A DNA stretch of 64,000 bases from a virus (IMGVR_UViG_3300021964_010186:1-64000); one strand, 5' to 3'; numbered from the stretch's first letter, positions 1 through 64,000 are shown. Program-made: numbers and translations. Notes: generated from the sequence alone by a model not told the origin.

Positions 1-2
1 CG

Positions 3-521
3 GAGTACAAGGAGAAGGCGAACATAACAGTGTTGTCCGGTGAGAGAAACGGCGCAACGGTTCCGACGGGAATCCATTTCGAGAATGAAAAGGGTGACTT
101 CAAGAACGACTACAGGTTCATGAACGCTGAGATCATCAACGAGAAACTTAAGACCGTTAAGTTCAAGGGTGTTAAGTGGGACGTCGAGATCGAGCCTACA
201 GTGGCAAGTGTGCAGAGATTCAACTTCCAGGCCACAGCAAACACAGAACACAATTCATTCGTCGTGAGGACGGAAGATGGAAATCTGGTATTCACCTTCG
301 GTGACCAAGCGTCACACGGTGGTGAGTTCGTTTTCGCAACCGACGTTAAGGGCACACTTAACAAGGGTTGGAGTTGGCCAGTGGGGCAGGTGTTACAGAT
401 ACTTAAACTTTCTGACTCAGCCAAGGTCACATTACACTTCTCTAACGAGGGTGCCATGATGGTCTCTGTTGATTCGGGACTGGGCAAGTACCAGTACATT
501 ATACCAGCACAGGCGCAATAA
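3..521 (+). CDS. Conserved large-phage protein, probable DNA polymerase sliding clamp (5'-truncated by window edge)
   Basis: Frame is open to the left edge (EYKEKANITVLSGERNG...). The beta-rich C-terminus FSNEGAMMVSVDSGLGKYQYIIPAQ resembles the end of PCNA/gp45-type clamps. Fold assignment is inference. Confidence 0.45.
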   Translation, partial: EYKEKANITVLSGERNGATVPTGIHFENEKGDFKNDYRFMNAEIINEKLKTVKFKGVKWDVEIEPTVASVQRFNFQATANTEHNSFVVRTEDGNLVFTFGDQASHGGEFVFATDVKGTLNKGWSWPVGQVLQILKLSDSAKVTLHFSNEGAMMVSVDSGLGKYQYIIPAQAQ

Positions 522-1966
522 TGACGACTAACGCAAAGCAAGAGCATCTAGGGGAACTCAGCAGAGACTTCGCGGTGTTCTTGCCTGCGATATCAAATTT
601 CTACAACACGTTCATTTCCAAACAGAGGGTATCAGAGGGCAAACACATCGCGGAGGACAGGATCCCCGAAGGATTCGAGAACGGTGTGGAGGGATTGAAC
701 TTCCTGAACCCAGAACAGGGCATGTTCACATACCCAACGGCACTGTACTCGGCGGGACACGCCTGCCTGGACATGGACAAAGTGGGCGACAGAGACCACA
801 TGTTCGTGAACAGAGATCGTAAGTTCAGCACCATAGTGGGCGACTCCGGAGGATACCAGATAGGCAAGGGTGTGATAAAATTCGACTGGAAAGATTTTGA
901 GGGAAACAAAGCAAACAAAGTTAGATCAGACATATTGAATTGGTTAGAATTAACAAGCGATTGGGCAATGACGCTGGACGTACCAACTTGGGCGGCGGAT
1001 GATCTCAATTCTCCAAAGACAGGGTTAAACAGTTTCCAGGACACACTGGAAGGAACAATATACAACAACAAGTTCTTCCAGAAAAACAGACTTGGACAAA
1101 CCAAACTATTGAACGTGCTACAGGGTGATGACTGGAACACGGCACAGATATGGTATGACGCTGTCAAAGACTTCGAATTTGAAGGATGGGCAATGGGAGG
1201 CATCAACATGTGTGACATGGAGGTCATGCTCAAACGTTTGATCATCATGAGGGACGAGAAGAAATTGGATGGCAAGGACTGGATGCACGTACTAGGCACA
1301 TCACAAATGGACTGGGGGTGTTATCTAACACAGGTGCAAAGACAGGTCAGGAAACACATCAATGCCAACTTCACTATAAGTTTTGATTCGGCATCGGCGT
1401 TCTTATCAACTGCCAACGGATTGGTCTATACACACAACTCATTCACACCAGACAGATGGTCGTTCGTCATGGACAAGGCACCGGATGACAAGAGATTGAA
1501 AGGATCAAAAATACAGTTTCCGTTTGACAGTGGGATTGGTAGAAGATTGACAATGGGAGATGTCTGCTATTACGGTGAGAATGATCTCAACAAGAATGGC
1601 AAGGTCGGCGCAACAAGTTGGGATAGTTTCAGTTATGTGTTGATGATGGCACACAACGTATACAACCAAATACGGGCTATACAGATCGCAAATGATCTCA
1701 ATGACATAGAATCTTTAAAACACAGACCAGAGGTCAAACATTGGCGTAAAACCAAAGCCAGTGACAAGACCGATGAACCTAGCATATACGTTCCAAGGAA
1801 CATACTGTATTTCAACACATTCGTAGAGGAAGTTTTCACCAGTGAGACCCCCATGGAGGTTATCTCAAACGCATCTAGTTACCTAGCAGATATCAGGGGC
1901 AACAGATGGGCTAGGGCAACAGGTGGTGGTAAAGGCACCAACAATTTTAGTTCTTTATTTGAATAG
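521..1966 (+). CDS. dpdA: TGT-fold guanine transglycosylase, DpdA-like (7-deazaguanine insertion into DNA)
   Basis: TGT motifs in order: DSGGYQ, MTLDVP, NVLQG, GWAMGG, HVLG, SFDSAS, AHN. It lacks the CxCxxC zinc site of tRNA TGT. FolE, QueE and YhhQ lie nearby. Confidence 0.75.
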   Translation: MTTNAKQEHLGELSRDFAVFLPAISNFYNTFISKQRVSEGKHIAEDRIPEGFENGVEGLNFLNPEQGMFTYPTALYSAGHACLDMDKVGDRDHMFVNRDRKFSTIVGDSGGYQIGKGVIKFDWKDFEGNKANKVRSDILNWLELTSDWAMTLDVPTWAADDLNSPKTGLNSFQDTLEGTIYNNKFFQKNRLGQTKLLNVLQGDDWNTAQIWYDAVKDFEFEGWAMGGINMCDMEVMLKRLIIMRDEKKLDGKDWMHVLGTSQMDWGCYLTQVQRQVRKHINANFTISFDSASAFLSTANGLVYTHNSFTPDRWSFVMDKAPDDKRLKGSKIQFPFDSGIGRRLTMGDVCYYGENDLNKNGKVGATSWDSFSYVLMMAHNVYNQIRAIQIANDLNDIESLKHRPEVKHWRKTKASDKTDEPSIYVPRNILYFNTFVEEVFTSETPMEVISNASSYLADIRGNRWARATGGGKGTNNFSSLFE

Positions 1967-1974
1967 GAGGAGAT

Positions 1975-2178
1975 ATGAAACTAACAAAGAGAAGAAGTAA
2001 AAAAATCAAGAAACTTGAGAAAGAACACGCATACCTCGACATGAAAGTGGCACAACTTACCAAGGACCGGCTCAAGGACAGGAGTTCTGAGAGCAAGGAA
2101 GTGCTTACCAGATTGAAGCGTACCAAGTTGATGATAAAAGATGCTATTGCGAAAGCAAAAGCCACATTGACAAGATAA
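1975..2178 (+). CDS. DUF465/YdcH-like coiled-coil protein
   Basis: EHxxLDxxV...LxRLKRxKLxIKDxI pattern; strong AGGAGG SD upstream. Confidence 0.7.
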   Translation: MKLTKRRSKKIKKLEKEHAYLDMKVAQLTKDRLKDRSSESKEVLTRLKRTKLMIKDAIAKAKATLTR

Positions 2179-2195
2179 TAAACACATCGTATAAT
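2167..2195 (+). promoter_or_regulatory. Perfect-consensus sigma70 promoter
   Basis: TTGACA(2167-2172)-17 nt-TATAAT(2190-2195); the next ATG is at 2202. Confidence 0.85.
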
Positions 2196-2201
2196 AAGGA
2201 T

Positions 2202-2738
2202 ATGGACAGAGATTACAAAACAGGCAAGAGCGAGAGTGTAGGTGTTTTTTCAGGCTTGGAGATAGAGCACACTCCGGCATACGGCAAACAGACCCTATTC
2301 CTGGCACGAAATGACCTGTTCTTTGACGACATTGTAAGACTGGCAGAAAAGGTAAATGCCAAAGCCATATATTTTGGTGCAAACAGAACGTTCATGTACA
2401 ACATCGCCAACCAACCGCAGTTGATCAAGCGTCTGATGAGGCGAGGGTACTGGTGCACCATAGACTACCCGCACAAGGATCACACGGAAGTCAAGGAGAG
2501 GTTCAAGGAAATATGGAACGAGGAGAAGTTCATACCTTTCTGTTCCATCATATTCCCAGACTCAGAGGGCGACGACAACCTGTGCATCAAGGTGGACGAT
2601 GTGGACTTCAACAAGACTAACCCGGGCGTATGGACCATGACCATGGATCACTTCAAGCAGTCAGCGGGATTCACTAGTTGGTCTGAATACAAGAAAGATG
2701 AACCCATAGAGGAGGCAGATGTCAAGAAAGCAATCTAA
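2202..2738 (+). CDS. Conserved phage hypothetical protein inside deazaguanine locus
   Basis: 178 aa ORF directly behind a consensus promoter; motifs GLEIEHTPAYGKQTLF and IKVDDVDFNKTNPGVW; function not recognised. Confidence 0.75.
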   Translation: MDRDYKTGKSESVGVFSGLEIEHTPAYGKQTLFLARNDLFFDDIVRLAEKVNAKAIYFGANRTFMYNIANQPQLIKRLMRRGYWCTIDYPHKDHTEVKERFKEIWNEEKFIPFCSIIFPDSEGDDNLCIKVDDVDFNKTNPGVWTMTMDHFKQSAGFTSWSEYKKDEPIEEADVKKAI

Positions 2739-2901
2739 AACGGACATGGGAATGTCTATGTATAATGAGTGGACGAGATGGAACAAGAAACTGGAGAAGA
2801 TGGGATTCCATGGCACCGACTACTACGTCAAGAGGGTGGAGGAACTGGAAGACAAAGTTAAAAAATTAGAAGAGAAACTGAAAAGGAAGGTTAAACAATG
2901 A
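2719..2901 (+). CDS. Hypothetical coiled-coil protein
   Basis: 60 aa, GAGGAGG SD, ATGA overlap with the next gene. Confidence 0.6.
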   Translation: MSRKQSKTDMGMSMYNEWTRWNKKLEKMGFHGTDYYVKRVEELEDKVKKLEEKLKRKVKQ

Positions 2902-3323
2902 ACACAGAAGAAGCGAGAGATCAGGCACTGAAAGAACAGGCGGGCAAGGCAAGTAAAATGATATGGGTCACGTTCCGCAAGGAAGGTATCCACAAGTACC
3001 CAGCGGCACTGGATGACCCAAAACTGGCCACAGGCGACGAGTATGATGTGAGTTTCCTTGGACACCCACACAGACACATATTCCACTTCAAAGTGGCCAT
3101 AGAGGTGTTCCACGACGACAGAGACATAGAATTCATACAGTTCAAGAGATGGATAGAGAACATGTACGCGGACGGCACGATGAAGTTAGACTACAAGAGC
3201 TGTGAAATGATATCAGATGATCTTTATGTGGCGATAGCGAAAAGATATCCAGGCAGGAAAATTGAAATAGATGTAAGTGAGGATGGCGAGAACGGATCAC
3301 ACGCGGTATATGAAAGAGAATAA
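2898..3323 (+). CDS. QueD-like T-fold protein with LxxxHRHxF motif (DpdL-like candidate)
   Basis: LGHPHRHIF replaces the QueD CxxxHGH motif; upstream His (EGIH), SCE motif and terminal V-x-E-D-G-E-N as in PTPS/QueD T-folds. Confidence 0.7.
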   Translation: MNTEEARDQALKEQAGKASKMIWVTFRKEGIHKYPAALDDPKLATGDEYDVSFLGHPHRHIFHFKVAIEVFHDDRDIEFIQFKRWIENMYADGTMKLDYKSCEMISDDLYVAIAKRYPGRKIEIDVSEDGENGSHAVYERE

Positions 3324-4251
3324 ACACACGAAGGTACTGATAATAGGTTCTGGACCTGCAGGTTACACAGCGGCCATCTACGCCGCAAGGGCTATGCTGA
3401 AGCCCATGTTGGTACAGGGCATTCAGCCCGGTGGACAACTGACCATAACCACAGATGTCGAGAATTACCCAGGATTTGGAGATGTGATACAGGGTCCATG
3501 GTTAATGGAACAGATGGAGAAGCAGGCACGTGCTGTTGGTACGGAAATAATCAGTGACATGATCAGTCGTGTTGACTTCAGCAAACGACCATTCGAGGCG
3601 TTAGGAGATAGTGGAACAGTATACACAGCAGACACAGTGATAATATCAACGGGTGCCCAAGCAAGATGGTTGGGACTTGACAATGAAAAGAAGTTCTCAG
3701 GATTTGGTGTCAGTGCGTGTGCGACCTGTGATGGGTTCTTCTTCAAGGACAAGGAAGTAGCAGTAGTGGGCGGCGGTAACAGTGCTGTTGAAGAAGCGTT
3801 GTATCTGTCACACATAGCCAGCCGGGTACATCTCATACACAGGAGAGACAGCCTTAAGGCGGAGAAAATAGCACAGGACAGATTGTTCGCAAACGAAAAG
3901 ATAAACGTGATATGGAACAGCAGGGTGAAAGACATCGTGGGCACAGAGGATCCGATCAGTGTCACAGGTGTAACACTGGAGAACACATCAGACGGAACGG
4001 AATCAACACTGAACATAGATGGACTGTTCGTGGCGATAGGACATGATCCAGCAACCAAACTGTTCAAGGACCAAGTGGTGATGGATAATGAAGGTTACAT
4101 AGTAACAGCACCAGACTCCACGGCGACCAACATACCAGGTGTGTACGCGGCAGGTGATGTCAAGGACAAGACATACAGACAGGCGGTCACAGCGGCAGGC
4201 ATGGGGTGCATGGCGGCCTTAGAGGCAGAGAAATTCATACAAGGACAATAG
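3310..4251 (+). CDS. trxB: Thioredoxin-disulfide reductase
   Basis: IIGSGPAG FAD motif, CATCDG redox centre, GGGNSA, HRRD, AAGD. Start moved to ATG 3310 (MKENKHTK). Confidence 0.95.
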   Translation: MKENKHTKVLIIGSGPAGYTAAIYAARAMLKPMLVQGIQPGGQLTITTDVENYPGFGDVIQGPWLMEQMEKQARAVGTEIISDMISRVDFSKRPFEALGDSGTVYTADTVIISTGAQARWLGLDNEKKFSGFGVSACATCDGFFFKDKEVAVVGGGNSAVEEALYLSHIASRVHLIHRRDSLKAEKIAQDRLFANEKINVIWNSRVKDIVGTEDPISVTGVTLENTSDGTESTLNIDGLFVAIGHDPATKLFKDQVVMDNEGYIVTAPDSTATNIPGVYAAGDVKDKTYRQAVTAAGMGCMAALEAEKFIQGQ

Positions 4252-4253
4252 AC

Positions 4254-4574
4254 ATGAAAGAGATCAACATAAAAGAGAAGAGAGCAACCACCAGACAAGG
4301 ATACCTGCCCATTGAAGGTGGTGGACTTAACGCTTCGTACTCTACGGTGGACGCGGTGGCCAACATATGTGCCACAGCCGGCAACCTGGGCATGAAGTAC
4401 GGAAAGGATTTCATCTGGTCACACACGGACTACGATGACAACATGGACGAGTGCGTCACTCTGTTGGTGAAGGAAGACAAGTATGAATCATTCCTGCACC
4501 TGGCCCTACAGAATGAACACAGGATCAAACACACAACAACGGGCAAAATCAAACTAGTCAAGGAGAGAAGATAA
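4254..4574 (+). CDS. Hypothetical protein
   Basis: Fills the gap between trxB and peroxiredoxin; start ATG 4254. Confidence 0.65.
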   Translation: MKEINIKEKRATTRQGYLPIEGGGLNASYSTVDAVANICATAGNLGMKYGKDFIWSHTDYDDNMDECVTLLVKEDKYESFLHLALQNEHRIKHTTTGKIKLVKERR

Positions 4575-5108
4575 ATGAAGGTACCATACACAAACTTTAA
4601 AACAAGGATAGGCGACGACCAAGCGGTTGGTGGTTGTGCGCTCATAGGTGGCGAATGGAAGGACGTCGACACCACTGAGATATTTGACAACAAGAAAGTG
4701 GTCGTTTTCGCACTGCCAGGAGCATTCACACCCACATGCAGTTCACAACAACTGCCGGGATACGAGGAGAAGTATGACGAGTTGAAAGCACAGGGCGTTG
4801 ACGAGGTGTACTGCCTGTCAGTGAACGATGCTTTCGTCATGAACGCATGGGCAAGGGATCAGAAGATCGAGAAAGTAAAAGTTCTACCAGACGGTTCGGG
4901 CGTGTTCACACAGGGAATGGGCATGTTGATCAACAAGGACCACCTGGGATTTGGAATGAGATCGTGGAGATACTCGATGTTAGTGGACAACGGAGAGGTT
5001 GTTAAAATTTTCGAAGAGCCAGGTAAGAACAACGCTGGCGATGACCAGGATCCGTTCGAAGTATCAGATGCTGACACAATGATCAACTACCTTAAAAATA
5101 ATGGCTAA
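4575..5108 (+). CDS. Peroxiredoxin (PRX5-like/Redoxin family)
   Basis: PGAFTPTCS active site, SVNDAFVM, RSWRYSM. Confidence 0.93.
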   Translation: MKVPYTNFKTRIGDDQAVGGCALIGGEWKDVDTTEIFDNKKVVVFALPGAFTPTCSSQQLPGYEEKYDELKAQGVDEVYCLSVNDAFVMNAWARDQKIEKVKVLPDGSGVFTQGMGMLINKDHLGFGMRSWRYSMLVDNGEVVKIFEEPGKNNAGDDQDPFEVSDADTMINYLKNNG

Positions 5109-5289
5109 TTGGGACGGTAAATCCAGACCCAGCACCGACAAGTATCGCGATAACTGGGATGACATCTTCATTAAGAAGAGTTGTCCCTGCGGTAGATCAC
5201 CAACAGGTAAGTGTATAGGCTGGCACGGGTTGACGGAAAGCGAATATCAAGTTAAACTACAAGAGTGGAATGAAAAACATGCTGATTAG
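5101..5289 (+). CDS. Small protein with CDGSH-like 3Cys-1His motif
   Basis: CPCGRSPTGKCIGWH resembles the CxCxxSxxxPxCDGxH pattern of CDGSH [2Fe-2S] domains. Confidence 0.55.
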   Translation: MANWDGKSRPSTDKYRDNWDDIFIKKSCPCGRSPTGKCIGWHGLTESEYQVKLQEWNEKHAD

Positions 5290-5587
5290 ATTGATCTTCG
5301 AACCCGAACCCAACGTCAATGTCAACCATGACAGGATGTTCGAGTTCTACTCCGAGAACTACCTCAGCGATTTTAACACCACATGGGGTGGCACTATAGT
5401 AATGGATAACTTTACAAAAAAACATTACAGGCTTGAGCCTTGCTACCAGAGGTACATAGAAAGTTCACGTGGCGATCAATTAACTCTAAATAAGATCATG
5501 GAATACGTCAAACAGAATCCAATGGCTGGATACACAACACACATATACGCAAACCCAGACGGGGGAAATGAGGTCAAACAACTATGA
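5270..5587 (+). CDS. Hypothetical protein
   Basis: 105 aa ORF overlapping both neighbours (ATGA overlap at 5584). Confidence 0.6.
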   Translation: MKNMLIRLIFEPEPNVNVNHDRMFEFYSENYLSDFNTTWGGTIVMDNFTKKHYRLEPCYQRYIESSRGDQLTLNKIMEYVKQNPMAGYTTHIYANPDGGNEVKQL

Positions 5588-6753
5588 AGATATTTTACAT
5601 GGGTCTAGAGCCCTACGAAGGCAGATACACACTACAACTACAGGACTGGACTGAAAGAGCATACAAGAAGCGTGGCATAGACTACGTGGTTGTACCAGGT
5701 ACCACCATAGACGACACCAAGGCCATCAGTGTTGGACAAGTGTTGGATGCACACGGTAGATCATACTTCAGCATGAGCCAGATGATGAATCTAGTACAGA
5801 TGATGCGTAACGGTGAGGTCACCAATAAGGACGTCATATTCTTTGAGGACATGTTCCAACCGGGCATAGAATCACTGCCGTATATCTTGAACCAAGTAGA
5901 CGACAAACACAGACCAACCATATACCTCAGATGTCTAGCACAGGCCATCGATCCCGACGACTTCGTACACGTTTGGGGCATGAGTAAATGGATGAGCATG
6001 TACGAACATATGTGTAACGAGATACCAAACGTGAACATACTGGCAACCAATGAGGAGATGGTAGCACACATGAGGATAGCCAACTGGTCAGCACCAATCT
6101 ACAACATATCAGGATTATCGTTTGGCAAGGAAGAAGTACAGGGCAGGGTGGAAAACGTCAAACCATTCTTCGAACGAAAGATGAGGGTAATATTTGGTGC
6201 CAGATGGGATCAAGAGAAGCAACCACAGTTCTTCATGGACCTGGCAACGAAATATAAAGAGAAAAATCCAGACGTGGAATTCGCAATATGCCAAGGTGGT
6301 CCACTACGATCAAACAACGAGTTTTATGTACAAGAAGCCAAACACCTGGCGAAAGAAGGCATACTAACCATACATGAGAACCTGAAGAAGAACGAATATT
6401 ATGAGATACTGGCTGACTCCAGGGTCATGTTCAACTGTGCTTTACAGGACTGGGTGTCAAATACAGTGAGTGAAGCGGACTCGCTTGGGTGTAATACACT
6501 ATTCCCGGCATACAGATCATTCCCGGAGACTTTCGCAAATGATCATACGAGATTGTATGTGCCATGGTCACAACAGGATGCCATGGACAAACTAGAAGTA
6601 CTATTAAGCAAACCATCCCCTAGTATAGGCAAGATATCTGACTGGACCAACGGTACCATAGACAGGATGATTGACATTATGACAGGCAAGGGTGAACAAT
6701 GGAGAAGAGATGGACAACACTACAGAACCCCAGTATCAGAATCCAAGTATTAA
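5584..6753 (+). CDS. GT-B fold glycosyltransferase (GT4-like)
   Basis: C-terminal ARWDQEKQP, YYEILADSRVMF, SEADSLGC and FPE segments are typical of GT-B donor-binding domains; coupled to galE. Confidence 0.7.
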   Translation: MKIFYMGLEPYEGRYTLQLQDWTERAYKKRGIDYVVVPGTTIDDTKAISVGQVLDAHGRSYFSMSQMMNLVQMMRNGEVTNKDVIFFEDMFQPGIESLPYILNQVDDKHRPTIYLRCLAQAIDPDDFVHVWGMSKWMSMYEHMCNEIPNVNILATNEEMVAHMRIANWSAPIYNISGLSFGKEEVQGRVENVKPFFERKMRVIFGARWDQEKQPQFFMDLATKYKEKNPDVEFAICQGGPLRSNNEFYVQEAKHLAKEGILTIHENLKKNEYYEILADSRVMFNCALQDWVSNTVSEADSLGCNTLFPAYRSFPETFANDHTRLYVPWSQQDAMDKLEVLLSKPSPSIGKISDWTNGTIDRMIDIMTGKGEQWRRDGQHYRTPVSESKY

Positions 6754-7741
6754 AGGTGTAAACAAGGCAGTGCTAGTCACTGGTGGTGCGGGCTACGTAG
6801 GCTCACACACTTGTAAACTGTTGGCCAAGAATGGTTATCTACCTGTAACTGTGGATCGACACTACAGGGATGGATTGGTATCCTTTGGGCCGACACATAA
6901 TTTAAATCTACCACAAGAGATGGACAGGTTGGACGAGATCATAAAGAGATACAACATAACCAGTTGCATACACTTCGCGGGTAGCACCAGTGTGCCCGAG
7001 AGCGTGGAGAATCCGTCCTTGTACTACAAAAACAATTTCATAACAACGGTGTCATTATTAGACAAGTTGATAGCATGTGATGTGAAGACTTTCGTCTATT
7101 CATCAAGCGCGGCCACATATGGTGATCCTGGAATGAAACTGTGTAAGGAATCAGATCCGGCGAAACCTATAAGTGCCTACGGTGCCAGCAAACTCATGAT
7201 GGAGATGTTATGTAAAGACTACCTGAGGGCATACGGTCTATCAAGCGTGGGACTAAGATATTTCAACGCCGCGGGTGCTGACCCAGAATCGGAAGTGGGG
7301 GAACTAAGAGAAAAGGAAACACACATAATACCGTTGGCGATAGATGCCGCCAGACAAGGCAGAACATTCAAGATATTTGGAGACAAGTATCCAACCGATG
7401 ACGGAACTTGTGTCAGAGACTACGTGCATGTAATGGATTTGGCGGATGCTCATATAAAAGCACTGAACTACGCCTCTAACAATCAAACATCGGAGGTGTT
7501 CAATCTAGGATCGGGAGCACCAGCATCAAATAAACAACTTTTAGATACAGTACAGAAATACACAGGAGAAATGAAAATAGAGATGCACGAGAACAGACCA
7601 GGTGATCCAGCATACCTTGTGGCGGACATCACAAAGGTAAAGGAAATATTAGGGTGGGAACCAACACAGAGTTCAATTGACAACGTGGTGGCGACTGCTG
7701 TACAATGGTATAACAAGACACACAAGAAGGAAATACAATAA
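6710..7741 (+). CDS. galE: UDP-glucose 4-epimerase
   Basis: TGGAGYVG, HFAG, SSSAATYG, YGASK, LRYFNAAGA, DGTCVRDYVHVMDLADAH. ATG 6710 has a GGAG SD. Confidence 0.9.
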   Translation: MDNTTEPQYQNPSIKGVNKAVLVTGGAGYVGSHTCKLLAKNGYLPVTVDRHYRDGLVSFGPTHNLNLPQEMDRLDEIIKRYNITSCIHFAGSTSVPESVENPSLYYKNNFITTVSLLDKLIACDVKTFVYSSSAATYGDPGMKLCKESDPAKPISAYGASKLMMEMLCKDYLRAYGLSSVGLRYFNAAGADPESEVGELREKETHIIPLAIDAARQGRTFKIFGDKYPTDDGTCVRDYVHVMDLADAHIKALNYASNNQTSEVFNLGSGAPASNKQLLDTVQKYTGEMKIEMHENRPGDPAYLVADITKVKEILGWEPTQSSIDNVVATAVQWYNKTHKKEIQ

Positions 7742-8454
7742 TGAGCGAAGATATATTGAAGGACAGTTGGATGCCAGACACACCAATCAGCACGAAAATA
7801 AAAGAGAGAATCAAGAAAGCGGGCAAGAGATTCCATGCCAATGACAATATAGCGGATTACATAGAAGATGGTGAGATAGATCTCCTACAATCAGAGGTAC
7901 AAGAGAAACTACAAGGTGTTTTGGACAGTCTTGTGATTGACACGGAGAATGATCACAATACACAGGAAACAGCGAAACGTGTGGCCAAGATGTACATCAG
8001 AGAGACGTTCGGCGGCAGGTTCAAACCAATGCCTAGGGTGACCAGTTTCCCCAACATGGGTTACAAAAGTATGTACACAAGTGGTCCAATATCTATCAGA
8101 TCAACCTGTGCCCATCATTTCCAGAACATCGTGGGCAGGGCATGGGTGGGTATAATCCCCAATGGTGAGGTTATCGGATTGAGTAAATTTAATAGGATTG
8201 TACATCACATAGTGGAGAGACCACAGATACAAGAGGAGATGACAACACAAATAGCAGAGGAACTGAAGAAATATGCCAAGACAGAAAACATAGCGGTGGT
8301 TGTAAAAGCAGAACATCACTGCATGACGCACAGGGGTGTCAGAGAACACGAGTCAGACATGACCACGGCGATCATGCTGGGCGCATTCAAAGACGATCCG
8401 GCCACAAGGGACGAGTTCTACAAAATCTGCATGAGCATGAAGGGCCATGGCTAA
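7741..8454 (+). CDS. folE: GTP cyclohydrolase I
   Basis: ETAKRVAK, STCAHHF, GLSKFNR, QIQEE, AEHHCM..RG. Confidence 0.95.
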   Translation: MSEDILKDSWMPDTPISTKIKERIKKAGKRFHANDNIADYIEDGEIDLLQSEVQEKLQGVLDSLVIDTENDHNTQETAKRVAKMYIRETFGGRFKPMPRVTSFPNMGYKSMYTSGPISIRSTCAHHFQNIVGRAWVGIIPNGEVIGLSKFNRIVHHIVERPQIQEEMTTQIAEELKKYAKTENIAVVVKAEHHCMTHRGVREHESDMTTAIMLGAFKDDPATRDEFYKICMSMKGHG

Positions 8455-8758
8455 GAAAAAATTGACAAAGAAAGAAAAAAAGATAGCAAACGATCTCTGG
8501 GAATTTTCAACACAGAACACCATGGAAACAAGTTCAGATGGCATACAGAACACCGGAAACTTCACATATTCGTTCGCTGACCTAGATGACGACTTTGACT
8601 TGAACACCGGAACAGTGTCGTCAAGTTTCACAGTTGATCTACCTATTTTTGATGACGCAAGTTTAAGATCAAAATATCCTGCACTACAAGACGCGTGGGA
8701 TCACTACAACAACGTGAAGAAGATGTGCGAGTCAAAGGAGCAAGAAGATGAGGATTAA
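8447..8758 (+). CDS. Hypothetical protein
   Basis: 103 aa; C-terminal KYPALQDAWDHY segment; overlaps both neighbours. Confidence 0.65.
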   Translation: MAKKKLTKKEKKIANDLWEFSTQNTMETSSDGIQNTGNFTYSFADLDDDFDLNTGTVSSSFTVDLPIFDDASLRSKYPALQDAWDHYNNVKKMCESKEQEDED

Positions 8759-9797
8759 GGAAGACATAAAATTGAATTTCGATGACGTGCTGATGGAACC
8801 CAAGCGTTCCACACTGAGTTCGAGGAGGGACGTGGACATGACACGCAAGTTCACTTTCCGTAACTCAGGCAAGGTCATGCAGTTCACTCCCATATTCGCT
8901 AGTAACATGGACGGTGTGGGCACGTTCTCGATGGCCAAAGTGCTACAGGAACACAAAATGATGACGGTTATCACCAAGAGCACCACCATAGAGGAATGGA
9001 GGGAAGCAGTGGGATCGGGACTTAGACTACAGAGTGTCTCCGTTTGCACGGGCACCAACAAGATATGGGATCCGGAGGCAGAGGACTACGCGAGAATGCA
9101 GGACGTGTTGAGAAGTTTCCCAGACGTAAAGATGATAACAATAGATGTTGCCAACGCATACCACCAGAACTTCGTGGACTTCATCAAGATGGTCAGAGAC
9201 GAGTACCCAGAGAAGGTCATAGTGGCTGGCAATGTTGTCACACCAGAGATGGTAGAGGAACTGATCATAAACGGTGCTGACATGGTCAAGATAGGCATAG
9301 GACCGGGTTCGGTCTGCACCACGAGGACGATGACAGGCATAGGTGTTCCACAGTTTTCAGCGATAGTGGAATGTGCTGACGCGGCCAATGGAGTGGATGG
9401 ACACATAATGGCTGACGGCGGTTGTGTGTGGCCAGGAGACATCGCTAAAGCGTTCGGTGGCGGGGCACACGCAGTCATGATTGGCGGTATGTTGGCAGGA
9501 CACGACGAGTCAGAACAACCAGTGGTGGACGGAAAGGTAGAATTTTACGGCATGAGCTCAGACAGGGCTCGTGAGAAACACGGAAAACGTAAGGACGGAT
9601 ACAGGGGCAACGAGGGAAGATGGATAAGCCTACCCCACAGAGGACCTGTGAACCCAACAGTGGAAGACATACTGGGCGGGGTTAGATCGGCGGCAACCTA
9701 TATCGGTGCGCGTAGATTGAAGGACATGCCCAAGTGCGCTACATTCGTCAGGGTAGAAAACAACATCAACAGGGTCTATGAGCGTTACACCAAATAG
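8748..9797 (+). CDS. guaC: GMP reductase
   Basis: PKRSTLSSR, ASNMDGVGTF, IDVANAY, GIGPGSVCTTR, ADGGC, FYGMSS, YRGNEGR; no CBS domains. Confidence 0.92.
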   Translation: MRIKEDIKLNFDDVLMEPKRSTLSSRRDVDMTRKFTFRNSGKVMQFTPIFASNMDGVGTFSMAKVLQEHKMMTVITKSTTIEEWREAVGSGLRLQSVSVCTGTNKIWDPEAEDYARMQDVLRSFPDVKMITIDVANAYHQNFVDFIKMVRDEYPEKVIVAGNVVTPEMVEELIINGADMVKIGIGPGSVCTTRTMTGIGVPQFSAIVECADAANGVDGHIMADGGCVWPGDIAKAFGGGAHAVMIGGMLAGHDESEQPVVDGKVEFYGMSSDRAREKHGKRKDGYRGNEGRWISLPHRGPVNPTVEDILGGVRSAATYIGARRLKDMPKCATFVRVENNINRVYERYTK

Positions 9798-10119
9798 AGT
9801 AGATGACATCGAAGAAAAGATAGAGGCACTTGAGGACAACCTGAGCCACATCAGGAAGATCACACCACAGCACGACGCCACGTGGTATGTGAAATGGATA
9901 TCAGTAGCATTCGTATGCATGGCGGTGCTGTGCAGGAGCGTGGAGGAGATACCAAAGATATATGATGTAACATTCAGCATCGTTGGTACCGCTGGTTGGT
10001 TATGGGTTGGTTTCAGATGGCACGACCGTGCCCTCATAGTTCTGAACACGATACTCTTATCTATGTTGGTGTCAGGTGCTTTCAGATTCTACATCACACA
10101 CTGGGGATGGATACAATGA
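9778..10119 (+). CDS. Small three-helix membrane protein
   Basis: WYVKWISVAF...GWLWVGFRWHDRALIVLN; three hydrophobic segments. Confidence 0.7.
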   Translation: MSVTPNRVDDIEEKIEALEDNLSHIRKITPQHDATWYVKWISVAFVCMAVLCRSVEEIPKIYDVTFSIVGTAGWLWVGFRWHDRALIVLNTILLSMLVSGAFRFYITHWGWIQ

Positions 10120-10580
10120 CCGAAGACGTAAAGAAGAGTTATTTCACCACAGGTCAGATGCGTAACGCACTGATACAGATAGAGGACAAGATGGTACACA
10201 GCAACTGGATGCCAAGTGTGGTGTTGGGCATCAACAGAGGTGGTTGCATACCAGGGGTGTACCTCTCGCACAGATTGAATGTGCCCCACGAAGCGCTGGA
10301 CATAAGATTACGAGATCACACCGCCAAACCTGATCTGCGTGTGTTGGAGAAAGCGTTTGCGTTCCAGAAGAAGATCTTGATCATTGACGACATCAATGAC
10401 TCCGGAGACACTTTCCAGTACATACTGGACAACTTTGGCAAGCGGGAGGATCGCATAAGGTTCGCGGCCCTGATCAACAACAAGCCCAGTAAGGTCAAAG
10501 TCGACTACCATGGATACCAGATCAACAAGGACGAGGTGTCCGCTTGGATAGTTTTCCCGTGGGAGGAATGGGACAAGTAA
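10116..10580 (+). CDS. Purine phosphoribosyltransferase (Gpt/xanthine-guanine PRT-like)
   Basis: GINRGG, ILIIDDINDSGDT PRPP-binding loop, WIVFPWE. Start ATG 10116. Confidence 0.88.
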   Translation: MTEDVKKSYFTTGQMRNALIQIEDKMVHSNWMPSVVLGINRGGCIPGVYLSHRLNVPHEALDIRLRDHTAKPDLRVLEKAFAFQKKILIIDDINDSGDTFQYILDNFGKREDRIRFAALINNKPSKVKVDYHGYQINKDEVSAWIVFPWEEWDK

Positions 10581-10593
10581 CACAAAAGTTACG

Positions 10594-10623
10594 TTGACAC
10601 ATCACTGGTAAATCTGCTAAAAT
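10594..10623 (+). promoter_or_regulatory. Sigma70 promoter of yhhQ
   Basis: TTGACA-18 nt-TAAAAT with extended -10 TGn; AAGGAGG SD before ATG 10660. Confidence 0.65.
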
Positions 10624-10659
10624 CACACTACATTAAACAAAAAACCTTAAGGAGGATTA

Positions 10660-11310
10660 ATGTTTAAATCACTACTAGCGGGTGTCGACAAGACACTTGT
10701 AAGAAATCTAGTTATCCTACACACGATAGTGATCGCTGTGTCGAATTATCTAGTCACGATCAGATTTGATCTGTTCCCAGGCGCGGACCTTCCATTGTTT
10801 GGATCGTTCCCACTTGCGGCGGCGGCATTCACATTCCCGATCGTGGTGGTCGCAACTGACCTGACGGTCAGGTTGGTCGGCAAACAAGCGGGAAGGGCCG
10901 TAGTTGCTATGGCTATCATTCCTGCCATCGTGGCATCAGTGCTTGTACTGTTGGCATTGGGTGACCCACACGCATACAGAGTTGGTTTTGCGAGTGGTAC
11001 CGCTTATGCTATCGGCACAATGCTTGATGTGTACGTGTTCCAAGCAATCAGAGAAAGATCAGACAATTGGTGGGCGGCACCGGCGATTTCAACCATCGCG
11101 GCCAACATCATTGACACCTATTCATTCTTCTATGTTGCCTTCGCAGGATCATTAGATGCTGAAGGTAATCTAAGTTGGATTGGTGCTAACTGGCACGTGG
11201 TTGCGCAGAACAACACCCTGACCAAGATTGTTGTGGGACTGATAGTGTTCCTACCAGCATACGGTGTGCTTCTATCTCATCTGAGAAACAAAGTAAAAGG
11301 TAAAAAATAG
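10660..11310 (+). CDS. yhhQ: Queuosine precursor (preQ0/preQ1) transporter, VUT family
   Basis: SNYLV, AFTFP..VATDLTVRL.G, ASGTAY..G..LDV.VF, WWAAP..ST...NIIDT..FF.VAF. Confidence 0.9.
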   Translation: MFKSLLAGVDKTLVRNLVILHTIVIAVSNYLVTIRFDLFPGADLPLFGSFPLAAAAFTFPIVVVATDLTVRLVGKQAGRAVVAMAIIPAIVASVLVLLALGDPHAYRVGFASGTAYAIGTMLDVYVFQAIRERSDNWWAAPAISTIAANIIDTYSFFYVAFAGSLDAEGNLSWIGANWHVVAQNNTLTKIVVGLIVFLPAYGVLLSHLRNKVKGKK

Positions 11311-11317
11311 TCGATCA

Positions 11318-11340
11318 GGGGGAGTTTTTTCGCTCCCCCC
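11318..11340 (+). terminator. GC-rich hairpin after yhhQ (probable terminator or processing stem)
   Basis: GGGGGAG-TTTTTTCG-CTCCCCC 7-bp stem. There is no clear U-tract on the + strand. Confidence 0.5.
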
Positions 11341-11360
11341 ATTGACAACTCATCTAAATA
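11341..11360. repeat. Direct repeat copy 1 (ATTGACAACTCATCTAAATA)
   Basis: 19/20 identical to 12981-13000. Confidence 0.85.
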
Positions 11361-11366
11361 ACTTAA

Positions 11367-12266
11367 ATGATTATACACACAATTGGTTGCAGTTTTACAA
11401 ACTACATATACCCGACTTGGGCTGATTACATCGATAAACATTATGATGCAACAGTTAACAACCTAGGATATCCTGCGCAAGGCAATGACACAATTAAAAA
11501 ACATCTATACACTATCGACAGGTCAGATCATGTTGTTATTATGTTTTCAGGATATGATAGAATCTCCGTAGGTGTCGATAAGGAGCATCTTTACCACAAC
11601 AACAACGATCATCTAACAACTGAAAAAATTAAATCTAGAAAACAAAATTTTTTTAGGAACGACTTACCATTTTCGGCCTTCGTGCCCGTCACATCAACTA
11701 TCCGGGATAAAATTTTTTCAAAGTTCCATATGATTTACAACACTTTGGAAATAATGTATGATTGCCAGAACTATCTTGAAAACAAAAATATAGACTACAC
11801 ATTTTGTCTATGGCAAGGTCTTTACAATAATATAAGAGTGCTGAGATCATTGAACATACCTAAGATAGATATTTCTGCTTTTATGTCGAACAAGATATAC
11901 AAAAAAGTATTTGAAAGTTTAAAAACAAACAAATTTGCACAACCATTGGACGAAGGACTCTGGGAAAATATTTTCAAAGATAAGGAATTAGTATTATCAC
12001 AAAGTACCGTAGACATACACCCCAGCAGTCTATGTCATTTTGTTTTTTTTAAAAAGTATCTGAAACCAATTTTAGATAAAAAATTTAAAAGTATCAACAA
12101 TTTACAAACACTAGAAGATAAATCAAAAAAATTCAGCAAATGGTATGCTGACTTAAATGCTGGGCAGATATCAAAAATATACCCCATACACGAATATCCA
12201 GATCCTGTCATGGAGGTACTACATAAGGCTAAGGATTACTTTTTCAAAGTATGGAACGACGCATGA
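11367..12266 (+). CDS. SGNH/GDSL-like protein (AT-rich cassette)
   Basis: N-terminal IGCSFT, NLGYPAQGN, C-terminal DIHPS. Confidence 0.55.
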   Translation: MIIHTIGCSFTNYIYPTWADYIDKHYDATVNNLGYPAQGNDTIKKHLYTIDRSDHVVIMFSGYDRISVGVDKEHLYHNNNDHLTTEKIKSRKQNFFRNDLPFSAFVPVTSTIRDKIFSKFHMIYNTLEIMYDCQNYLENKNIDYTFCLWQGLYNNIRVLRSLNIPKIDISAFMSNKIYKKVFESLKTNKFAQPLDEGLWENIFKDKELVLSQSTVDIHPSSLCHFVFFKKYLKPILDKKFKSINNLQTLEDKSKKFSKWYADLNAGQISKIYPIHEYPDPVMEVLHKAKDYFFKVWNDA

Positions 12267-12985
12267 TTACTGACCCACAGATTTTTGTAATATACGAACC
12301 CGGAATGTACGGAACCTTTATTTGTAGTCTTTTCACGGAACATGAACTTTACAAGGGTGTCCGATCGGATAGAAAGTTCCGAGGCAATGAATACCCTTTT
12401 AACGCACACAAGTCGGGGTACAAGGACAACTTACAAAATTTCCACAACCATTTTCATAGCATACCATTGTATCAAAAAAATCAGAACGAATTATTGGATT
12501 TTTTCCAGCCTTTGGACGGAGCAGGCCTTGGGGTGCATCGCTTGGCCAGTTATTATTTTACCAGGATAGATTTTGCAAGGTATTTTAAAAACTTCGTCAG
12601 AATAATAGTAAAAATAGATGCAACAAGAGTTAACTCGTATTTAGAAAGGTGGGATCAGACAGTACTCCATGAATACAAGGGACAATGGTGGATGAAAAAC
12701 TTTTCAAAAAAGGATTTGAACAAAGTTCCCAAGTGGTTTTTACAAAAGATGAGCCAAAATGAAAAACGTAAGTGGCTCCAGGAACACACAGATTTCTTAA
12801 ACAATGACTATGTAATCAATACAAAACATGATATCGAATTCAACCCTGATACCATTAGTAATGAAACATTGTTGAAAGGAATGACTGATGCCGTGTGTTC
12901 TTTATTGAGTATTGGAAATTTTGAATTACCTAGTAAAGAAATAAAAAATTTTATAGAAAAAAATAGAAAATTTCTATACTATTGA
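12263..12985 (+). CDS. Hypothetical protein, possible sulfotransferase/P-loop-like fold (AT-rich cassette)
   Basis: N-terminal FVIYEPGMYGTFI motif shared with the 14351 ORF; ATGA coupling at 12263. Confidence 0.5.
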   Translation: MITDPQIFVIYEPGMYGTFICSLFTEHELYKGVRSDRKFRGNEYPFNAHKSGYKDNLQNFHNHFHSIPLYQKNQNELLDFFQPLDGAGLGVHRLASYYFTRIDFARYFKNFVRIIVKIDATRVNSYLERWDQTVLHEYKGQWWMKNFSKKDLNKVPKWFLQKMSQNEKRKWLQEHTDFLNNDYVINTKHDIEFNPDTISNETLLKGMTDAVCSLLSIGNFELPSKEIKNFIEKNRKFLYY

Positions 12986-13000
12986 CAACTTATCTAAATA
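12981..13000. repeat. Direct repeat copy 2 (ATTGACAACTTATCTAAATA)
   Basis: 19/20 identical to 11341-11360; forms the -35 half of a promoter. Confidence 0.85.
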
Positions 13001-13010
13001 CCTTTATAAT
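12982..13010 (+). promoter_or_regulatory. Perfect-consensus sigma70 promoter with embedded TAAATA
   Basis: TTGACA(12982-12987)-17 nt-TATAAT(13005-13010); TAAATA at 12995-13000. Confidence 0.85.
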
Positions 13011-13030
13011 GTAACTTACAAGGAACAATA

Positions 13031-13426
13031 ATGGGCAACAAAGCAGGAAAGATCTGGGGGGAGACGGAACTCATATTAGCGAACAATTCATGCGAATTCC
13101 ATAGGATAGACTACAAGAAGGGCGGTGTGTGTAGTAAACACAAACACGAGTGGAAATGGAATGGATTCTATGTGGTATCTGGACAGATGAAGATCAGGGT
13201 ATGGCAAAAGGACTACGACCTTGTTGATGAGACCGTACTAAATCCGGGTGATTTCACAGCAGTCAAACCCGGACTTTATCATACGTTCGAAGGACTAGAA
13301 GACGGTGTAGCGTTTGAACTCTACTGGGCCAACTTCTCACACAACGACATAGTGAGGGAATCTGTGGGACATCTGAAGGATCCCGACGGTAAGATCGTAA
13401 GGCTGGACAAGAACAAGAAAAAATAA
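13031..13426 (+). CDS. Cupin domain protein (mannose-6-phosphate isomerase-like)
   Basis: KIWG, SKHKH, FYVVSG, LNPGD...PGLYHTF cupin motifs. Confidence 0.8.
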   Translation: MGNKAGKIWGETELILANNSCEFHRIDYKKGGVCSKHKHEWKWNGFYVVSGQMKIRVWQKDYDLVDETVLNPGDFTAVKPGLYHTFEGLEDGVAFELYWANFSHNDIVRESVGHLKDPDGKIVRLDKNKKK

Positions 13427-13436
13427 ATCCGGACAC

Positions 13437-14336
13437 ATGGAAACAGAGAAGAAATATTATTATTCAGAGATATTTCACAGCATACAAGGTGAAGGACACT
13501 ACACAGGCATTCCAACAGCATGGATAAGATTCTTCCTTTGTAATTTACAGTGCAGTGGATTCGGACAAGTGGATCCAACCAATCCAGACACATATGAACT
13601 TCCTTTTGAGGACTTTGACGTTGACAGTGTGAAGAGGGTTGAGGACTTACCCGTATGGGAAAAAGGCTGTGACTCCAGTTACACTTGGGCAAAGAAATTT
13701 AAGAAGTTGATGGGACACGAGACTCCAACTGTTATGGCTGACAAGATTGTAGACATACTTAAGACTGACACAAATACAAACGGATTGTTCTTACATCCAA
13801 ACTCAAAGCAACATCAACACTTATGTTTTACAGGTGGCGAACCACTAATGATAACAGGACAGGCCGCAAGTATGGGCATATACAAGTCATTAGAAAAGAG
13901 AGCAAACTTACCAAGTTCTATGACCTACGAAACAAATGGCACACAGAAACTTACTGATCCATTCAAACAATGGATAAAGGATATACCAGAAGAGATATTC
14001 TTCAGTGTGAGTCCTAAACTATTCACAGTATCAGGCGAGAAAACTGAGAAAGCAATTAAACCTGAGAACGTCAAAGAGTATGCAGAATGTTCAAACAAAG
14101 GACAACTTAAATTTGTTGTTGGGGCACAAAGACGGCAATGGGAGGAACTTGAAAACACAGTGAGAAAATTTAGAGAGGTAGGCATAGACTGGCCTGTGTG
14201 GATAATGCCAACAGGTGCAAGGGAAGAAGAGCAGACTGCGACCGCTGGCCGGGTGGCAGAAGAGGCATTCAAAAGAGGATACAATGTATCTGCGAGAGTA
14301 CACGTCTATCTATTCGGCAATGCAATAGGTACATAG
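13437..14336 (+). CDS. queE: 7-carboxy-7-deazaguanine synthase (radical SAM)
   Basis: SEIFHSIQGEG, IRFFLCNLQC...CDS, FTGGEP, ETNGT, SVSPKL, LKFVV, RVHVYLFGN. Confidence 0.88.
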   Translation: METEKKYYYSEIFHSIQGEGHYTGIPTAWIRFFLCNLQCSGFGQVDPTNPDTYELPFEDFDVDSVKRVEDLPVWEKGCDSSYTWAKKFKKLMGHETPTVMADKIVDILKTDTNTNGLFLHPNSKQHQHLCFTGGEPLMITGQAASMGIYKSLEKRANLPSSMTYETNGTQKLTDPFKQWIKDIPEEIFFSVSPKLFTVSGEKTEKAIKPENVKEYAECSNKGQLKFVVGAQRRQWEELENTVRKFREVGIDWPVWIMPTGAREEEQTATAGRVAEEAFKRGYNVSARVHVYLFGNAIGT

Positions 14337-14350
14337 GAGTACTATTTCAT

Positions 14351-15265
14351 ATGAACAAATTACTTAAGGTAACTTATCAAGGTGGTTGTCACGGACATTT
14401 CCTAGTATACTTTTTAGATAGATTCAGTTCACTTACACCTCCAATCAATGAACTACCATTTACGGACAACGGAACCAGTCACGTCGATATACAATATTCA
14501 GGCATGATAGAACAAACATGGGTACCATTGGACAAATTTGAAGACAACATAGAGCCTGTAGTATTCATCACAATTGATCCGGAGGACATTATTTTCTTAG
14601 AGCGTTGGGTCAACATACGAGCCGATGATCACAAAATAGATGTTAACAAAGACTTCTTAAGTGATAGACAAATTGAAACACTACAATGGCGTGAACGATT
14701 GAAAAATATGTACAACATCACAGGCAATATAGTGCCACGTTGTGTTAAAAGAGACTTGTACAAAATGGGATATCTTGATCCCATGACTAGTGGATTCTTG
14801 ATACTAGATAAGCAATCTAAAAAAATTTTACCAAAAAATTCATTATGCGTTCCTGTGTCAGACTTTTGGGATAAAAAAAGATTTCAAGACATGATATGGC
14901 GTATTAATTCCAAGACAAATTTGCAGATTGAAAATGTAGACTGGTCTGTGTATGACGAGTTTTACAAAAGAATACAATTCATTGACACGAGACACAGAGT
15001 ACATCAAGTCATAGAATGCATAAACAATAGTAAAGAAATGGACCTTAGCGATCTAGATGTGGTAGAAGAAGGATACATCAGTGCATATTTAGAAAAGCAT
15101 AACGACTTTGTAAATGTACCATTCTGTAATAGTTTTTTTGCCAACACCAAAGAAATCTCTGAATGGCTTAAGATTTATCCCCAGCATCTCAAAGCAATGA
15201 ATCCAAATTTACCAACATTTAACGGAATTGCAAATCCTTATCACTTGGCAAAATTGAAAAAATAG
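14351..15265 (+). CDS. Hypothetical protein, possible sulfotransferase/P-loop-like fold (AT-rich)
   Basis: Start ATG 14351 after an AGGAG SD; N-terminal KVTYQGGCHGHFL. Confidence 0.55.
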   Translation: MNKLLKVTYQGGCHGHFLVYFLDRFSSLTPPINELPFTDNGTSHVDIQYSGMIEQTWVPLDKFEDNIEPVVFITIDPEDIIFLERWVNIRADDHKIDVNKDFLSDRQIETLQWRERLKNMYNITGNIVPRCVKRDLYKMGYLDPMTSGFLILDKQSKKILPKNSLCVPVSDFWDKKRFQDMIWRINSKTNLQIENVDWSVYDEFYKRIQFIDTRHRVHQVIECINNSKEMDLSDLDVVEEGYISAYLEKHNDFVNVPFCNSFFANTKEISEWLKIYPQHLKAMNPNLPTFNGIANPYHLAKLKK

Positions 15266-15273
15266 TGTATAAT
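15245..15273 (+). promoter_or_regulatory. Sigma70 promoter
   Basis: TTGGCA-17 nt-TATAAT; ATG 15281 follows 7 nt after the -10 box. Confidence 0.65.
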
Positions 15274-15280
15274 TAGATAT

Positions 15281-15613
15281 ATGAAAGTTAAAAAAACAGC
15301 AAAGACAACTATAAAAAAGAAGAACACAAAAGATTCTAAAACTAAAAAGAGCGAGGAGCCGATTGTGAAAGTTTTGAATCTCAACGTCAATCCTGAGAAT
15401 CCACGAAATGGTTTCTTTGAACTGGACTGGAACGACGAGTTCGTGAACATGCTGAAGCAGTCAGGCTACCAAGGCCAGACTGACGAGGAGATCGTGGACA
15501 GATGGTTCCAGACACTGTGCAGGACCATAGGCAACGAACAGGGCATAGATGTCACCGGATCTGGCTATGTGCAGATCAACCGTAGGGACGATGGCAAGAC
15601 AGAGGTGTCGTAA
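15281..15613 (+). CDS. Conserved phage hypothetical protein
   Basis: Lys-rich N-terminus, NPRNGFFELDWNDEFV...EEIVDRWF; TAATG coupling to the exonuclease. Confidence 0.75.
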   Translation: MKVKKTAKTTIKKKNTKDSKTKKSEEPIVKVLNLNVNPENPRNGFFELDWNDEFVNMLKQSGYQGQTDEEIVDRWFQTLCRTIGNEQGIDVTGSGYVQINRRDDGKTEVS

Positions 15614-16596
15614 TGGCACACATTCTAGTAGACACAGCAAACACATTCTTCAGAGCTAGACACGTGATCAGAGGAGACACCTCCGAGAAAGTGGGTATGG
15701 CCATACACATCATGATGAATTCAATCAAGAAGGCCTGGCAGGATTTCAATGGCACCCACGTGGTGTTTTGCCTGGAGGGCAGGAGTTGGAGGAAGGATCA
15801 CTACGCACCCTATAAACGCAACCGTAAAGAACTGGCTGACGCCATGACTGAGAAGGAGAAGGAAGAGAACGAGGTGTTCTGGGAGGTTTATGATGATTTC
15901 GTTGACTTCGTCAAGACCAAGACCAACTGCACGGTGCTACGCAACGAGAGGACGGAAGCGGACGACCTCATAGCAAGATGGATTGACAAACATCCAGACC
16001 AGGATCACGTGATCATCAGCACGGACAAGGATCTAAATCAATTAGTGGCACCCAACGTCAAACAATACAATGGAGTGACTGAGACAACACTCACACACGA
16101 GGGCTGGTTCGACTCAAAGGGCAACGCCGTCATAGACAAGAAATTAAAAGCACCAAAGCCTGCACCCGACACGGAATGGATCGTGTTCGAGAAGGCTATG
16201 AGGGGTGATCCGAGTGACAACATCTTCAGTGCGTACCCAGGAGTGCGTACTAAGGGCACCAAGAACAAGATAGGATTACAAGAAGCATACGCAGACCGAC
16301 ACGAGAAGGGATACACATGGAACAACCTTATGCTGAGCAAATGGGTGGATCATGAGGGCAAAGAACACAGGGTTTTAGAGGACTACGAGAGGAATAAGTT
16401 ACTAGTGGACCTACACGCACAGCCGGAGGCAATCATAGAAGAACTGGACCAGACCATAGCACAGGCCAAGAGCGAGAACAAGAGCATAGATCAAGTCGGG
16501 ATCAGATTCATGAGGTTCTGTGGCAAGTACGATTTAAATAGGATTAGTGAGCAGGCACAACTGTATGTTGAGCCATTTAACGCGAGGTTATCATGA
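15613..16596 (+). CDS. 5'-3' exonuclease / T4 RNase H-like flap endonuclease
   Basis: ILVD, SWRK..Y..YK.NR, EADDLIA, ISTDKDL.QL, GDPSDNI...PGV. Confidence 0.9.
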   Translation: MAHILVDTANTFFRARHVIRGDTSEKVGMAIHIMMNSIKKAWQDFNGTHVVFCLEGRSWRKDHYAPYKRNRKELADAMTEKEKEENEVFWEVYDDFVDFVKTKTNCTVLRNERTEADDLIARWIDKHPDQDHVIISTDKDLNQLVAPNVKQYNGVTETTLTHEGWFDSKGNAVIDKKLKAPKPAPDTEWIVFEKAMRGDPSDNIFSAYPGVRTKGTKNKIGLQEAYADRHEKGYTWNNLMLSKWVDHEGKEHRVLEDYERNKLLVDLHAQPEAIIEELDQTIAQAKSENKSIDQVGIRFMRFCGKYDLNRISEQAQLYVEPFNARLS

Positions 16597-17375
16597 ACAT
16601 TGGATTCATAGGGTTGGGCGAAATAGGTACCCATATAGCGACCAATTTGGTCAAAAATAAATTTAAAATTTCTGTTTATAATAGAACTGTTAGCAAAGCA
16701 AAAAAATTTGCAGTAAAATTTAGATGCGATCACAAAGAATCAATAGAAACTCTTTGTAAGAATAAAAAAATAATTATATTGTGTTTAACAACTAACGCCG
16801 TTGTTGAGTCTGTCACAGATAAAATAATAAAACATATCAACCCCGGAGCCATTATAATAGACCATAGCACTATCGATTATCAAGTTTCTAAAAAAATTTA
16901 TAATAAAGCAAAGAAAAAGAAAATTAATTTTCTTGATGCTCCAATAACAGGAGGAGTAATTGGTGCAAAACAAGGAAAATCAGTGATAATGATTGGTGGT
17001 GATAATTCTGCTTTTCAAAAAACTAAAAAAATCATGCAGTCATATTCAAAAGTATTGGAATATATGGGTGGCTCTGGACAAGGACAACTCACTAAAATAT
17101 CAAACCAAATTGTAGTGTTTAACATAACTCAAGGACTATTAGAGGGATTACATTTTGCCAATAGGTATAAAATTCAAAGAAACAAATTAGTAAAAGTGCT
17201 ATTGAACGGTTCGGCGCATTCTTATCAAATTGCAAAACATATTAAAGCGATTTTAAAAAAAACTTATGAAAAAAAGAAACATCATTCGGTTAAAGAAATA
17301 GGAATCACTTTAAAAAATGCGAAGAATAAAAAATTGCGATTGCCCTGTACGGAACAAATTGCTAAAATAATTTAA
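16593..17375 (+). CDS. NAD(P)-dependent beta-hydroxyacid dehydrogenase (GarR/3-hydroxyisobutyrate dehydrogenase family), very AT-rich
   Basis: IGFIGLGEIG, YNRT, IIDHST, FLDAPITGG, MIGG, GQGQLTK..NQ. Confidence 0.85.
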   Translation: MNIGFIGLGEIGTHIATNLVKNKFKISVYNRTVSKAKKFAVKFRCDHKESIETLCKNKKIIILCLTTNAVVESVTDKIIKHINPGAIIIDHSTIDYQVSKKIYNKAKKKKINFLDAPITGGVIGAKQGKSVIMIGGDNSAFQKTKKIMQSYSKVLEYMGGSGQGQLTKISNQIVVFNITQGLLEGLHFANRYKIQRNKLVKVLLNGSAHSYQIAKHIKAILKKTYEKKKHHSVKEIGITLKNAKNKKLRLPCTEQIAKII

Positions 17376-17377
17376 AA

Positions 17378-17869
17378 ATGACAATAAATGCAAAAATATT
17401 AGTTAAAGATCGATTCTGGATCGTTGAAGAGAACGGAAAAAAATTAGGTACACTTCAAAAGCAAGAAAATAATGGATGGATCTTTCTAAGTAAAACAGAT
17501 TCTAGACAGGTGTTCCACACGCAGGAGAGCTTGTTCACCAAATTTGGTGTAGACATTTTTGTCGAGTCAAACACTCCAAAACCAAATGATGAAATACAAA
17601 CAGACAATTTCAAAGTGCATGATTATCCGTGTAGCCAGTATCCTTATAATCCAATGTTTGACGTACAGAAGCAATTACCAGTCTACACGAAGACACCCAA
17701 GAGTAAGAGCCAGTTCTGTGCGGGTTACTACATCATATGTTTCGAGAAGGGCTGGCGCAAGGCCTACTGTCCAAAGATGATCACGCTGTCGAGATATGAG
17801 TACAAGGGACCAATGAAAACCAAGATAGAAATGCAACAGGTACTGAACAATGCCGTCAAACAATTCTAA
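17378..17869 (+). CDS. Conserved phage hypothetical protein
   Basis: FWIVEENGKKLGTL, LPVYTK..KSKS.FCAGYY.I.F..GW.KAYCPK.ITL.RY.YKGP. Confidence 0.75.
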   Translation: MTINAKILVKDRFWIVEENGKKLGTLQKQENNGWIFLSKTDSRQVFHTQESLFTKFGVDIFVESNTPKPNDEIQTDNFKVHDYPCSQYPYNPMFDVQKQLPVYTKTPKSKSQFCAGYYIICFEKGWRKAYCPKMITLSRYEYKGPMKTKIEMQQVLNNAVKQF

Positions 17870-18104
17870 GATTCAAACTAGACCCATAGAGGACCTCATA
17901 GGTAGGATCAGAACCCTAAGACAAAAGGGCGAGAGACAGATCGTTATACCAGCCCGGGAGGCGGACCAATTGGCGGACAGTCTCGCCCAAGTGATGACAA
18001 GAATGGTTACCATACAGGAAGAGATCATAGATGCACTAAAAATAGCCAGAGAGGCACAGACCATCAACATAGAGATGGACGGCGGCGAGTTCAATAAGAA
18101 ATAG
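17850..18104 (+). CDS. Hypothetical protein
   Basis: 84 aa helical ORF ending IEMDGGEF. Confidence 0.7.
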   Translation: MPSNNSKIQTRPIEDLIGRIRTLRQKGERQIVIPAREADQLADSLAQVMTRMVTIQEEIIDALKIAREAQTINIEMDGGEFNKK

Positions 18105-18147
18105 TTCCCCAAATATCTGGTAAATATAGTTGCAGAGGTGTACAACT

Positions 18148-18435
18148 ATGAGCAGACCAAAACCCACAGTGTTATTACAACACAGTAACAAGACCACGTT
18201 CAAACTGGACGAAGTCCTGGCGGCCGAGGGCATCTGGGCGGTCTTCTACGATGGTAAACCCATCAACCTGAAATCGTCAAGTTTGGTGGCCAACTACCCA
18301 GGTCCCAAGTACAAGAAGGTCTCATTCTCGAACCCCGGACACGCGGAGAACCTGGCCAAGAAGTTGAACGCACAACACAACACCGACAAGTTTGGCGTGT
18401 ACCTACTTAAAACAGGCGAAAAGTTCAGCCGTTAA
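18148..18435 (+). CDS. Conserved phage hypothetical protein
   Basis: MSRPKP...GIWAVFYDGKPINLK...YPGPKYKKVSFSNPGHA; GAGG SD and TAAATA (18121) upstream. Confidence 0.8.
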   Translation: MSRPKPTVLLQHSNKTTFKLDEVLAAEGIWAVFYDGKPINLKSSSLVANYPGPKYKKVSFSNPGHAENLAKKLNAQHNTDKFGVYLLKTGEKFSR

Positions 18436-18445
18436 TATCCTTCAT

Positions 18446-18451
18446 TAAATA
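18446..18451 (+). promoter_or_regulatory. TAAATA late-promoter-like motif
   Basis: TAAATA 5 nt before ATG 18457 with no SD; the same arrangement recurs at four other genes. Confidence 0.5.
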
Positions 18452-18456
18452 GCAGT

Positions 18457-18855
18457 ATGGATCGCAAGACAGCCTACACACGCACCTTTATGGAGTTATT
18501 AGAACAACCGGTTCATGATGAGACCATCAAAAACAACTACTACGCATGGTGGCAGAACGTGAGGGAGAGTTACCAAGCCAGGAGTTTAAGACTCACCAAA
18601 CAGGGTCTGGAGATGTTAGAAAAGTTGGACCTCAAAACCTACACCATCAAATTCCCAGCCAAGGTCATATTCACCCCACAGACCTACCTGTGGTTGGACG
18701 AATTCGTTGACTGTCCTTATTTCGTGGACAAGAAACAAATAATAGTCACAATGGAGAAAATGGCGCTACAATTGATGCTATTTGCTGGGGATATCACAAA
18801 ATACGGGCTCGCAAGAGCAATGAGTAAGATAGACGAGCAGAAGGAAAATGAATAA
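18457..18855 (+). CDS. Conserved phage hypothetical protein
   Basis: WWQNVR...SLRLT..G...WLDEFVDCPYF. Confidence 0.75.
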   Translation: MDRKTAYTRTFMELLEQPVHDETIKNNYYAWWQNVRESYQARSLRLTKQGLEMLEKLDLKTYTIKFPAKVIFTPQTYLWLDEFVDCPYFVDKKQIIVTMEKMALQLMLFAGDITKYGLARAMSKIDEQKENE

Positions 18856-19972
18856 TACCTACTGTAACATAATCCAAAAAGGTCTGTCCGTGTCTCACCA
18901 AGGAGTAAGTTTGTGTGTTATAAATCCTGACAAACACCAAATGAAGCCTTCGGAATTTTGGTACAGTGACCTGAGAGCCACGGAACTGGACAACATGTTT
19001 AAAGGTAAATCTGTGAAAGGCTGTGACATTTGCTACACGAACGAAAAGCACAATATTCCAAGTTCACGATCGTTCTACAACAACAACATCTATACCAACA
19101 TTCCCAGCAAAGAGTTACCAACCATAGTCGATCTAGATTTTTCAAACTTCTGCAATCTAAAATGTCTTATGTGTAGCCCTGTGAGAAGCTCAGAATGGGG
19201 CAAGGATCGAGGATACCCTAATAATGGTATCAAAAGTATATCAATGGACCTCATCGATGACCTAGTATCGATCTCAGACAACATTGAACAAATGACCATA
19301 CAGGGGGGAGAACCTTCTATCATGAAGGAATATGAATACTATTTTGAACACCTAGATAGAAAAAATATACTGGGCAATATCAATCTACAAGTTATTACCA
19401 ACGCTACTAATGTGAACACAAAGTTCTACAAACTGCTAGAAGGATTCAAATCAGTTAGATTGAGTGTGAGTGTTGATGCTTTTGGTAAGGCAAATAACTA
19501 CATAAGATGGCCAAGTAATTTTGAACAGATTGAAAAGAATCTCGTCAAAATGAGAGAACTGCGGAACAATGTAAAAGTTGAGATATTAAACTCGCTTAAT
19601 GTGTTATCTATGTTCAATTATCACGATTTCCTATCTTGGTGTAAGAAAATGGAATCATTATACAGTGAAAAAAATAGGCCTTTCAGTGTTGTGCCCATGA
19701 AAGTGGTATTTCCTGTGCAGTGGAGTCCGTTCATAGCACCTAGAAGTCTTAAAGATAGGTTCACTAACGACGTTAAAAAGTTCATACAGAAGGATAGTCT
19801 TACACATAACTTCAACTTTAAAACCGAGATAATGATGCTTATGAATAGGATACAAAAAACTGAGACAAATCAGCAGGCCATCGATCTCATGAAATCAAGT
19901 GTGAAAGCATTAGATACTAAAAGAAATACAAAAATTACTAACTATATCCCAGATTTCTACAAATACATCTAA
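18848..19972 (+). CDS. Radical SAM protein with N-terminal twitch/SPASM-like Cys cluster (AT-rich)
   Basis: C..C..GCDIC, then NFCNLKCLMC, QGGEP, TNAT, SVDA, YIRWP. Confidence 0.85.
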   Translation: MNNTYCNIIQKGLSVSHQGVSLCVINPDKHQMKPSEFWYSDLRATELDNMFKGKSVKGCDICYTNEKHNIPSSRSFYNNNIYTNIPSKELPTIVDLDFSNFCNLKCLMCSPVRSSEWGKDRGYPNNGIKSISMDLIDDLVSISDNIEQMTIQGGEPSIMKEYEYYFEHLDRKNILGNINLQVITNATNVNTKFYKLLEGFKSVRLSVSVDAFGKANNYIRWPSNFEQIEKNLVKMRELRNNVKVEILNSLNVLSMFNYHDFLSWCKKMESLYSEKNRPFSVVPMKVVFPVQWSPFIAPRSLKDRFTNDVKKFIQKDSLTHNFNFKTEIMMLMNRIQKTETNQQAIDLMKSSVKALDTKRNTKITNYIPDFYKYI

Positions 19973-20003
19973 AAAAACCAGTAAAACTGCGACTTCTGTG
20001 CGG

Positions 20004-20031
20004 TTGACCTATCGCATATTCCTGCTATAAT
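20004..20031 (+). promoter_or_regulatory. Sigma70 promoter of AAA/VWA operon
   Basis: TTGACC-16 nt-TATAAT with TGn extension; AGGAG SD before ATG 20065. Confidence 0.65.
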
Positions 20032-20064
20032 GATATTATAAACATTTAAACAGGAGTGTACTAA

Positions 20065-21171
20065 ATGGTAAGAGCAAACAAAAACAAAGAGGCGGCGGTA
20101 GGTTCTCAGAACAGAACAGTATCACCAAACGAGGCAAAATCAGCATTAACACATTGTATCAAACTACAGAGACCCATAATGATGTGGGGAGCACCGGGCA
20201 TCGGTAAATCCGATATCGTGAAGCAGATCGCGGACGCGGAAGGCAGAGAAGTGATCGACATCAGACTTCCTTTATGGGAGCCCACAGACATCAAGGGTAT
20301 CCCTTATTACAATTCAAAAGAAAACAACATGGTGTGGGCAAGTCCGGCGGAACTGCCAACTGATCCCAAGTCAAACGCCATAGTGTTCTTGGACGAGTTG
20401 AACTCGGCGGCGCCGGCTGTACAGGCGGCGGCATATCAATTGATCCTAAACAGAAGGGTCGGACAGTATCACCTACCAGAAGGCGTTTCGATCGTGGCGG
20501 CGGGTAACAGAGACTCAGACAAGGGTGTCACTTACAGGATGCCGGCCCCATTGGCCAACAGATTCGTACACATCGAACTTAGGGTGGATTTCGAAGACTG
20601 GATGGAATGGGCCACAGGACAACACATACACGCAGATGTGGTAGGATACTGCACATTCGCCAAACAAGATTTATATGATTTCGATCCAAGAGGATCGAGC
20701 AGATCATTCGCAACTCCAAGATCATGGAGTTTCGTAAGCCAACTTCTATCAGACAGCCTGCCAGAAAGTACGCTCACTGACCTCGTAGCAGGTTGCGTAG
20801 GAGAAGGACTGGCCGTTAAGTTTATGAATCATCGTAAAATTAGCGGTCAGTTACCTAACCCATCTGATATATTGAGCGGTAAGGTCAGAGACCTTAAGAC
20901 GAAGGAAATATCAGCGATGTACTCGCTGACGGTTTCGTTGTGCTATGAACTACAACAGGCACACGAGAAGAAAGACAAGACTTGGAATGAACAAGCGGAC
21001 AGGTTCTTCAACTACATGATGGACAACTTCGAGACGGAGTTGGTCGTGATGGGTGCGAAGATCGCCTTAACGAATTACAAACTTCCGTTCGATCCTAGCA
21101 AGTTGAAATCATTTGATAGGTTCCATAAGAAGTTTGGCAAGTACGTCATAACTGCTATGGAGTCTAAATAA
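20065..21171 (+). CDS. MoxR-like AAA+ ATPase
   Basis: Walker A GAPGIGKS, Walker B IVFLDE, AAGNR, PLANRF, ATPRSW. Confidence 0.9.
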   Translation: MVRANKNKEAAVGSQNRTVSPNEAKSALTHCIKLQRPIMMWGAPGIGKSDIVKQIADAEGREVIDIRLPLWEPTDIKGIPYYNSKENNMVWASPAELPTDPKSNAIVFLDELNSAAPAVQAAAYQLILNRRVGQYHLPEGVSIVAAGNRDSDKGVTYRMPAPLANRFVHIELRVDFEDWMEWATGQHIHADVVGYCTFAKQDLYDFDPRGSSRSFATPRSWSFVSQLLSDSLPESTLTDLVAGCVGEGLAVKFMNHRKISGQLPNPSDILSGKVRDLKTKEISAMYSLTVSLCYELQQAHEKKDKTWNEQADRFFNYMMDNFETELVVMGAKIALTNYKLPFDPSKLKSFDRFHKKFGKYVITAMESK

Positions 21172-22412
21172 TGGACTACAGAGAACAGAAGATAATTGAC
21201 AAACTGGTCACTGCAAGGATCGCCTTACTACTGAAACATCCTTTCTTTGGCAACCTGGCAACAAGACTTAAACTTGTGAATGCCGATGACTGGTGTCCAA
21301 CTGCGGGAACGGATGGCAGACACTTCTTCTACAACACCAAGTTCATAGATTCACTGACACCCAAGGAGGCAGAGTTCCTGTTTGGACACGAGGTGCTACA
21401 CAACGTATTCGAACACATGCTGGTGAGGATAGGTGACAGAGATCCAACACTCTGGAACATAGCGGCGGACTACGCGGTTAACCAGATCTTGAAGGACAGC
21501 AACATAGGTGAGATGCCAAAGGGCAAGAAAGGTGAGAACAAAGGATTCCAGGACGACAAGTACAAGGACTGGGCGAGCGAAAGGATATACGACGACCTCT
21601 ACAAGACCGCCAAGAAGAACGGCAAGAAGTTCCTGGAGAAGTTGGGAGAACTGATGGACGATCACCAGGAATGGGGCAAAGGTGATGGTGACTCAAAGGA
21701 CAAGGGCGAGAAGGGTGACAAACAAGGTGGCAAGGGCAAACCGGTGTACACCAAGGAAGAACTAAAGAAGATCAGAGACGAGATAAAAGAAGCGATGGTG
21801 AGTGCCGCACAGAGCACGGGTGCCAGCAACCTACCAGGCGCACTACAGAGATTGGTCAGAGATCTCACAGAGCCCAAGATGGACTGGAGAGAGATACTAC
21901 AACAACAGATAATGAGCACTATCAAGAGCGACTATACTTGGATGAGACCAAGCAGGAAATCATGGCACACATCCGCAATACTACCGGGACAGAACAACGA
22001 CGAGATGATCGACATATGCTTGGCGCTTGATGCCAGCGGTTCGATCAGCAACGAACAGTGTAGGGAGTTCCTGACAGAGGTGAAAAACATAATGGACCAA
22101 TACAAGGACTTCAGGATACATCTTTGGAGTTTTGACACGGAGGTTTTCAACCCCGTGGTGTTCACACCGGACAACGCGGACGAGTTGTTGGACTACAAAC
22201 TGGGTTCAGGTGGTGGCACGGAATTCGAGTGCAACTGGAGATACATGAAGGACCAGGGCATAGAGCCCAAGAAGTTCGTGATGTTCACGGACGGTTGGCC
22301 TTTCGATTCATGGGGCGACGAGGACTACTGCGACACCATATTCTTAATCAACAATCCATACGAGAGGGACATAGAGGCCCCGTTTGGTATGACGGTACAG
22401 TACAATGATTGA
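21171..22412 (+). CDS. Metallopeptidase-like (HExxH) plus VWA-domain protein (DUF2201-like)
   Basis: TAGTDG, HEVLH, NIAADYAVN, MIDAS DASGS, GGGT, FTDG; TAATG-coupled to the ATPase. Confidence 0.88.
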   Translation: MDYREQKIIDKLVTARIALLLKHPFFGNLATRLKLVNADDWCPTAGTDGRHFFYNTKFIDSLTPKEAEFLFGHEVLHNVFEHMLVRIGDRDPTLWNIAADYAVNQILKDSNIGEMPKGKKGENKGFQDDKYKDWASERIYDDLYKTAKKNGKKFLEKLGELMDDHQEWGKGDGDSKDKGEKGDKQGGKGKPVYTKEELKKIRDEIKEAMVSAAQSTGASNLPGALQRLVRDLTEPKMDWREILQQQIMSTIKSDYTWMRPSRKSWHTSAILPGQNNDEMIDICLALDASGSISNEQCREFLTEVKNIMDQYKDFRIHLWSFDTEVFNPVVFTPDNADELLDYKLGSGGGTEFECNWRYMKDQGIEPKKFVMFTDGWPFDSWGDEDYCDTIFLINNPYERDIEAPFGMTVQYND

Positions 22413-22533
22413 CAAGAACCTTTTCCACATAATATGGGAGACCATCAAGGACTGGGTAGACAATCCATTCGTGATAGCGATCCTGATCATGTTGGCAACA
22501 CTGGTAATATTCCAGATAGGAGTGGGATCATGA
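22405..22533 (+). CDS. 42-aa single-TM protein (below ORF-track cutoff)
   Basis: MIDKNLFHIIWETIKDWVDNPFVIAILIMLATLVIFQIGVGS*; overlaps the VWA stop and is ATGA-coupled to 22530. Confidence 0.6.
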   Translation: MIDKNLFHIIWETIKDWVDNPFVIAILIMLATLVIFQIGVGS

Positions 22534-22886
22534 TGTTGTTCCCAAACACGAATCCGTACTCGGGCAAACTCGAGAAAGTCAAGAACCTGAGGAACTGGAT
22601 GATAGATGCGGCCACTATACTGTTCGACGACAGCAAGAATGACCTACGGGCACTGCCAAAGACCGTGAGACTACAGATACTACTGACCCTGAGCTTCCTT
22701 TGGAGCACCGCATTCACGATCTATTTCTGGGGCATCAGAACGGACCTATGGTTGAGTTGGTTCCTGGGACACCTCGCGGTGATATTCGTGGCCTACTACA
22801 CATTCAAACAGTTCCACAAGAAGCCATACACCATGCGGGCGGATAAGAACGAGCCGCCAATGTATGACGACGTCTGGGGAGCCTGA
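22530..22886 (+). CDS. Two-TM membrane protein
   Basis: Start ATG 22530 (MMLFPNTN); NDLRALP..VRLQILLTLSFLWSTAF. Confidence 0.7.
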   Translation: MMLFPNTNPYSGKLEKVKNLRNWMIDAATILFDDSKNDLRALPKTVRLQILLTLSFLWSTAFTIYFWGIRTDLWLSWFLGHLAVIFVAYYTFKQFHKKPYTMRADKNEPPMYDDVWGA

Positions 22887-23266
22887 TGACCGAGAGACTG
22901 AAAGCATTCAAATTGATAGAGAAGTCAATGTTGGGCATCATAGCCCTGCTGACCATCCTGGCCACGGCACAGGAGATCAAGACGATATTCGACAATAGAG
23001 CGATAGGGCTCGCTGACCTTCTGTTGCTTTTCATCTACACAGAGGTGTTGGGCATGATAGGGGTGTTCTTCGTCAGCAACAGGATACCGATCACTTTGCC
23101 ACTGTTCATAGCCATCACCGCGATCGCGAGATTGATCATACTACAGGGCAAGAGCATGGACGCCAGCAGTCTATTGTACGAGGCGGGAGCGATATTGATA
23201 CTGACTTTGGCCATCGTGGCCATCAGGTACCGAGGCAAGCACATAGATGAAGATAAATCCCAATAA
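22886..23266 (+). CDS. psiE: Phosphate-starvation-inducible PsiE family membrane protein
   Basis: LADLLLLFIYTEVLGM...RIPITLPLFIAITAIARLIIL. Confidence 0.85.
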   Translation: MTERLKAFKLIEKSMLGIIALLTILATAQEIKTIFDNRAIGLADLLLLFIYTEVLGMIGVFFVSNRIPITLPLFIAITAIARLIILQGKSMDASSLLYEAGAILILTLAIVAIRYRGKHIDEDKSQ

Positions 23267-23513
23267 CTTCTTCAAGAGAGAACTAGACATATTACCACCA
23301 CACTTCGTGAACACCGTGGTCAAGGCACACGAGGGCGACGTGGAGAAGATGCGTAGATGGATCTACGAGCACTGCTCGGGCCGTTACTCAATTACCAAGG
23401 ACGTGGTGTATGATGGGGAGAATTCCAGATCGGTCACCGTGTTGGGTTTTGAGGAGCCCGGTGATCTCACACTGTTCGCACTCAGCGGCATCGCCCAAGA
23501 ACATCAGAAATAA
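23247..23513 (+). CDS. Hypothetical protein
   Basis: PPHF...WIYEHCSGRY...LGFEEPGDLTLFAL. Confidence 0.7.
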   Translation: MKINPNNFFKRELDILPPHFVNTVVKAHEGDVEKMRRWIYEHCSGRYSITKDVVYDGENSRSVTVLGFEEPGDLTLFALSGIAQEHQK

Positions 23514-23516
23514 CCG

Positions 23517-23546
23517 TTGCACTCCATAATTAATTTATAGTATAAT
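23517..23546 (+). promoter_or_regulatory. Sigma70-like promoter
   Basis: TTGCAC-18 nt-TATAAT in an AT-rich intergenic gap; AGGAG SD before 23588. Confidence 0.55.
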
Positions 23547-23587
23547 ATACGTATATTAATACCAATTGCAATTAGGAGAAATAACAA

Positions 23588-23902
23588 ATGGCAACAAAGA
23601 CTAAGAACTTGAAGAAGCCAGCCAAGGCAACTGTTGAACCCAAAGCGGCCGCGCAACCGCAACAGGCACCAGCAGGCACACAGGCTCCACAACCGGATCC
23701 CACTGCACTGTCGATCGGCGACTTGAGGAACCTATCAACCATACTTGACGTGGCATCCACAAGGGGTGCGTTCAAGGCCAACGAGATGGCGGGCGTGGGT
23801 TTCCTATACAACAAACTACAGGCGTTCCTGGCCAAGGTGGCACCGGAGCAGAAACCTGAAGGAACAAAAGCGGAAGCACCAGCGACTGCGGAAGGAAAAT
23901 AA
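23588..23902 (+). CDS. Conserved phage hypothetical protein
   Basis: LSIGDL...ILDVASTRGAFKANEM..VG.LYNKL..FL core with low-complexity flanks. Confidence 0.8.
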   Translation: MATKTKNLKKPAKATVEPKAAAQPQQAPAGTQAPQPDPTALSIGDLRNLSTILDVASTRGAFKANEMAGVGFLYNKLQAFLAKVAPEQKPEGTKAEAPATAEGK

Positions 23903-23903
23903 T

Positions 23904-24458
23904 ATGTCAACACTAGTTAATGTGAACGAACAGGCCATGCCAATGGGTGACAACACCGGACAGGCGGGCGATGGACAGACTGGTCCAAAGAGACACTTCA
24001 AACACATCGGAGAGTTGGCGGACCAATCAAAGGCCAAGGTCGTGATAATGTACAGGACTGTGCCAGGGGAACCTGACAATTGCCTGGTGGTGGGAACCAA
24101 GTTCCTGCCAGACATGTACCACAACGCCCTGATGAAGGCCGTGGAGTCAGCGGGTGGACAGGATGCGGACGAGTTCGCGGACTTCGCCAGCAGGCAGACT
24201 TTCCCAGACGGGACAAATATGTTGGCTATGCTACACAATGACAACTACATCAAGAAGTTCAAGACCAAGGAGATCATGGTCACCTACGGCAATGCCGCGG
24301 AGGGCAGGATCCTTTTGAACAAGTTGAACGAAATGATAGCCAAGGAGAAGGGCACCACCGTAAAGGAGATGGCCGCGGATCCTGAAGCGGAAGTCAAAGC
24401 ACCGGCTAAGAAGACTACCAAGAAAGCGGATGCCAAAGCGACAGCCGCCAAAGAATAG
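23904..24458 (+). CDS. Conserved phage hypothetical protein
   Basis: Start ATG 23904; KHIG...YRTVPGEPDNCLVV...FPDGTNMLAMLH. Confidence 0.75.
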   Translation: MSTLVNVNEQAMPMGDNTGQAGDGQTGPKRHFKHIGELADQSKAKVVIMYRTVPGEPDNCLVVGTKFLPDMYHNALMKAVESAGGQDADEFADFASRQTFPDGTNMLAMLHNDNYIKKFKTKEIMVTYGNAAEGRILLNKLNEMIAKEKGTTVKEMAADPEAEVKAPAKKTTKKADAKATAAKE

Positions 24459-24774
24459 CACTTGGGTACAGTTGACGAAGGAATTCGTCAAGGAATGGCC
24501 GGAGGTACTGGAGGGCTTACACTTCCAGAACATGCCGGTCAAGTACCTGATGTACGTGAACATCATACTCAAGAACAACATCACCATACACTACGACATA
24601 GCCAACGAGCTGAAATCAAAGAAACAGGCCACTATAGCCCGATTCCTCAAGGAGACCATAGAGACGCATTACATGAAAATCAAGACAGTGGATCTTAAGT
24701 TTGACATACCCGCACTGAAACGCGACATGGAGTCACGTACTTCGTTACTGATGGCTAAAACTTTCAAAAAGTAA
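24430..24774 (+). CDS. Hypothetical protein
   Basis: WPEVL...MPVKYL...VDLKFDI..LKRD; last + strand gene. Confidence 0.7.
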   Translation: MPKRQPPKNSTWVQLTKEFVKEWPEVLEGLHFQNMPVKYLMYVNIILKNNITIHYDIANELKSKKQATIARFLKETIETHYMKIKTVDLKFDIPALKRDMESRTSLLMAKTFKK

Positions 24775-25626
24775 ATCTAGATTTTTTGCGACTTCTACCG
24801 CATTATCAACACCTGTCAGGGGTGTTCTTTTAGAAGTGATACATTCCACAAATTCCTTCAACTCATTACGTAGGGGATTCGATTCTATGTTGAATGTTTT
24901 TATCGTTGGTTCATAGTTCATTCTACCGTCTTGCCATATATCTGTGGTCAGTTTTATTGTCTTTGCTTCTTCATCCCAGAACAACAAACCGTTCTCTCCT
25001 GTAATGGACATGGTTCTGACCTTCTCAGGATAGTACCAACTGAGATTCAATTTCACAGAAACATCGTCGCATAAAAAACTGTATTCTTCTCTATCATTTT
25101 GACTGTTGTCAGAAAAGTTATCTCCTATACAAATAATATTTTCAAATTCGTGATATCCTAACAGGTAGTGAATAATGCTTACATCGTGTGGTGCTAAACT
25201 ATGCAGTGTACCGATCTTTTTCTGATATCTCCCCCAGTTCAATCTATTTGATTCTATGTGCTGTATTTTTCCAATATGTGGTAGTAATTCCTTTAATTTT
25301 TTTACCCTATCGTTATACAAAAATATGTGTCCCACCATCACAGTTTGATAATCTTTGATTTTATTTTTTATGTCTAAGCACTCTCGAGTGGTCAATGCCA
25401 GTGGTTTCTCGACATACAGGTTCTTGCCTCTATCCAACAACTCCATTGTCTGGACATAATGATCCCACGCCGGCGTGGCCAGTATCACGTTGTCGTACTT
25501 TATGTCTTTCAGATCCTTGCCTTCCTTGATGTCTATGATTTCAATCTCTGACACGCTAGGTATTGTTTCCAGTTCTGTCTTGAGTTTGGAACCCCAATAT
25601 CCTGCACCCACCAGACTAACCTGCAT
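24745..25626 (-). CDS. Gfo/Idh/MocA family oxidoreductase (nucleotide-sugar dehydrogenase-like)
   Basis: VGAGYWG, ILATP..H, VEKPLA, VGHIFLYN, LAPHD. Confidence 0.9.
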   Translation of the reverse strand: MQVSLVGAGYWGSKLKTELETIPSVSEIEIIDIKEGKDLKDIKYDNVILATPAWDHYVQTMELLDRGKNLYVEKPLALTTRECLDIKNKIKDYQTVMVGHIFLYNDRVKKLKELLPHIGKIQHIESNRLNWGRYQKKIGTLHSLAPHDVSIIHYLLGYHEFENIICIGDNFSDNSQNDREEYSFLCDDVSVKLNLSWYYPEKVRTMSITGENGLLFWDEEAKTIKLTTDIWQDGRMNYEPTIKTFNIESNPLRNELKEFVECITSKRTPLTGVDNAVEVAKNLDLLFESFSHQ

Positions 25627-26710
25627 AGAACTCCTTTATGCAGTTTATCACATATTGTTGATGGTGCTCGGGCAGTGTGTGATAACAAGGAAGACTCAAT
25701 ATGTTTTCACAGACATATTCCGTCCTGGGCAGATCCGTCCCGTCCTCGAACGCCCTGGTCCTGTGTGTGGGGAACTTGTAGTGTATGTTGGTGGCTATAC
25801 CTTTCCCTTTCAGGAAGGACTGTAATCGGTCCCTTGTGCCCTCTGGGGTCTCGATCACGTAAACGTAATAGGTGTGTTTACCCCATGGGGCCTCTTTCGG
25901 ACACCCTACTATGTCTTCAAGTTGCTCTGTGTATCGCCTACATATTTCTCTTTTCTTGTCTAACCATTCATCAATTTTTTTTAATTTTGTTTGTACTATA
26001 ACCGCCTGGAGATTGTCTATCCTGGCATTGTATCCTACGGTATCGTACTCGAATTTGGTTTTCCTACCATGATCCCTGTACATCCTGACCTTGTCTATTA
26101 GTGCCTTGTTACCTGTGACAGCACCAGCGTCTCCCATAGCGCCTAGGTTCTTGACCGGGTTGAAACTGAAACAGGTCAGGTCCACCAGACCGCCAACTTT
26201 CTTCCCTTTGTACTCCGAGCCGAAACTCTGTGCGGCATCCTCTATCACGAACAGGTTCCATTCCGCGGCGAACTCCTTGATCTTATCTATGTCGGGTGTC
26301 TGTCCATACAGGTCTACGAATAATACCGCTTTCATCCTGCCGGTGTAGATTAACTGTTCTGTGTTCAAGTGATAGAACTCATCTATGTCTATGAAACGCG
26401 GTATGGCACCCACGTTCACTATGGCCTCCGTTGTTGACACGAATGTGTGTCCCACTGTCAGCACTTCGTTTCCCGGTCCAATGCCTAATGCCTTTAGGGC
26501 ACAGACCAATGCGTTCGTGCCTGAACCTATGCTGGCACAGTCCTCCGCGCCTGTGTAATCACATATAGACTTTTCAAAGTTGTCCACAGTGCTTCCTGTA
26601 ATGAAATCGGATCTGGTTATTATGTCCGCTATCGCAGAATCTATCTCTGTCTTCAATTCCTCATATTGAGGATATAGATCAACGAACGGTATCTTTATAT
26701 TTTGATTCAT
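25616..26710 (-). CDS. DegT/DnrJ/EryC1/StrS PLP aminotransferase
   Basis: IPFVDL, SGTNAL, IEDAAQ, SFNPVKNLGAMGDAG, GYNARID. Confidence 0.93.
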   Translation of the reverse strand: MNQNIKIPFVDLYPQYEELKTEIDSAIADIITRSDFITGSTVDNFEKSICDYTGAEDCASIGSGTNALVCALKALGIGPGNEVLTVGHTFVSTTEAIVNVGAIPRFIDIDEFYHLNTEQLIYTGRMKAVLFVDLYGQTPDIDKIKEFAAEWNLFVIEDAAQSFGSEYKGKKVGGLVDLTCFSFNPVKNLGAMGDAGAVTGNKALIDKVRMYRDHGRKTKFEYDTVGYNARIDNLQAVIVQTKLKKIDEWLDKKREICRRYTEQLEDIVGCPKEAPWGKHTYYVYVIETPEGTRDRLQSFLKGKGIATNIHYKFPTHRTRAFEDGTDLPRTEYVCENILSLPCYHTLPEHHQQYVINCIKEFYAG

Positions 26711-28007
26711 AATATTTCTTTAACCATTCAAAGTCGTATGATAACATAAGTTGTTTATTATCACTACCGTGTGTTTGGTAATATTCCTGGGCATCCTTTG
26801 ATCCTTTGAGACACCACTCAGCATTCTCGCCTTCTCCCACTGTGAGCCATTTTTTCAGTCTGTGGTTGTTCTCCACTGTTGGTTTGCCCTGCAGAAGTTT
26901 GATAACTTCCCTGAAAGCGGTCCTCCAAGCCAACCATGGCGTCTCATTGAAATGATTAATAGCGGACAGTATGGGTATCCAATCATGTGGTGCTGATAGA
27001 GTAAAGTCCAATCCCGGTCTAGTGGTTTCCATCACTAACTTTTTATTGTATAATAGCACCGCTCCATGGCCATATTCCAAGCCGTTGACGGGATTTTTAC
27101 AATTAAAAATATAATGACAGGGATTCTTCATCCTGTCGGGCTGGAAGTCAAAGTTGAAGGTATCCACTATCTCCAGTTTTGGAAACACAGCAAAGAAGTA
27201 ATCAGTATCACTCATGGCGGCCGCAGTCATGTAAGCCAGTGTTTGTCCTTGGATGCCTTTGCTCCACTTGGCTCTTGGATATTTTAATTTGAGTTCATTG
27301 AATCTTTTCTCTGCACTGGGTTCGTCATAAGATATGAATATGATGTCCATGGGTTTCACATCATAATCAAGATCAAAATGCACACTGCGATCGATGTCAT
27401 AAAATTGTTTTAGATCGTCTCTGTGGGGGACCAACATTATGTCTTTTGTTTCACCCCAAGAATAAATTTTTTCATCCTCCCAGAAACTGGGATAGAAGTT
27501 TGGGACATCGAGATTTGTAAGATCCTTGTTGATCATCCATGTGTAGAAGTTGGTGGAACTCACATAAGATTCGTAAGGATCCTTGAGTTTGAAATAGGTC
27601 CTTGGCAAGGGTCTTTGGTACAGGGTAGGATTTGCGTGATAATTTATGTCTCGATAATCTCTCAAGAAATTTATGTCGTTCATCTGCTCTTTGAACTTCC
27701 GTGTGGGTATCAACAGCACGTTGCCTTCCTTGTTGAGACCTCCCATGGGATGGGTCGTGTACCAAACGTGTATCTGCTCACGTTCATGCTGTTCTGGTAT
27801 GAAATCCAGATCTATGTCGTCCAGTTTGACGAAATTGGAGAAAAACCAGAAATACTCCGTTTTCACATCGTCGACCACCGCTTTTAAAACTTCAAAATAA
27901 CTTCCGATGAAAGGGACTACCCTGGTGTTTGCTAGGGGTGACTGTATGTGAACGGTGTTTTTAAATCTTACCTGTATACTGTCGAATCCAGTCATAGTAA
28001 CTTTCAA
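26679..28007 (-). CDS. Glycosyltransferase-like protein (paralog of 40550-41449 with N-terminal extension)
   Basis: DIIFISYDEP, NPVNGLEYGHGAV, AWRTAFRE..KL align with DFVYISFREP, NNINGLVYGNGGL, AFTAGYREGVKM. Confidence 0.65.
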   Translation of the reverse strand: MKVTMTGFDSIQVRFKNTVHIQSPLANTRVVPFIGSYFEVLKAVVDDVKTEYFWFFSNFVKLDDIDLDFIPEQHEREQIHVWYTTHPMGGLNKEGNVLLIPTRKFKEQMNDINFLRDYRDINYHANPTLYQRPLPRTYFKLKDPYESYVSSTNFYTWMINKDLTNLDVPNFYPSFWEDEKIYSWGETKDIMLVPHRDDLKQFYDIDRSVHFDLDYDVKPMDIIFISYDEPSAEKRFNELKLKYPRAKWSKGIQGQTLAYMTAAAMSDTDYFFAVFPKLEIVDTFNFDFQPDRMKNPCHYIFNCKNPVNGLEYGHGAVLLYNKKLVMETTRPGLDFTLSAPHDWIPILSAINHFNETPWLAWRTAFREVIKLLQGKPTVENNHRLKKWLTVGEGENAEWCLKGSKDAQEYYQTHGSDNKQLMLSYDFEWLKKYYESKYKDTVR

Positions 28008-28923
28008 GTCCCTGTCTCAATGAAAACTGTGGTTGATAATCTAGGAGATCCTTGGCCCTAGTTATGTCTAGTGTGCCCCTCATTGGATAAAGTTTCTGCA
28101 TTCCGATGTCCTTGATCTCAGAGTTACTGCCCGTGATGTCGATTATCGTCTCGGCGAGTGTCCTCAAACTGGTCGCGTTGCCCGCCGTTATGTTGAAACT
28201 GGTGTTTGCCACCTCAGAATTGGCCGCTTTGATTATGCCGTAGGCGGCATCCTGCCTGTAAGTGAAATCAACCTTGTTTTCACCGTTGTGTAAGGTTATC
28301 TGTTCGCCCTTCATCGCCTTCGCGAAAAACTTGGAAACAACCCTGTCTGGTAGATCTCCCGGACCATACACTCCACTGGGCCTCACTATCACGTAATTCA
28401 ACCCATCCCTCTGTGCGAACAACTTGGTCATCCTCTCTCCCGTCAGTTTGGCCTCACCATAGATGTTCGTGGGCTTGGTTGTGGAATCCTCCCGTGTACC
28501 ATCCTTAAAATCTCCATACACCATGCTACTGCTGATGTAAACAAATTTTTTTGTTCCAAATTTAGATGCGTGCCAGAGTAGATTGGTCGTTGTGTCTATC
28601 ACCTTTGGGATACCCAGCATCGGATTCTCGTCGACTATTTTTGCCCTCGGGTAAGTAGCAAGGTGTATCACTATGTCGGGTTTTGATCTGAATGCTCTCA
28701 GACAGATGTCTTTTTCTAGTATGTCTCCTTTTATTATGCTTACCTTTCCATTGTCCCAATTCCTGGTCCTCCAGGCTATCAATTTATTCAGGTCTATCGT
28801 CGAAATGATATCATACGTGTCTATGTTGTCAACACATATGACATTGTGTCCGTCATTAGTTAATTTTTCAATTATTTTACTTCCTATGAATCCTAACCCA
28901 CCTGTTATTAAATATTTCATCAA
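27961..28923 (-). CDS. NAD-dependent epimerase/dehydratase
   Basis: ITGGLGFIG, IHLA, ISSSMVYG, YGEAK, VYGPG. Confidence 0.92.
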   Translation of the reverse strand: MMKYLITGGLGFIGSKIIEKLTNDGHNVICVDNIDTYDIISTIDLNKLIAWRTRNWDNGKVSIIKGDILEKDICLRAFRSKPDIVIHLATYPRAKIVDENPMLGIPKVIDTTTNLLWHASKFGTKKFVYISSSMVYGDFKDGTREDSTTKPTNIYGEAKLTGERMTKLFAQRDGLNYVIVRPSGVYGPGDLPDRVVSKFFAKAMKGEQITLHNGENKVDFTYRQDAAYGIIKAANSEVANTSFNITAGNATSLRTLAETIIDITGSNSEIKDIGMQKLYPMRGTLDITRAKDLLDYQPQFSLRQGLESYYDWIRQYTGKI

Positions 28924-29069
28924 AATTCCTTCTTTATTCCCACTGTTGGATTTTCAATACAACTGTCTTTGATCTCTTTCATAGTCTCCTTGTTGAGATC
29001 CACATTACAGCTCGCATTGGGTTTGATCCCGCAACCTACCATCAATAATAACACAATTAGGTATCTCAT
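28920..29069 (-). CDS. 49-aa lipoprotein (below ORF-track cutoff)
   Basis: MRYLIVLLLMVGC-GIKPNASCNVDLNKETMKEIKDSCIENPTVGIKKEF*; lipobox-like MVG/C; overlaps both neighbouring genes. Confidence 0.65.
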   Translation of the reverse strand: MRYLIVLLLMVGCGIKPNASCNVDLNKETMKEIKDSCIENPTVGIKKEF

Positions 29070-30538
29070 CCTAGTACTTTGACTCCATAACGGTTGGTAA
29101 ATGCTCGACCATCCTCCCTGTCATTGACTATAGGTTGACCTTTAATGTTTAGACTGGTGTTTAGGAGTATGGGGCAACCCGTCTGTTTTTTCCATTCTGT
29201 GAGCAGTGCGTGGAACCCTGGATTGTCCGTCTTACGCACCGTTTGAACCCTACTTGTAGAATCATGGTGTATGATAGCAGGAAACTCTTTACCATGCGTA
29301 CACGCCGCTGTAAATTGCATATAAGGGGTGTTTTTGACTGCTTTAGGCAGGGTGAAATACTGGTCTACATCCTCCTCTAGTATGGCTGGTGCAAACGGTC
29401 TGAACTGCTGTCTCTTCTTGATGCTGTTTACCAAATCCTTGATGTCATCACCCCTTGGATCTGCTAGTAATGATCTATTACCAAGCGCCCTTGGTCCGAA
29501 CTCCGCCCTACCACTGGCCACTCCCACCATCCGGTTTTCCTTTAGTTCCTTGATCAGTGCGTCCACAGGATACTCTCCATCTATGTTGTGTCCCAGGAAT
29601 GGGTGTTGCCAGTTCAGTCTCTTCTGCTCATGCGCGGCTATACAGCCCAGGCTCGATCCCGCGTCTCCAGGGTTGGGTATGATCCAGATGCTGTCGAACA
29701 GTCCCATGTCGGCCAGCACACGATTGGCGGCGCAGTTGAGCGCGACCCCGCCAGCGTACACCAGGTTCCTACTACCGTACTTGGATGCCCTAGACCACAG
29801 GTCCGCGAGGCACTCCTCCGTGACTGCCTGTATCGAGGCCGCGATGTCCATGACATCTGCGTTTGGTTCCCAATCGCTCAATCCACGGTGTAGGTTCTGT
29901 TTGAGTTTGAAGGGGGATTGATGCACGAAGTCGTCGTAGATCTGTTGCTTGTACTTGGGCGTTCCATACGCGGCCATGCCCATCAGAATGTATTCTTCCT
30001 CCGCTGGCTTTAACCCACAACGATGTGTGAACGCGGAATACAGTATGCCTATGCTGTGTGGATACCTTATGGTCTCTTTCCTGTGTATCCAACATTTGTC
30101 GCCCACTGATATCGAAACCGTGTCCCACTCACCTATGGCGTCCACCGTCAGTATGGTGGCACCCTCGTCCACGAACGGAGACGTGAAGTAGCCCGCCGCC
30201 GCGTGTGAGTCGTGGTGCTTTACGTACTCGTCTATCTTTATACCGAAGTGGTCCAAGTGCCACTGTGGCATCTCGGTGTAGCTCAGCGCCAGCCCGTACT
30301 GTCCAGCGTAGAACTGTCGGGTCTTCTTGAGCAGTGGCTTCTCGTAGTACACCACCTTGTCGAAGGGACCAAAGGTGTAGGCCTCGTCCACTATCCGCTG
30401 GTTGAGGTAGTGATCGTTCTTGACCTTGCTGTAACGCTCCGCGTGTGCGGCCCACAGGATCTCACCTATGCCCGAGCCGTAGTCCACCACCGCCATGGCG
30501 GCATCGTGATTCATGCAGTTGATCCCTAGTATCCTCAT
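29066..30538 (-). CDS. O-carbamoyltransferase (NodU/CmcH/TobZ family)
   Basis: HDAA, ERYSKVK, HHDSHAA, DAIGE, MGMAAYG, GGVALNC, GDAG, EFGPRALGNRS, FRPFAP, LLNTSLN. Confidence 0.93.
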   Translation of the reverse strand: MRILGINCMNHDAAMAVVDYGSGIGEILWAAHAERYSKVKNDHYLNQRIVDEAYTFGPFDKVVYYEKPLLKKTRQFYAGQYGLALSYTEMPQWHLDHFGIKIDEYVKHHDSHAAAGYFTSPFVDEGATILTVDAIGEWDTVSISVGDKCWIHRKETIRYPHSIGILYSAFTHRCGLKPAEEEYILMGMAAYGTPKYKQQIYDDFVHQSPFKLKQNLHRGLSDWEPNADVMDIAASIQAVTEECLADLWSRASKYGSRNLVYAGGVALNCAANRVLADMGLFDSIWIIPNPGDAGSSLGCIAAHEQKRLNWQHPFLGHNIDGEYPVDALIKELKENRMVGVASGRAEFGPRALGNRSLLADPRGDDIKDLVNSIKKRQQFRPFAPAILEEDVDQYFTLPKAVKNTPYMQFTAACTHGKEFPAIIHHDSTSRVQTVRKTDNPGFHALLTEWKKQTGCPILLNTSLNIKGQPIVNDREDGRAFTNRYGVKVLG

Positions 30539-30948
30539 TTCCTATCTCTTATATCTTGCATTATTAGAAAGGCCCACATGTCTGCTTCTTTGTGTGTGAC
30601 TCTAAAATCGTATTTTTTAGGTTCCTCGAACATCTTGTTTGTATCATCGAACCTTCCTTCTTTGATCGTGTCCATCCATACAGTGTAGTCTGCCTTGAAC
30701 TGTGATCTGGTCTCTTCCGTTGGGCACACGAAATCCGCCACCACGTTCCTTCCCCTGTCTACCGCTTCTTCTGCCATGGTCCACATACGCAGTGATTGTC
30801 TACGCCTGCCTTTATCTGAGAAGTCCCAGTCATCACACTGCTTCCTCACCTCGTCAGCGTTCAACCAGACCGCATTCATCCTCTGTGAGATTATCCTCGC
30901 CAGCGTGGTCTTTCCAGAACCCGGTAGTCCCATTATCAGTATCTTCAT
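30535..30948 (-). CDS. Adenylylsulfate-kinase-like P-loop kinase
   Basis: MGLPGSGKTT, LNADEVR, WDFS..GR.RQ, ADFVCP, FEEP; start ATG 30948. Confidence 0.75.
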   Translation of the reverse strand: MKILIMGLPGSGKTTLARIISQRMNAVWLNADEVRKQCDDWDFSDKGRRRQSLRMWTMAEEAVDRGRNVVADFVCPTEETRSQFKADYTVWMDTIKEGRFDDTNKMFEEPKKYDFRVTHKEADMWAFLIMQDIRDRK

Positions 30949-31508
30949 GCCATCCTCAAAAATTTCTTGGTCCTGTTCAGGTACTCCCGCCACTGTTCCA
31001 GCGTGATGTCGTATTCGAAGTTCTGTGTGGTCTCATTCCGTCTCAGCAGTTTGGCACCGTTCTTGACGTGGAACCGTTCCGCCATCTCCGTGAGTGGAGA
31101 TAGTGTCACCAACCTGTCTATGTGGTGTTCACCCCTGTATTTCTTGTACACCTCGTTCAGTATGTGCTTGCCACCGCCCCGCTTACGTGCCCACACCGTG
31201 TAGGCCACCGCTATCCTGCCCACTATACTTGCCCTGTGGATCGCTTGGTTTGTGGCGTCCTGGCTCATGAGATCCATCTCCTCCACGGAGCGTGGCACCT
31301 CGTTGGTGAAGGCCAAACATATGATCGCGGCCGTGTCGCCCTCCTCATCCTTGAGTCCCAGCATCTTCCTGCCATGCGACCTACGGAACTCCACGGTGAG
31401 TTCGGGTCTAACCGGATCTTCTGAAACGTCTATATCATTCAACTCAACGAGATCAAATCGTGGATCTCGCTTGAACAGATCTTTGATTTTCTGTTTTATC
31501 TTTTCCAT
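30945..31508 (-). CDS. Hypothetical protein, possible GNAT-like fold
   Basis: AVAYTVWARKRGGGK (resembles the R/QxxGxG loop), VTLSP, FHVKNGA. Confidence 0.55.
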   Translation of the reverse strand: MEKIKQKIKDLFKRDPRFDLVELNDIDVSEDPVRPELTVEFRRSHGRKMLGLKDEEGDTAAIICLAFTNEVPRSVEEMDLMSQDATNQAIHRASIVGRIAVAYTVWARKRGGGKHILNEVYKKYRGEHHIDRLVTLSPLTEMAERFHVKNGAKLLRRNETTQNFEYDITLEQWREYLNRTKKFLRMA

Positions 31509-31511
31509 CTA

Positions 31512-31616
31512 TTACTTGTATATGAACGGGTCCTTCTTCTTGAGTTCCTTCAGTCTCTTCCTGTACTGTATCTCTTCTCTGATCTTGTACCAGAGACGTT
31601 TTATCCATCTTATCAT
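31512..31616 (-). CDS. 34-aa basic peptide ending DPFIYK (below ORF-track cutoff)
   Basis: MIRWIKRLWYKIREEIQYRKRLKELKKKDPFIYK*; AGGAG SD upstream; fills the gap exactly. Confidence 0.7.
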   Translation of the reverse strand: MIRWIKRLWYKIREEIQYRKRLKELKKKDPFIYK

Positions 31617-31626
31617 TTTTTCTCTC

Positions 31627-32412
31627 CTATATCAGTTTATTAAAGGTTGGTAACATCAATTGTACAGCATCCGCATGCGCTTGGTCAAGTGGATGTGTGG
31701 TGCCACGCGGGTAATCATTGAGCAGTGCCCATTGGTTAAAACCCATACAACGTTCGCCGAAGAAGAACCACTTGGAGAGATCCATCTCCGAGTGCAGGGC
31801 ATTCATGAAAGGATCCTTATTTTTGTGGTGGGTGAATTCTTGGTAAAAAAGACTGTTGTCCGCTAAGGTGAACATGTATGGAATATTCTTCTTCTCCAAG
31901 ATGTTCTGCAACCACGTGATGCTCTTCCAACTGAGGTATATCTCGTGGTATTGGCTGGCCGCGTATTTGTATATGGCCTCCGCAAAGTCTCGTACACCGG
32001 TTTCTTTAAAGAGTTCTTTCCTCACACGCCATTGCTCTTGCTGTGTCTCCGATCCCTGCATGGTCCTCAATGCCTCCTCGTTGCCGGCATTGGTGTCCCA
32101 TGGGGAGATGGATGCCCATCGGGTATCTTCCAGCACCTTGTGTCTGGGCATGGCCCAGTCATACCTGGAGAGGAGACTCCACATAACCACCACGCATTCC
32201 ACATCGGTGTTGTTGGCCACCGCGTTGAACACACGCCTCGCTATGGCTTGATTGCCCAGACCTCCAAACGCCGTGCACAGGTATTCGTGTCCTGATTCAC
32301 TGGAAAGTCCGTGCGCCCAGGTCTTCTTGGATGGTGTCTTTCCATCCACATCGTCGCTCAGCTCGTTGCCAAGTGTGAAACTGCATCCGCCCGCTATCAA
32401 TTTCTTAGTCAT
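31627..32412 (-). CDS. SGNH/GDSL-like protein
   Basis: AGGCSFT, GGLGN..I.RR, VMWS...R, TTHPL...H. Confidence 0.6.
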   Translation of the reverse strand: MTKKLIAGGCSFTLGNELSDDVDGKTPSKKTWAHGLSSESGHEYLCTAFGGLGNQAIARRVFNAVANNTDVECVVVMWSLLSRYDWAMPRHKVLEDTRWASISPWDTNAGNEEALRTMQGSETQQEQWRVRKELFKETGVRDFAEAIYKYAASQYHEIYLSWKSITWLQNILEKKNIPYMFTLADNSLFYQEFTHHKNKDPFMNALHSEMDLSKWFFFGERCMGFNQWALLNDYPRGTTHPLDQAHADAVQLMLPTFNKLI

Positions 32413-33571
32413 ATATCCTCAATACTTTATTTAAAAGAGGGAACACCTCACCAAAATTTTCCTTGCGGTACTGATCGGTCTGCAGGATCCTGGCCTTGCG
32501 TCGTTCTCGCATCTCGGCGGTGTCCCTGTCCGCGGCGTTCATGAACCTCAGCGTGGGCTGGAAGTCGGTCAGCATACTGTACCTGGAGTTGATGATGTTC
32601 TTGGCCTGCCGGGGCAGTGTCTGTACGTTGAAGTAGTCGGGGTCGAAGCAGGTGTTCACATAGAAGAACTTGGGCTGGAACTGTGCCACCCACAGGGCTA
32701 TCTTGGCCCAGTTGAAGACATTGAATATGGAAACTGTTGTGCAGATCTGGAAGTCCATGTTGGGGGTCCGTCTCTCCTTGAATTTGATCAGATTGGCATT
32801 GACTTGGCGCCAGTTGGCCGGGTGCCTCTGATACTCGAATGGCTCGCCCACGTCATCGATGCTGAACGCTATCTCCACGTGCTTGAAGTAACTCCATAGG
32901 TCAAATATCTCTATGGGAGGCAGTTGCGTGCCGTTGGTGTTGTAGTGTATGTCTATGTTCTTTGCATAGCCCTTCTCCACACAGTGCATTAATATCTTGA
33001 AATGGTCTTTTATCATGAACGGTTCGCCGCCTGTGAACTCGAAGTATTGCACGTGTTTTAGGTCTTCCTTGAGGTCCTCGAAGAACTTGGGATTGCGTTT
33101 CGGCCAGCCACCCTCACGTAAATTTTTAAGTGCGACTGGATTCTCTCCGTAGTCCAGTTCTTCCTGTGCCCACTTGCTGGAACTCCAGGAACCGCATATC
33201 CTACACTTGAGATTACACACGTTGCCCAACTTAAAGTCTATGAACTTCAGCGTTGGCTCGCTATCAGGTGTCCAATCCGTAAGACTTTTCTTCATTTTGT
33301 AAATCGAGTTCTGTCGCTTGGAAGTCTTGCCCGCATCTTCTTCCTGCCAACAGCTCTGGCAACCTTTTGGTCTTTCACCATTACGGAACTGTTCTCTCAG
33401 TTTCTCCATGTATTCTGTGTGCTGTATGGATTTAAGACTCTGGTTGTATACTTTCACCTCGGGCACACTTCCTTTATATAGACAGCAGGGTGATGCACCA
33501 CCGTTCACATCAACTTCTAGATGTGTCCATGGCAAAGGACACATGTTTGATTTTATATACTTGTCCACCAC
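32405..33571 (-). CDS. Radical SAM protein, N-terminal twitch-like domain
   Basis: CPLPW..PCC..GCQSC; NVCNLKCRIC; FTGGEP; NTNGT. Confidence 0.9.
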   Translation of the reverse strand: MVDKYIKSNMCPLPWTHLEVDVNGGASPCCLYKGSVPEVKVYNQSLKSIQHTEYMEKLREQFRNGERPKGCQSCWQEEDAGKTSKRQNSIYKMKKSLTDWTPDSEPTLKFIDFKLGNVCNLKCRICGSWSSSKWAQEELDYGENPVALKNLREGGWPKRNPKFFEDLKEDLKHVQYFEFTGGEPFMIKDHFKILMHCVEKGYAKNIDIHYNTNGTQLPPIEIFDLWSYFKHVEIAFSIDDVGEPFEYQRHPANWRQVNANLIKFKERRTPNMDFQICTTVSIFNVFNWAKIALWVAQFQPKFFYVNTCFDPDYFNVQTLPRQAKNIINSRYSMLTDFQPTLRFMNAADRDTAEMRERRKARILQTDQYRKENFGEVFPLLNKVLRIYD

Positions 33572-34887
33572 TCTAATGCTTTCTTGTTTTTTGCTAAGAT
33601 TTTTTTGATATCTGTGCCACGGATACTATCTAGTCTCTCTATTTCCGCTTTGCCATCCTTCTGACCTTTTCTGTACAACTCTTCATCGTAAACTAACTCG
33701 TTGTTCCTTTTTTGTTTCTGCATTTCGTCTAACTGCGAAAAGAAATTGTTTAATTTTTTGTTTTTGTATTTGATTGTCTTTTCTCTAACATCATCTATTA
33801 TCTCAGTCATAATGTCATAAGGCATGAACAAAGGTGCCATAGCATTGTTATGGGAGAAGTTAAAAACTTGTTTAGTCAACAACTCGATGTTCAGCTCATT
33901 ACTTAACAGCACCATATTTTCCAAATCAAACAATCCCGGTAATGTAATAGTTAGGTCCAACTGCAGTCTTTGATTTTGCTCTTTTACGAATTTTAGTCCA
34001 TACTTTATATTTGTTAACCATTCATCATACTTTAGACCAGTTCTTATGTACTCCCCAATTTCCCCGGTACCATCTATTGAAGCACAAATTTGCCAATTAG
34101 GAAAGTACCTTAATATGTCGTCAAACAAGTTGTATTTGTAGAAATTTATCCTACTCATATTAGAATTGTACCTTGCTAATACTTTATCTTGGTAGCCAAG
34201 TTCTACAATCCTTTTCATCGCTTCCCAGTGTATCTTCCACATCAGAGGTTCTCCCCCACACCAGTATAGTTCGGTTATACGTTTTTGTTCAACCGCTTCT
34301 GTGAATTCCTTCACTACTTGCTGATCATGGAATAGTTCTAACTGTGCTTTGATGTCTTTCCTGCCCCATATCCTATATCGTTCGTAATCGCCCTTACCGT
34401 GTTTCTTATTCTCAGTTTCCCATGTACTACTCAGCATATCTCCACACATCCTACAACTAAAATTGCACAGATTAGAAAACCTATAATCAAAACTTTGTGT
34501 CTTCATTGTGGTGGCACCTGTTTCATCTGTGCTGTTGTACGCTTGTTCTATGTTGTTCCTATACAACCAATTAAAGTGTTGTCTGTACACCTGTTCATTT
34601 AACAATTTGTGATTGCACACAGTACACTGAGGGATTTCCTCACCTGCTAATAACTTTAACCGCACAGACTTCATATAGTCAGAATTCCAGTGCTGTTCTA
34701 ATGTGGTTAGATTCAATTTGTCATTATTACCTTTTGGGTCTATAGTGTCTATGTACTGTTTGAAGTTTTCGCTTGATTCTCTAGAACTACAACACAACCT
34801 TCGTTCCATCTGTGGCGACAGGTAAGTGTGCGTCCATGGTGCCATGCAGAATGTCTTGTTGCCCTCGTTAGGTTTAATTCTTTTCAT
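33553..34887 (-). CDS. Radical SAM protein, N-terminal twitch-like domain
   Basis: FCMAPW..LCC..CTVC; NLCNFSCRMC; CGGEP. Confidence 0.9.
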   Translation of the reverse strand: MKRIKPNEGNKTFCMAPWTHTYLSPQMERRLCCSSRESSENFKQYIDTIDPKGNNDKLNLTTLEQHWNSDYMKSVRLKLLAGEEIPQCTVCNHKLLNEQVYRQHFNWLYRNNIEQAYNSTDETGATTMKTQSFDYRFSNLCNFSCRMCGDMLSSTWETENKKHGKGDYERYRIWGRKDIKAQLELFHDQQVVKEFTEAVEQKRITELYWCGGEPLMWKIHWEAMKRIVELGYQDKVLARYNSNMSRINFYKYNLFDDILRYFPNWQICASIDGTGEIGEYIRTGLKYDEWLTNIKYGLKFVKEQNQRLQLDLTITLPGLFDLENMVLLSNELNIELLTKQVFNFSHNNAMAPLFMPYDIMTEIIDDVREKTIKYKNKKLNNFFSQLDEMQKQKRNNELVYDEELYRKGQKDGKAEIERLDSIRGTDIKKILAKNKKALEWWTSI

Positions 34888-36157
34888 ACAACTCCTGTAA
34901 TTCAGGAAACACCGTGAGCATGTCTTCGTCTCTAATCAAGTCTAATTTTTTCATTATGTCTTTGAACTGTCCTAAATCCTTGCTGTTGTTCCTCCTCATC
35001 ATGTAATCCAGACCTGATTCATAACCTTTTGTGGCCCTGGTCAGATGATCTAACGGTTTTAACCATTCAAGATGTTTCTCATATTTTTCTTTTACTTTCT
35101 GTTTGTATGATTCCGGCAATAGATCGATCCTCTGCGGGTATGGAAACTGTAACAGATTGAAATTGAAGTCCTGTGGTTTCAGTAATCCTTGATCTACCCA
35201 GTTCCTGTGGAAGTCTGGTATGTGTAGCGCATTAATCAAACCCACCGTTGAACTGATATAGAAATCCACTTGCGGACAAACCTGTAACATGCGTCGCCTA
35301 TTAGCCACAACTTCTTCCCATACGGTACCTTTACGCATAAGTTCACCTCGCTTACCTTCCGCATCGAGACTGGCGCCTATTGAAACCGAATCAAATTTGT
35401 TCCAAAGTTCGAGTATGTCTATGTCTTTAAATCTCGTCTTGGTGAAATTGGTATTATATATCAATCTGACATGATACATCTTTCGCCTGTCTAATTCCTT
35501 CAATATCCTGTAGTGCTCTTCCATTATAATGGGCTCCCCACCTGCGAAATAGAACTGTTCCACATGATCGAACTGATCCAACATCTGTGTCCATATGTCA
35601 TCACTGCTTCTACCTACACGCATGACCTTTGCGTGATTAGGTGGTAATCCTGTAAGTTTCTTGTGATCCTCATACCAATTGGAACTGAACCAAGTGCCAC
35701 AACTCCGGCAGGCCAGATTACACAGGTTGCTGAACCTTATGTCCCAATACTTGATCACAAAGTCAGCCGTGCCATCTGGCTGAGTATTATCTACCATTCC
35801 TATGTTGTGTCCAAAATGTTTGTTTGAACTCAATCTCAAACTGAAGAATCCTGATTGTTCCTGATCATAGCATTTGGTACATTGTTTGCTGGTTTTGTTT
35901 GCCAACATATTGTTTCTGATACCTTTCATTGTATCGTTATTGAACACTTCCACCATGGAATTCTTGTTCAGATCGCCGACTGGATACTTGTCTAAAGCAA
36001 AGCAACAAGGATAGGCCCTACCATCGGGGAAAGCATGTATATGCAACCATGGCATCATACAGAAGGTATCACTGTCTATAAGCAATTCTTTTTGCCTATC
36101 TGTCATGTCCTTGATCTTTAGTTTCTCGGGTTCTTTAGCTCCGTAATCATATGTCAC
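34874..36157 (-). CDS. Radical SAM protein, N-terminal twitch-like domain
   Basis: FCMMPW..PCC..CTKC; NLCNLACRSC; FAGGEP. Confidence 0.9.
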   Translation of the reverse strand: MTYDYGAKEPEKLKIKDMTDRQKELLIDSDTFCMMPWLHIHAFPDGRAYPCCFALDKYPVGDLNKNSMVEVFNNDTMKGIRNNMLANKTSKQCTKCYDQEQSGFFSLRLSSNKHFGHNIGMVDNTQPDGTADFVIKYWDIRFSNLCNLACRSCGTWFSSNWYEDHKKLTGLPPNHAKVMRVGRSSDDIWTQMLDQFDHVEQFYFAGGEPIIMEEHYRILKELDRRKMYHVRLIYNTNFTKTRFKDIDILELWNKFDSVSIGASLDAEGKRGELMRKGTVWEEVVANRRRMLQVCPQVDFYISSTVGLINALHIPDFHRNWVDQGLLKPQDFNFNLLQFPYPQRIDLLPESYKQKVKEKYEKHLEWLKPLDHLTRATKGYESGLDYMMRRNNSKDLGQFKDIMKKLDLIRDEDMLTVFPELQELYEKN

Positions 36158-37490
36158 GATACCATTCTCCTATAATCGGAAAGGTCTTCTCAAAATCCTT
36201 TCCACTGCGTTTGTCATACTGACTGTAGAATGCTTTGAAATCTTGTTGTAGTTTGTCCTGTGTGGCCGCACCCACATGTGGTGTTTTCACCACGTCCAAG
36301 TAATCGATTAATCTCTGTGTATGATCTATTTCCATGGGGTGTAACCATTTCTCATTACTAGTTAAGAACTTTTCTAATCCTCCTTTAAATTTGTTCCTTA
36401 GTTCATCTGGTAGCACTAGTGGTGATTGGAAACTTGGAAATCTCAATATGTTCAAAGTGAAGTTGATCGACGGTCCATACACCTTGCCTGCATTTTTCAA
36501 CCAGACTATCTTTTCGAGAAATTCTGGCAGTGATTCTAAACACAACGCATTGATGGTCGACATATTGTGTATCTCTGACGGTATCTTATCCACCATCATG
36601 TGTAAAACACGACTGAACCAGTCACCGTAGTCGAGACCGTCCCTTATGTATTCCGCTTGAGAGAATGTTGCTTCACAACTTGTGTACAGATGAAAGTTTT
36701 TGAATCCTTTTAATTTACGTTTGAACCTATCAATTATACTATCCTTGGCTCCGAGGTTTGAATTAATTGCTATATTCATATTCGGATTCATTTTATCACC
36801 TTGTGTTTCTATCCAGTCCAATAACCTCCATAGGTTTGGAGACATCATTGGTTCTCCTCCCGTGATTCTCAATTCATTTAGTGTCTTATGCAAATCAGAT
36901 TCCCACCATCTGTAAAATGCTTCCACGTAGGGATTGGTTTCATCTTTCTTGTAGGGCTCTGCACTGTTGTGTGGATGAGTAAAATGATTTCGGCCATCGG
37001 ATTTCAATCCAGTGTATGGCCCTTTTTGCTTGATGTTATTTGCCCAGGTTGAACTAAACGCAGGATTACAATATGTACAAGCAAAATTACACGTTCTATC
37101 AAATGCTATCTCCAGTGTTTTTAAATTCACATCTTCGTTGTGATCTAATTTGTAAGCCGTGTCTAGCTCGTTGTTAGTGAATATCTTTGATTTGTACACC
37201 CTGTCACTGATATTATCCCTGTGTATGTCCTCAATCTTCCAACAATATTCACAGCCTGCCGGTCTTTCACCATTCTGCATTTGCCTACGTTGTTCTTTCT
37301 TCTGTGGTGTGTTGTGCAGAAGTTTTGGATTGGACTGAACGGCAATAGGATCAACCTTGTGTGGCAACGGATGGTGACAGCTCGTGGTCATCCCCGAGCC
37401 CAACCATATTGTGGCGTTGTACCACTTGGCCCCACAGAAACTTGCTGACTTTGTATCTAATATCTTTTTCTTATATTCGAGATCGTCCAT
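36147..37490 (-). CDS. Radical SAM protein, N-terminal twitch-like domain (AKW subtype)
   Basis: FCGAKW..SCHHP..GCEYC; TCNFACTYC; ITGGEP. Confidence 0.9.
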   Translation of the reverse strand: MDDLEYKKKILDTKSASFCGAKWYNATIWLGSGMTTSCHHPLPHKVDPIAVQSNPKLLHNTPQKKEQRRQMQNGERPAGCEYCWKIEDIHRDNISDRVYKSKIFTNNELDTAYKLDHNEDVNLKTLEIAFDRTCNFACTYCNPAFSSTWANNIKQKGPYTGLKSDGRNHFTHPHNSAEPYKKDETNPYVEAFYRWWESDLHKTLNELRITGGEPMMSPNLWRLLDWIETQGDKMNPNMNIAINSNLGAKDSIIDRFKRKLKGFKNFHLYTSCEATFSQAEYIRDGLDYGDWFSRVLHMMVDKIPSEIHNMSTINALCLESLPEFLEKIVWLKNAGKVYGPSINFTLNILRFPSFQSPLVLPDELRNKFKGGLEKFLTSNEKWLHPMEIDHTQRLIDYLDVVKTPHVGAATQDKLQQDFKAFYSQYDKRSGKDFEKTFPIIGEWYRDI

Positions 37491-37605
37491 CTTTCCCCTT
37501 GAAATAATCTTTCAGTTTATTGTATTCGTGTTCCGGACAGAGCGTGTCACTCTCGAACATCACGTCCTTGACCCAGTGATAATGTGCTATCGTCTTCTTG
37601 CTCAT
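37471..37605 (-). CDS. 44-aa hypothetical protein
   Basis: MSKKTIAHYHWVKD...; ATGA-coupled to the upstream gene. Confidence 0.5.
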   Translation of the reverse strand: MSKKTIAHYHWVKDVMFESDTLCPEHEYNKLKDYFKGKDGRSRI

Positions 37606-38216
37606 GAATTCATCCTTTGGTATACCTTTTCTGCCCATTGTTGATTTTGTTCTACGGTCATGTGATTGATTGTGCCAATACCCCAACCGTCCTTGACGAT
37701 TGCCCCCTTGCTGAATGCAAATATACTTTCGTCTATGACCGTGCCCGTCTCTAATTTGATACCGGCATCCTTGCCCGCCGTTTCAAAAGGTCGGAAACTC
37801 CACATCTGCACGATGGTTTTATCTTCGAGCGTTGATAACACGTTCTGATCATAATACTTCAATGCGTATTCGTAGGCCAACTCGTCTTTGTCATAATCGT
37901 GTAGATGTATCCAGTACTGTTCCAATGCCTTGTAAAGGTTTGGATCAACACCATCCAACGGTTGTGTGTTCGCACTTAAGGTGTATCTTGGGTGGTAAAG
38001 CCTGTATGGCTCAGTCCAACAGAATATCGAAACATCTGGGACGCTGTCCTGTTCTATTAGTCTGTTGAAACGCATAAACACACTCCAGATACTGCGTCCA
38101 GGTTCACCAAACCATCTTATCCTAGAACACCCTAGTTTCTCCTGTAGGATGTTGCACCAGCTCTCGGGTTGATTGCTGGCACAGAAACTGTCTCCAAAAA
38201 ATCCTATTGTCCTCAT
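37602..38216 (-). CDS. SGNH/GDSL-like protein
   Basis: GFFGDSFC, G.PG.S, FCWT.P.R, INH near the C-terminus. Confidence 0.6.
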   Translation of the reverse strand: MRTIGFFGDSFCASNQPESWCNILQEKLGCSRIRWFGEPGRSIWSVFMRFNRLIEQDSVPDVSIFCWTEPYRLYHPRYTLSANTQPLDGVDPNLYKALEQYWIHLHDYDKDELAYEYALKYYDQNVLSTLEDKTIVQMWSFRPFETAGKDAGIKLETGTVIDESIFAFSKGAIVKDGWGIGTINHMTVEQNQQWAEKVYQRMNS

Positions 38217-39196
38217 TGTGTAAACCTAAACAAGTCAACTTTCTTGCTCCCTTTTGTTTTGATTAGGAATTCCCTGTTCCAGTCAGTTCTTTCGAAATGT
38301 TGTTTGTTGTGCTCTAACACATCATTCAATCGTGCATAGACGGACTTAGGATCCTGTACACTGAGTTGATGCATAGAATCAAATACCATGTTGAATCTCT
38401 TATCCCTTTCCTTTTCGTTGTCATAACTTTCATCTATGACAGAGGAAAATGTTTTAAAGCCCAAATTACGTAATGCCCGAAGTTGTCCTTGAGATCCAAA
38501 AACAACAAAGGGACGTTTAGCCACAATCGGTTTAGCGGTCTTTTCCGTGAAAACGCCAAAGTCTTTATGCCACGTTGTTTCTATGAATGCAGTATAGAAG
38601 GTGTTGTTGTAGATTTCAGGATCTATAAGATCACTGTATCTTAATGTGCTCTTCCATTTTTCTTCTATGGTTTCCGCCGTGTGATTCACAGGCACTTTCA
38701 CATGTTTACTCCATCTGCCTTGTCTTGGATCGTCCCTGTAGTATGTCGTTAACACTTGTTCATTCACAGGATGACCCTTTAGTGTATCAAACAAAATGTC
38801 CTTGCCGGTATCTGTGCCACCCATTAAAAAATCAAATTTCTTTAGTTTGTTGGATTTATCTTTGACGTCAATACAGTTTTCAAGCAATCCTCTACACATG
38901 TCGTTCTTGATGTAAAGGTCCTGTCCCTCATGAAACATGTTATTAAGAAATTTCAATGGTAGTCCTTGTTGATTGGCAAAATTACAACCGTAATAGTGAA
39001 TGTTTGATTTATGGATGTTTGCTTTTATTAAATCCACAAATGTCCTGTGCACGCCATCCTCTTCATACACGAAACCCGGCTCATACAGATTCACAATTAT
39101 GTTAGCGTAATTTCTATGTTCTTGATCAATCAATTTTTGAAGTCTTTCACCCATGTCCGCTCCACTGGTGTATATGTTAATCAGTAAAGTGCTCAT
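38213..39196 (-). CDS. Glycosyltransferase-like protein (GT10-like C-terminal motif), AT-rich
   Basis: FIET...VFTEKTAKPI...PFVVFG...LGFKTF..VIDESYD. Confidence 0.55.
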   Translation of the reverse strand: MSTLLINIYTSGADMGERLQKLIDQEHRNYANIIVNLYEPGFVYEEDGVHRTFVDLIKANIHKSNIHYYGCNFANQQGLPLKFLNNMFHEGQDLYIKNDMCRGLLENCIDVKDKSNKLKKFDFLMGGTDTGKDILFDTLKGHPVNEQVLTTYYRDDPRQGRWSKHVKVPVNHTAETIEEKWKSTLRYSDLIDPEIYNNTFYTAFIETTWHKDFGVFTEKTAKPIVAKRPFVVFGSQGQLRALRNLGFKTFSSVIDESYDNEKERDKRFNMVFDSMHQLSVQDPKSVYARLNDVLEHNKQHFERTDWNREFLIKTKGSKKVDLFRFTQ

Positions 39197-40563
39197 GCGT
39201 TCCTACACTCCTCCCAGAATTCCGCCATCTCAGGGAACGTGTTGAGGAACCTGGTCAGGCGCCTGCGATCGTGTTCCGAGAAAAAAGCGTAAAAATTACG
39301 TTTGTGCTGTGCGCTCGCGTCAGCGTTCTCGCGCCAGTATGCGAGATTGCGTCGCATCTTCTGGATCTCGAAGTCCTTGAATATGTGTAGCCCGTTTGAC
39401 TCGCCGGAGTTGGCCTCCATGTACTTGATGTTGTCTTCGTGTATGCTCTGGTAACTCTCGGGTAATAATGTTATCTGTTGCCATGCGGGTTGGCGTAGCA
39501 GTGGCACGTCAAACCAAACACGCTGATAAGTTTTACTGTATCGCTTACGCAGATCCAGTATCTTTTCCAACAATCGGTCCATGCTGGTTATACTGAGGTT
39601 GTTGTAGGTCACTATGAAGGTTATGCTGTTACGCACTGGTATGCGATCCAGGAACTCCTCCACGTTCGCCATCATGCGATCGAAGTCCAATCCATGCCTG
39701 ATGTACTCGGCGCGTTTGCCGAACGCATCCACGCTGACGAACTGCATCATGTGTTCCACCTTCTCCTCCATGCAGATATTCTGCATCATGTTGAAGTACT
39801 TGTCCTTGAGTTTTGGGTCGGCCGGACACATGTTGGATGTTACGTTGAGATGTAGGTCCTCTTTGGGATGGTCAATGATGTACTGTAGCACCCGGTAGGT
39901 GTTGACATCCATCATGGGCTCCCCACCGGTCATGCGGAAGTGCTTGAGGTTCTTGTACAGTTCTGGCCACCATCGCCAGAAAGCGTCAACGTATGGGTTG
40001 GACTCCCTGTTGGGTATTGGACTCCTGCGTCCCTGGAAGTGCTCGGGAGCGTTGTGCGGTGGCGTGGTGGGGTACTCCCCATAGCGTTCCGTCTCCTTGC
40101 CCCAGGTGGTGGAGAACTGTGGCGAACAGTAACTACACTTGAAGTTACAAGCGTGGCTGAAGTTGACCTCCACGTACCTGGGCATCCATGTCTCAGACAA
40201 TGGATTCTTTACAATTTCTTCAAAGTCCTGCATGGCCCATGGCTCTCCCGAACGGTAGTGACGATCACTCATCTCACCGGCGTCCTCCAGTTTCCAGCAG
40301 TAACTACAGCCCGCGGGCCTCTCACCCGCCAGCATCTGTCGTCTTTGCTTCAACTTCTCGTTGGTGTTGTGAAGTGCCGTGGGATTGCTATGTAGTTTTG
40401 TCGCGTCAATCTCGTGCAGGGGTGGATGGTAGCAACTGTTGGTCAGTCCCGTTGGCAGGTGCAGTGACACCTGGTTCCACTTGGCCAGGCACATGGTGGG
40501 CGAAACTGTGGCCAGTTTCTGCTCGGCCTTCAGCGCATCATTCTTGTAGTCACTTGTACTCAC
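39193..40563 (-). CDS. Radical SAM protein, N-terminal twitch-like domain (AKW subtype)
   Basis: MCLAKW..SCYHP..GCSYC; ACNFKCSYC; MTGGEP; clear paralog of 36147-37490. Confidence 0.9.
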   Translation of the reverse strand: MSTSDYKNDALKAEQKLATVSPTMCLAKWNQVSLHLPTGLTNSCYHPPLHEIDATKLHSNPTALHNTNEKLKQRRQMLAGERPAGCSYCWKLEDAGEMSDRHYRSGEPWAMQDFEEIVKNPLSETWMPRYVEVNFSHACNFKCSYCSPQFSTTWGKETERYGEYPTTPPHNAPEHFQGRRSPIPNRESNPYVDAFWRWWPELYKNLKHFRMTGGEPMMDVNTYRVLQYIIDHPKEDLHLNVTSNMCPADPKLKDKYFNMMQNICMEEKVEHMMQFVSVDAFGKRAEYIRHGLDFDRMMANVEEFLDRIPVRNSITFIVTYNNLSITSMDRLLEKILDLRKRYSKTYQRVWFDVPLLRQPAWQQITLLPESYQSIHEDNIKYMEANSGESNGLHIFKDFEIQKMRRNLAYWRENADASAQHKRNFYAFFSEHDRRRLTRFLNTFPEMAEFWEECRNA

Positions 40564-41449
40564 GATCCTGCACTCCTTTATTACTGTGTTGTGGCATGAC
40601 GAACTTGAAGAACCTGCTGTCTTCCACGCTGTAATCTGCCACTGGTATGTCTAATCTCTGCCTAATGCTTTCCCCATAAGTGTTGAGGTCTGCGTGTACA
40701 TTCTGTTCATCCAGGTAGTTTGCAAACACCTCGTGCATACGATCTATGTCACTGATGCCCATTGCCCATTCGTGGCTCTCTACCGAGGTCTGGTAACACC
40801 CTATCCTGGCTCCCAACATAGCCCATAGTCCATTATCCACATCCGCGCCCACTGTCATCCACGTGGTCAGTATCCTCAGGTTCTGTGGCCAGATGTTTTT
40901 GAATTCGCGTGGAGGTATCGGCACTCCCTTGTTGGTGCACATCTTGACGCCCTCCCTGTAGCCCGCAGTGAATGCCTGGTATTTGTCACCGTTGATTACA
41001 GTGGTGCTGTAGCAGTTGTGTAGGTTCTCGTGTGGTACGCCCCAACAGAAATCCAGTTTGTTTTCCTCGCTGTCAGCGTTCTCGTGTGTCTTCATAGCAA
41101 GGCAGGTCTCCTTGTGCCAGCCCACCAGTCCACCATTACCGTACACCAGTCCGTTGATGTTGTTCTTGGCCCTCCACCTGTGCACTGCCTTGGGATCGGT
41201 CTTTGACCAGTCCAGGGTCTGTATTAGGAAGCTCTCATCTATTATGTTGTCACCGTCCACGCTGATGAAGAAATCGGTCTCCGCCAGTTCCGCCGCGGCC
41301 TTGTGTGCGGAATCGAAACCCACCACACCATCCACACGCTTGGCCCATGGCACTTTGTTCTTGAGGTCAGCCCAGTTCTGCTCCTTGTTGGGTTCACGGA
41401 AACTGATGTACACGAAATCCAGGTCGCTTACTCTGACTCTATCTGCCAT
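40550..41449 (-). CDS. GT-A fold glycosyltransferase-like protein
   Basis: YISFREP, DSAHKAAA, FISVDGDN (DxD motif). Confidence 0.7.
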   Translation of the reverse strand: MADRVRVSDLDFVYISFREPNKEQNWADLKNKVPWAKRVDGVVGFDSAHKAAAELAETDFFISVDGDNIIDESFLIQTLDWSKTDPKAVHRWRAKNNINGLVYGNGGLVGWHKETCLAMKTHENADSEENKLDFCWGVPHENLHNCYSTTVINGDKYQAFTAGYREGVKMCTNKGVPIPPREFKNIWPQNLRILTTWMTVGADVDNGLWAMLGARIGCYQTSVESHEWAMGISDIDRMHEVFANYLDEQNVHADLNTYGESIRQRLDIPVADYSVEDSRFFKFVMPQHSNKGVQDREYK

Positions 41450-41733
41450 GCCTCTCCTCCCTGCATTATTCCGTTGGGCCAGTGTATGTCGCCGTGCTCG
41501 AAACTGTAGCCCTTTTCCGCCTTTACAAGAACACTGAATCGTGTTTTAGGCTTTGGTGGTGGTCTCAGTTCGAACCGAGTGGGTGACACCCAGTGGTAAG
41601 ACTGCTCACCTTTTCTCATAATTTCTTTCTTTTTATCTAGACTGACCACAACCTCCCTTCCTTCTATACAGACAGTATGCTGTTTCTCAACCACAGGCGG
41701 CATAGACTGCAGAGCCTTAAGAAGTTCTGACAT
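41428..41733 (-). CDS. Hypothetical protein
   Basis: Start ATG 41733 (MSELLKAL) after AAGGAG. Confidence 0.6.
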   Translation of the reverse strand: MSELLKALQSMPPVVEKQHTVCIEGREVVVSLDKKKEIMRKGEQSYHWVSPTRFELRPPPKPKTRFSVLVKAEKGYSFEHGDIHWPNGIMQGGEAWQIESE

Positions 41734-42511
41734 AAATCTCCTTGTCGTGATAGTGCCATGGCCTGTTGATCCTTCTCTCACCGAGATAGATCGCATCGCC
41801 GTTCTGGTTGGGATAGAGGTAGTTGTTGTGATCACCCACCCTGTCGAGACGGTTGACGGCGGGCTTATGGTGTAGGAACTTGAACCACTCGTAGTCGATC
41901 AGGTGCTTGTTGGTGGGGTCCATCATCCTATAGGCCAGTGCGAACACCACGTCAGTGCTGGGATAATCATCATGACAGTTTATCAGCATCGTTGTCTTGA
42001 CCTCTCGCCAGTTCATCGTGATGTGCCTGGCCGTGTCAAAAAACTTTTGTGCGGTTTTGCTTTTCCTGAAGTACATCAGTCCGTTGTATATGTTGGGTAG
42101 GCAATTCCTCACGAACAGTGCCCTGTAGGGAGTGTGTTTGACTATTTCATCCTTGTAGTTCCTACAGTCAACGCTGAACACCATGTCGTGTTGCCACAGG
42201 TGATGCCACCACCAATCGGTGTTGTCAGTCCATAACACATCGGCCTCTAACTTGATCGTGTGGGTGAAAGGTGTCATGTGGAACGCCTTGTGTTCGTTGG
42301 CCCACTTGATCTCGTGTTCTGAGCTGTCATCCTGTTTTAACACTTTCACGATATCCACCGCGGGGTGTTCAAACCTGCTGTTCTCATCCGTGACCACACA
42401 AATTTGATTTTCTCTGTTATATCTCTTGATACTTTCTGCGAGTTTTATGCTTAACCCAACGTAATCTGTCTTGCTGTTGTTCTGTGCGAACCATAGGAAT
42501 CCCTTAGACAT
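41717..42511 (-). CDS. GT-A (GT8-like) nucleotide-diphospho-sugar transferase
   Basis: KGFLWFAQN, TPFTHTIKLEADVL (ExD), YNGLMYF, STDVVFALA. Confidence 0.65.
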   Translation of the reverse strand: MSKGFLWFAQNNSKTDYVGLSIKLAESIKRYNRENQICVVTDENSRFEHPAVDIVKVLKQDDSSEHEIKWANEHKAFHMTPFTHTIKLEADVLWTDNTDWWWHHLWQHDMVFSVDCRNYKDEIVKHTPYRALFVRNCLPNIYNGLMYFRKSKTAQKFFDTARHITMNWREVKTTMLINCHDDYPSTDVVFALAYRMMDPTNKHLIDYEWFKFLHHKPAVNRLDRVGDHNNYLYPNQNGDAIYLGERRINRPWHYHDKEIYVRTS

Positions 42512-43253
42512 CGGCCAACTCCTTGTTGAGCACATGCACGTCTTGGTGTTCAGTGTAGTTGATCTGGTCGTTGCACTGCCAGGCGATGCCGGTGTCGGTA
42601 ATTTTGATAACCTTGCACCCGGGTGGCAGGGTGGCTATACTCAAGGGCATGGTGTCGTACGTGATGAATCCGTTGGCCTGCTGTAGTGCTATAGCGAAAG
42701 CGTAATCGTTCCTGAAGTTCCTGGCGCGTATCCTGTACATCTCGTTGAAGTAATGGTAATATTGCTTGATGTACTTCACCGTGTCAAAAATGCGTTTAGC
42801 CTTTAGACCTTTCTTGAAGACGAACACAGTGGCCCACACCATGTCTATCATGCTCCACTTCCGCATGTCAAAACTGCCAACGTTGGTGAGGTCATGTGCG
42901 TCCTTGGAAACAAGGAAGTCATAATCAGTGTCCAGGAACTGCCTGAGGTTGTCAGTGAAAGGGAAGTAGTCGATGTCCATCACCAGCGTGACCTCATAGG
43001 GTGACAGTTCATAGGCCATGTGCCTGTCCACGTTGCGCCATTCAGATCCGTTCTTTGTGTTCCCCAGCTCGGGTTCGATGAACTTGTAGTTGATGAACCC
43101 CAGGGGTTTTAATTTTTTAAACGTGTCGTAGTCCGTGACCACCGTGATTTCCAGTTGTAGATTCCGTTTGATGAGTGCGACACAACGCTCCAGTATCCTG
43201 TGATATTGGACTTCTGTCGTGTCAAAACAAAATAATAGTACTCCCTTGGTCAT
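42504..43253 (-). CDS. GT-A (GT8-like) nucleotide-diphospho-sugar transferase, paralog of downstream gene
   Basis: KGVLLF, YELSPYEVTLVMDIDY (DxD), WATVFVF, RNDYAFAIA, HVLNK. Confidence 0.7.
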   Translation of the reverse strand: MTKGVLLFCFDTTEVQYHRILERCVALIKRNLQLEITVVTDYDTFKKLKPLGFINYKFIEPELGNTKNGSEWRNVDRHMAYELSPYEVTLVMDIDYFPFTDNLRQFLDTDYDFLVSKDAHDLTNVGSFDMRKWSMIDMVWATVFVFKKGLKAKRIFDTVKYIKQYYHYFNEMYRIRARNFRNDYAFAIALQQANGFITYDTMPLSIATLPPGCKVIKITDTGIAWQCNDQINYTEHQDVHVLNKELADV

Positions 43254-43570
43254 CAGTCACCCCTTTTTTCAAATGTCTTTGACATCTGATGGTACGAACT
43301 AATGGCCTCCTGGTTTCTTTCTATCAATGTTTGTAGGAATCCTAAGGGATCCGTGATCTCCACGGGATTTTGATTTGTGTCCAAAACAAAAAACTTGTCT
43401 GCGGTTTCCTTCAGTGTCCTCACCAGACAGATGGTCTCAGCGTCCGCACGGAAGATGTGTTCATTGTACACCACCACCATTCGTGAGTGTGCCTTCTCCA
43501 AGGCGTTGCGCTTGGCAACCGCTATGTCATAGGATAAGTCTGATTGTTTTTTTAGTTCGCCAATGTCCAT
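43253..43570 (-). CDS. Hypothetical protein, first gene of modification operon
   Basis: Start ATG 43570 (MDIGELKK); VLDTNQNPVEI. Confidence 0.7.
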   Translation of the reverse strand: MDIGELKKQSDLSYDIAVAKRNALEKAHSRMVVVYNEHIFRADAETICLVRTLKETADKFFVLDTNQNPVEITDPLGFLQTLIERNQEAISSYHQMSKTFEKRGD

Positions 43571-43576
43571 ACCACA

Positions 43577-43605
43577 ATTATACAATAATTATGGTGTGTG
43601 ATCAA
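43577..43605 (-). promoter_or_regulatory. Sigma70 promoter heading the modification operon
   Basis: On the - strand TTGATC-17 nt-TATAAT, then 6 nt to ATG 43570. Confidence 0.7.
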
Positions 43606-43621
43606 CCTGGTAAAAAAATTA

Positions 43622-44608
43622 TTACGTCGTTGTACCGGTGGGGTTGCTTTCGTTGCCTACCGTGCTGTGTGCGTACACCACGCTCAGTCCCTCTGACGTG
43701 TTTGGTGTTATCGCGAAGAGGTTGGTCACCATCCTAGGAGTGTCGTTGATCGCCGGCGCAACACCATCAAAATTGGGGTTATCGTACTGTTGGTCACCCG
43801 CTGGATCACTGGCCACCATCTTGATGACCATGGTCACTGACGTGCCTGGTGCCGCGTCCAACTTGGCAGATATCTGCACCGTGTTCGACGTGTAGGCGGA
43901 GTTGTCTGATGTTAGTATGATAAGTTCCTGATAACTCGTGGTCAGGTCATGGAAACCCAATGTAAGTCCCGAACCGCCTGAACTTGGACTCTCGCCTGAT
44001 CCCGATCTCGTAGTGGCCTGTGCGCCGATGTCGATGTTGCCCAGGGCCGTGCCCAGGTCTATGAATGCTTGGTCTTTGGGATTGGTGGAAGCCTGCGTGG
44101 TGCTGGTCACTATCCTGACCTTGCCGCCCGCGTTGAAGAACCATCTCATCTGATCCGCCGATGACCACGTGATGCTGTGTTCGTGGGTGGCCGTGTTGTC
44201 CCAGCCCTCTGATGCTGTGGTGATGGTCTGCAATGATGTTCCTAGTGTCAGTCCACCGCCTATAACAGCGCCCGTACAACCACCCGCTACCGATGCCGCC
44301 AGTGTGGCTAGGTCCGCCTCCACAGCCGCCTTGATGGCTATGGTGTCTCCCGCTGAAACCTGTGTTCTTGTTGTAAGAGTGTCATTGGTGTGATTGGCGA
44401 TGTTGTCCATGCCGGTGAAAAGTGTGTTCCACTGTGATGCTGTGATTGTTCCCGCACCCGATGAAACTGTTGGAATCGCTGTCTGTCCAAGACCGTGTAC
44501 TCCCGATCCTGTGCCCGCGAAATGGTTGTACCCAAATGGTGAACTTGAACTGTTCACGAAAGTGTTGTATTCTGTTGCTAATATCGTGTCACCTGCTACG
44601 TATGCCAT
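43622..44608 (-). CDS. Virion structural protein (tail/baseplate-associated)
   Basis: Thr/Ser/Gly-rich; MAYVAGDTILATEYN, ITASQW, RWFFNAGG. Confidence 0.65.
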   Translation of the reverse strand: MAYVAGDTILATEYNTFVNSSSSPFGYNHFAGTGSGVHGLGQTAIPTVSSGAGTITASQWNTLFTGMDNIANHTNDTLTTRTQVSAGDTIAIKAAVEADLATLAASVAGGCTGAVIGGGLTLGTSLQTITTASEGWDNTATHEHSITWSSADQMRWFFNAGGKVRIVTSTTQASTNPKDQAFIDLGTALGNIDIGAQATTRSGSGESPSSGGSGLTLGFHDLTTSYQELIILTSDNSAYTSNTVQISAKLDAAPGTSVTMVIKMVASDPAGDQQYDNPNFDGVAPAINDTPRMVTNLFAITPNTSEGLSVVYAHSTVGNESNPTGTTT

Positions 44609-44612
44609 AAAT

Positions 44613-46241
44613 TTATTTCACTCCTATCACGCACTCCGTCAGTGCTGTTTCTTCGTTATATTTATCCTTGATCAGCCTGCCCAGGGTGTTAAAAGCGGTA
44701 CATTCATCCAGGCCAGCAACTCGTGCCTCACCGTTCCCAGCACTCACTATGCGGTCTCCCGCCTTGCCCGTGCCCTTTAGTTTGACCAAAACACGCCCTT
44801 TCAGTGCGATCATGGGGTGTGTGTCGTTGTTTCCGGCCTGTGCGTTCATCAAGAACGCCGGACTCTCAGACACAACACCGAAAACACTGTCGTCTAATTC
44901 CTTGTTGCACTTGGTTATCTCCGCGTGTCCGCCTAGGATGACCACATCTCCCACTGATAATTCACAGTCGGCCTCGTATCGCTCGGCCAAGTCCGCGTAC
45001 TGTGCCGACGTTGACGTGGCGTGTACCACGTTGGCCCTGATGTCCACCAACGTGGGTGCTTCCAGTTCCGTGTCGGTCTGTGACGACTTGAACGCCGTCC
45101 AGGCACCGCCCGAGTTTCCATATATTGTAGTGCCATCGTCCGCGAACGTCTCGTCCCACACCCAATAGAGGTTCTGTTCAGTCGCTGACGACAGTTCTCC
45201 CCTGTTGACCTTCAGGCCTGTGTAGTTGGGCATTGATGCCGCCGTTGATATGTTCCTGTTCAATTCTATGATGTTGTCTTCCACCGACAGTGTGGTGGTG
45301 TTGATTATGGTCTGCGTGCCATCAACTGTCAGATTGCCCACTCTCAGATCTTCTATCCTACCTGTTGACCCTGTAATCCTTAATGCTTCTTTTGTTGTGC
45401 CACCGTCGTTGACCGTGAATATGATGTCCTTGTCCTGCGTGGTCTGTGCTATGGTGAAGTCGTCACTGGTCAAGGTCATTGTGATGTCGTTGCCCGCACC
45501 TATCCTCAAACCGTCGTCGGTCTGTATAGTGATCTGCCCCGTTGTTGTGTCTGCCGTGTTCGATCTCAGGTAGTTGGCCGCAACCACTCCTCCCAGTGCG
45601 TCTGAGTCCGTCGCTGTTCCACGGAACTTGGCGCTGGACACCGTTGATGAAAGTTGTATTCCCTGTGCTATCGTGGAGAATCCTCCAGATATCAGTGCGG
45701 CACCAAGAGTCTCTGTGGAACTTGGAGTGAAAGCGAGGTTGGATACCACGCCCACAACCGTGTCATTGGCCACCAGTTTAAGTATTGACCTTTTCACACC
45801 TGTGTTGTCCTCTGGAGATTCCGATATGACCTGTGTCACGCCTGATCCCGCTACCGTGGTCGGTCCGATCAAGGTCCATGCTGATCCTGTGTAAACGTAC
45901 AACTGTGTGTTGGACGTGTCGAACCACATGTCTCCTAGCACTGCATTCGCTGGTGCCGTGGCAGAGTTGGTTGTCGATCCCACCGGTTTCCATTTGGATC
46001 CCGTGTAGACGTTGATCTGGTTGTTGGTCTTGTCATACCACATCTGACCCTGTACCTTGTTGGTGGGTGCCGTGGTGTTGTTGAAATTCTCTAGGAGTTT
46101 GATCAGGTTCTCATTCAGTTTCTCACCGAAACCCGCGTAACCTTTTCCGATCAAGGTGAGGTCTGTGGTGGCCACGTCTATGGTGCCGTCGGCCAGTGTG
46201 ACCAGTAGGGTTCCAAATGTGTTGTTTATTTTGTAAGCCAT
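44613..46241 (-). CDS. Tail fibre-like protein with C-terminal intramolecular-chaperone-like domain
   Basis: Shared N-domain (LIGKGYAGFGE..NEN..KLLENF..P..GQ.W.D); C-terminal SAQYADLAERY...GVVS..PA.LMN..AL.GRV. Confidence 0.7.
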   Translation of the reverse strand: MAYKINNTFGTLLVTLADGTIDVATTDLTLIGKGYAGFGEKLNENLIKLLENFNNTTAPTNKVQGQMWYDKTNNQINVYTGSKWKPVGSTTNSATAPANAVLGDMWFDTSNTQLYVYTGSAWTLIGPTTVAGSGVTQVISESPEDNTGVKRSILKLVANDTVVGVVSNLAFTPSSTETLGAALISGGFSTIAQGIQLSSTVSSAKFRGTATDSDALGGVVAANYLRSNTADTTTGQITIQTDDGLRIGAGNDITMTLTSDDFTIAQTTQDKDIIFTVNDGGTTKEALRITGSTGRIEDLRVGNLTVDGTQTIINTTTLSVEDNIIELNRNISTAASMPNYTGLKVNRGELSSATEQNLYWVWDETFADDGTTIYGNSGGAWTAFKSSQTDTELEAPTLVDIRANVVHATSTSAQYADLAERYEADCELSVGDVVILGGHAEITKCNKELDDSVFGVVSESPAFLMNAQAGNNDTHPMIALKGRVLVKLKGTGKAGDRIVSAGNGEARVAGLDECTAFNTLGRLIKDKYNEETALTECVIGVK

Positions 46242-46426
46242 TAACTATCGTCCCTTATTGCTATCAGTATACTGACATCACCCAATGTGTCTATTAGAGT
46301 TTCTACTAAAAGTTTTTTACCAGGATGATTCTTTATTGAATCCTCTAGAGTTTTTATCTCTCCTGCTGTCAACACGGTTTCTATGTTGGCGTTTATGTAG
46401 TCGGACACATCATTCTTGGTGATCAT
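46241..46426 (-). CDS. Small hypothetical protein
   Basis: Start ATG 46426 (MITKNDVSDYIN); TAATG-coupled on both sides. Confidence 0.6.
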   Translation of the reverse strand: MITKNDVSDYINANIETVLTAGEIKTLEDSIKNHPGKKLLVETLIDTLGDVSILIAIRDDS

Positions 46427-46653
46427 TACTCGTTGCTCCCGTTCTTGGCCAATCTCTCCACCATGATAGTGTCTCCGACTAGTTTCTGTAGTATGACCGC
46501 TATCTCTGGTGACATCCAATTCTGCATAAGTCCTATCCTAGTGGCGGAATAACCCTCTGCCGCTGGTTCTTCCCAATAGGTGACATGGGCATCGTCATCG
46601 CCCTTTTCCCACTGGTTGTTCAGGTATTCTGTTACTTGTTCCTTGGTTGCCAT
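46426..46653 (-). CDS. Small hypothetical protein
   Basis: MATKEQVTEYLN; TAAATA 5 nt upstream. Confidence 0.65.
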   Translation of the reverse strand: MATKEQVTEYLNNQWEKGDDDAHVTYWEEPAAEGYSATRIGLMQNWMSPEIAVILQKLVGDTIMVERLAKNGSNE

Positions 46654-46661
46654 ACTTGTAT

Positions 46662-48227
46662 TTAATAGTCTTTTAGTAGTAATTTATACCTGTCTTTTAC
46701 AAACGGTTTCGCGACGAATCCCAGTACATAGCAGAAGGATTCACCTATGAATCTTGCCACTTTGCCAAAAACACTTCCCACGGGTCTGCCTCCCATTTTG
46801 TAGGATATCTCTTTGCCCCTCTCTTGGGCACAAAGCAGTGTCCACCATATCCAGAACCTTGCCCAGATCGTTTTAGAATTTTCATTTTTCTCCATCCACT
46901 TCACTAAGGGCAACGCCCATAGCCAGTATCCAATTTTGACATTTTCACTTAGATGCTGTCTCGACCATTCATAGTCGCATTGTAGATCTGTGAGATTGAA
47001 CAGTCCCTTATGATAGAAATAAGTGCAGATCACACGTGGATTACTTCCACTGCCCTTGTCGGTGTTGCCCTGTGAGGTTCCTAACCAAACGGCCTCCACT
47101 CCCTCGATACCACCCCATTCCTGTCGTCCGATTCTAGGAGTGGCCACCCTCAGATCATTGTCTCCTCCAGTATCGACACTAGTGTACGAAGGGGCCACTG
47201 GGGTACCAGCCACTCCCGCCGTCCCTGATGTGGGATTTCCTGTGGCATCACCAAATAATGCATAATTTATTGTGAACAACACATCAGACGCGAATATGGC
47301 CTTCCACTGTCCCGACACTTTGGTGTATGCCGCCGTGATGTTCTTCCACGTGCCCGATACCTTGTGATACATGCTGTTCAATTTTTTCCAAGCACCACCT
47401 ACCTTGTAGTTGGATGCTGACGGTATGTTGAAAATCAGTACTGCTCTACCATTGCCTCCTGCTGTCTGTGATGTTCCTCCTACTGCTACTCCTGTTGCGT
47501 AATATCCACTTGCTGTGCCTCCTGGTGTCACACCAGAACCGTCGTCTGATGAACCTGAAGCGGGCACGGTGTTTGATCCTGCCCTTCCTCCGAATGCTCC
47601 TATATCTCCCTGATCTCCCGATCCTCCAGTGCCTCCATCGGCACCACCACCACCTGCACCGGCTCCTCCACCATCTGCGTTGTGTCCTGCCCCGTTCTCT
47701 CCCAGCGTGCCTGGTGTGGCCGCTGTGGGATTGTTACTGTTTGCTCCTACACCTCCTGTTGATAACCTACCGGCACCACCACCTCCGGCTCCACCGCCCG
47801 CTATTGCTAACACTGTGTTGTCTACCGACTCCCCGTCGGCGAATATTGAAACTATCGTGGCACCGCCGCCACCGCCGCCTGAACCTGAGGCTCCTGTGGG
47901 ACCGGATGGTCCTCCCGTTCCCCCTGAATATGCTGTGAGACTCTTGCCATTTGTTCCACCCGCGGCTCCACTACCTGAAGTTCCGCCCTTGCCACCACCT
48001 CCTACTGCAACTGCGATGTTTTTGATGCCGGCATATGATGTCATGTCTATGTCTGTTTTTGTCACGTAGTGACCAGCGGATCCCGAGCCACCATCACCAC
48101 CTGCGTCTGCGCCTCCGCCTCCGCCAGCACCTGCCCAAAGGTGTACTGTTAGAGTTGTGGTCCCAGCAGGAACTTCTGCTATCCTTACTCCGCCTTCGTA
48201 TGTGAAAGTCTTAGTTACTATGGCCAT
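46662..48227 (-). CDS. Glycine-rich virion/tail protein with C-terminal VICT domain
   Basis: Poly-Gly tracts, three KVxGxWK repeats, then RVICTYF...GYWLWA domain. Confidence 0.7.
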   Translation of the reverse strand: MAIVTKTFTYEGGVRIAEVPAGTTTLTVHLWAGAGGGGGADAGGDGGSGSAGHYVTKTDIDMTSYAGIKNIAVAVGGGGKGGTSGSGAAGGTNGKSLTAYSGGTGGPSGPTGASGSGGGGGGATIVSIFADGESVDNTVLAIAGGGAGGGGAGRLSTGGVGANSNNPTAATPGTLGENGAGHNADGGGAGAGGGGADGGTGGSGDQGDIGAFGGRAGSNTVPASGSSDDGSGVTPGGTASGYYATGVAVGGTSQTAGGNGRAVLIFNIPSASNYKVGGAWKKLNSMYHKVSGTWKNITAAYTKVSGQWKAIFASDVLFTINYALFGDATGNPTSGTAGVAGTPVAPSYTSVDTGGDNDLRVATPRIGRQEWGGIEGVEAVWLGTSQGNTDKGSGSNPRVICTYFYHKGLFNLTDLQCDYEWSRQHLSENVKIGYWLWALPLVKWMEKNENSKTIWARFWIWWTLLCAQERGKEISYKMGGRPVGSVFGKVARFIGESFCYVLGFVAKPFVKDRYKLLLKDY

Positions 48228-48231
48228 GGGA

Positions 48232-49647
48232 TTACACCTCCCTTACGAACCAAAAGTCCCCGTCATTACCATCTCCGCTTGTCGGCGCGGATGTTGAAAC
48301 TGTTTTTAGAGACCCACCCCATTGATTGCTGAGGGTAGCCACCGCACCTATTGTAGGTACATTTAGGTTTGAAGTGTCAGTGTATGTTATGGATCCAACC
48401 GCACCCAAAGTTGCAGAAGTCACTTTTACGTTACCCGCCGCTGATGTCTTTAGAACCTTTTCTTTGTTTGCGTCACCGTCGGCTACAGCATCCGATAATC
48501 TAATCACTTGTGAATAAGTTCCGTTTTCTCCCGCCGTCCAGTAGTTCTCCGAAACATCATAGAACATTCTGGCGTCATCAGTGTCTGATGTCTCAACAAT
48601 CAGTCCCGCATCCGCTTCGCTGTTTCCGGAGTTTACTTTAATGAATGCATCATCGTACGTTGAAACGTTTGAAACTGAACTGTTGTATTCTCCTGATATG
48701 TTTAAATTACCTGATATCGTCACATCACCTGTGAGTGTGATGTTTCCTGAAGCACCTGTGAATGCCAATGGTGTTTTGGTCACACCGCCATCATTGATTG
48801 TGAAACTTAAATCCTTATCTTCTGATGTCTGTGCTATGGTCACATGGTTGCTTGAAACCGATATGGTAAGTTCTTGTGCATCACCCACAATGATTCCAGT
48901 GTCGTTGTCTACGGTCAGTGCACCTGTTGTGGTATCAGAGGCATCTGCCCTTAGGAAGTTTCCACCAGCGATTATGCTCGCTGATGTATTTGTTGTGGAA
49001 GAAACATCAATAGATGAAGCCTGTGTGCTTGATCCTTCAAAAACTGAGCCTAACGTTGAATTTAAAGTTATTCCCGCTTTGATCTGGGAGAAACCCGCTT
49101 GTGATACCGAAGGTGTGAAAGTTTCTTTAGAAAGTATCGCTACCCTTGTACCTCCTGCGTACATTGAAGAGACAACTTTGTTACCACCTGAACTAGCCAG
49201 CGTCTCGATCTTCCAACCCGACTGTGTCTGACCTGCTGTAAAGGCCGGTCCTACTAGTTCCCACTTGTCATTGACTTGGTGAGATCTAGAATCTCCTGTG
49301 TAGACGAAAACTTGATCGTTTGTAGAATCTAACCAAAGGTCTCCCGCTGATGGTGATGTTGGCAGTGTTGAACTGGCCCTAGCACCGCCTGTGGGTTTGA
49401 AGCTCGTGCCATCGTAAACTTTTATAGTGTTAGAGTTGGTGTCAAACCATAACTCTCCCTTTAGAGGTGATGTGGGTGCAGAGGTTGAAGCGGCGTTCTC
49501 TAATAGTTTAACAAGGTTCTCGTTAAGACCTTCACCAAAACCTGAATATGATTTTCCAAACAACTGCAACGAAGTGGTATTGTCCACTGTTCCGTCTGTG
49601 ATAGTTGTTACTACTGTCCCGTCTGTTTTGTTAATTGTGTACGCCAT
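48232..49647 (-). CDS. Tail fibre-like protein (paralog family)
   Basis: Same N-domain as 44613 and 49658; ends APTSGDGNDGDFWF. Confidence 0.7.
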   Translation of the reverse strand: MAYTINKTDGTVVTTITDGTVDNTTSLQLFGKSYSGFGEGLNENLVKLLENAASTSAPTSPLKGELWFDTNSNTIKVYDGTSFKPTGGARASSTLPTSPSAGDLWLDSTNDQVFVYTGDSRSHQVNDKWELVGPAFTAGQTQSGWKIETLASSGGNKVVSSMYAGGTRVAILSKETFTPSVSQAGFSQIKAGITLNSTLGSVFEGSSTQASSIDVSSTTNTSASIIAGGNFLRADASDTTTGALTVDNDTGIIVGDAQELTISVSSNHVTIAQTSEDKDLSFTINDGGVTKTPLAFTGASGNITLTGDVTISGNLNISGEYNSSVSNVSTYDDAFIKVNSGNSEADAGLIVETSDTDDARMFYDVSENYWTAGENGTYSQVIRLSDAVADGDANKEKVLKTSAAGNVKVTSATLGAVGSITYTDTSNLNVPTIGAVATLSNQWGGSLKTVSTSAPTSGDGNDGDFWFVREV

Positions 49648-49657
49648 TTGCTTATAT

Positions 49658-51154
49658 TTAGCACCTTCCCACTACAATGTTAATTGTGCCTATTTCCTCC
49701 GATTCGTGGTCTTCTAATGCCTTTCCTATGATTGTTCCTGGTGCTGGATCATGTGCCTTTTCGGCCACGCCATGATGTTTCGCATGGGTTGACAGCATGT
49801 CACCTTTTCTTATGTGACCCGAAACTTTACATTTTACTTTACCCATTAATGCCACGGGTAGACCTTCTGAACCTGAATTCATTAGGTAGGCAGGATTTTC
49901 ACTGATCACTCCGGCAACTCTAGTATCGTTGCCCATTTTTGAAATCGTTATCTCTTTATTGCCGCCAAAGATCACGACCGTTCCCACTTCGTACTCCACG
50001 TCTGATTCGTAGATCTCCGCCAAGTCAGCGTACTGAGCCGATGTGGCTTTGGCGTAAACAGTGTTATAACCTTTTAGACTTGTGCCTATGTCATAACTGG
50101 CATCCGTGTCTGGTGTGATTGCCTTGGAAGTCAAAGTTCCTCCCATGGTCAACGTGGTCATCGAGTTGGCACCCGTGCTGGTGATGTTTCCAGTCACATT
50201 GCCTGTTAGTGGTCCTGCGAATGTTGTGGCTGTGACAGTTCCGGACACTTGTAATTTCGTGCTTGGGGTCGTCGTGCCTATACCCACCCTGGACTCTGAT
50301 CCGTCTATAGTCATCACTGTTGTGGTCGTGCCACCATCATTCACTTTGAAAGTGATATCAGTGTCCTGTACTACGTTAGAAATTATTGCCCCTGTGGCAT
50401 CCACCGTCAATGTTAGGTCACTGTCGGTTCCTACGATTAATCCACCGTCATTGGCTATCGATAAAGTTCCTGAAGTTGTGTCGTTGGCATTGGACCTCAG
50501 GTAGTTGGCCGCGGCCACACCGCCCAGTGCGTCCGCATCTGTGGCAGTACCTTGGAATTTTGTGTCTGCTATGGCTGTTGTAAGCGTGATACCCTTCTTG
50601 ATAGTGGCGAATCCCGATAATGAGACTTTTGGTGTGAAGGTGTCTTCTGATATTATGGCTATGAGGTTACCATCATTGTACCACTTGGTGATGTTCTGAC
50701 TGGCGTCCGTTGAGTCTAGTATGGTGTCAAAGGTGAAACCATTCGTCGTTCCCGTTGAACTCGGCGGTCCCACTAATACAGAAGCAGTTCCGTTGTAGAA
50801 ATAGAGCTGTCCCGTGTCGGAGTCTATCCATAGATCCCCTTGTGTCAGTGATCCTGGTGCCGAGGACTGGTAGGGAACGTTACCACCCGACGGTACGAAT
50901 CCCGATCCCGAGTAGACCTTCAACCTGTTGGCCGAACTGTCATACCACAGTTGTCCTGTTATGGGTTTGGTTGGTGCGGAAGTGTTCGCGAAATTCTCTA
51001 ACAAATGGAGGAAGTTCTCCGCTATCAGTTCTCCGTAACCCGCATAGCCCTTGCCTATAAATGAGAGATCCGTCTGCGTGTTGACCACACCATCCTGTAC
51101 TGTGTACTGGTTCGGTGATGACGAACTATTTGTCTTGTTGACCGTGTATGCCAT
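49658..51154 (-). CDS. Tail fibre-like protein with C-terminal intramolecular-chaperone-like domain
   Basis: Same N-domain; RVGIGTTTPSTKLQVSG fibre motif; ATSAQYADLAEIY C-domain. Confidence 0.72.
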   Translation of the reverse strand: MAYTVNKTNSSSSPNQYTVQDGVVNTQTDLSFIGKGYAGYGELIAENFLHLLENFANTSAPTKPITGQLWYDSSANRLKVYSGSGFVPSGGNVPYQSSAPGSLTQGDLWIDSDTGQLYFYNGTASVLVGPPSSTGTTNGFTFDTILDSTDASQNITKWYNDGNLIAIISEDTFTPKVSLSGFATIKKGITLTTAIADTKFQGTATDADALGGVAAANYLRSNANDTTSGTLSIANDGGLIVGTDSDLTLTVDATGAIISNVVQDTDITFKVNDGGTTTTVMTIDGSESRVGIGTTTPSTKLQVSGTVTATTFAGPLTGNVTGNITSTGANSMTTLTMGGTLTSKAITPDTDASYDIGTSLKGYNTVYAKATSAQYADLAEIYESDVEYEVGTVVIFGGNKEITISKMGNDTRVAGVISENPAYLMNSGSEGLPVALMGKVKCKVSGHIRKGDMLSTHAKHHGVAEKAHDPAPGTIIGKALEDHESEEIGTINIVVGRC

Positions 51155-51882
51155 TAGTATCCTGTGTTACCACCCGATGTTGTTCCGCTCACTGTGTTGG
51201 ACGTTGACAGTGCTGTAGAACTTGTCTCGGTGAATGTTGTTAAACTCTGTATCCTCAGTGTGTAATCGATCTGTATCAGTCTGTTCAGTGACTTCTGTAC
51301 CGGATGGAATATCACGTGTGTCAGTAACTTGTTGGTCGACCCGTTCTCCGTTCCTTCCCAACTCTTAAGACCCAGTTCATCGAAAACATAGTCGCCGTTG
51401 AAATCGGTGGTGTTGTCAAACGCGGCCTGTCCTGTGGGTTCACCATAGTCAAGTGTACAGGTAACCACTATGTCTGTGTACTTGTTGCCCGCCGTGTGTC
51501 TCACTTCCATCTTGTTCCTGGTTGTGTCCTTGTTTGTGGCCGAGTTGTCGTCGATCACTTTATAGTATGTCTGATTGTAAAGTGAAGCATTGGTTCCTGT
51601 CGAGTTAGGTGTGAGGTAAGTGATGATACCCGTTGGGTCAACGCTTGTGCCTCCGTTGCCAAACGCCATCTCGTGTACGAATCCTGTGGTCTTGTTTGCA
51701 AGAGAATTTGCCAGCGCCTGAGACATGTTTTCGTAGTGTATCGCGTTCCTCTTGTCAACGATCACTTCGCCCGTCTCTGGATCGAAAATCTTTATGTGCC
51801 CCGTCATCATAACACCCGTGTTATCCTGAGGCTTGTTGTTCTCTTCTTTTGTTTCAGTTGGTTTGTTGTCTTGCTGTGTCAT
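51154..51882 (-). CDS. Conserved virion structural protein (baseplate/tail)
   Basis: GHIKIFDPETGEVIVDKRNAIH, MAFGNGG, TLDYGEP, FDELGL, THVIFHPVQKSLNR. Confidence 0.7.
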   Translation of the reverse strand: MTQQDNKPTETKEENNKPQDNTGVMMTGHIKIFDPETGEVIVDKRNAIHYENMSQALANSLANKTTGFVHEMAFGNGGTSVDPTGIITYLTPNSTGTNASLYNQTYYKVIDDNSATNKDTTRNKMEVRHTAGNKYTDIVVTCTLDYGEPTGQAAFDNTTDFNGDYVFDELGLKSWEGTENGSTNKLLTHVIFHPVQKSLNRLIQIDYTLRIQSLTTFTETSSTALSTSNTVSGTTSGGNTGY

Positions 51883-51891
51883 CTAGTGTAT

Positions 51892-54800
51892 TTATTCAGG
51901 TGCATTTGTGGGCTCTTGTGCTATGAATCTAGCCTGTTGAGTCGTAGAAGCCTGTAATCCCTTGCCGTCCGCTGGATTACCATCTGCTCCTGTGTACCAG
52001 ACCTGTCCTTTCTTGTGTAATATTTTTATCTGCGTGCCTGAAGCGGGTGCTGTCGTGTGTAATGTCACAGCAGTCGTGCTTCCGTCCACAGAATAGTTTA
52101 TGGTTGATCCATCCTCGCTAGTGAGCAACAATCGTTGGCCACCAATGAATATGTCTAACTCACTAGCGGATGATGGTGTTTGTGATAGTGCGAATGTCAG
52201 TGTGCTACCGTCACCTGTGAAGGTGGTGGTGTACACTGTGTCCGCGTAAGGGATGGTTTGAGTACCAGACGCATCTACCACTTCCGTGCCTGATCCATGC
52301 TCCTTAATTCCTGTTCCCAGGGTTCCACGCCTTAGTTGTCCCAGCGTGTTGCCTGATTTCGTGAAGTATTCTATACGCTCCTTGTCTATGAAGATCACAC
52401 CCGGGGTGTTACTGGCCACGTTTGGTGTGCCTAGCACCGTGCCGTCCGCGACCGTTATGGTCTGTGTGCCCTCGGTCATGTCCTTTGTCAATTTTGTTGT
52501 TGCAGTCTTGCTGATCCTCTTGTAGAAGGTCCTGTTCATCATGTCCTTGAATATCCTGAATCCCGTGGCGCCCACCGCGGAGTCAAGTGCGAAGTACATC
52601 ACATCCAGCCTGTCCGCGGATGTGATAGTCTTGCCCACTATGGTTATCTTGGTGTCATCTGAAGTGAAGTAAGATCCTTGTGTGATCTGCTCTCCGTTCA
52701 ACCAAACATACATGTATGTGGCGTTGAGTGGTTTGAATCTCAAGTAGAACTCACCCGATGGTTGTCCTTCCAGCACTTCCCTTCGCTGTTTCATGCCCAG
52801 TGCGTTGTTGAACGTGGTCACTGATATCACGTCTGATGATGACAGAGAATACGGTGAAGTGATAGCACTAGGTAACAGTATGATATCCGTGCCTTCATTG
52901 TAGTAGTGATTGTCAACCAGTGTTGATATACATATCACATCTGTTGATGTTGGAACCGCACCAGAAACAAATTCCACGTTCTGATTGCCGATGTCCACCG
53001 TGTAGTCCGTGTTTAAATTTTTCTGCACACCGTTCACGAAGACTTGTACCTGACTTGCCGATGTGATTGTCTTGGCCGGATCCACTGTTGAGTCCTCACC
53101 CAGTCCTGACACCACGCCGTACGTGTACGTGCTTCCGTCACCTAGGTAGTAGGTGTTGTCTGGTCCACGCAACATCCTGCCATTGACTTCCACCATTGTG
53201 AGACCCGAGTATGGTCCTATAGATCCTGGTGGGTAGGTCAGTGTGTGCCTATTGGTCGAGCCATCATAGGTGATCGCTTGGTTACTGATGCTGGCGTAAC
53301 TCCTCGTTGATGTAGTCGACTTGTTGAATCCCGCTACCTGTATGAACTCACCCGCGGCCGGTGCCGATGTGAATGTGACCGTAATGGTGTTGGCAGTCGT
53401 GGTGGTTGTGTATGCGGTTGTTGGTACCCCGTCTATGGTTATGTACATATCACTGGACGTTGAGTCTAGATTGAACTCTCCCCTCGTCGATGTCAAGAAT
53501 ACCGCAGTCGATCCATCCCCTGTGAAAGTGTCCAGCACCCTGTAGTTCTCACCTGATATCGCAAACACCTTGGTGGATATCACGCTCAGGCTCGCCGGTG
53601 CTGACGTAAATGTTATGGTCTTGTTGGCCACGTCCACCGTGTAGTCGGTCGTCAGTTTCTTGATCACTCCATCCACTGCCACTGTCACTGATCCCAGTGT
53701 TCCTGGGTAGTCGCCTATAGAATATGTTGTGGTCAGCCCATCGCCCCTGTAGTTCTTCTCACTTATGAACGGCACTCCCGATTCCGGTGATGTGTATACC
53801 TTGATATCTAGTGTGTCGAACAACTGTCCAGGTACAACCTCCTCTGGTGCGTAACTGGTGTCTGGTGTGACGAACCCGTCACCCTCTAGCAAGATGTCGC
53901 TCGGTGCGTAACCCAGTGCCGAAGTGAACAGTCCACCCTTGATTATGCTGTCCAATGTCCTGTCATCCGTTGGTGTCAACACGCCGTCGTCATCGAAAGG
54001 AATGAATTCCACCAATGCGTTCTCTTCTGGTGTTTCACTAATGGTAAAAGTCGCTGTGGATCCGTCGCCCCTTATGACGTCTGATAATTTTTTCCTTGTG
54101 CTGTCATCCTGTGTCAGGTAGACCTGATAAACCTCAGTTGTAGCGGGCGCTGTATCAAAAGTGTATGACGCTGTTGATCCGTCTGCCCTGAACGCCTTGA
54201 CCCTTGAGTTGCCATAGTTGTCCCATGGGAAGTCATACCATCCGGACCTGTCCCAACCCTGTTCTTGATTGAACAACAATCCCGTCACCATTGTTCCACC
54301 GTAGTCCACGCCCAACATCACTTGATCCAGTTCGTTGCCCGGCATTCCGGTGCCCGGCGTGTAGAATCCCTTGGTCCTGTCCGCCGCCGTCAGTCCGGTC
54401 TCGTTACCGTACACCTTGTACACGCTTCCGATGTTGTCATCGAAGTCAGTGGTTGAAGTGAATGCGTTCGTCACCTTGTATAATTGGTCGTTGTATCTGA
54501 TCAGATCGTTGTAGGCGTAACTGGTGCTGGCCGCCCAATCCACCACACGTGAAGTGCTTGACACCCTGTCAAACTTGATTGTGGTGTCAAAATCCCTGAC
54601 GAGATCGTTGTTGAGATTTGCGTAGGCTTTAGCAGTATCAGTCGGAGTTGATCCATCCGTCTTACCACCTGAGAGTATGACCGTTGGTGTCGCTGTGTAG
54701 TTCGCACCTATGCCCGTGACCGTTATCCTCGTGACCGCACCATCCCTTATGGTCGCCGTGGCCGTGGCCGCGGTTGTCGTTGGTGTTACGTACATCTTGA

Positions 54801-57800
54801 ACGTGCCTGATTTGGTGCCCTGTGCTTCGCTGGTGGACGCTGTGGGTCCATAGAACGTGCCCGAGTAACCGTCAAACGTGTATGATTTGGTCGTGCCCGC
54901 ACCACCGTTCTGGGAGTCATATATCTCGGCCTGTTTCTGGCTGGTGAACAGAGGATAGTAGTATCCGAATGATCCCGATGTGGCACCAGATGAACTCGTA
55001 GCCTGAATCTGGAATGGTCCTGTTGATCCCGTCGTGCCTCCCACTATGGTCACTGTTGGTGCCACTTCATAACCTGATCCTCCAGCGGTCACTGTGATGG
55101 ATTGCACATACTTCTTGTGGTAGTCGTTCCACATCTGCCATGGGTACTGTGTGAGCTTGTCGGTGTCTAACGAAACGTTCAGTGATCTTATCTTGCCCGT
55201 GTCGCTGTCATAGAATGGAGGATTGTCAAAGTCCGTGAATATACCGTCCTGTGTGTCAGTGCCTGTGTAACCCAGTTTGTACTCCCTGAGCTTGGTGTGG
55301 AAAGGTTTGACTTCGTTGATGTAGCTCTCTATCCAACTGTCCGTGCCTGTGGTGTATGTCTTACGTTGGTCCAACTGCCTCACCGAGTTCTTGGCGTTTA
55401 TGAATGACGTCCTGAACATCCAGTCCACATAGGTCTGTTCTTCGAGTACTTTACGTAATCCTGTGAAGAAAAGTGTGTTGTACTCCACAGCGAGATCATT
55501 GATGAAAAGATCGTCCCGTAGTGCTGTCAATATTTTTCTAGTCTCGATGCTAGGTTCTTGGTCAAAGAAGTTGTCATCAAAGTTGTCCTCTCCCGCGAAT
55601 CCCGTGGAATCCTGTGAGTAGTCATACAGTTTAGTAGATAATCTTATGGTTCCGTTCTCCGTGCCCACGTTCTCCCAACCTGTGGCGGTCCTCATGAACA
55701 GTTTCCAGCCGCCCGTGTCGGCACTGGTGACCTTGACATGTTTGCCCACCGCTAATTCTAATGTATCTAATTCATACTGGTATGTGACCTGTTTGTCGAT
55801 TTTTGTGTCTTCATCATGTGCCATGTCGCCCGTGGTCTTGTACCAGTCGGTGTAACTCCAGTACGCCGATGTGTTGTAGGTCTGTATTTTTGTCCTTGAC
55901 CATTCTGTGCCGTCCCACGTGTATATGGCCCAGAAGTTATTTGCCGTCTCGTCCGCCTTGACCAGGTACTTCACAGTTCCTGAAAGGTCAGCCGTGTTGA
56001 TGTAGGTCAATTCAGCATATGTATCCACCGAAGAGTCCCACTCTAGGCTCTCTGCGGTTGGCTCTGGATCCTTGGCGTCTAGGTTTGTAAGATTGATCTG
56101 TCCGACCAATTGATTCTTCTTCAGTACCGAGTTGGCATAATCTATGATCTCTTTCAATGCCGAATACCTGTCCACGTACCAGCTCTGCCTAGGCCTTGTG
56201 TTGTTGCCGTACTTCTCGTTCAATGGTAATTCCACGTCAGGGACCAAATCCCCCGCGGAGTTCTTGCCTATCAGTGAGTCCCACCAACGTGTCTCTATCT
56301 GTTGTCCCGGCCTGTACTCCTTGTCGCCCTCCCTGGCCAGTTTCCAAACGCTGTGTGCATCACCATCGAACGTGTTGGTCCTGATGTCGATGTTGAGGAC
56401 TATGTCATTGTTGACCAAATCCTTGACGTTGTTGATCACGAACTTGTTGGTGCCCGTGATGGAGTAATATTTGAAATCGAATCTGGTCGGATTCGCTATG
56501 AGGTTCGCCACGTACGAAGCCGAATTCTTCCTGTTGACGACACTATCTGTGGGAACCGTTGACTTGTTCCTGACCCAGTAGTAATAGTAGTTGACGAACG
56601 CATCCAACCTAGAGCTGTATTTCTGTACCACTGTGTACTGTGAATTATCGCCGTAAAGTGCGGTTCCGGATATGGTTTGCCCTGTGCCCCTGATCCTATT
56701 ATTCCATTCGCTCGGTAGCAGTGTCGATTCCGTCCATTCATAAATGTCTATGCTGGAACCAGGGAAAAATTTTCCCCATGTGTTAGTCCTGTACTCCTGT
56801 GTGTCTTGTTCGTACCACAACCATTTGACCGTCGATAGATCCCACCAGATCTCGCCCTTGTGGTTCTCCGCCCATGGCGTCTTGCTGTTGGCGTTGGGGC
56901 CAAAGTTATAAGTGGCCGGATCCCATGTGGTCTTGATGTTGATCTCCCTATCGGCCAATCCTAATATCCTACCCTTTATAGGATCGTACAATTCGTAGTA
57001 GTCCCTAATCTGTTTGGTCTTGTTGTTGAATTCAAAGACCTGTCCCAATTTGTCTATGTCCATCAACGGTGTTTCCGTGACCAGGTTCTTCCAAGCGTAC
57101 TCTCCATTGACTGTTAAGTCGAAACAAGCAACCGTACCGTCGTTGCTGATCTTGGAACTGCCGTCGGCTGTGTCTATGTTTCCGTCATCCTGTGGTGATC
57201 CCACGAACACTGAATTGTCAATCATGCACACACCACGGCCGAAATCATCATTCTCACTCACACTGTTGTTGATCAGTTTGTCATCGATCACGAACTTGGT
57301 GTTGTACATAGTGGCCGTGAATGCCCCACCTGAACCCGTGTTGAGATCAACGAAGTTAGTGTCCTGTAGATCGAACGTGGTCTCACCAGAATCGAACTTC
57401 ATCTCTCTGCTATTTGCGAAATTTTCTGACCCTATCACTATCCTTGTTCCTGATTGATTTATGTCCAACGCCGTGCCAAACTTCATGTTGGTTTGTGATT
57501 CTGGAGAACTGATCGTCTGTTGTAATGTGTATGTGTTGGTAGAATCATCCGCGTTCCATTTGTAGTAGTAGACAGCACCTGTGTCTGGATTATCGGTTCC
57601 GTCCACTCCCGGTGCTCCTATGATCAGTGTTGTGCCGTCTTTGTTCATTGCCAGTGACTCACCGAACGCCGTGTTCAATGATGAACCGTCGCTGGCCACA
57701 CCTGTTATCGTCTGTGCCAGTGCGAATGAGTTCTGTGTGCTTCCGTCGTTGCTCTGTGATGTCTTGATGAATATTTCCACCTTGCCCGCGTTGCCTGGCG

Positions 57801-60800
57801 CCACCGAGCTCACCGCCAGGATGTCACCGTTGTCGTTGGCCGCTATCCTGTGACCGAATCTCTGTCCCGAACCACCCGCTGGTGCCTCTATGGTGTAGTC
57901 CTGTGTCCAGGTGTCGTACGTTGATCCATCTGCTCCTATGCCCCAGGTGTACATGTACACCCTACCGGTGTCATTGCTGTGTCCGGGTGCTGAAACGAAC
58001 AGGTACTTGTCTGCCGTGGTCCTCACAGATGATGTGCCTGGCTCTGATATCTTATGCGCCCATCCAAAATTCTGTGATGCGGCATCGACCGGTGGTGTGA
58101 TCGTGTTGAGTATTCCGTACTTGAATGTGCTGGAATCCCACAAGTAGATCTTGACAAGTCCTGAATCCGAGAATCTAGTGCTTCCGTCTGACCCCACCGC
58201 GTTCGTGTATGGCGCTCCTGCCACAACGAAGTTCTCGTCAGTGCTGATCGAAAGTGACTCGCCCAACCTACTGGTGTTGTCGTCGTTGTCGGTCATCGTT
58301 GCCGTTAACTGCGTCTGTAGTAGCGTTCCCGCCGCGGACGATGTCCTGAACAAGAAGTGTACTTCACCTTGACCTTTGCCTGGTGCTGAAACTATCACTG
58401 TCCTTCCGTCATTCCTTGCTACTATCCTATGACCGAACTCCTGCTCTGTGGTGCTGATGTCTGGGGACAGTACTAATCCTGTGGTGTATGGATCCTGTTT
58501 CTCGTACACACGCCACAACCCCGAACTGTCAGCGTCCGCGAAAACCTTGTCTCCCTCACGCTCTATGTCGTCATCCTTGTCCTGGTACTCCGAGTAACTG
58601 ATCAGATCGTTGACATTGTCCATGGACGCCAACCTTACCGATATGAATTTGTACACGTTGCCATAACTGTCTGCAGTTGATCCGTCCTCCAGCGCAGGTA
58701 TGAATCCCACGTTGCCGGTGTAGTCTATTATGACAGTCTTGTGGTCAGGTGTGCTTGATACCCTGTATACGCCGTTCAGTGTTGGTTCCTCGCTGTTGGC
58801 TATGGCAAAGTAATCGGCCTGTGTGCTTGTTGTCCCCGCCGACAAGCCATGTGATCCCGTGAACGTGATCTCTAGTTGTGTGGAACTATCGACCAGTCTA
58901 AGGTCTGCTATCTTGACACCTGCGTTGGTGATCCTGAACACGTCCCAATCCCTGTTGCTCTTGTTTGCCACCCACACTAGGTCATTGGTGGTTATGGCGT
59001 TCATGTCTAGATTGAGTATCTCATCTATGTTGAATGCAGTGTGTTGTACCTGTTGCAGTTGTGGGTATCCCGCCGTCTTGTATACCTGTGCCGTGTCTCT
59101 GTCCACGCCCTGCTTGGTGTAGTCCAACCTGGCGAAGGTGTTGGCCGCCGTGTACTCAACTGGCTTGTAGTAGAACTTGTTCTTGGCTATGGCCTCTGAT
59201 CTGGCATACTCCACCGTGCCAGAGGATGTGTCCAACAGCTCTATGCTCTGCGGGTCGGCGGTTATCTCATCATTGCTTAGAGTTATCTGTATGTTTTCTA
59301 CGGAATCAGTGTTGCCGAACTTGCCGGTACGTATCATCCATTCCGGATAGAGATCCAGCGTGATGTCCTCGCCCTCGTACTTGGCTTTTAGGATCCTGTC
59401 TATGGCGTTCTGTGTTCCCTTCTCCCTGATGTAGCCCTGGTAGAACTTGTACTGTGACACGTCATTGACGAAAAGGTTCTCCAGGTAGTCCCTACTCTGG
59501 TAACCGATCAACCTCTGTGCCAACTGTTGCTGTGATTCATCGAAGTTGTTGGTCTCCAGGTTGTAGAAGTCATTGAACTGTGCGATTTTGTATTCGAAGT
59601 TTGGTATCAACTGCGGTGCTGGCTTGTCTGACTTTAAGATCCAAGTGGTGCTGTCAAAACTCGTGCCGGAGTTATGATTGATTTTGGCCACGTAGAACTT
59701 GCCTTGGTACTCCACACTGTCACCTATCCTGTAGTCAGTGTTGGCCAACCAGTATGTGACCTGTGCGGCGTCGAACATGAAGCCCGGTGCGTAGTAGTCA
59801 CCGTTCCATCCGGCCGTCTTCCATCCCACCAATTTCAATCTCTGTTGTCTGAATCCAGTGAATGGTTCATATATGATATCCGAGAACACTGTGCTGTTGT
59901 CGAATAATAAAACGTGTTCCTTCTGTACTGTGTTCAAGGCGATGTTGTATAGACCTATGCTGTCTGACTTGATCCCCAGCTCAAACGTCTTACCTATTCT
60001 CTTGGTGGAAATTTCTCGTACGTCTATCTTCCTGCCGCCCGCATCTAGTATGGAGTAATCTCCCGCCAGGTTCCTTAATTTACCCACGATGCTGTTGTTC
60101 GTGTCCAGTTCGAAACCGTCCGCGGCGGGTGATACCGTCACCGCCGATCCTGGTGACCACTCCTGTGTGGTCCAGAAAAGGAATTCCCTCACGGCGTTTG
60201 ACCAGTTCAGTGTTTCCTTCAGTTCATTCGAGAACTTGTTGAATCGGAATCCCTGTGATTCCAACCAGTGGCCGTATCCAAACAGGAAGTCGGCAACATC
60301 CTGTATGGTGTTAAAAACATATCCATAAGGTATGGTCTGTACCGTTTCTTGATAGTTGGTGTATTGTTTAATCTGTTGCGATCCCTGTACCGAGACCGAC
60401 GTGCTGGTGGTGGTCCTGATGGGATAGTTGAAATTGAAGTATGGTTTGACCGTGCTGTAACCCAGTACCTTGTATCCACCTAACAGCGTTGATCCGTCTT
60501 CGCTTACATCGGTGTTTTTCTCTATCAACACTCCAGAATAGTTGAAACTCTCCACGGGATTTGACGTCCTGAACAGTATCTTGTAGTTCTCGTCTGGTAT
60601 GAATTTGGAACCCGAGGTCGACCCAGGTGAAACGGAATCCGTCAGCACCTTGATGTTGTCTTTGTCTGTGAATCCGCCCAACTTGTAGGCCAACTGCACG
60701 GTGAGATTCTTCATCTTCTTGTAGTAGAACGTGATGGGATCTAGATTCTTAGACACCAGATAGTTGACCACTAAAGGCTGATAGCCCGCCGTCTGGTATC

Positions 60801-63800
60801 TCGTGATCGTGCCGGTGGCTAGATCTGTTACAGTCTCTAAATGATACTTGGCGGTGGCCAATGTTTTCCTGATACCAGTCTCTGAATATATCTGATTGCC
60901 CGCCGTGTTGGTCGTGAGCCTAGATGGATCAAAGAAGTTAGAGAAGAACCTAGCCGGTTTGGTAAGTGCCAGTGCCTTCATCACAGTGAATGGATAAGAG
61001 CTAGATCTCCTCCATGCCGTCTCCGCTGGTGCTTGATCCCCGAACTTCCATGCGTTCTGCCTGCCTGGTATGTCAAAGTTGTCTATCAGTCCGGCCGCTA
61101 TGGGATCCAGTAGATTGCCCGAAGCGTCAACCGGTAGGTATGACCTTATGGTTGATTTGCCGTACCTGCCTGGCTCCGTGGCTATCTTGTTCCACAGCAC
61201 GTCGTTGCCTGACGTGTAAGGTGCGGTTCCATAGGTGGCGTCCCAATCTGCCGGTTTCTCTGAGTGTCCGAGCATCTCCCATGGTCTTGTGTGTGGGGAG
61301 TCCGTGTCGTAGAAATATTTGTAGATGCCCCTCCAGTGTCCTGGCAAGGTCTGGTTGTTCAACCTGTCAGTGGATCTGGCGTAGTTGTATGTGAATGGTG
61401 AGCCTTCAGAGAATGTGGTGTTGTTGATGTACTGCACGTTGTTTCTTCCCGCCCATAGGTAGAAGTCTGGTCCCATCACATCATTAATTTCCTGTAGAGT
61501 GTAATCCGTTGAGGTGAACGCACTAGGCATCACATCATGGATGTCCAACAATGTTGAATCGTATGCTGTCTTACAGTTGTTGTAGATCCTCTTTTCTAAT
61601 TCCAGTATAAGGTCATCGCGCTCATCACCATAGGCCTTGATCATTGATCCATCGTGTCTCCTGATCATGGTCTGATTAGTGATGTATGTGTCGTCCGTGA
61701 AAGATTCTGGTTTGAACTTAGGATATATGCCCAACTTGGTAGGTGAAGGTGGCATGTAACTGCCTGTGGTGTCCGGGTAGTCCTTGATCACTATCTTATC
61801 CCCTTCTTCCAATGCCTTTGTTATGTTGACGCTGTCATCAGAGGTACTGAAAGTGTAATCTGTGCCTAGAAGCAGTTGAACATTGTTTAAGTAAACGTAG
61901 ACTGCCCTGTTGCTAGGAGTTGTAATATCATGCTGTGAATCCAAAGCATATTCCGTCTGTGATGATCCCATCACAGTGTAATTCCTCACAGACACGTTCT
62001 CTCCCCATCCCATCATGTCCTCGTAGAAGAACGGGAAGGTGTTGTTCCTGCCTGGCGTGATGACTGTTATGATCTCGTCCACCCTGTCAGCGGCCACTCC
62101 CTCGTAGGCCGTGCCGATGGCGTGCGTCAAGAAAGCGTTGTACCATTTCTCGTACTCCTGGTTGACGTAGTCTATGGCCGATGCCATGTTGGTCTCTTGA
62201 TCTATCAGGCCAAACACTGCGGGCAATAAAGGTGCCTCGTGCTGGTGTATGCTACCACCCTTCAACCTTGCGTCTGGTTTGTCTCGTAAATTACTTTTCC
62301 CTGGAATGGCACCTGTCACTTCCTGGTTCTTGTCAAATATGTCCCTCACGTGGTTCAGTATCTGTCCATATGTGAACGTGCCCAACTGCTGGTTGAGGCT
62401 GTTGGTTGCCAGGTTCTCTGGGATCTCGTATATACCCTTGTCCACGATCTTGTCAGCACTGCTGTGCGCCGCTATCCTTATTTGGTCATTGACTTTTAGT
62501 TCGCTGTTGAATCTGATGTACTTGTTCTTTGTTCCATTGACCAGCGTGTAGTCAGTCGTGATTGTTTTCCTGGTCCCGTTAACGGACACTGACACTTCTA
62601 GGTCAGTCAGTGAGGCAGAATTCTTGTAAAAGTCTATCGGGAACAACTGTTTCTCCGTGTCGTCAACTATGAAAGTTCTGATCACCCTCTGTCTGCTCTC
62701 GTTGGTCCTTTTGATCCAGGCGCTCCTTGAGTTGTGCGTGGTCCTGCCTGTGGTGTAGTGTAGGTGTCCTTCCGCCAGGTTCTTTGTGAGCGTCTTTGAC
62801 CCACTCTTGTAGGTAAACGTGCCCGACGTATGGTCCGATTCAAAAACGATGTCTCCCACGTTGTTGATGGTGTTGTACTTGACCTTTATGCCCAGCACAG
62901 TGTCTGTGGTAGCCGTGTCTGATGTGGCGTACGAGAACACCTTGGCTCCAGTGAACGATGAGTTTGGATACGTTGTTGTGTCAGCGAATGACACGTGATT
63001 GTTGTCCCACATTCCAAACAAAGGCTGTTGGTTGACGCCGGTCTTCTGTTGTGAGGCCGTCCATGATTCAGTTGTGCCATCGTAGTAGAAGGTCTTGCCC
63101 TGGTTCGTTGTGCCGAACTCTATGAACACGCTGTCCAGCGCTGTCGGTGTGCCATCGGTGGCCTCGGTCAATGCGATCACCTGTGTGGAATCACCCGCCG
63201 TCACGAAGTACACGTCGTATATCTTGTTCTTGACTATGGGATCCGTGTCAGAGGCGAAGATGACCCTCATGCCGTTCGCCAACGCTAGGCCGTCCACTAT
63301 GTAACCGGTCTGTCCCACCACGTTGCTGAACGCGTCCGTGGTAACTGTGTCGTACAGAGTGACCGATCTCTTGGCCACCGTACCGTGGTTGTAAAGTGCC
63401 AGTCCCGAGTCGAACTCTATGATGGGTCTCTTGGCCCTGTCGTCCTCGTTCAGTGTAGGGGTGTAGCCTCCCACCCTGGCCGTCTCCTCGATCACGGATT
63501 TGTGGAACCACCTGTTGTATCTCGACCAGGCGTTCTGGTCCTGCGAGTCCCTCTTGATTGTTATGTAGTCTTTTGTGTCTGGGGTGTAGTAGGCCTTGGC
63601 GTAGGGTCTTGTGTCATATCCCACCTGGTCATAGAGTATGGTGGTCTCCGTGGCGTAACTGCCCGGGGTGATCAGATCGTCAACGTCCGTTAACGTTATT
63701 GCATCTCCCACGCCCTCCACGAAGTACTCCTTGCTCTGGTATGTGGATGCCACCAGTGAATTGGTAAATTTTATCTTCATGCCATTGGACAGTGCCAGCG

Positions 63801-63999
63801 TCCTCAGGCTGTAATTCTTGACCCCTATGATGTCGTCTGCTGGATTGATTGACGTGGTTGCAGTGGCGTCCTTGATCTGAAGTATGCCGTACATGGCGTC
63901 ATGGTTGCCACACTGGTAATATAATGTGTCTGGTGCACCTGAAGTGGGCACCGTGAAGGTGACCGTTCCCTTGTCCGTGCCGTTGTTGGTCACTCCCGT
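51892..63999 (-). CDS. Giant (>4030 aa) virion structural protein, baseplate/tail-associated, 5'-truncated
   Basis: Uninterrupted 12-kb frame open to the right edge; FG-GAP-like repeats, GDGSTxxF repeat domains, GGSGY..AP.V motif, YYQCxxHxxM motif. Confidence 0.85.
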   Translation of the reverse strand, partial: TGVTNNGTDKGTVTFTVPTSGAPDTLYYQCGNHDAMYGILQIKDATATTSINPADDIIGVKNYSLRTLALSNGMKIKFTNSLVASTYQSKEYFVEGVGDAITLTDVDDLITPGSYATETTILYDQVGYDTRPYAKAYYTPDTKDYITIKRDSQDQNAWSRYNRWFHKSVIEETARVGGYTPTLNEDDRAKRPIIEFDSGLALYNHGTVAKRSVTLYDTVTTDAFSNVVGQTGYIVDGLALANGMRVIFASDTDPIVKNKIYDVYFVTAGDSTQVIALTEATDGTPTALDSVFIEFGTTNQGKTFYYDGTTESWTASQQKTGVNQQPLFGMWDNNHVSFADTTTYPNSSFTGAKVFSYATSDTATTDTVLGIKVKYNTINNVGDIVFESDHTSGTFTYKSGSKTLTKNLAEGHLHYTTGRTTHNSRSAWIKRTNESRQRVIRTFIVDDTEKQLFPIDFYKNSASLTDLEVSVSVNGTRKTITTDYTLVNGTKNKYIRFNSELKVNDQIRIAAHSSADKIVDKGIYEIPENLATNSLNQQLGTFTYGQILNHVRDIFDKNQEVTGAIPGKSNLRDKPDARLKGGSIHQHEAPLLPAVFGLIDQETNMASAIDYVNQEYEKWYNAFLTHAIGTAYEGVAADRVDEIITVITPGRNNTFPFFYEDMMGWGENVSVRNYTVMGSSQTEYALDSQHDITTPSNRAVYVYLNNVQLLLGTDYTFSTSDDSVNITKALEEGDKIVIKDYPDTTGSYMPPSPTKLGIYPKFKPESFTDDTYITNQTMIRRHDGSMIKAYGDERDDLILELEKRIYNNCKTAYDSTLLDIHDVMPSAFTSTDYTLQEINDVMGPDFYLWAGRNNVQYINNTTFSEGSPFTYNYARSTDRLNNQTLPGHWRGIYKYFYDTDSPHTRPWEMLGHSEKPADWDATYGTAPYTSGNDVLWNKIATEPGRYGKSTIRSYLPVDASGNLLDPIAAGLIDNFDIPGRQNAWKFGDQAPAETAWRRSSSYPFTVMKALALTKPARFFSNFFDPSRLTTNTAGNQIYSETGIRKTLATAKYHLETVTDLATGTITRYQTAGYQPLVVNYLVSKNLDPITFYYKKMKNLTVQLAYKLGGFTDKDNIKVLTDSVSPGSTSGSKFIPDENYKILFRTSNPVESFNYSGVLIEKNTDVSEDGSTLLGGYKVLGYSTVKPYFNFNYPIRTTTSTSVSVQGSQQIKQYTNYQETVQTIPYGYVFNTIQDVADFLFGYGHWLESQGFRFNKFSNELKETLNWSNAVREFLFWTTQEWSPGSAVTVSPAADGFELDTNNSIVGKLRNLAGDYSILDAGGRKIDVREISTKRIGKTFELGIKSDSIGLYNIALNTVQKEHVLLFDNSTVFSDIIYEPFTGFRQQRLKLVGWKTAGWNGDYYAPGFMFDAAQVTYWLANTDYRIGDSVEYQGKFYVAKINHNSGTSFDSTTWILKSDKPAPQLIPNFEYKIAQFNDFYNLETNNFDESQQQLAQRLIGYQSRDYLENLFVNDVSQYKFYQGYIREKGTQNAIDRILKAKYEGEDITLDLYPEWMIRTGKFGNTDSVENIQITLSNDEITADPQSIELLDTSSGTVEYARSEAIAKNKFYYKPVEYTAANTFARLDYTKQGVDRDTAQVYKTAGYPQLQQVQHTAFNIDEILNLDMNAITTNDLVWVANKSNRDWDVFRITNAGVKIADLRLVDSSTQLEITFTGSHGLSAGTTSTQADYFAIANSEEPTLNGVYRVSSTPDHKTVIIDYTGNVGFIPALEDGSTADSYGNVYKFISVRLASMDNVNDLISYSEYQDKDDDIEREGDKVFADADSSGLWRVYEKQDPYTTGLVLSPDISTTEQEFGHRIVARNDGRTVIVSAPGKGQGEVHFLFRTSSAAGTLLQTQLTATMTDNDDNTSRLGESLSISTDENFVVAGAPYTNAVGSDGSTRFSDSGLVKIYLWDSSTFKYGILNTITPPVDAASQNFGWAHKISEPGTSSVRTTADKYLFVSAPGHSNDTGRVYMYTWGIGADGSTYDTWTQDYTIEAPAGGSGQRFGHRIAANDNGDILAVSSVAPGNAGKVEIFIKTSQSNDGSTQNSFALAQTITGVASDGSSLNTAFGESLAMNKDGTTLIIGAPGVDGTDNPDTGAVYYYKWNADDSTNTYTLQQTISSPESQTNMKFGTALDINQSGTRIVIGSENFANSREMKFDSGETTFDLQDTNFVDLNTGSGGAFTATMYNTKFVIDDKLINNSVSENDDFGRGVCMIDNSVFVGSPQDDGNIDTADGSSKISNDGTVACFDLTVNGEYAWKNLVTETPLMDIDKLGQVFEFNNKTKQIRDYYELYDPIKGRILGLADREINIKTTWDPATYNFGPNANSKTPWAENHKGEIWWDLSTVKWLWYEQDTQEYRTNTWGKFFPGSSIDIYEWTESTLLPSEWNNRIRGTGQTISGTALYGDNSQYTVVQKYSSRLDAFVNYYYYWVRNKSTVPTDSVVNRKNSASYVANLIANPTRFDFKYYSITGTNKFVINNVKDLVNNDIVLNIDIRTNTFDGDAHSVWKLAREGDKEYRPGQQIETRWWDSLIGKNSAGDLVPDVELPLNEKYGNNTRPRQSWYVDRYSALKEIIDYANSVLKKNQLVGQINLTNLDAKDPEPTAESLEWDSSVDTYAELTYINTADLSGTVKYLVKADETANNFWAIYTWDGTEWSRTKIQTYNTSAYWSYTDWYKTTGDMAHDEDTKIDKQVTYQYELDTLELAVGKHVKVTSADTGGWKLFMRTATGWENVGTENGTIRLSTKLYDYSQDSTGFAGEDNFDDNFFDQEPSIETRKILTALRDDLFINDLAVEYNTLFFTGLRKVLEEQTYVDWMFRTSFINAKNSVRQLDQRKTYTTGTDSWIESYINEVKPFHTKLREYKLGYTGTDTQDGIFTDFDNPPFYDSDTGKIRSLNVSLDTDKLTQYPWQMWNDYHKKYVQSITVTAGGSGYEVAPTVTIVGGTTGSTGPFQIQATSSSGATSGSFGYYYPLFTSQKQAEIYDSQNGGAGTTKSYTFDGYSGTFYGPTASTSEAQGTKSGTFKMYVTPTTTAATATATIRDGAVTRITVTGIGANYTATPTVILSGGKTDGSTPTDTAKAYANLNNDLVRDFDTTIKFDRVSSTSRVVDWAASTSYAYNDLIRYNDQLYKVTNAFTSTTDFDDNIGSVYKVYGNETGLTAADRTKGFYTPGTGMPGNELDQVMLGVDYGGTMVTGLLFNQEQGWDRSGWYDFPWDNYGNSRVKAFRADGSTASYTFDTAPATTEVYQVYLTQDDSTRKKLSDVIRGDGSTATFTISETPEENALVEFIPFDDDGVLTPTDDRTLDSIIKGGLFTSALGYAPSDILLEGDGFVTPDTSYAPEEVVPGQLFDTLDIKVYTSPESGVPFISEKNYRGDGLTTTYSIGDYPGTLGSVTVAVDGVIKKLTTDYTVDVANKTITFTSAPASLSVISTKVFAISGENYRVLDTFTGDGSTAVFLTSTRGEFNLDSTSSDMYITIDGVPTTAYTTTTTANTITVTFTSAPAAGEFIQVAGFNKSTTSTRSYASISNQAITYDGSTNRHTLTYPPGSIGPYSGLTMVEVNGRMLRGPDNTYYLGDGSTYTYGVVSGLGEDSTVDPAKTITSASQVQVFVNGVQKNLNTDYTVDIGNQNVEFVSGAVPTSTDVICISTLVDNHYYNEGTDIILLPSAITSPYSLSSSDVISVTTFNNALGMKQRREVLEGQPSGEFYLRFKPLNATYMYVWLNGEQITQGSYFTSDDTKITIVGKTITSADRLDVMYFALDSAVGATGFRIFKDMMNRTFYKRISKTATTKLTKDMTEGTQTITVADGTVLGTPNVASNTPGVIFIDKERIEYFTKSGNTLGQLRRGTLGTGIKEHGSGTEVVDASGTQTIPYADTVYTTTFTGDGSTLTFALSQTPSSASELDIFIGGQRLLLTSEDGSTINYSVDGSTTAVTLHTTAPASGTQIKILHKKGQVWYTGADGNPADGKGLQASTTQQARFIAQEPTNAPE

Positions 64000-64000
64000 G

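Follow-up and report, generated by a model that had tools for sequence, protein, structure and literature searches.

Why would a phage carry a row of radical SAM enzymes with a twitch-like domain in front of the catalytic core, and on what would these enzymes act? The locus that raises this question lies in a stretch of 64,000 nucleotides (here called the window), which is a piece of an uncultured marine giant phage genome and encodes, as shown below, five such proteins in an array and a sixth elsewhere. The original prediction was that the array acts on 'glycans or structural proteins'. The gene context and two domain fusions support glycans better than structural proteins, and glycan tailoring is what we consider, on sequence evidence, the probable role of these enzymes.

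Five old paralogues of a catalogued family

The five reading frames, termed A–E, are present on the minus strand with exactly the limits that had been proposed for them (table 1), and in five of five proteins the N-terminal cysteine set is followed, as claimed, by CxxxCxxC and GGEP. Two details need amending, however. The genes are tandem in sharing one strand, but two unrelated genes split D from E; and five is the full number in the array but not in the window, where the sixth family member is found on the plus strand.

Table 1. The array, its surroundings and the sixth family member, with positions counted from the first nucleotide of the window.
Feature	Position	Strand	Remarks
Sixth N_Twi_rSAM, 374 aa, highly divergent	18848..19972	+	outside array; NF033640 224.7 bits; long tree branch
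Downstream sugar-handling genes	24745..31508	-	Pfam matches
SGNH-like, 261 aa	31627..32412	-	directly after rSAM A; kept in most loci
rSAM A, 388 aa	32405..33571	-	CxxPW...CC type; NF033640 373 bits; Pfam SPASM at 11-75 and Radical_SAM
rSAM B, 444 aa	33553..34887	-	CxxPW...CC type; NF033640 306.8 bits; 19-nt overlap with A
rSAM C, 427 aa	34874..36157	-	CxxPW...CC type; NF033640 411.6 bits; 14-nt overlap with B
rSAM D, 447 aa	36147..37490	-	CxAKW...SCHHP type; NF033640 290.2 bits; 11-nt overlap with C
SGNH/GDSL-like, 204 aa	37602..38216	-	variable insert between D and E; only in some related loci
Virus-only protein, 327 aa	38213..39196	-	variable insert between D and E
rSAM E, 456 aa	39193..40563	-	CxAKW...SCYHP type; NF033640 327.6 bits; sister of D
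GT-A/nucleotide-diphospho-sugar-transferase fold, 299 aa	40550..41449	-	invariant DGD; overlaps start of E
GT8-like, 272 aa	41717..42535	-	weak glycogenin profile match, E 0.014; kept in 80/80 loci and RsoM2USA
GT8-like paralogue of the 272-aa protein, 249 aa	42504..43253	-	conserved in loci
Two tail-fibre-like genes	43622..46241	-	PHROG tail-fibre and virion-protein matches; immediately upstream of cassette

At their N-termini A, B and C read CPLPW...PCC, CMAPW...LCC and CMMPW...PCC, and D and E read CGAKW...SCHHP and CLAKW...SCYHP, each followed by CxxC, CxxxCxxC and GGEP. The four N-terminal cysteines, the three cluster cysteines and GGEP are invariant from A to E (in the radical SAM core, with D numbering, these are C134/C138/C141 and G211-G212-E213-P214). 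In a tree built by a quick method only, one of the two subtypes proposed from these motifs is a natural group, D and E forming a supported sister clade, but A, B and C represent three separate deep clades with a common older motif; the orthogroup of B has a clade support of 100.

With pairwise identities of only 20–27%, the five paralogues are ancient rather than recent duplicates, and all five genes are intact. No orthologue in the five phage orthogroups (64–76 sequences each) has lost any of the seven cysteines, GGEP or a further nine conserved residues, and dN/dS values for the array genes are at or below 0.09 with saturated dS (0.05 for A against its nearest orthologue), i.e. these genes are kept under purifying selection. 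A search for an additional cysteine common to all paralogues, as a candidate hydrogen donor, found none across the five orthogroups; each orthogroup has an extra invariant cysteine at a different position, which decides nothing about the hydrogen donor.

All five proteins match the NCBI family NF033640 (N_Twi_rSAM) over model positions of approximately 1–398 with 290–412 bits against a curated cut-off of 170 bits; with E-values between 1e-86 and 1e-123 the motifs of the array are not due to chance. Thus, the family is already catalogued and, contrary to the original prediction of a phage family, is not confined to phages, although chromosomal bacterial members are rare: four of 401 Bacteroidota genomes (the centre genome included) and two of 400 other Pseudomonadota genomes contain N_Twi_rSAM, as do none of 14 model genomes. 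Its size amounts to 9,434 clusters at 50% identity (E <= 1e-30). It does deserve to be called uncharacterised, since literature and PDB searches gave neither a solved relative nor a paper on its function: a profile search of PDB sequences returned only generic radical SAM pieces, and literature searches on N_Twi_rSAM, on N-terminal twitch or SPASM domains, and on radical SAM together with jumbo phage, glycosyltransferase and tail fiber, found nothing relevant. Nor do the array proteins belong to the viperin, MoaA or QueE families, whose models all score at most 30 bits against cut-offs of 180–284 bits.

An N-terminal twitch domain on a radical SAM core

From N- to C-terminus, each protein can be divided into a twitch domain (some 100 residues), the radical SAM core and a helical cap. 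The inverted position of the twitch-like domain, as originally proposed, is borne out by the NF033640 matches, by Pfam SPASM matches on the N-termini of A and C (E-values of 3e-7 and 3e-10, respectively; in C at residues 33-97 with 2.9e-10) and by a weak profile alignment (E 0.5) to the twitch segment of BtrN (residues 165-235), in which all four cysteines align, including C169, C232 and C235. BtrN is the butirosin 2-deoxy-scyllo-inosamine dehydrogenase and the archetype of the twitch enzymes. In all six copies the domain lies N-terminal to the core, and the C-terminal placement seen in BtrN is not found. All copies share the spacing C-x18-C-x~40-CxxC upstream of CxxxCxxC, and an AF2 model of D (pLDDT 89.2, pTM 0.87) predicts hairpin strands at E25-29 and E34-36, both of which would suit a BtrN-like cluster site. 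The seven-cysteine SPASM motif CX2CX5CX3C is absent, with no further conserved cysteine after CxxC, which argues for one auxiliary cluster rather than two; this should be a [4Fe-4S] cluster with all its ligands supplied by the four invariant twitch cysteines.

Does the fold reveal the substrate? The modelled core of D aligns with radical SAM structures at Z 11–13 (SkfB, BlsE, MoaA and anSME at 12–13), and its neighbours are tied between the peptide maturases SkfB, SuiB, CteB and anSME and the sugar enzymes BlsE and DesII; the fold thus favours neither kind of substrate. Peptides are, however, the substrate of most characterised SPASM/twitch radical SAM enzymes, maturases do stand among these top neighbours, and the anSME model is weakly matched by the twitch region of C. 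The array enzymes could therefore resemble anSME, sactisynthases or epimerases in being maturases of proteins or peptides, and act on amino-acid residues of tail fibres or other virion proteins, with the sugar genes nearby being a separate matter. Also in line with this is the location of the array just downstream of tail-fibre genes, as well as the neighbourhood of relatives in Bacteroidota, which adjoin several PhyH/WelO5 and B12-dependent radical SAM genes. Nevertheless, we regard such a function as unlikely. The match to the anSME model NF010321 is found in C alone, covers the twitch segment only and reaches 37.7 bits against a cut-off of 441 bits, and all other peptide-maturase models of NCBIfam score far below their cut-offs. 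A Pfam search found no RRE/PqqD domain, and there is no conserved small open reading frame within the array, where, since its genes overlap, a small precursor gene does not fit. Moreover, the fusions of the family are to Wzt and GT2 rather than to peptide-handling domains, and the D/E type keeps company with glycosyltransferase-like genes even in the Ralstonia phage RsoM2USA (see below).

A cassette conserved behind tail-fibre genes

Behind tail-fibre genes and a group of three glycosyltransferase-like genes, the set E-D-C-B-A is found again in 80 IMG/VR loci, the number examined out of at least 599. The order in these 80 loci is tail fibres, the genes for the 249-aa, 272-aa and 299-aa proteins, E, D, C, A/B, the 261-aa protein and a carbamoyltransferase; the upstream position of the tail fibres is conserved, and identities go down to about 36–60%. 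Four relatives with genomes of 316–354 kb (91–99% complete) encode 8–12 family copies each. N_Twi_rSAM is a fixed, multi-copy component of abundant uncultured aquatic giant phages. Among 50,697 phage records, a set that may omit those close to the genome of the window and in which megablast of the region gave no match, a single one, the cultured Ralstonia jumbo phage RsoM2USA, combines the D/E type with the 299-aa and 272-aa proteins; their order is the same there, and virion genes precede them. This is a one-enzyme version of the cassette (its open reading frame is 34.7% identical to E; the 249-aa and 272-aa proteins match one and the same gene), and being in culture it is suited to testing glycan editing.

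The 299-aa protein gives no sequence match in a profile search, but its AF2 model (pLDDT 89; D65-G66-D67 invariant) has Foldseek/VIA matches that are all GT-A glycosyltransferases or nucleotidyltransferases, to which this fold is also common: B4GALNT1 (Z 10.3), SunS, WrtF, TarS and A64R of PBCV-1. A complex prediction for this protein with E scored 0.00, which gives no verdict either way. A joint profile of the 204-aa and 261-aa paralogues weakly matches GDSL/SGNH esterases (E 0.0035), with G-x-S-F and one histidine invariant. The 327-aa protein has no match in Pfam, NCBIfam or PHROG; a protein atlas links it, weakly at best, to GT10 fucosyltransferases (score 0.78). The downstream block encodes a 187-aa protein, a P-loop kinase, a carbamoyltransferase, a 49-aa lipoprotein-like open reading frame (conserved in at least seven loci), an NAD epimerase/dehydratase, a 442-aa protein with a second GT-A-like domain, whose C-terminal half aligns with the 299-aa protein, a DegT aminotransferase and a GFO oxidoreductase. 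Scanning for promoters and terminators was uninformative save for a single terminator-like site where the block ends (24641-24625).

Some of these genes would also suit other substrates. The sugar might belong to a phage DNA hypermodification, with the radical SAM enzymes tailoring a base-linked sugar or side chain: the cassette includes a P-loop kinase, an aminotransferase and a carbamoyltransferase, and a QueE-like match lies at 13674-13961 in the same window. Yet the cassette, with no DNA-binding or base-exchange domain found in it, follows directly on tail and baseplate genes and shares their direction, in RsoM2USA as in the marine lineage, and bacterial members of the family reside in an O-antigen-type cluster and are fused to a polysaccharide exporter ATPase, which makes a role in DNA modification the least probable of the alternatives. 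Hardly more probable is a free small molecule, such as a sugar metabolite resembling aminoglycoside or nucleoside antibiotics, in place of a glycan bound to a macromolecule. Antibiotics are also among the substrates of NodU/CmcH-family carbamoyltransferases, and DegT and GFO genes are present. BtrN, a characterised twitch enzyme of sugar chemistry, acts on an aminocyclitol (PMC9012708). A polymer or a protein-linked glycan is more in keeping, however, with three to four proteins of transferase fold and with a constant location behind the tail fibres; a lipid-linked polymer is what the Wzt fusion suggests, and the window showed no gene for export or resistance.

Fusions to glycan machinery and comparison with known systems

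Two domain fusions, new here, tie the family to glycan machinery and turn an 'unknown radical SAM' into the concrete hypothesis of radical glycan editing. On a chromosomal contig (G504:C19) with four tandem family members, the first is fused to Wzt, an ATPase of O-antigen export (ABC_tran and Wzt_C), and adjoins rmlC, rmlD, a WbsX glycosyltransferase and TylF-type methyltransferases; this fusion was independently recovered a second time (P0287). Fusions of the family are rare, with one to Wzt among the best 120 Wzt-like proteins. The Wzt fusion and its setting suggest that a finished lipid-linked polymer may be edited before export. In the other fusion (P0192), a D/E-type member, 33% identical to E in its radical SAM half, shares one protein with a GT2 glycosyltransferase. 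Members in Bacteroidota lie near GT2 and GT22-like transferases and a carbamoyltransferase; two of these clusters are rich in PhyH/WelO5 dioxygenases and B12-dependent radical SAM enzymes, a mix also seen in peptide pathways. Further GT2–radical SAM fusions (P0273-P0278) turned out to be ordinary enzymes with C-terminal SPASM domains outside N_Twi_rSAM and were not counted, and the C-terminal extension of P0184 has no relation to the 299-aa family.

Overall, an array set among sugar-transferase genes behind tail-fibre genes most likely edits a sugar coat. In such glycan tailoring, each paralogue would cleave SAM and abstract a hydrogen atom from a sugar residue, always at the same carbon. An electron could then pass to the auxiliary cluster, converting an alcohol to a ketone as in BtrN, or hydrogen could be returned to the other face, resulting in epimerization; five diverged paralogues may thereby edit five different positions or residues. 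The conserved cassette comprises the two GT8-like and one GT-A-fold proteins, the radical SAM enzymes, the SGNH-like proteins, the carbamoyltransferase and the amino-sugar genes, and it adjoins the tail-fibre genes on their downstream side. The virion, or some other acceptor made by the phage, is the most likely destination of the edited glycan. More tentatively, and at odds that we would put clearly below even, this phage lineage may glycosylate its own tail fibres or other virion proteins and then use a relay of at least five radical SAM enzymes to edit the attached sugars at the polymer level, e.g. by epimerizing or oxidizing unactivated sugar carbons. If so, it would mark the first case of glycan editing by radical SAM enzymes, and a way to make sugars that escape recognition by host receptors, nucleases, grazers or defence systems. 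Radical editing of glycans, if confirmed, would be carbohydrate chemistry of a new kind and might add a further layer to the surface biology of phages.

How does this compare with known systems? Virus-encoded GT-A transferases next to structural genes are familiar from chlorovirus PBCV-1, whose A64R was matched structurally by the 299-aa protein, and from the capsid and tail glycosylation of mycobacteriophages; virion glycosylation is only a proposal here, and neither of those systems is known to include radical SAM enzymes. With the control of O-antigen export by Wzt/WbdD there is the likeness of one bacterial member being joined in a single protein to Wzt, including the carbohydrate-binding domain Wzt_C, but the phage window is devoid of Wzm/Wzt, and the terminal modifications known from such systems are methyl or phosphate groups added by non-radical enzymes. 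anSME, SkfB, SuiB and CteB resemble the array proteins in the radical SAM core and in a recognizable first half of the SPASM motif, but the complete motif, an RRE domain and a precursor peptide are absent from the array. BtrN, whose substrate is a sugar-like aminocyclitol and whose auxiliary cluster is fully ligated by cysteines (PMC9012708), would share a single auxiliary cluster held by four cysteines, which stand at nearly the same spacing, C-x17/18-C-x~40-C-x2-C; its twitch domain is C-terminal, however, the array proteins have the additional helical C-terminal domain, and the similarity is too weak for membership. It is NF033640 with which the six proteins of the window share domain order and motifs, exceeding its cut-off over the full model length and differing from it in no structural respect; to this family the window contributes a phage cassette context, and its relatives contribute the fusions to Wzt and GT2.

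A radical SAM array with inverted twitch domains

The window belongs to a 79 kb IMG/VR virus record with a completeness of 22% (CheckV), and its minus strand carries the radical SAM (rSAM) genes A to E, whose products share 20–27% pairwise identity. The original prediction had described a tandem array of five such genes. All five exist as intact reading frames, but two unrelated genes separate D from E, and a sixth, very divergent member lies outside the array (see table). The five proteins (5/5) have four N-terminal cysteines in the arrangement C-x18-C-x~40-CxxC, followed by CxxxCxxC and GGEP, and they fall into exactly the two motif subtypes that had been proposed, i.e. CxxPW...CC in A–C and CxAKW...SC[HY]HP in D and E. 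Proteins of the D/E clade also share an invariant His-rich motif, S-C-[HY]-H-P-x-x-H, at the second twitch cysteine as well as further invariant histidines in an insert past CxxxCxxC (H169, H172 and H174 in D); these motifs, which A, B and C do not have, could form an additional metal or substrate site. The sixth gene is located immediately upstream of a MoxR-like ATPase gene, the product of which is 50% identical to its counterpart in the Pseudomonas jumbo phage PA5oct.

Positions of the rSAM genes and of other features in the window
Feature	Position	Strand	Remark
rSAM A	32405-33571	-	intact ORF
rSAM B	33553-34887	-	intact ORF; 19 nt shared with A
rSAM C	34874-36157	-	intact ORF; 14 nt shared with B
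rSAM D	36147-37490	-	intact ORF; 11 nt shared with C
rSAM E	39193-40563	-	intact ORF
Two unrelated genes between D and E	37602-38216 and 38213-39196
Sixth N_Twi_rSAM gene	18848-19972	+	very divergent; from a search of the whole record
MoxR-like ATPase gene	20065-21171
49-aa ORF	28920-29069	-	lipoprotein-type signal
135-aa ORF	41428-41835	-	between the 272-aa and 299-aa genes

A to E each match the NCBIfam family NF033640 ('N_Twi_rSAM, twitch domain-containing radical SAM protein') over the whole model, with 290–412 bits at a cut-off of 170 bits. In A and C the N-terminus carries a match to the Pfam SPASM model, and a profile made from the N-terminal domains of all six members gives a weak alignment (E 0.5) with residues 165–235 of BtrN, such that the N-terminal cysteines coincide with C169, C232 and C235 of this enzyme, whose auxiliary cluster has four cysteine ligands (PMC9012708). 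Since CxxC is followed by no CX2CX5CX3C, the domain is a twitch and not a full SPASM domain. The predicted inverted architecture is therefore real, although NCBIfam had already catalogued it. The family comprises 9,434 clusters at E <= 1e-30; we found neither a solved structure of a relative nor a paper on the N_Twi_rSAM family or on N-terminal twitch/SPASM domains.

D was modelled with AlphaFold2 from an alignment of 54 sequences; the model is confident (pLDDT 89.2, pTM 0.87) and consists, from N- to C-terminus, of a hairpin between cysteines 1 and 2, helices, the rSAM barrel and a helical C-terminal domain. Among solved structures, its top matches align with the core only and score about equally (SkfB 13.3, BlsE 13.0, MoaA 12.4, anSME 11.9), with PFL-AE, SuiB, DesII and viperin next at about 11; the fold as modelled thus confirms the superfamily and makes no choice of substrate. 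In BFVD, many 'uncultured Caudovirales' proteins match the whole model (TM 0.6–0.77), and two 'MoaA/NifB/PqqE family' proteins, Q6WHP4 of Vibrio phage KVP40 and I6XCF1 of phi-pp2, do so more weakly. These two proteins, from cultured T4-like vibriophages, resemble the model over its entire length (TM 0.52–0.69), although tblastn did not recover them, and could represent remote, culturable relatives of the family.

Conservation of the paralogues in giant phages

Homologues of D alone number more than 8,000 in metagenomes, and D occurs in at least 599 IMG/VR loci. In the 80 of these loci that were retrieved, a recurrent gene order was found—tail fibre, tail fibre, 110-aa, 249-aa, 272-aa, 299-aa, E, (variable insert), D, C, A/B, 261-aa, (187-aa, kinase), carbamoyltransferase—with protein identities dropping to 36–60%. 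In a quick tree, the rSAMs form five orthogroup clades (support 99–100), with D and E as sisters (support 100) and A, B and C as separate deep branches. Seven cysteines and GGEP are kept by every orthologue in all five groups, as are nine more residues, which in D numbering are R68, R97, S146, N245, S271, R283, T312, P352 and D426, apart from three B orthologues in which the last of these is Glu. Synonymous sites are saturated at a dN of 0.06–0.3, and where dN/dS could be computed it does not exceed 0.09. Judged by these sequence comparisons, A to E are old genes, each maintained individually. Four relatives of 316–354 kb, which are 91–99% complete, contain 8–12 family members apiece, which argues that the six copies in the window belong to a fragment of a giant phage.

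Contigs with 83–89% identity to rSAM C are filed in the marine 'MAGs' TMED41, TMED56 and MED606 (L081–L083), a 'Legionellales' MAG (G002) has 13 family matches, and the bacterial MAGs holding such contigs span four different phyla or orders. The former are most simply explained as phage contigs put into bacterial bins, and those of the 'Legionellales' MAG look like the same. In many metagenomic polypeptides of 800–1,400 aa (P0121–P0160), two or three complete N_Twi_rSAM units follow one another; unless these are gene-calling read-throughs, paralogues encoded separately in the window are fused there.

A transferase-like cassette behind the tail-fibre genes

The gene for the 299-aa protein overlaps the start of E. 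This protein has no family match, but its model (pLDDT 89) shows a GT-A/nucleotide-diphospho-sugar-transferase fold with an invariant DGD motif, and its structural matches include B4GALNT1 (Z 10.3), CHSY3, WrtF, SpsA, SunS, TarS and PBCV-1 A64R, as well as some nucleotidyltransferases. The 272-aa protein and its 249-aa paralogue weakly match glycogenin (GT8; E 0.014), and the 261- and 204-aa proteins weakly match GDSL/SGNH esterases, with G-x-S-F and one His kept. Downstream genes encode a NodU/CmcH-type carbamoyltransferase, a P-loop kinase, an NAD epimerase/dehydratase, a DegT aminotransferase and a GFO oxidoreductase. The small 49-aa ORF (MRYLIVLLLMVGC...) overlaps two genes by 4 nt each, the carbamoyltransferase gene at its end and the epimerase gene at its start. 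At least seven related loci keep the ORF (35–84% identity), with its Cys and the C-terminal KKEF retained. The 135-aa ORF overlaps the 272-aa gene by about 120 nt.

A survey of 50,697 deposited phage genomes showed the D/E-type rSAM, the 299-aa and the 272-aa proteins to be all confined to the same single record, the cultured Ralstonia jumbo phage RsoM2USA. Its gene order is that of the window, i.e. a tail-fibre-like ORF, 249-like, 272-like, 299-like, one rSAM and a second 299-like gene; a 184-aa gene occupies the position equivalent to the 135-aa ORF. The cassette lies directly downstream of ORF361, ORF359 and ORF356, whose products were identified in purified virions (PMC8504454). The order shared between RsoM2USA and the marine loci points to an ancestral unit of three transferase-like proteins and one D/E-type rSAM, the rSAM part of which has expanded in the marine lineage.

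Bacterial relatives, fusions and a probable role in glycan modification

In bacteria the family is rare above the cut-off (4 of 401 sampled Bacteroidota genomes, the centre genome counted, 2 of 400 other Pseudomonadota and none of 14 model genomes), and its members occur in clusters of 2–4. Two Bacteroidota have them near several PhyH/WelO5 dioxygenases, B12-rSAMs and a carbamoyltransferase, a third near a GT2-methyltransferase and GT22-like membrane transferases. Chromosomal clusters in genomes G081 and G285 (L100–L105) combine N-twitch rSAMs with at least seven tandem PhyH/WelO5-like Fe/2OG dioxygenase genes (Pfam confirms two of them), B12-binding rSAMs, a carbamoyltransferase and a CN hydrolase, a pathway that is undescribed as far as could be told.

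A proteobacterial chromosomal contig (G504:C19, dnaE nearby) carries four members in tandem, the first of which is a single 854-aa reading frame with Wzt (ABC_tran 64–196, Wzt_C 283–413, SPASM 432–500, then the rSAM core), where NF033640 scores 299.8 bits over 429–830. The genes flanking it are rmlD, rmlC, those for a WbsX glycosyltransferase and a TylF-type methyltransferase, and one more methyltransferase gene; a JGI metagenome cluster (P0287) independently yielded the identical fusion. In the 794-aa metagenome protein P0192, a D/E-type member (CAAKW...SCHHP, 33% identity to E, 301.9 bits with NF033640) is fused to a GT2 glycosyltransferase. Fusions to Sel1/TPR repeats are also present in the representative library.

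Three lines of evidence agree, namely that transferase-fold and sugar-nucleotide genes constantly accompany the family in phages that are only distantly related, that such genes accompany it in bacteria too, and that it is fused to glycan machinery in two cases, and we therefore think it probable that N_Twi_rSAM enzymes work on glycans. It is very improbable that the cassette yields a free sugar metabolite and, lowest of all in our estimation, that it serves DNA hypermodification. The fusion to Wzt suggests that the enzymes act at the cytoplasmic side, on a polymer that is already finished and linked to its carrier. Our leading guess for the carrier of the glycan is the virion, because the cassette has a fixed place behind tail-fibre genes, its transferase families are virus-only and virion assembly is cytoplasmic. 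That the rSAMs would instead mature residues of the virion proteins themselves appears unlikely, given the glycan-related partners.

Overall, the array first noticed is confirmed with corrections, and its interpretation as an uncharacterised phage family acting on glycans or structural proteins is supported in part. Our analysis adds two fusions, to Wzt and to GT2, the joint confinement of three cassette genes to one of 50,697 phage records, a GT-A fold for the 299-aa partner, and the size of the family. In mechanistic terms, each paralogue would abstract a hydrogen atom from a sugar carbon, with subsequent oxidation or epimerization, at one site per paralogue. Such chemistry is favoured because the twitch cluster, fully Cys-ligated as predicted, would fit a role in electron transfer, as in BtrN.
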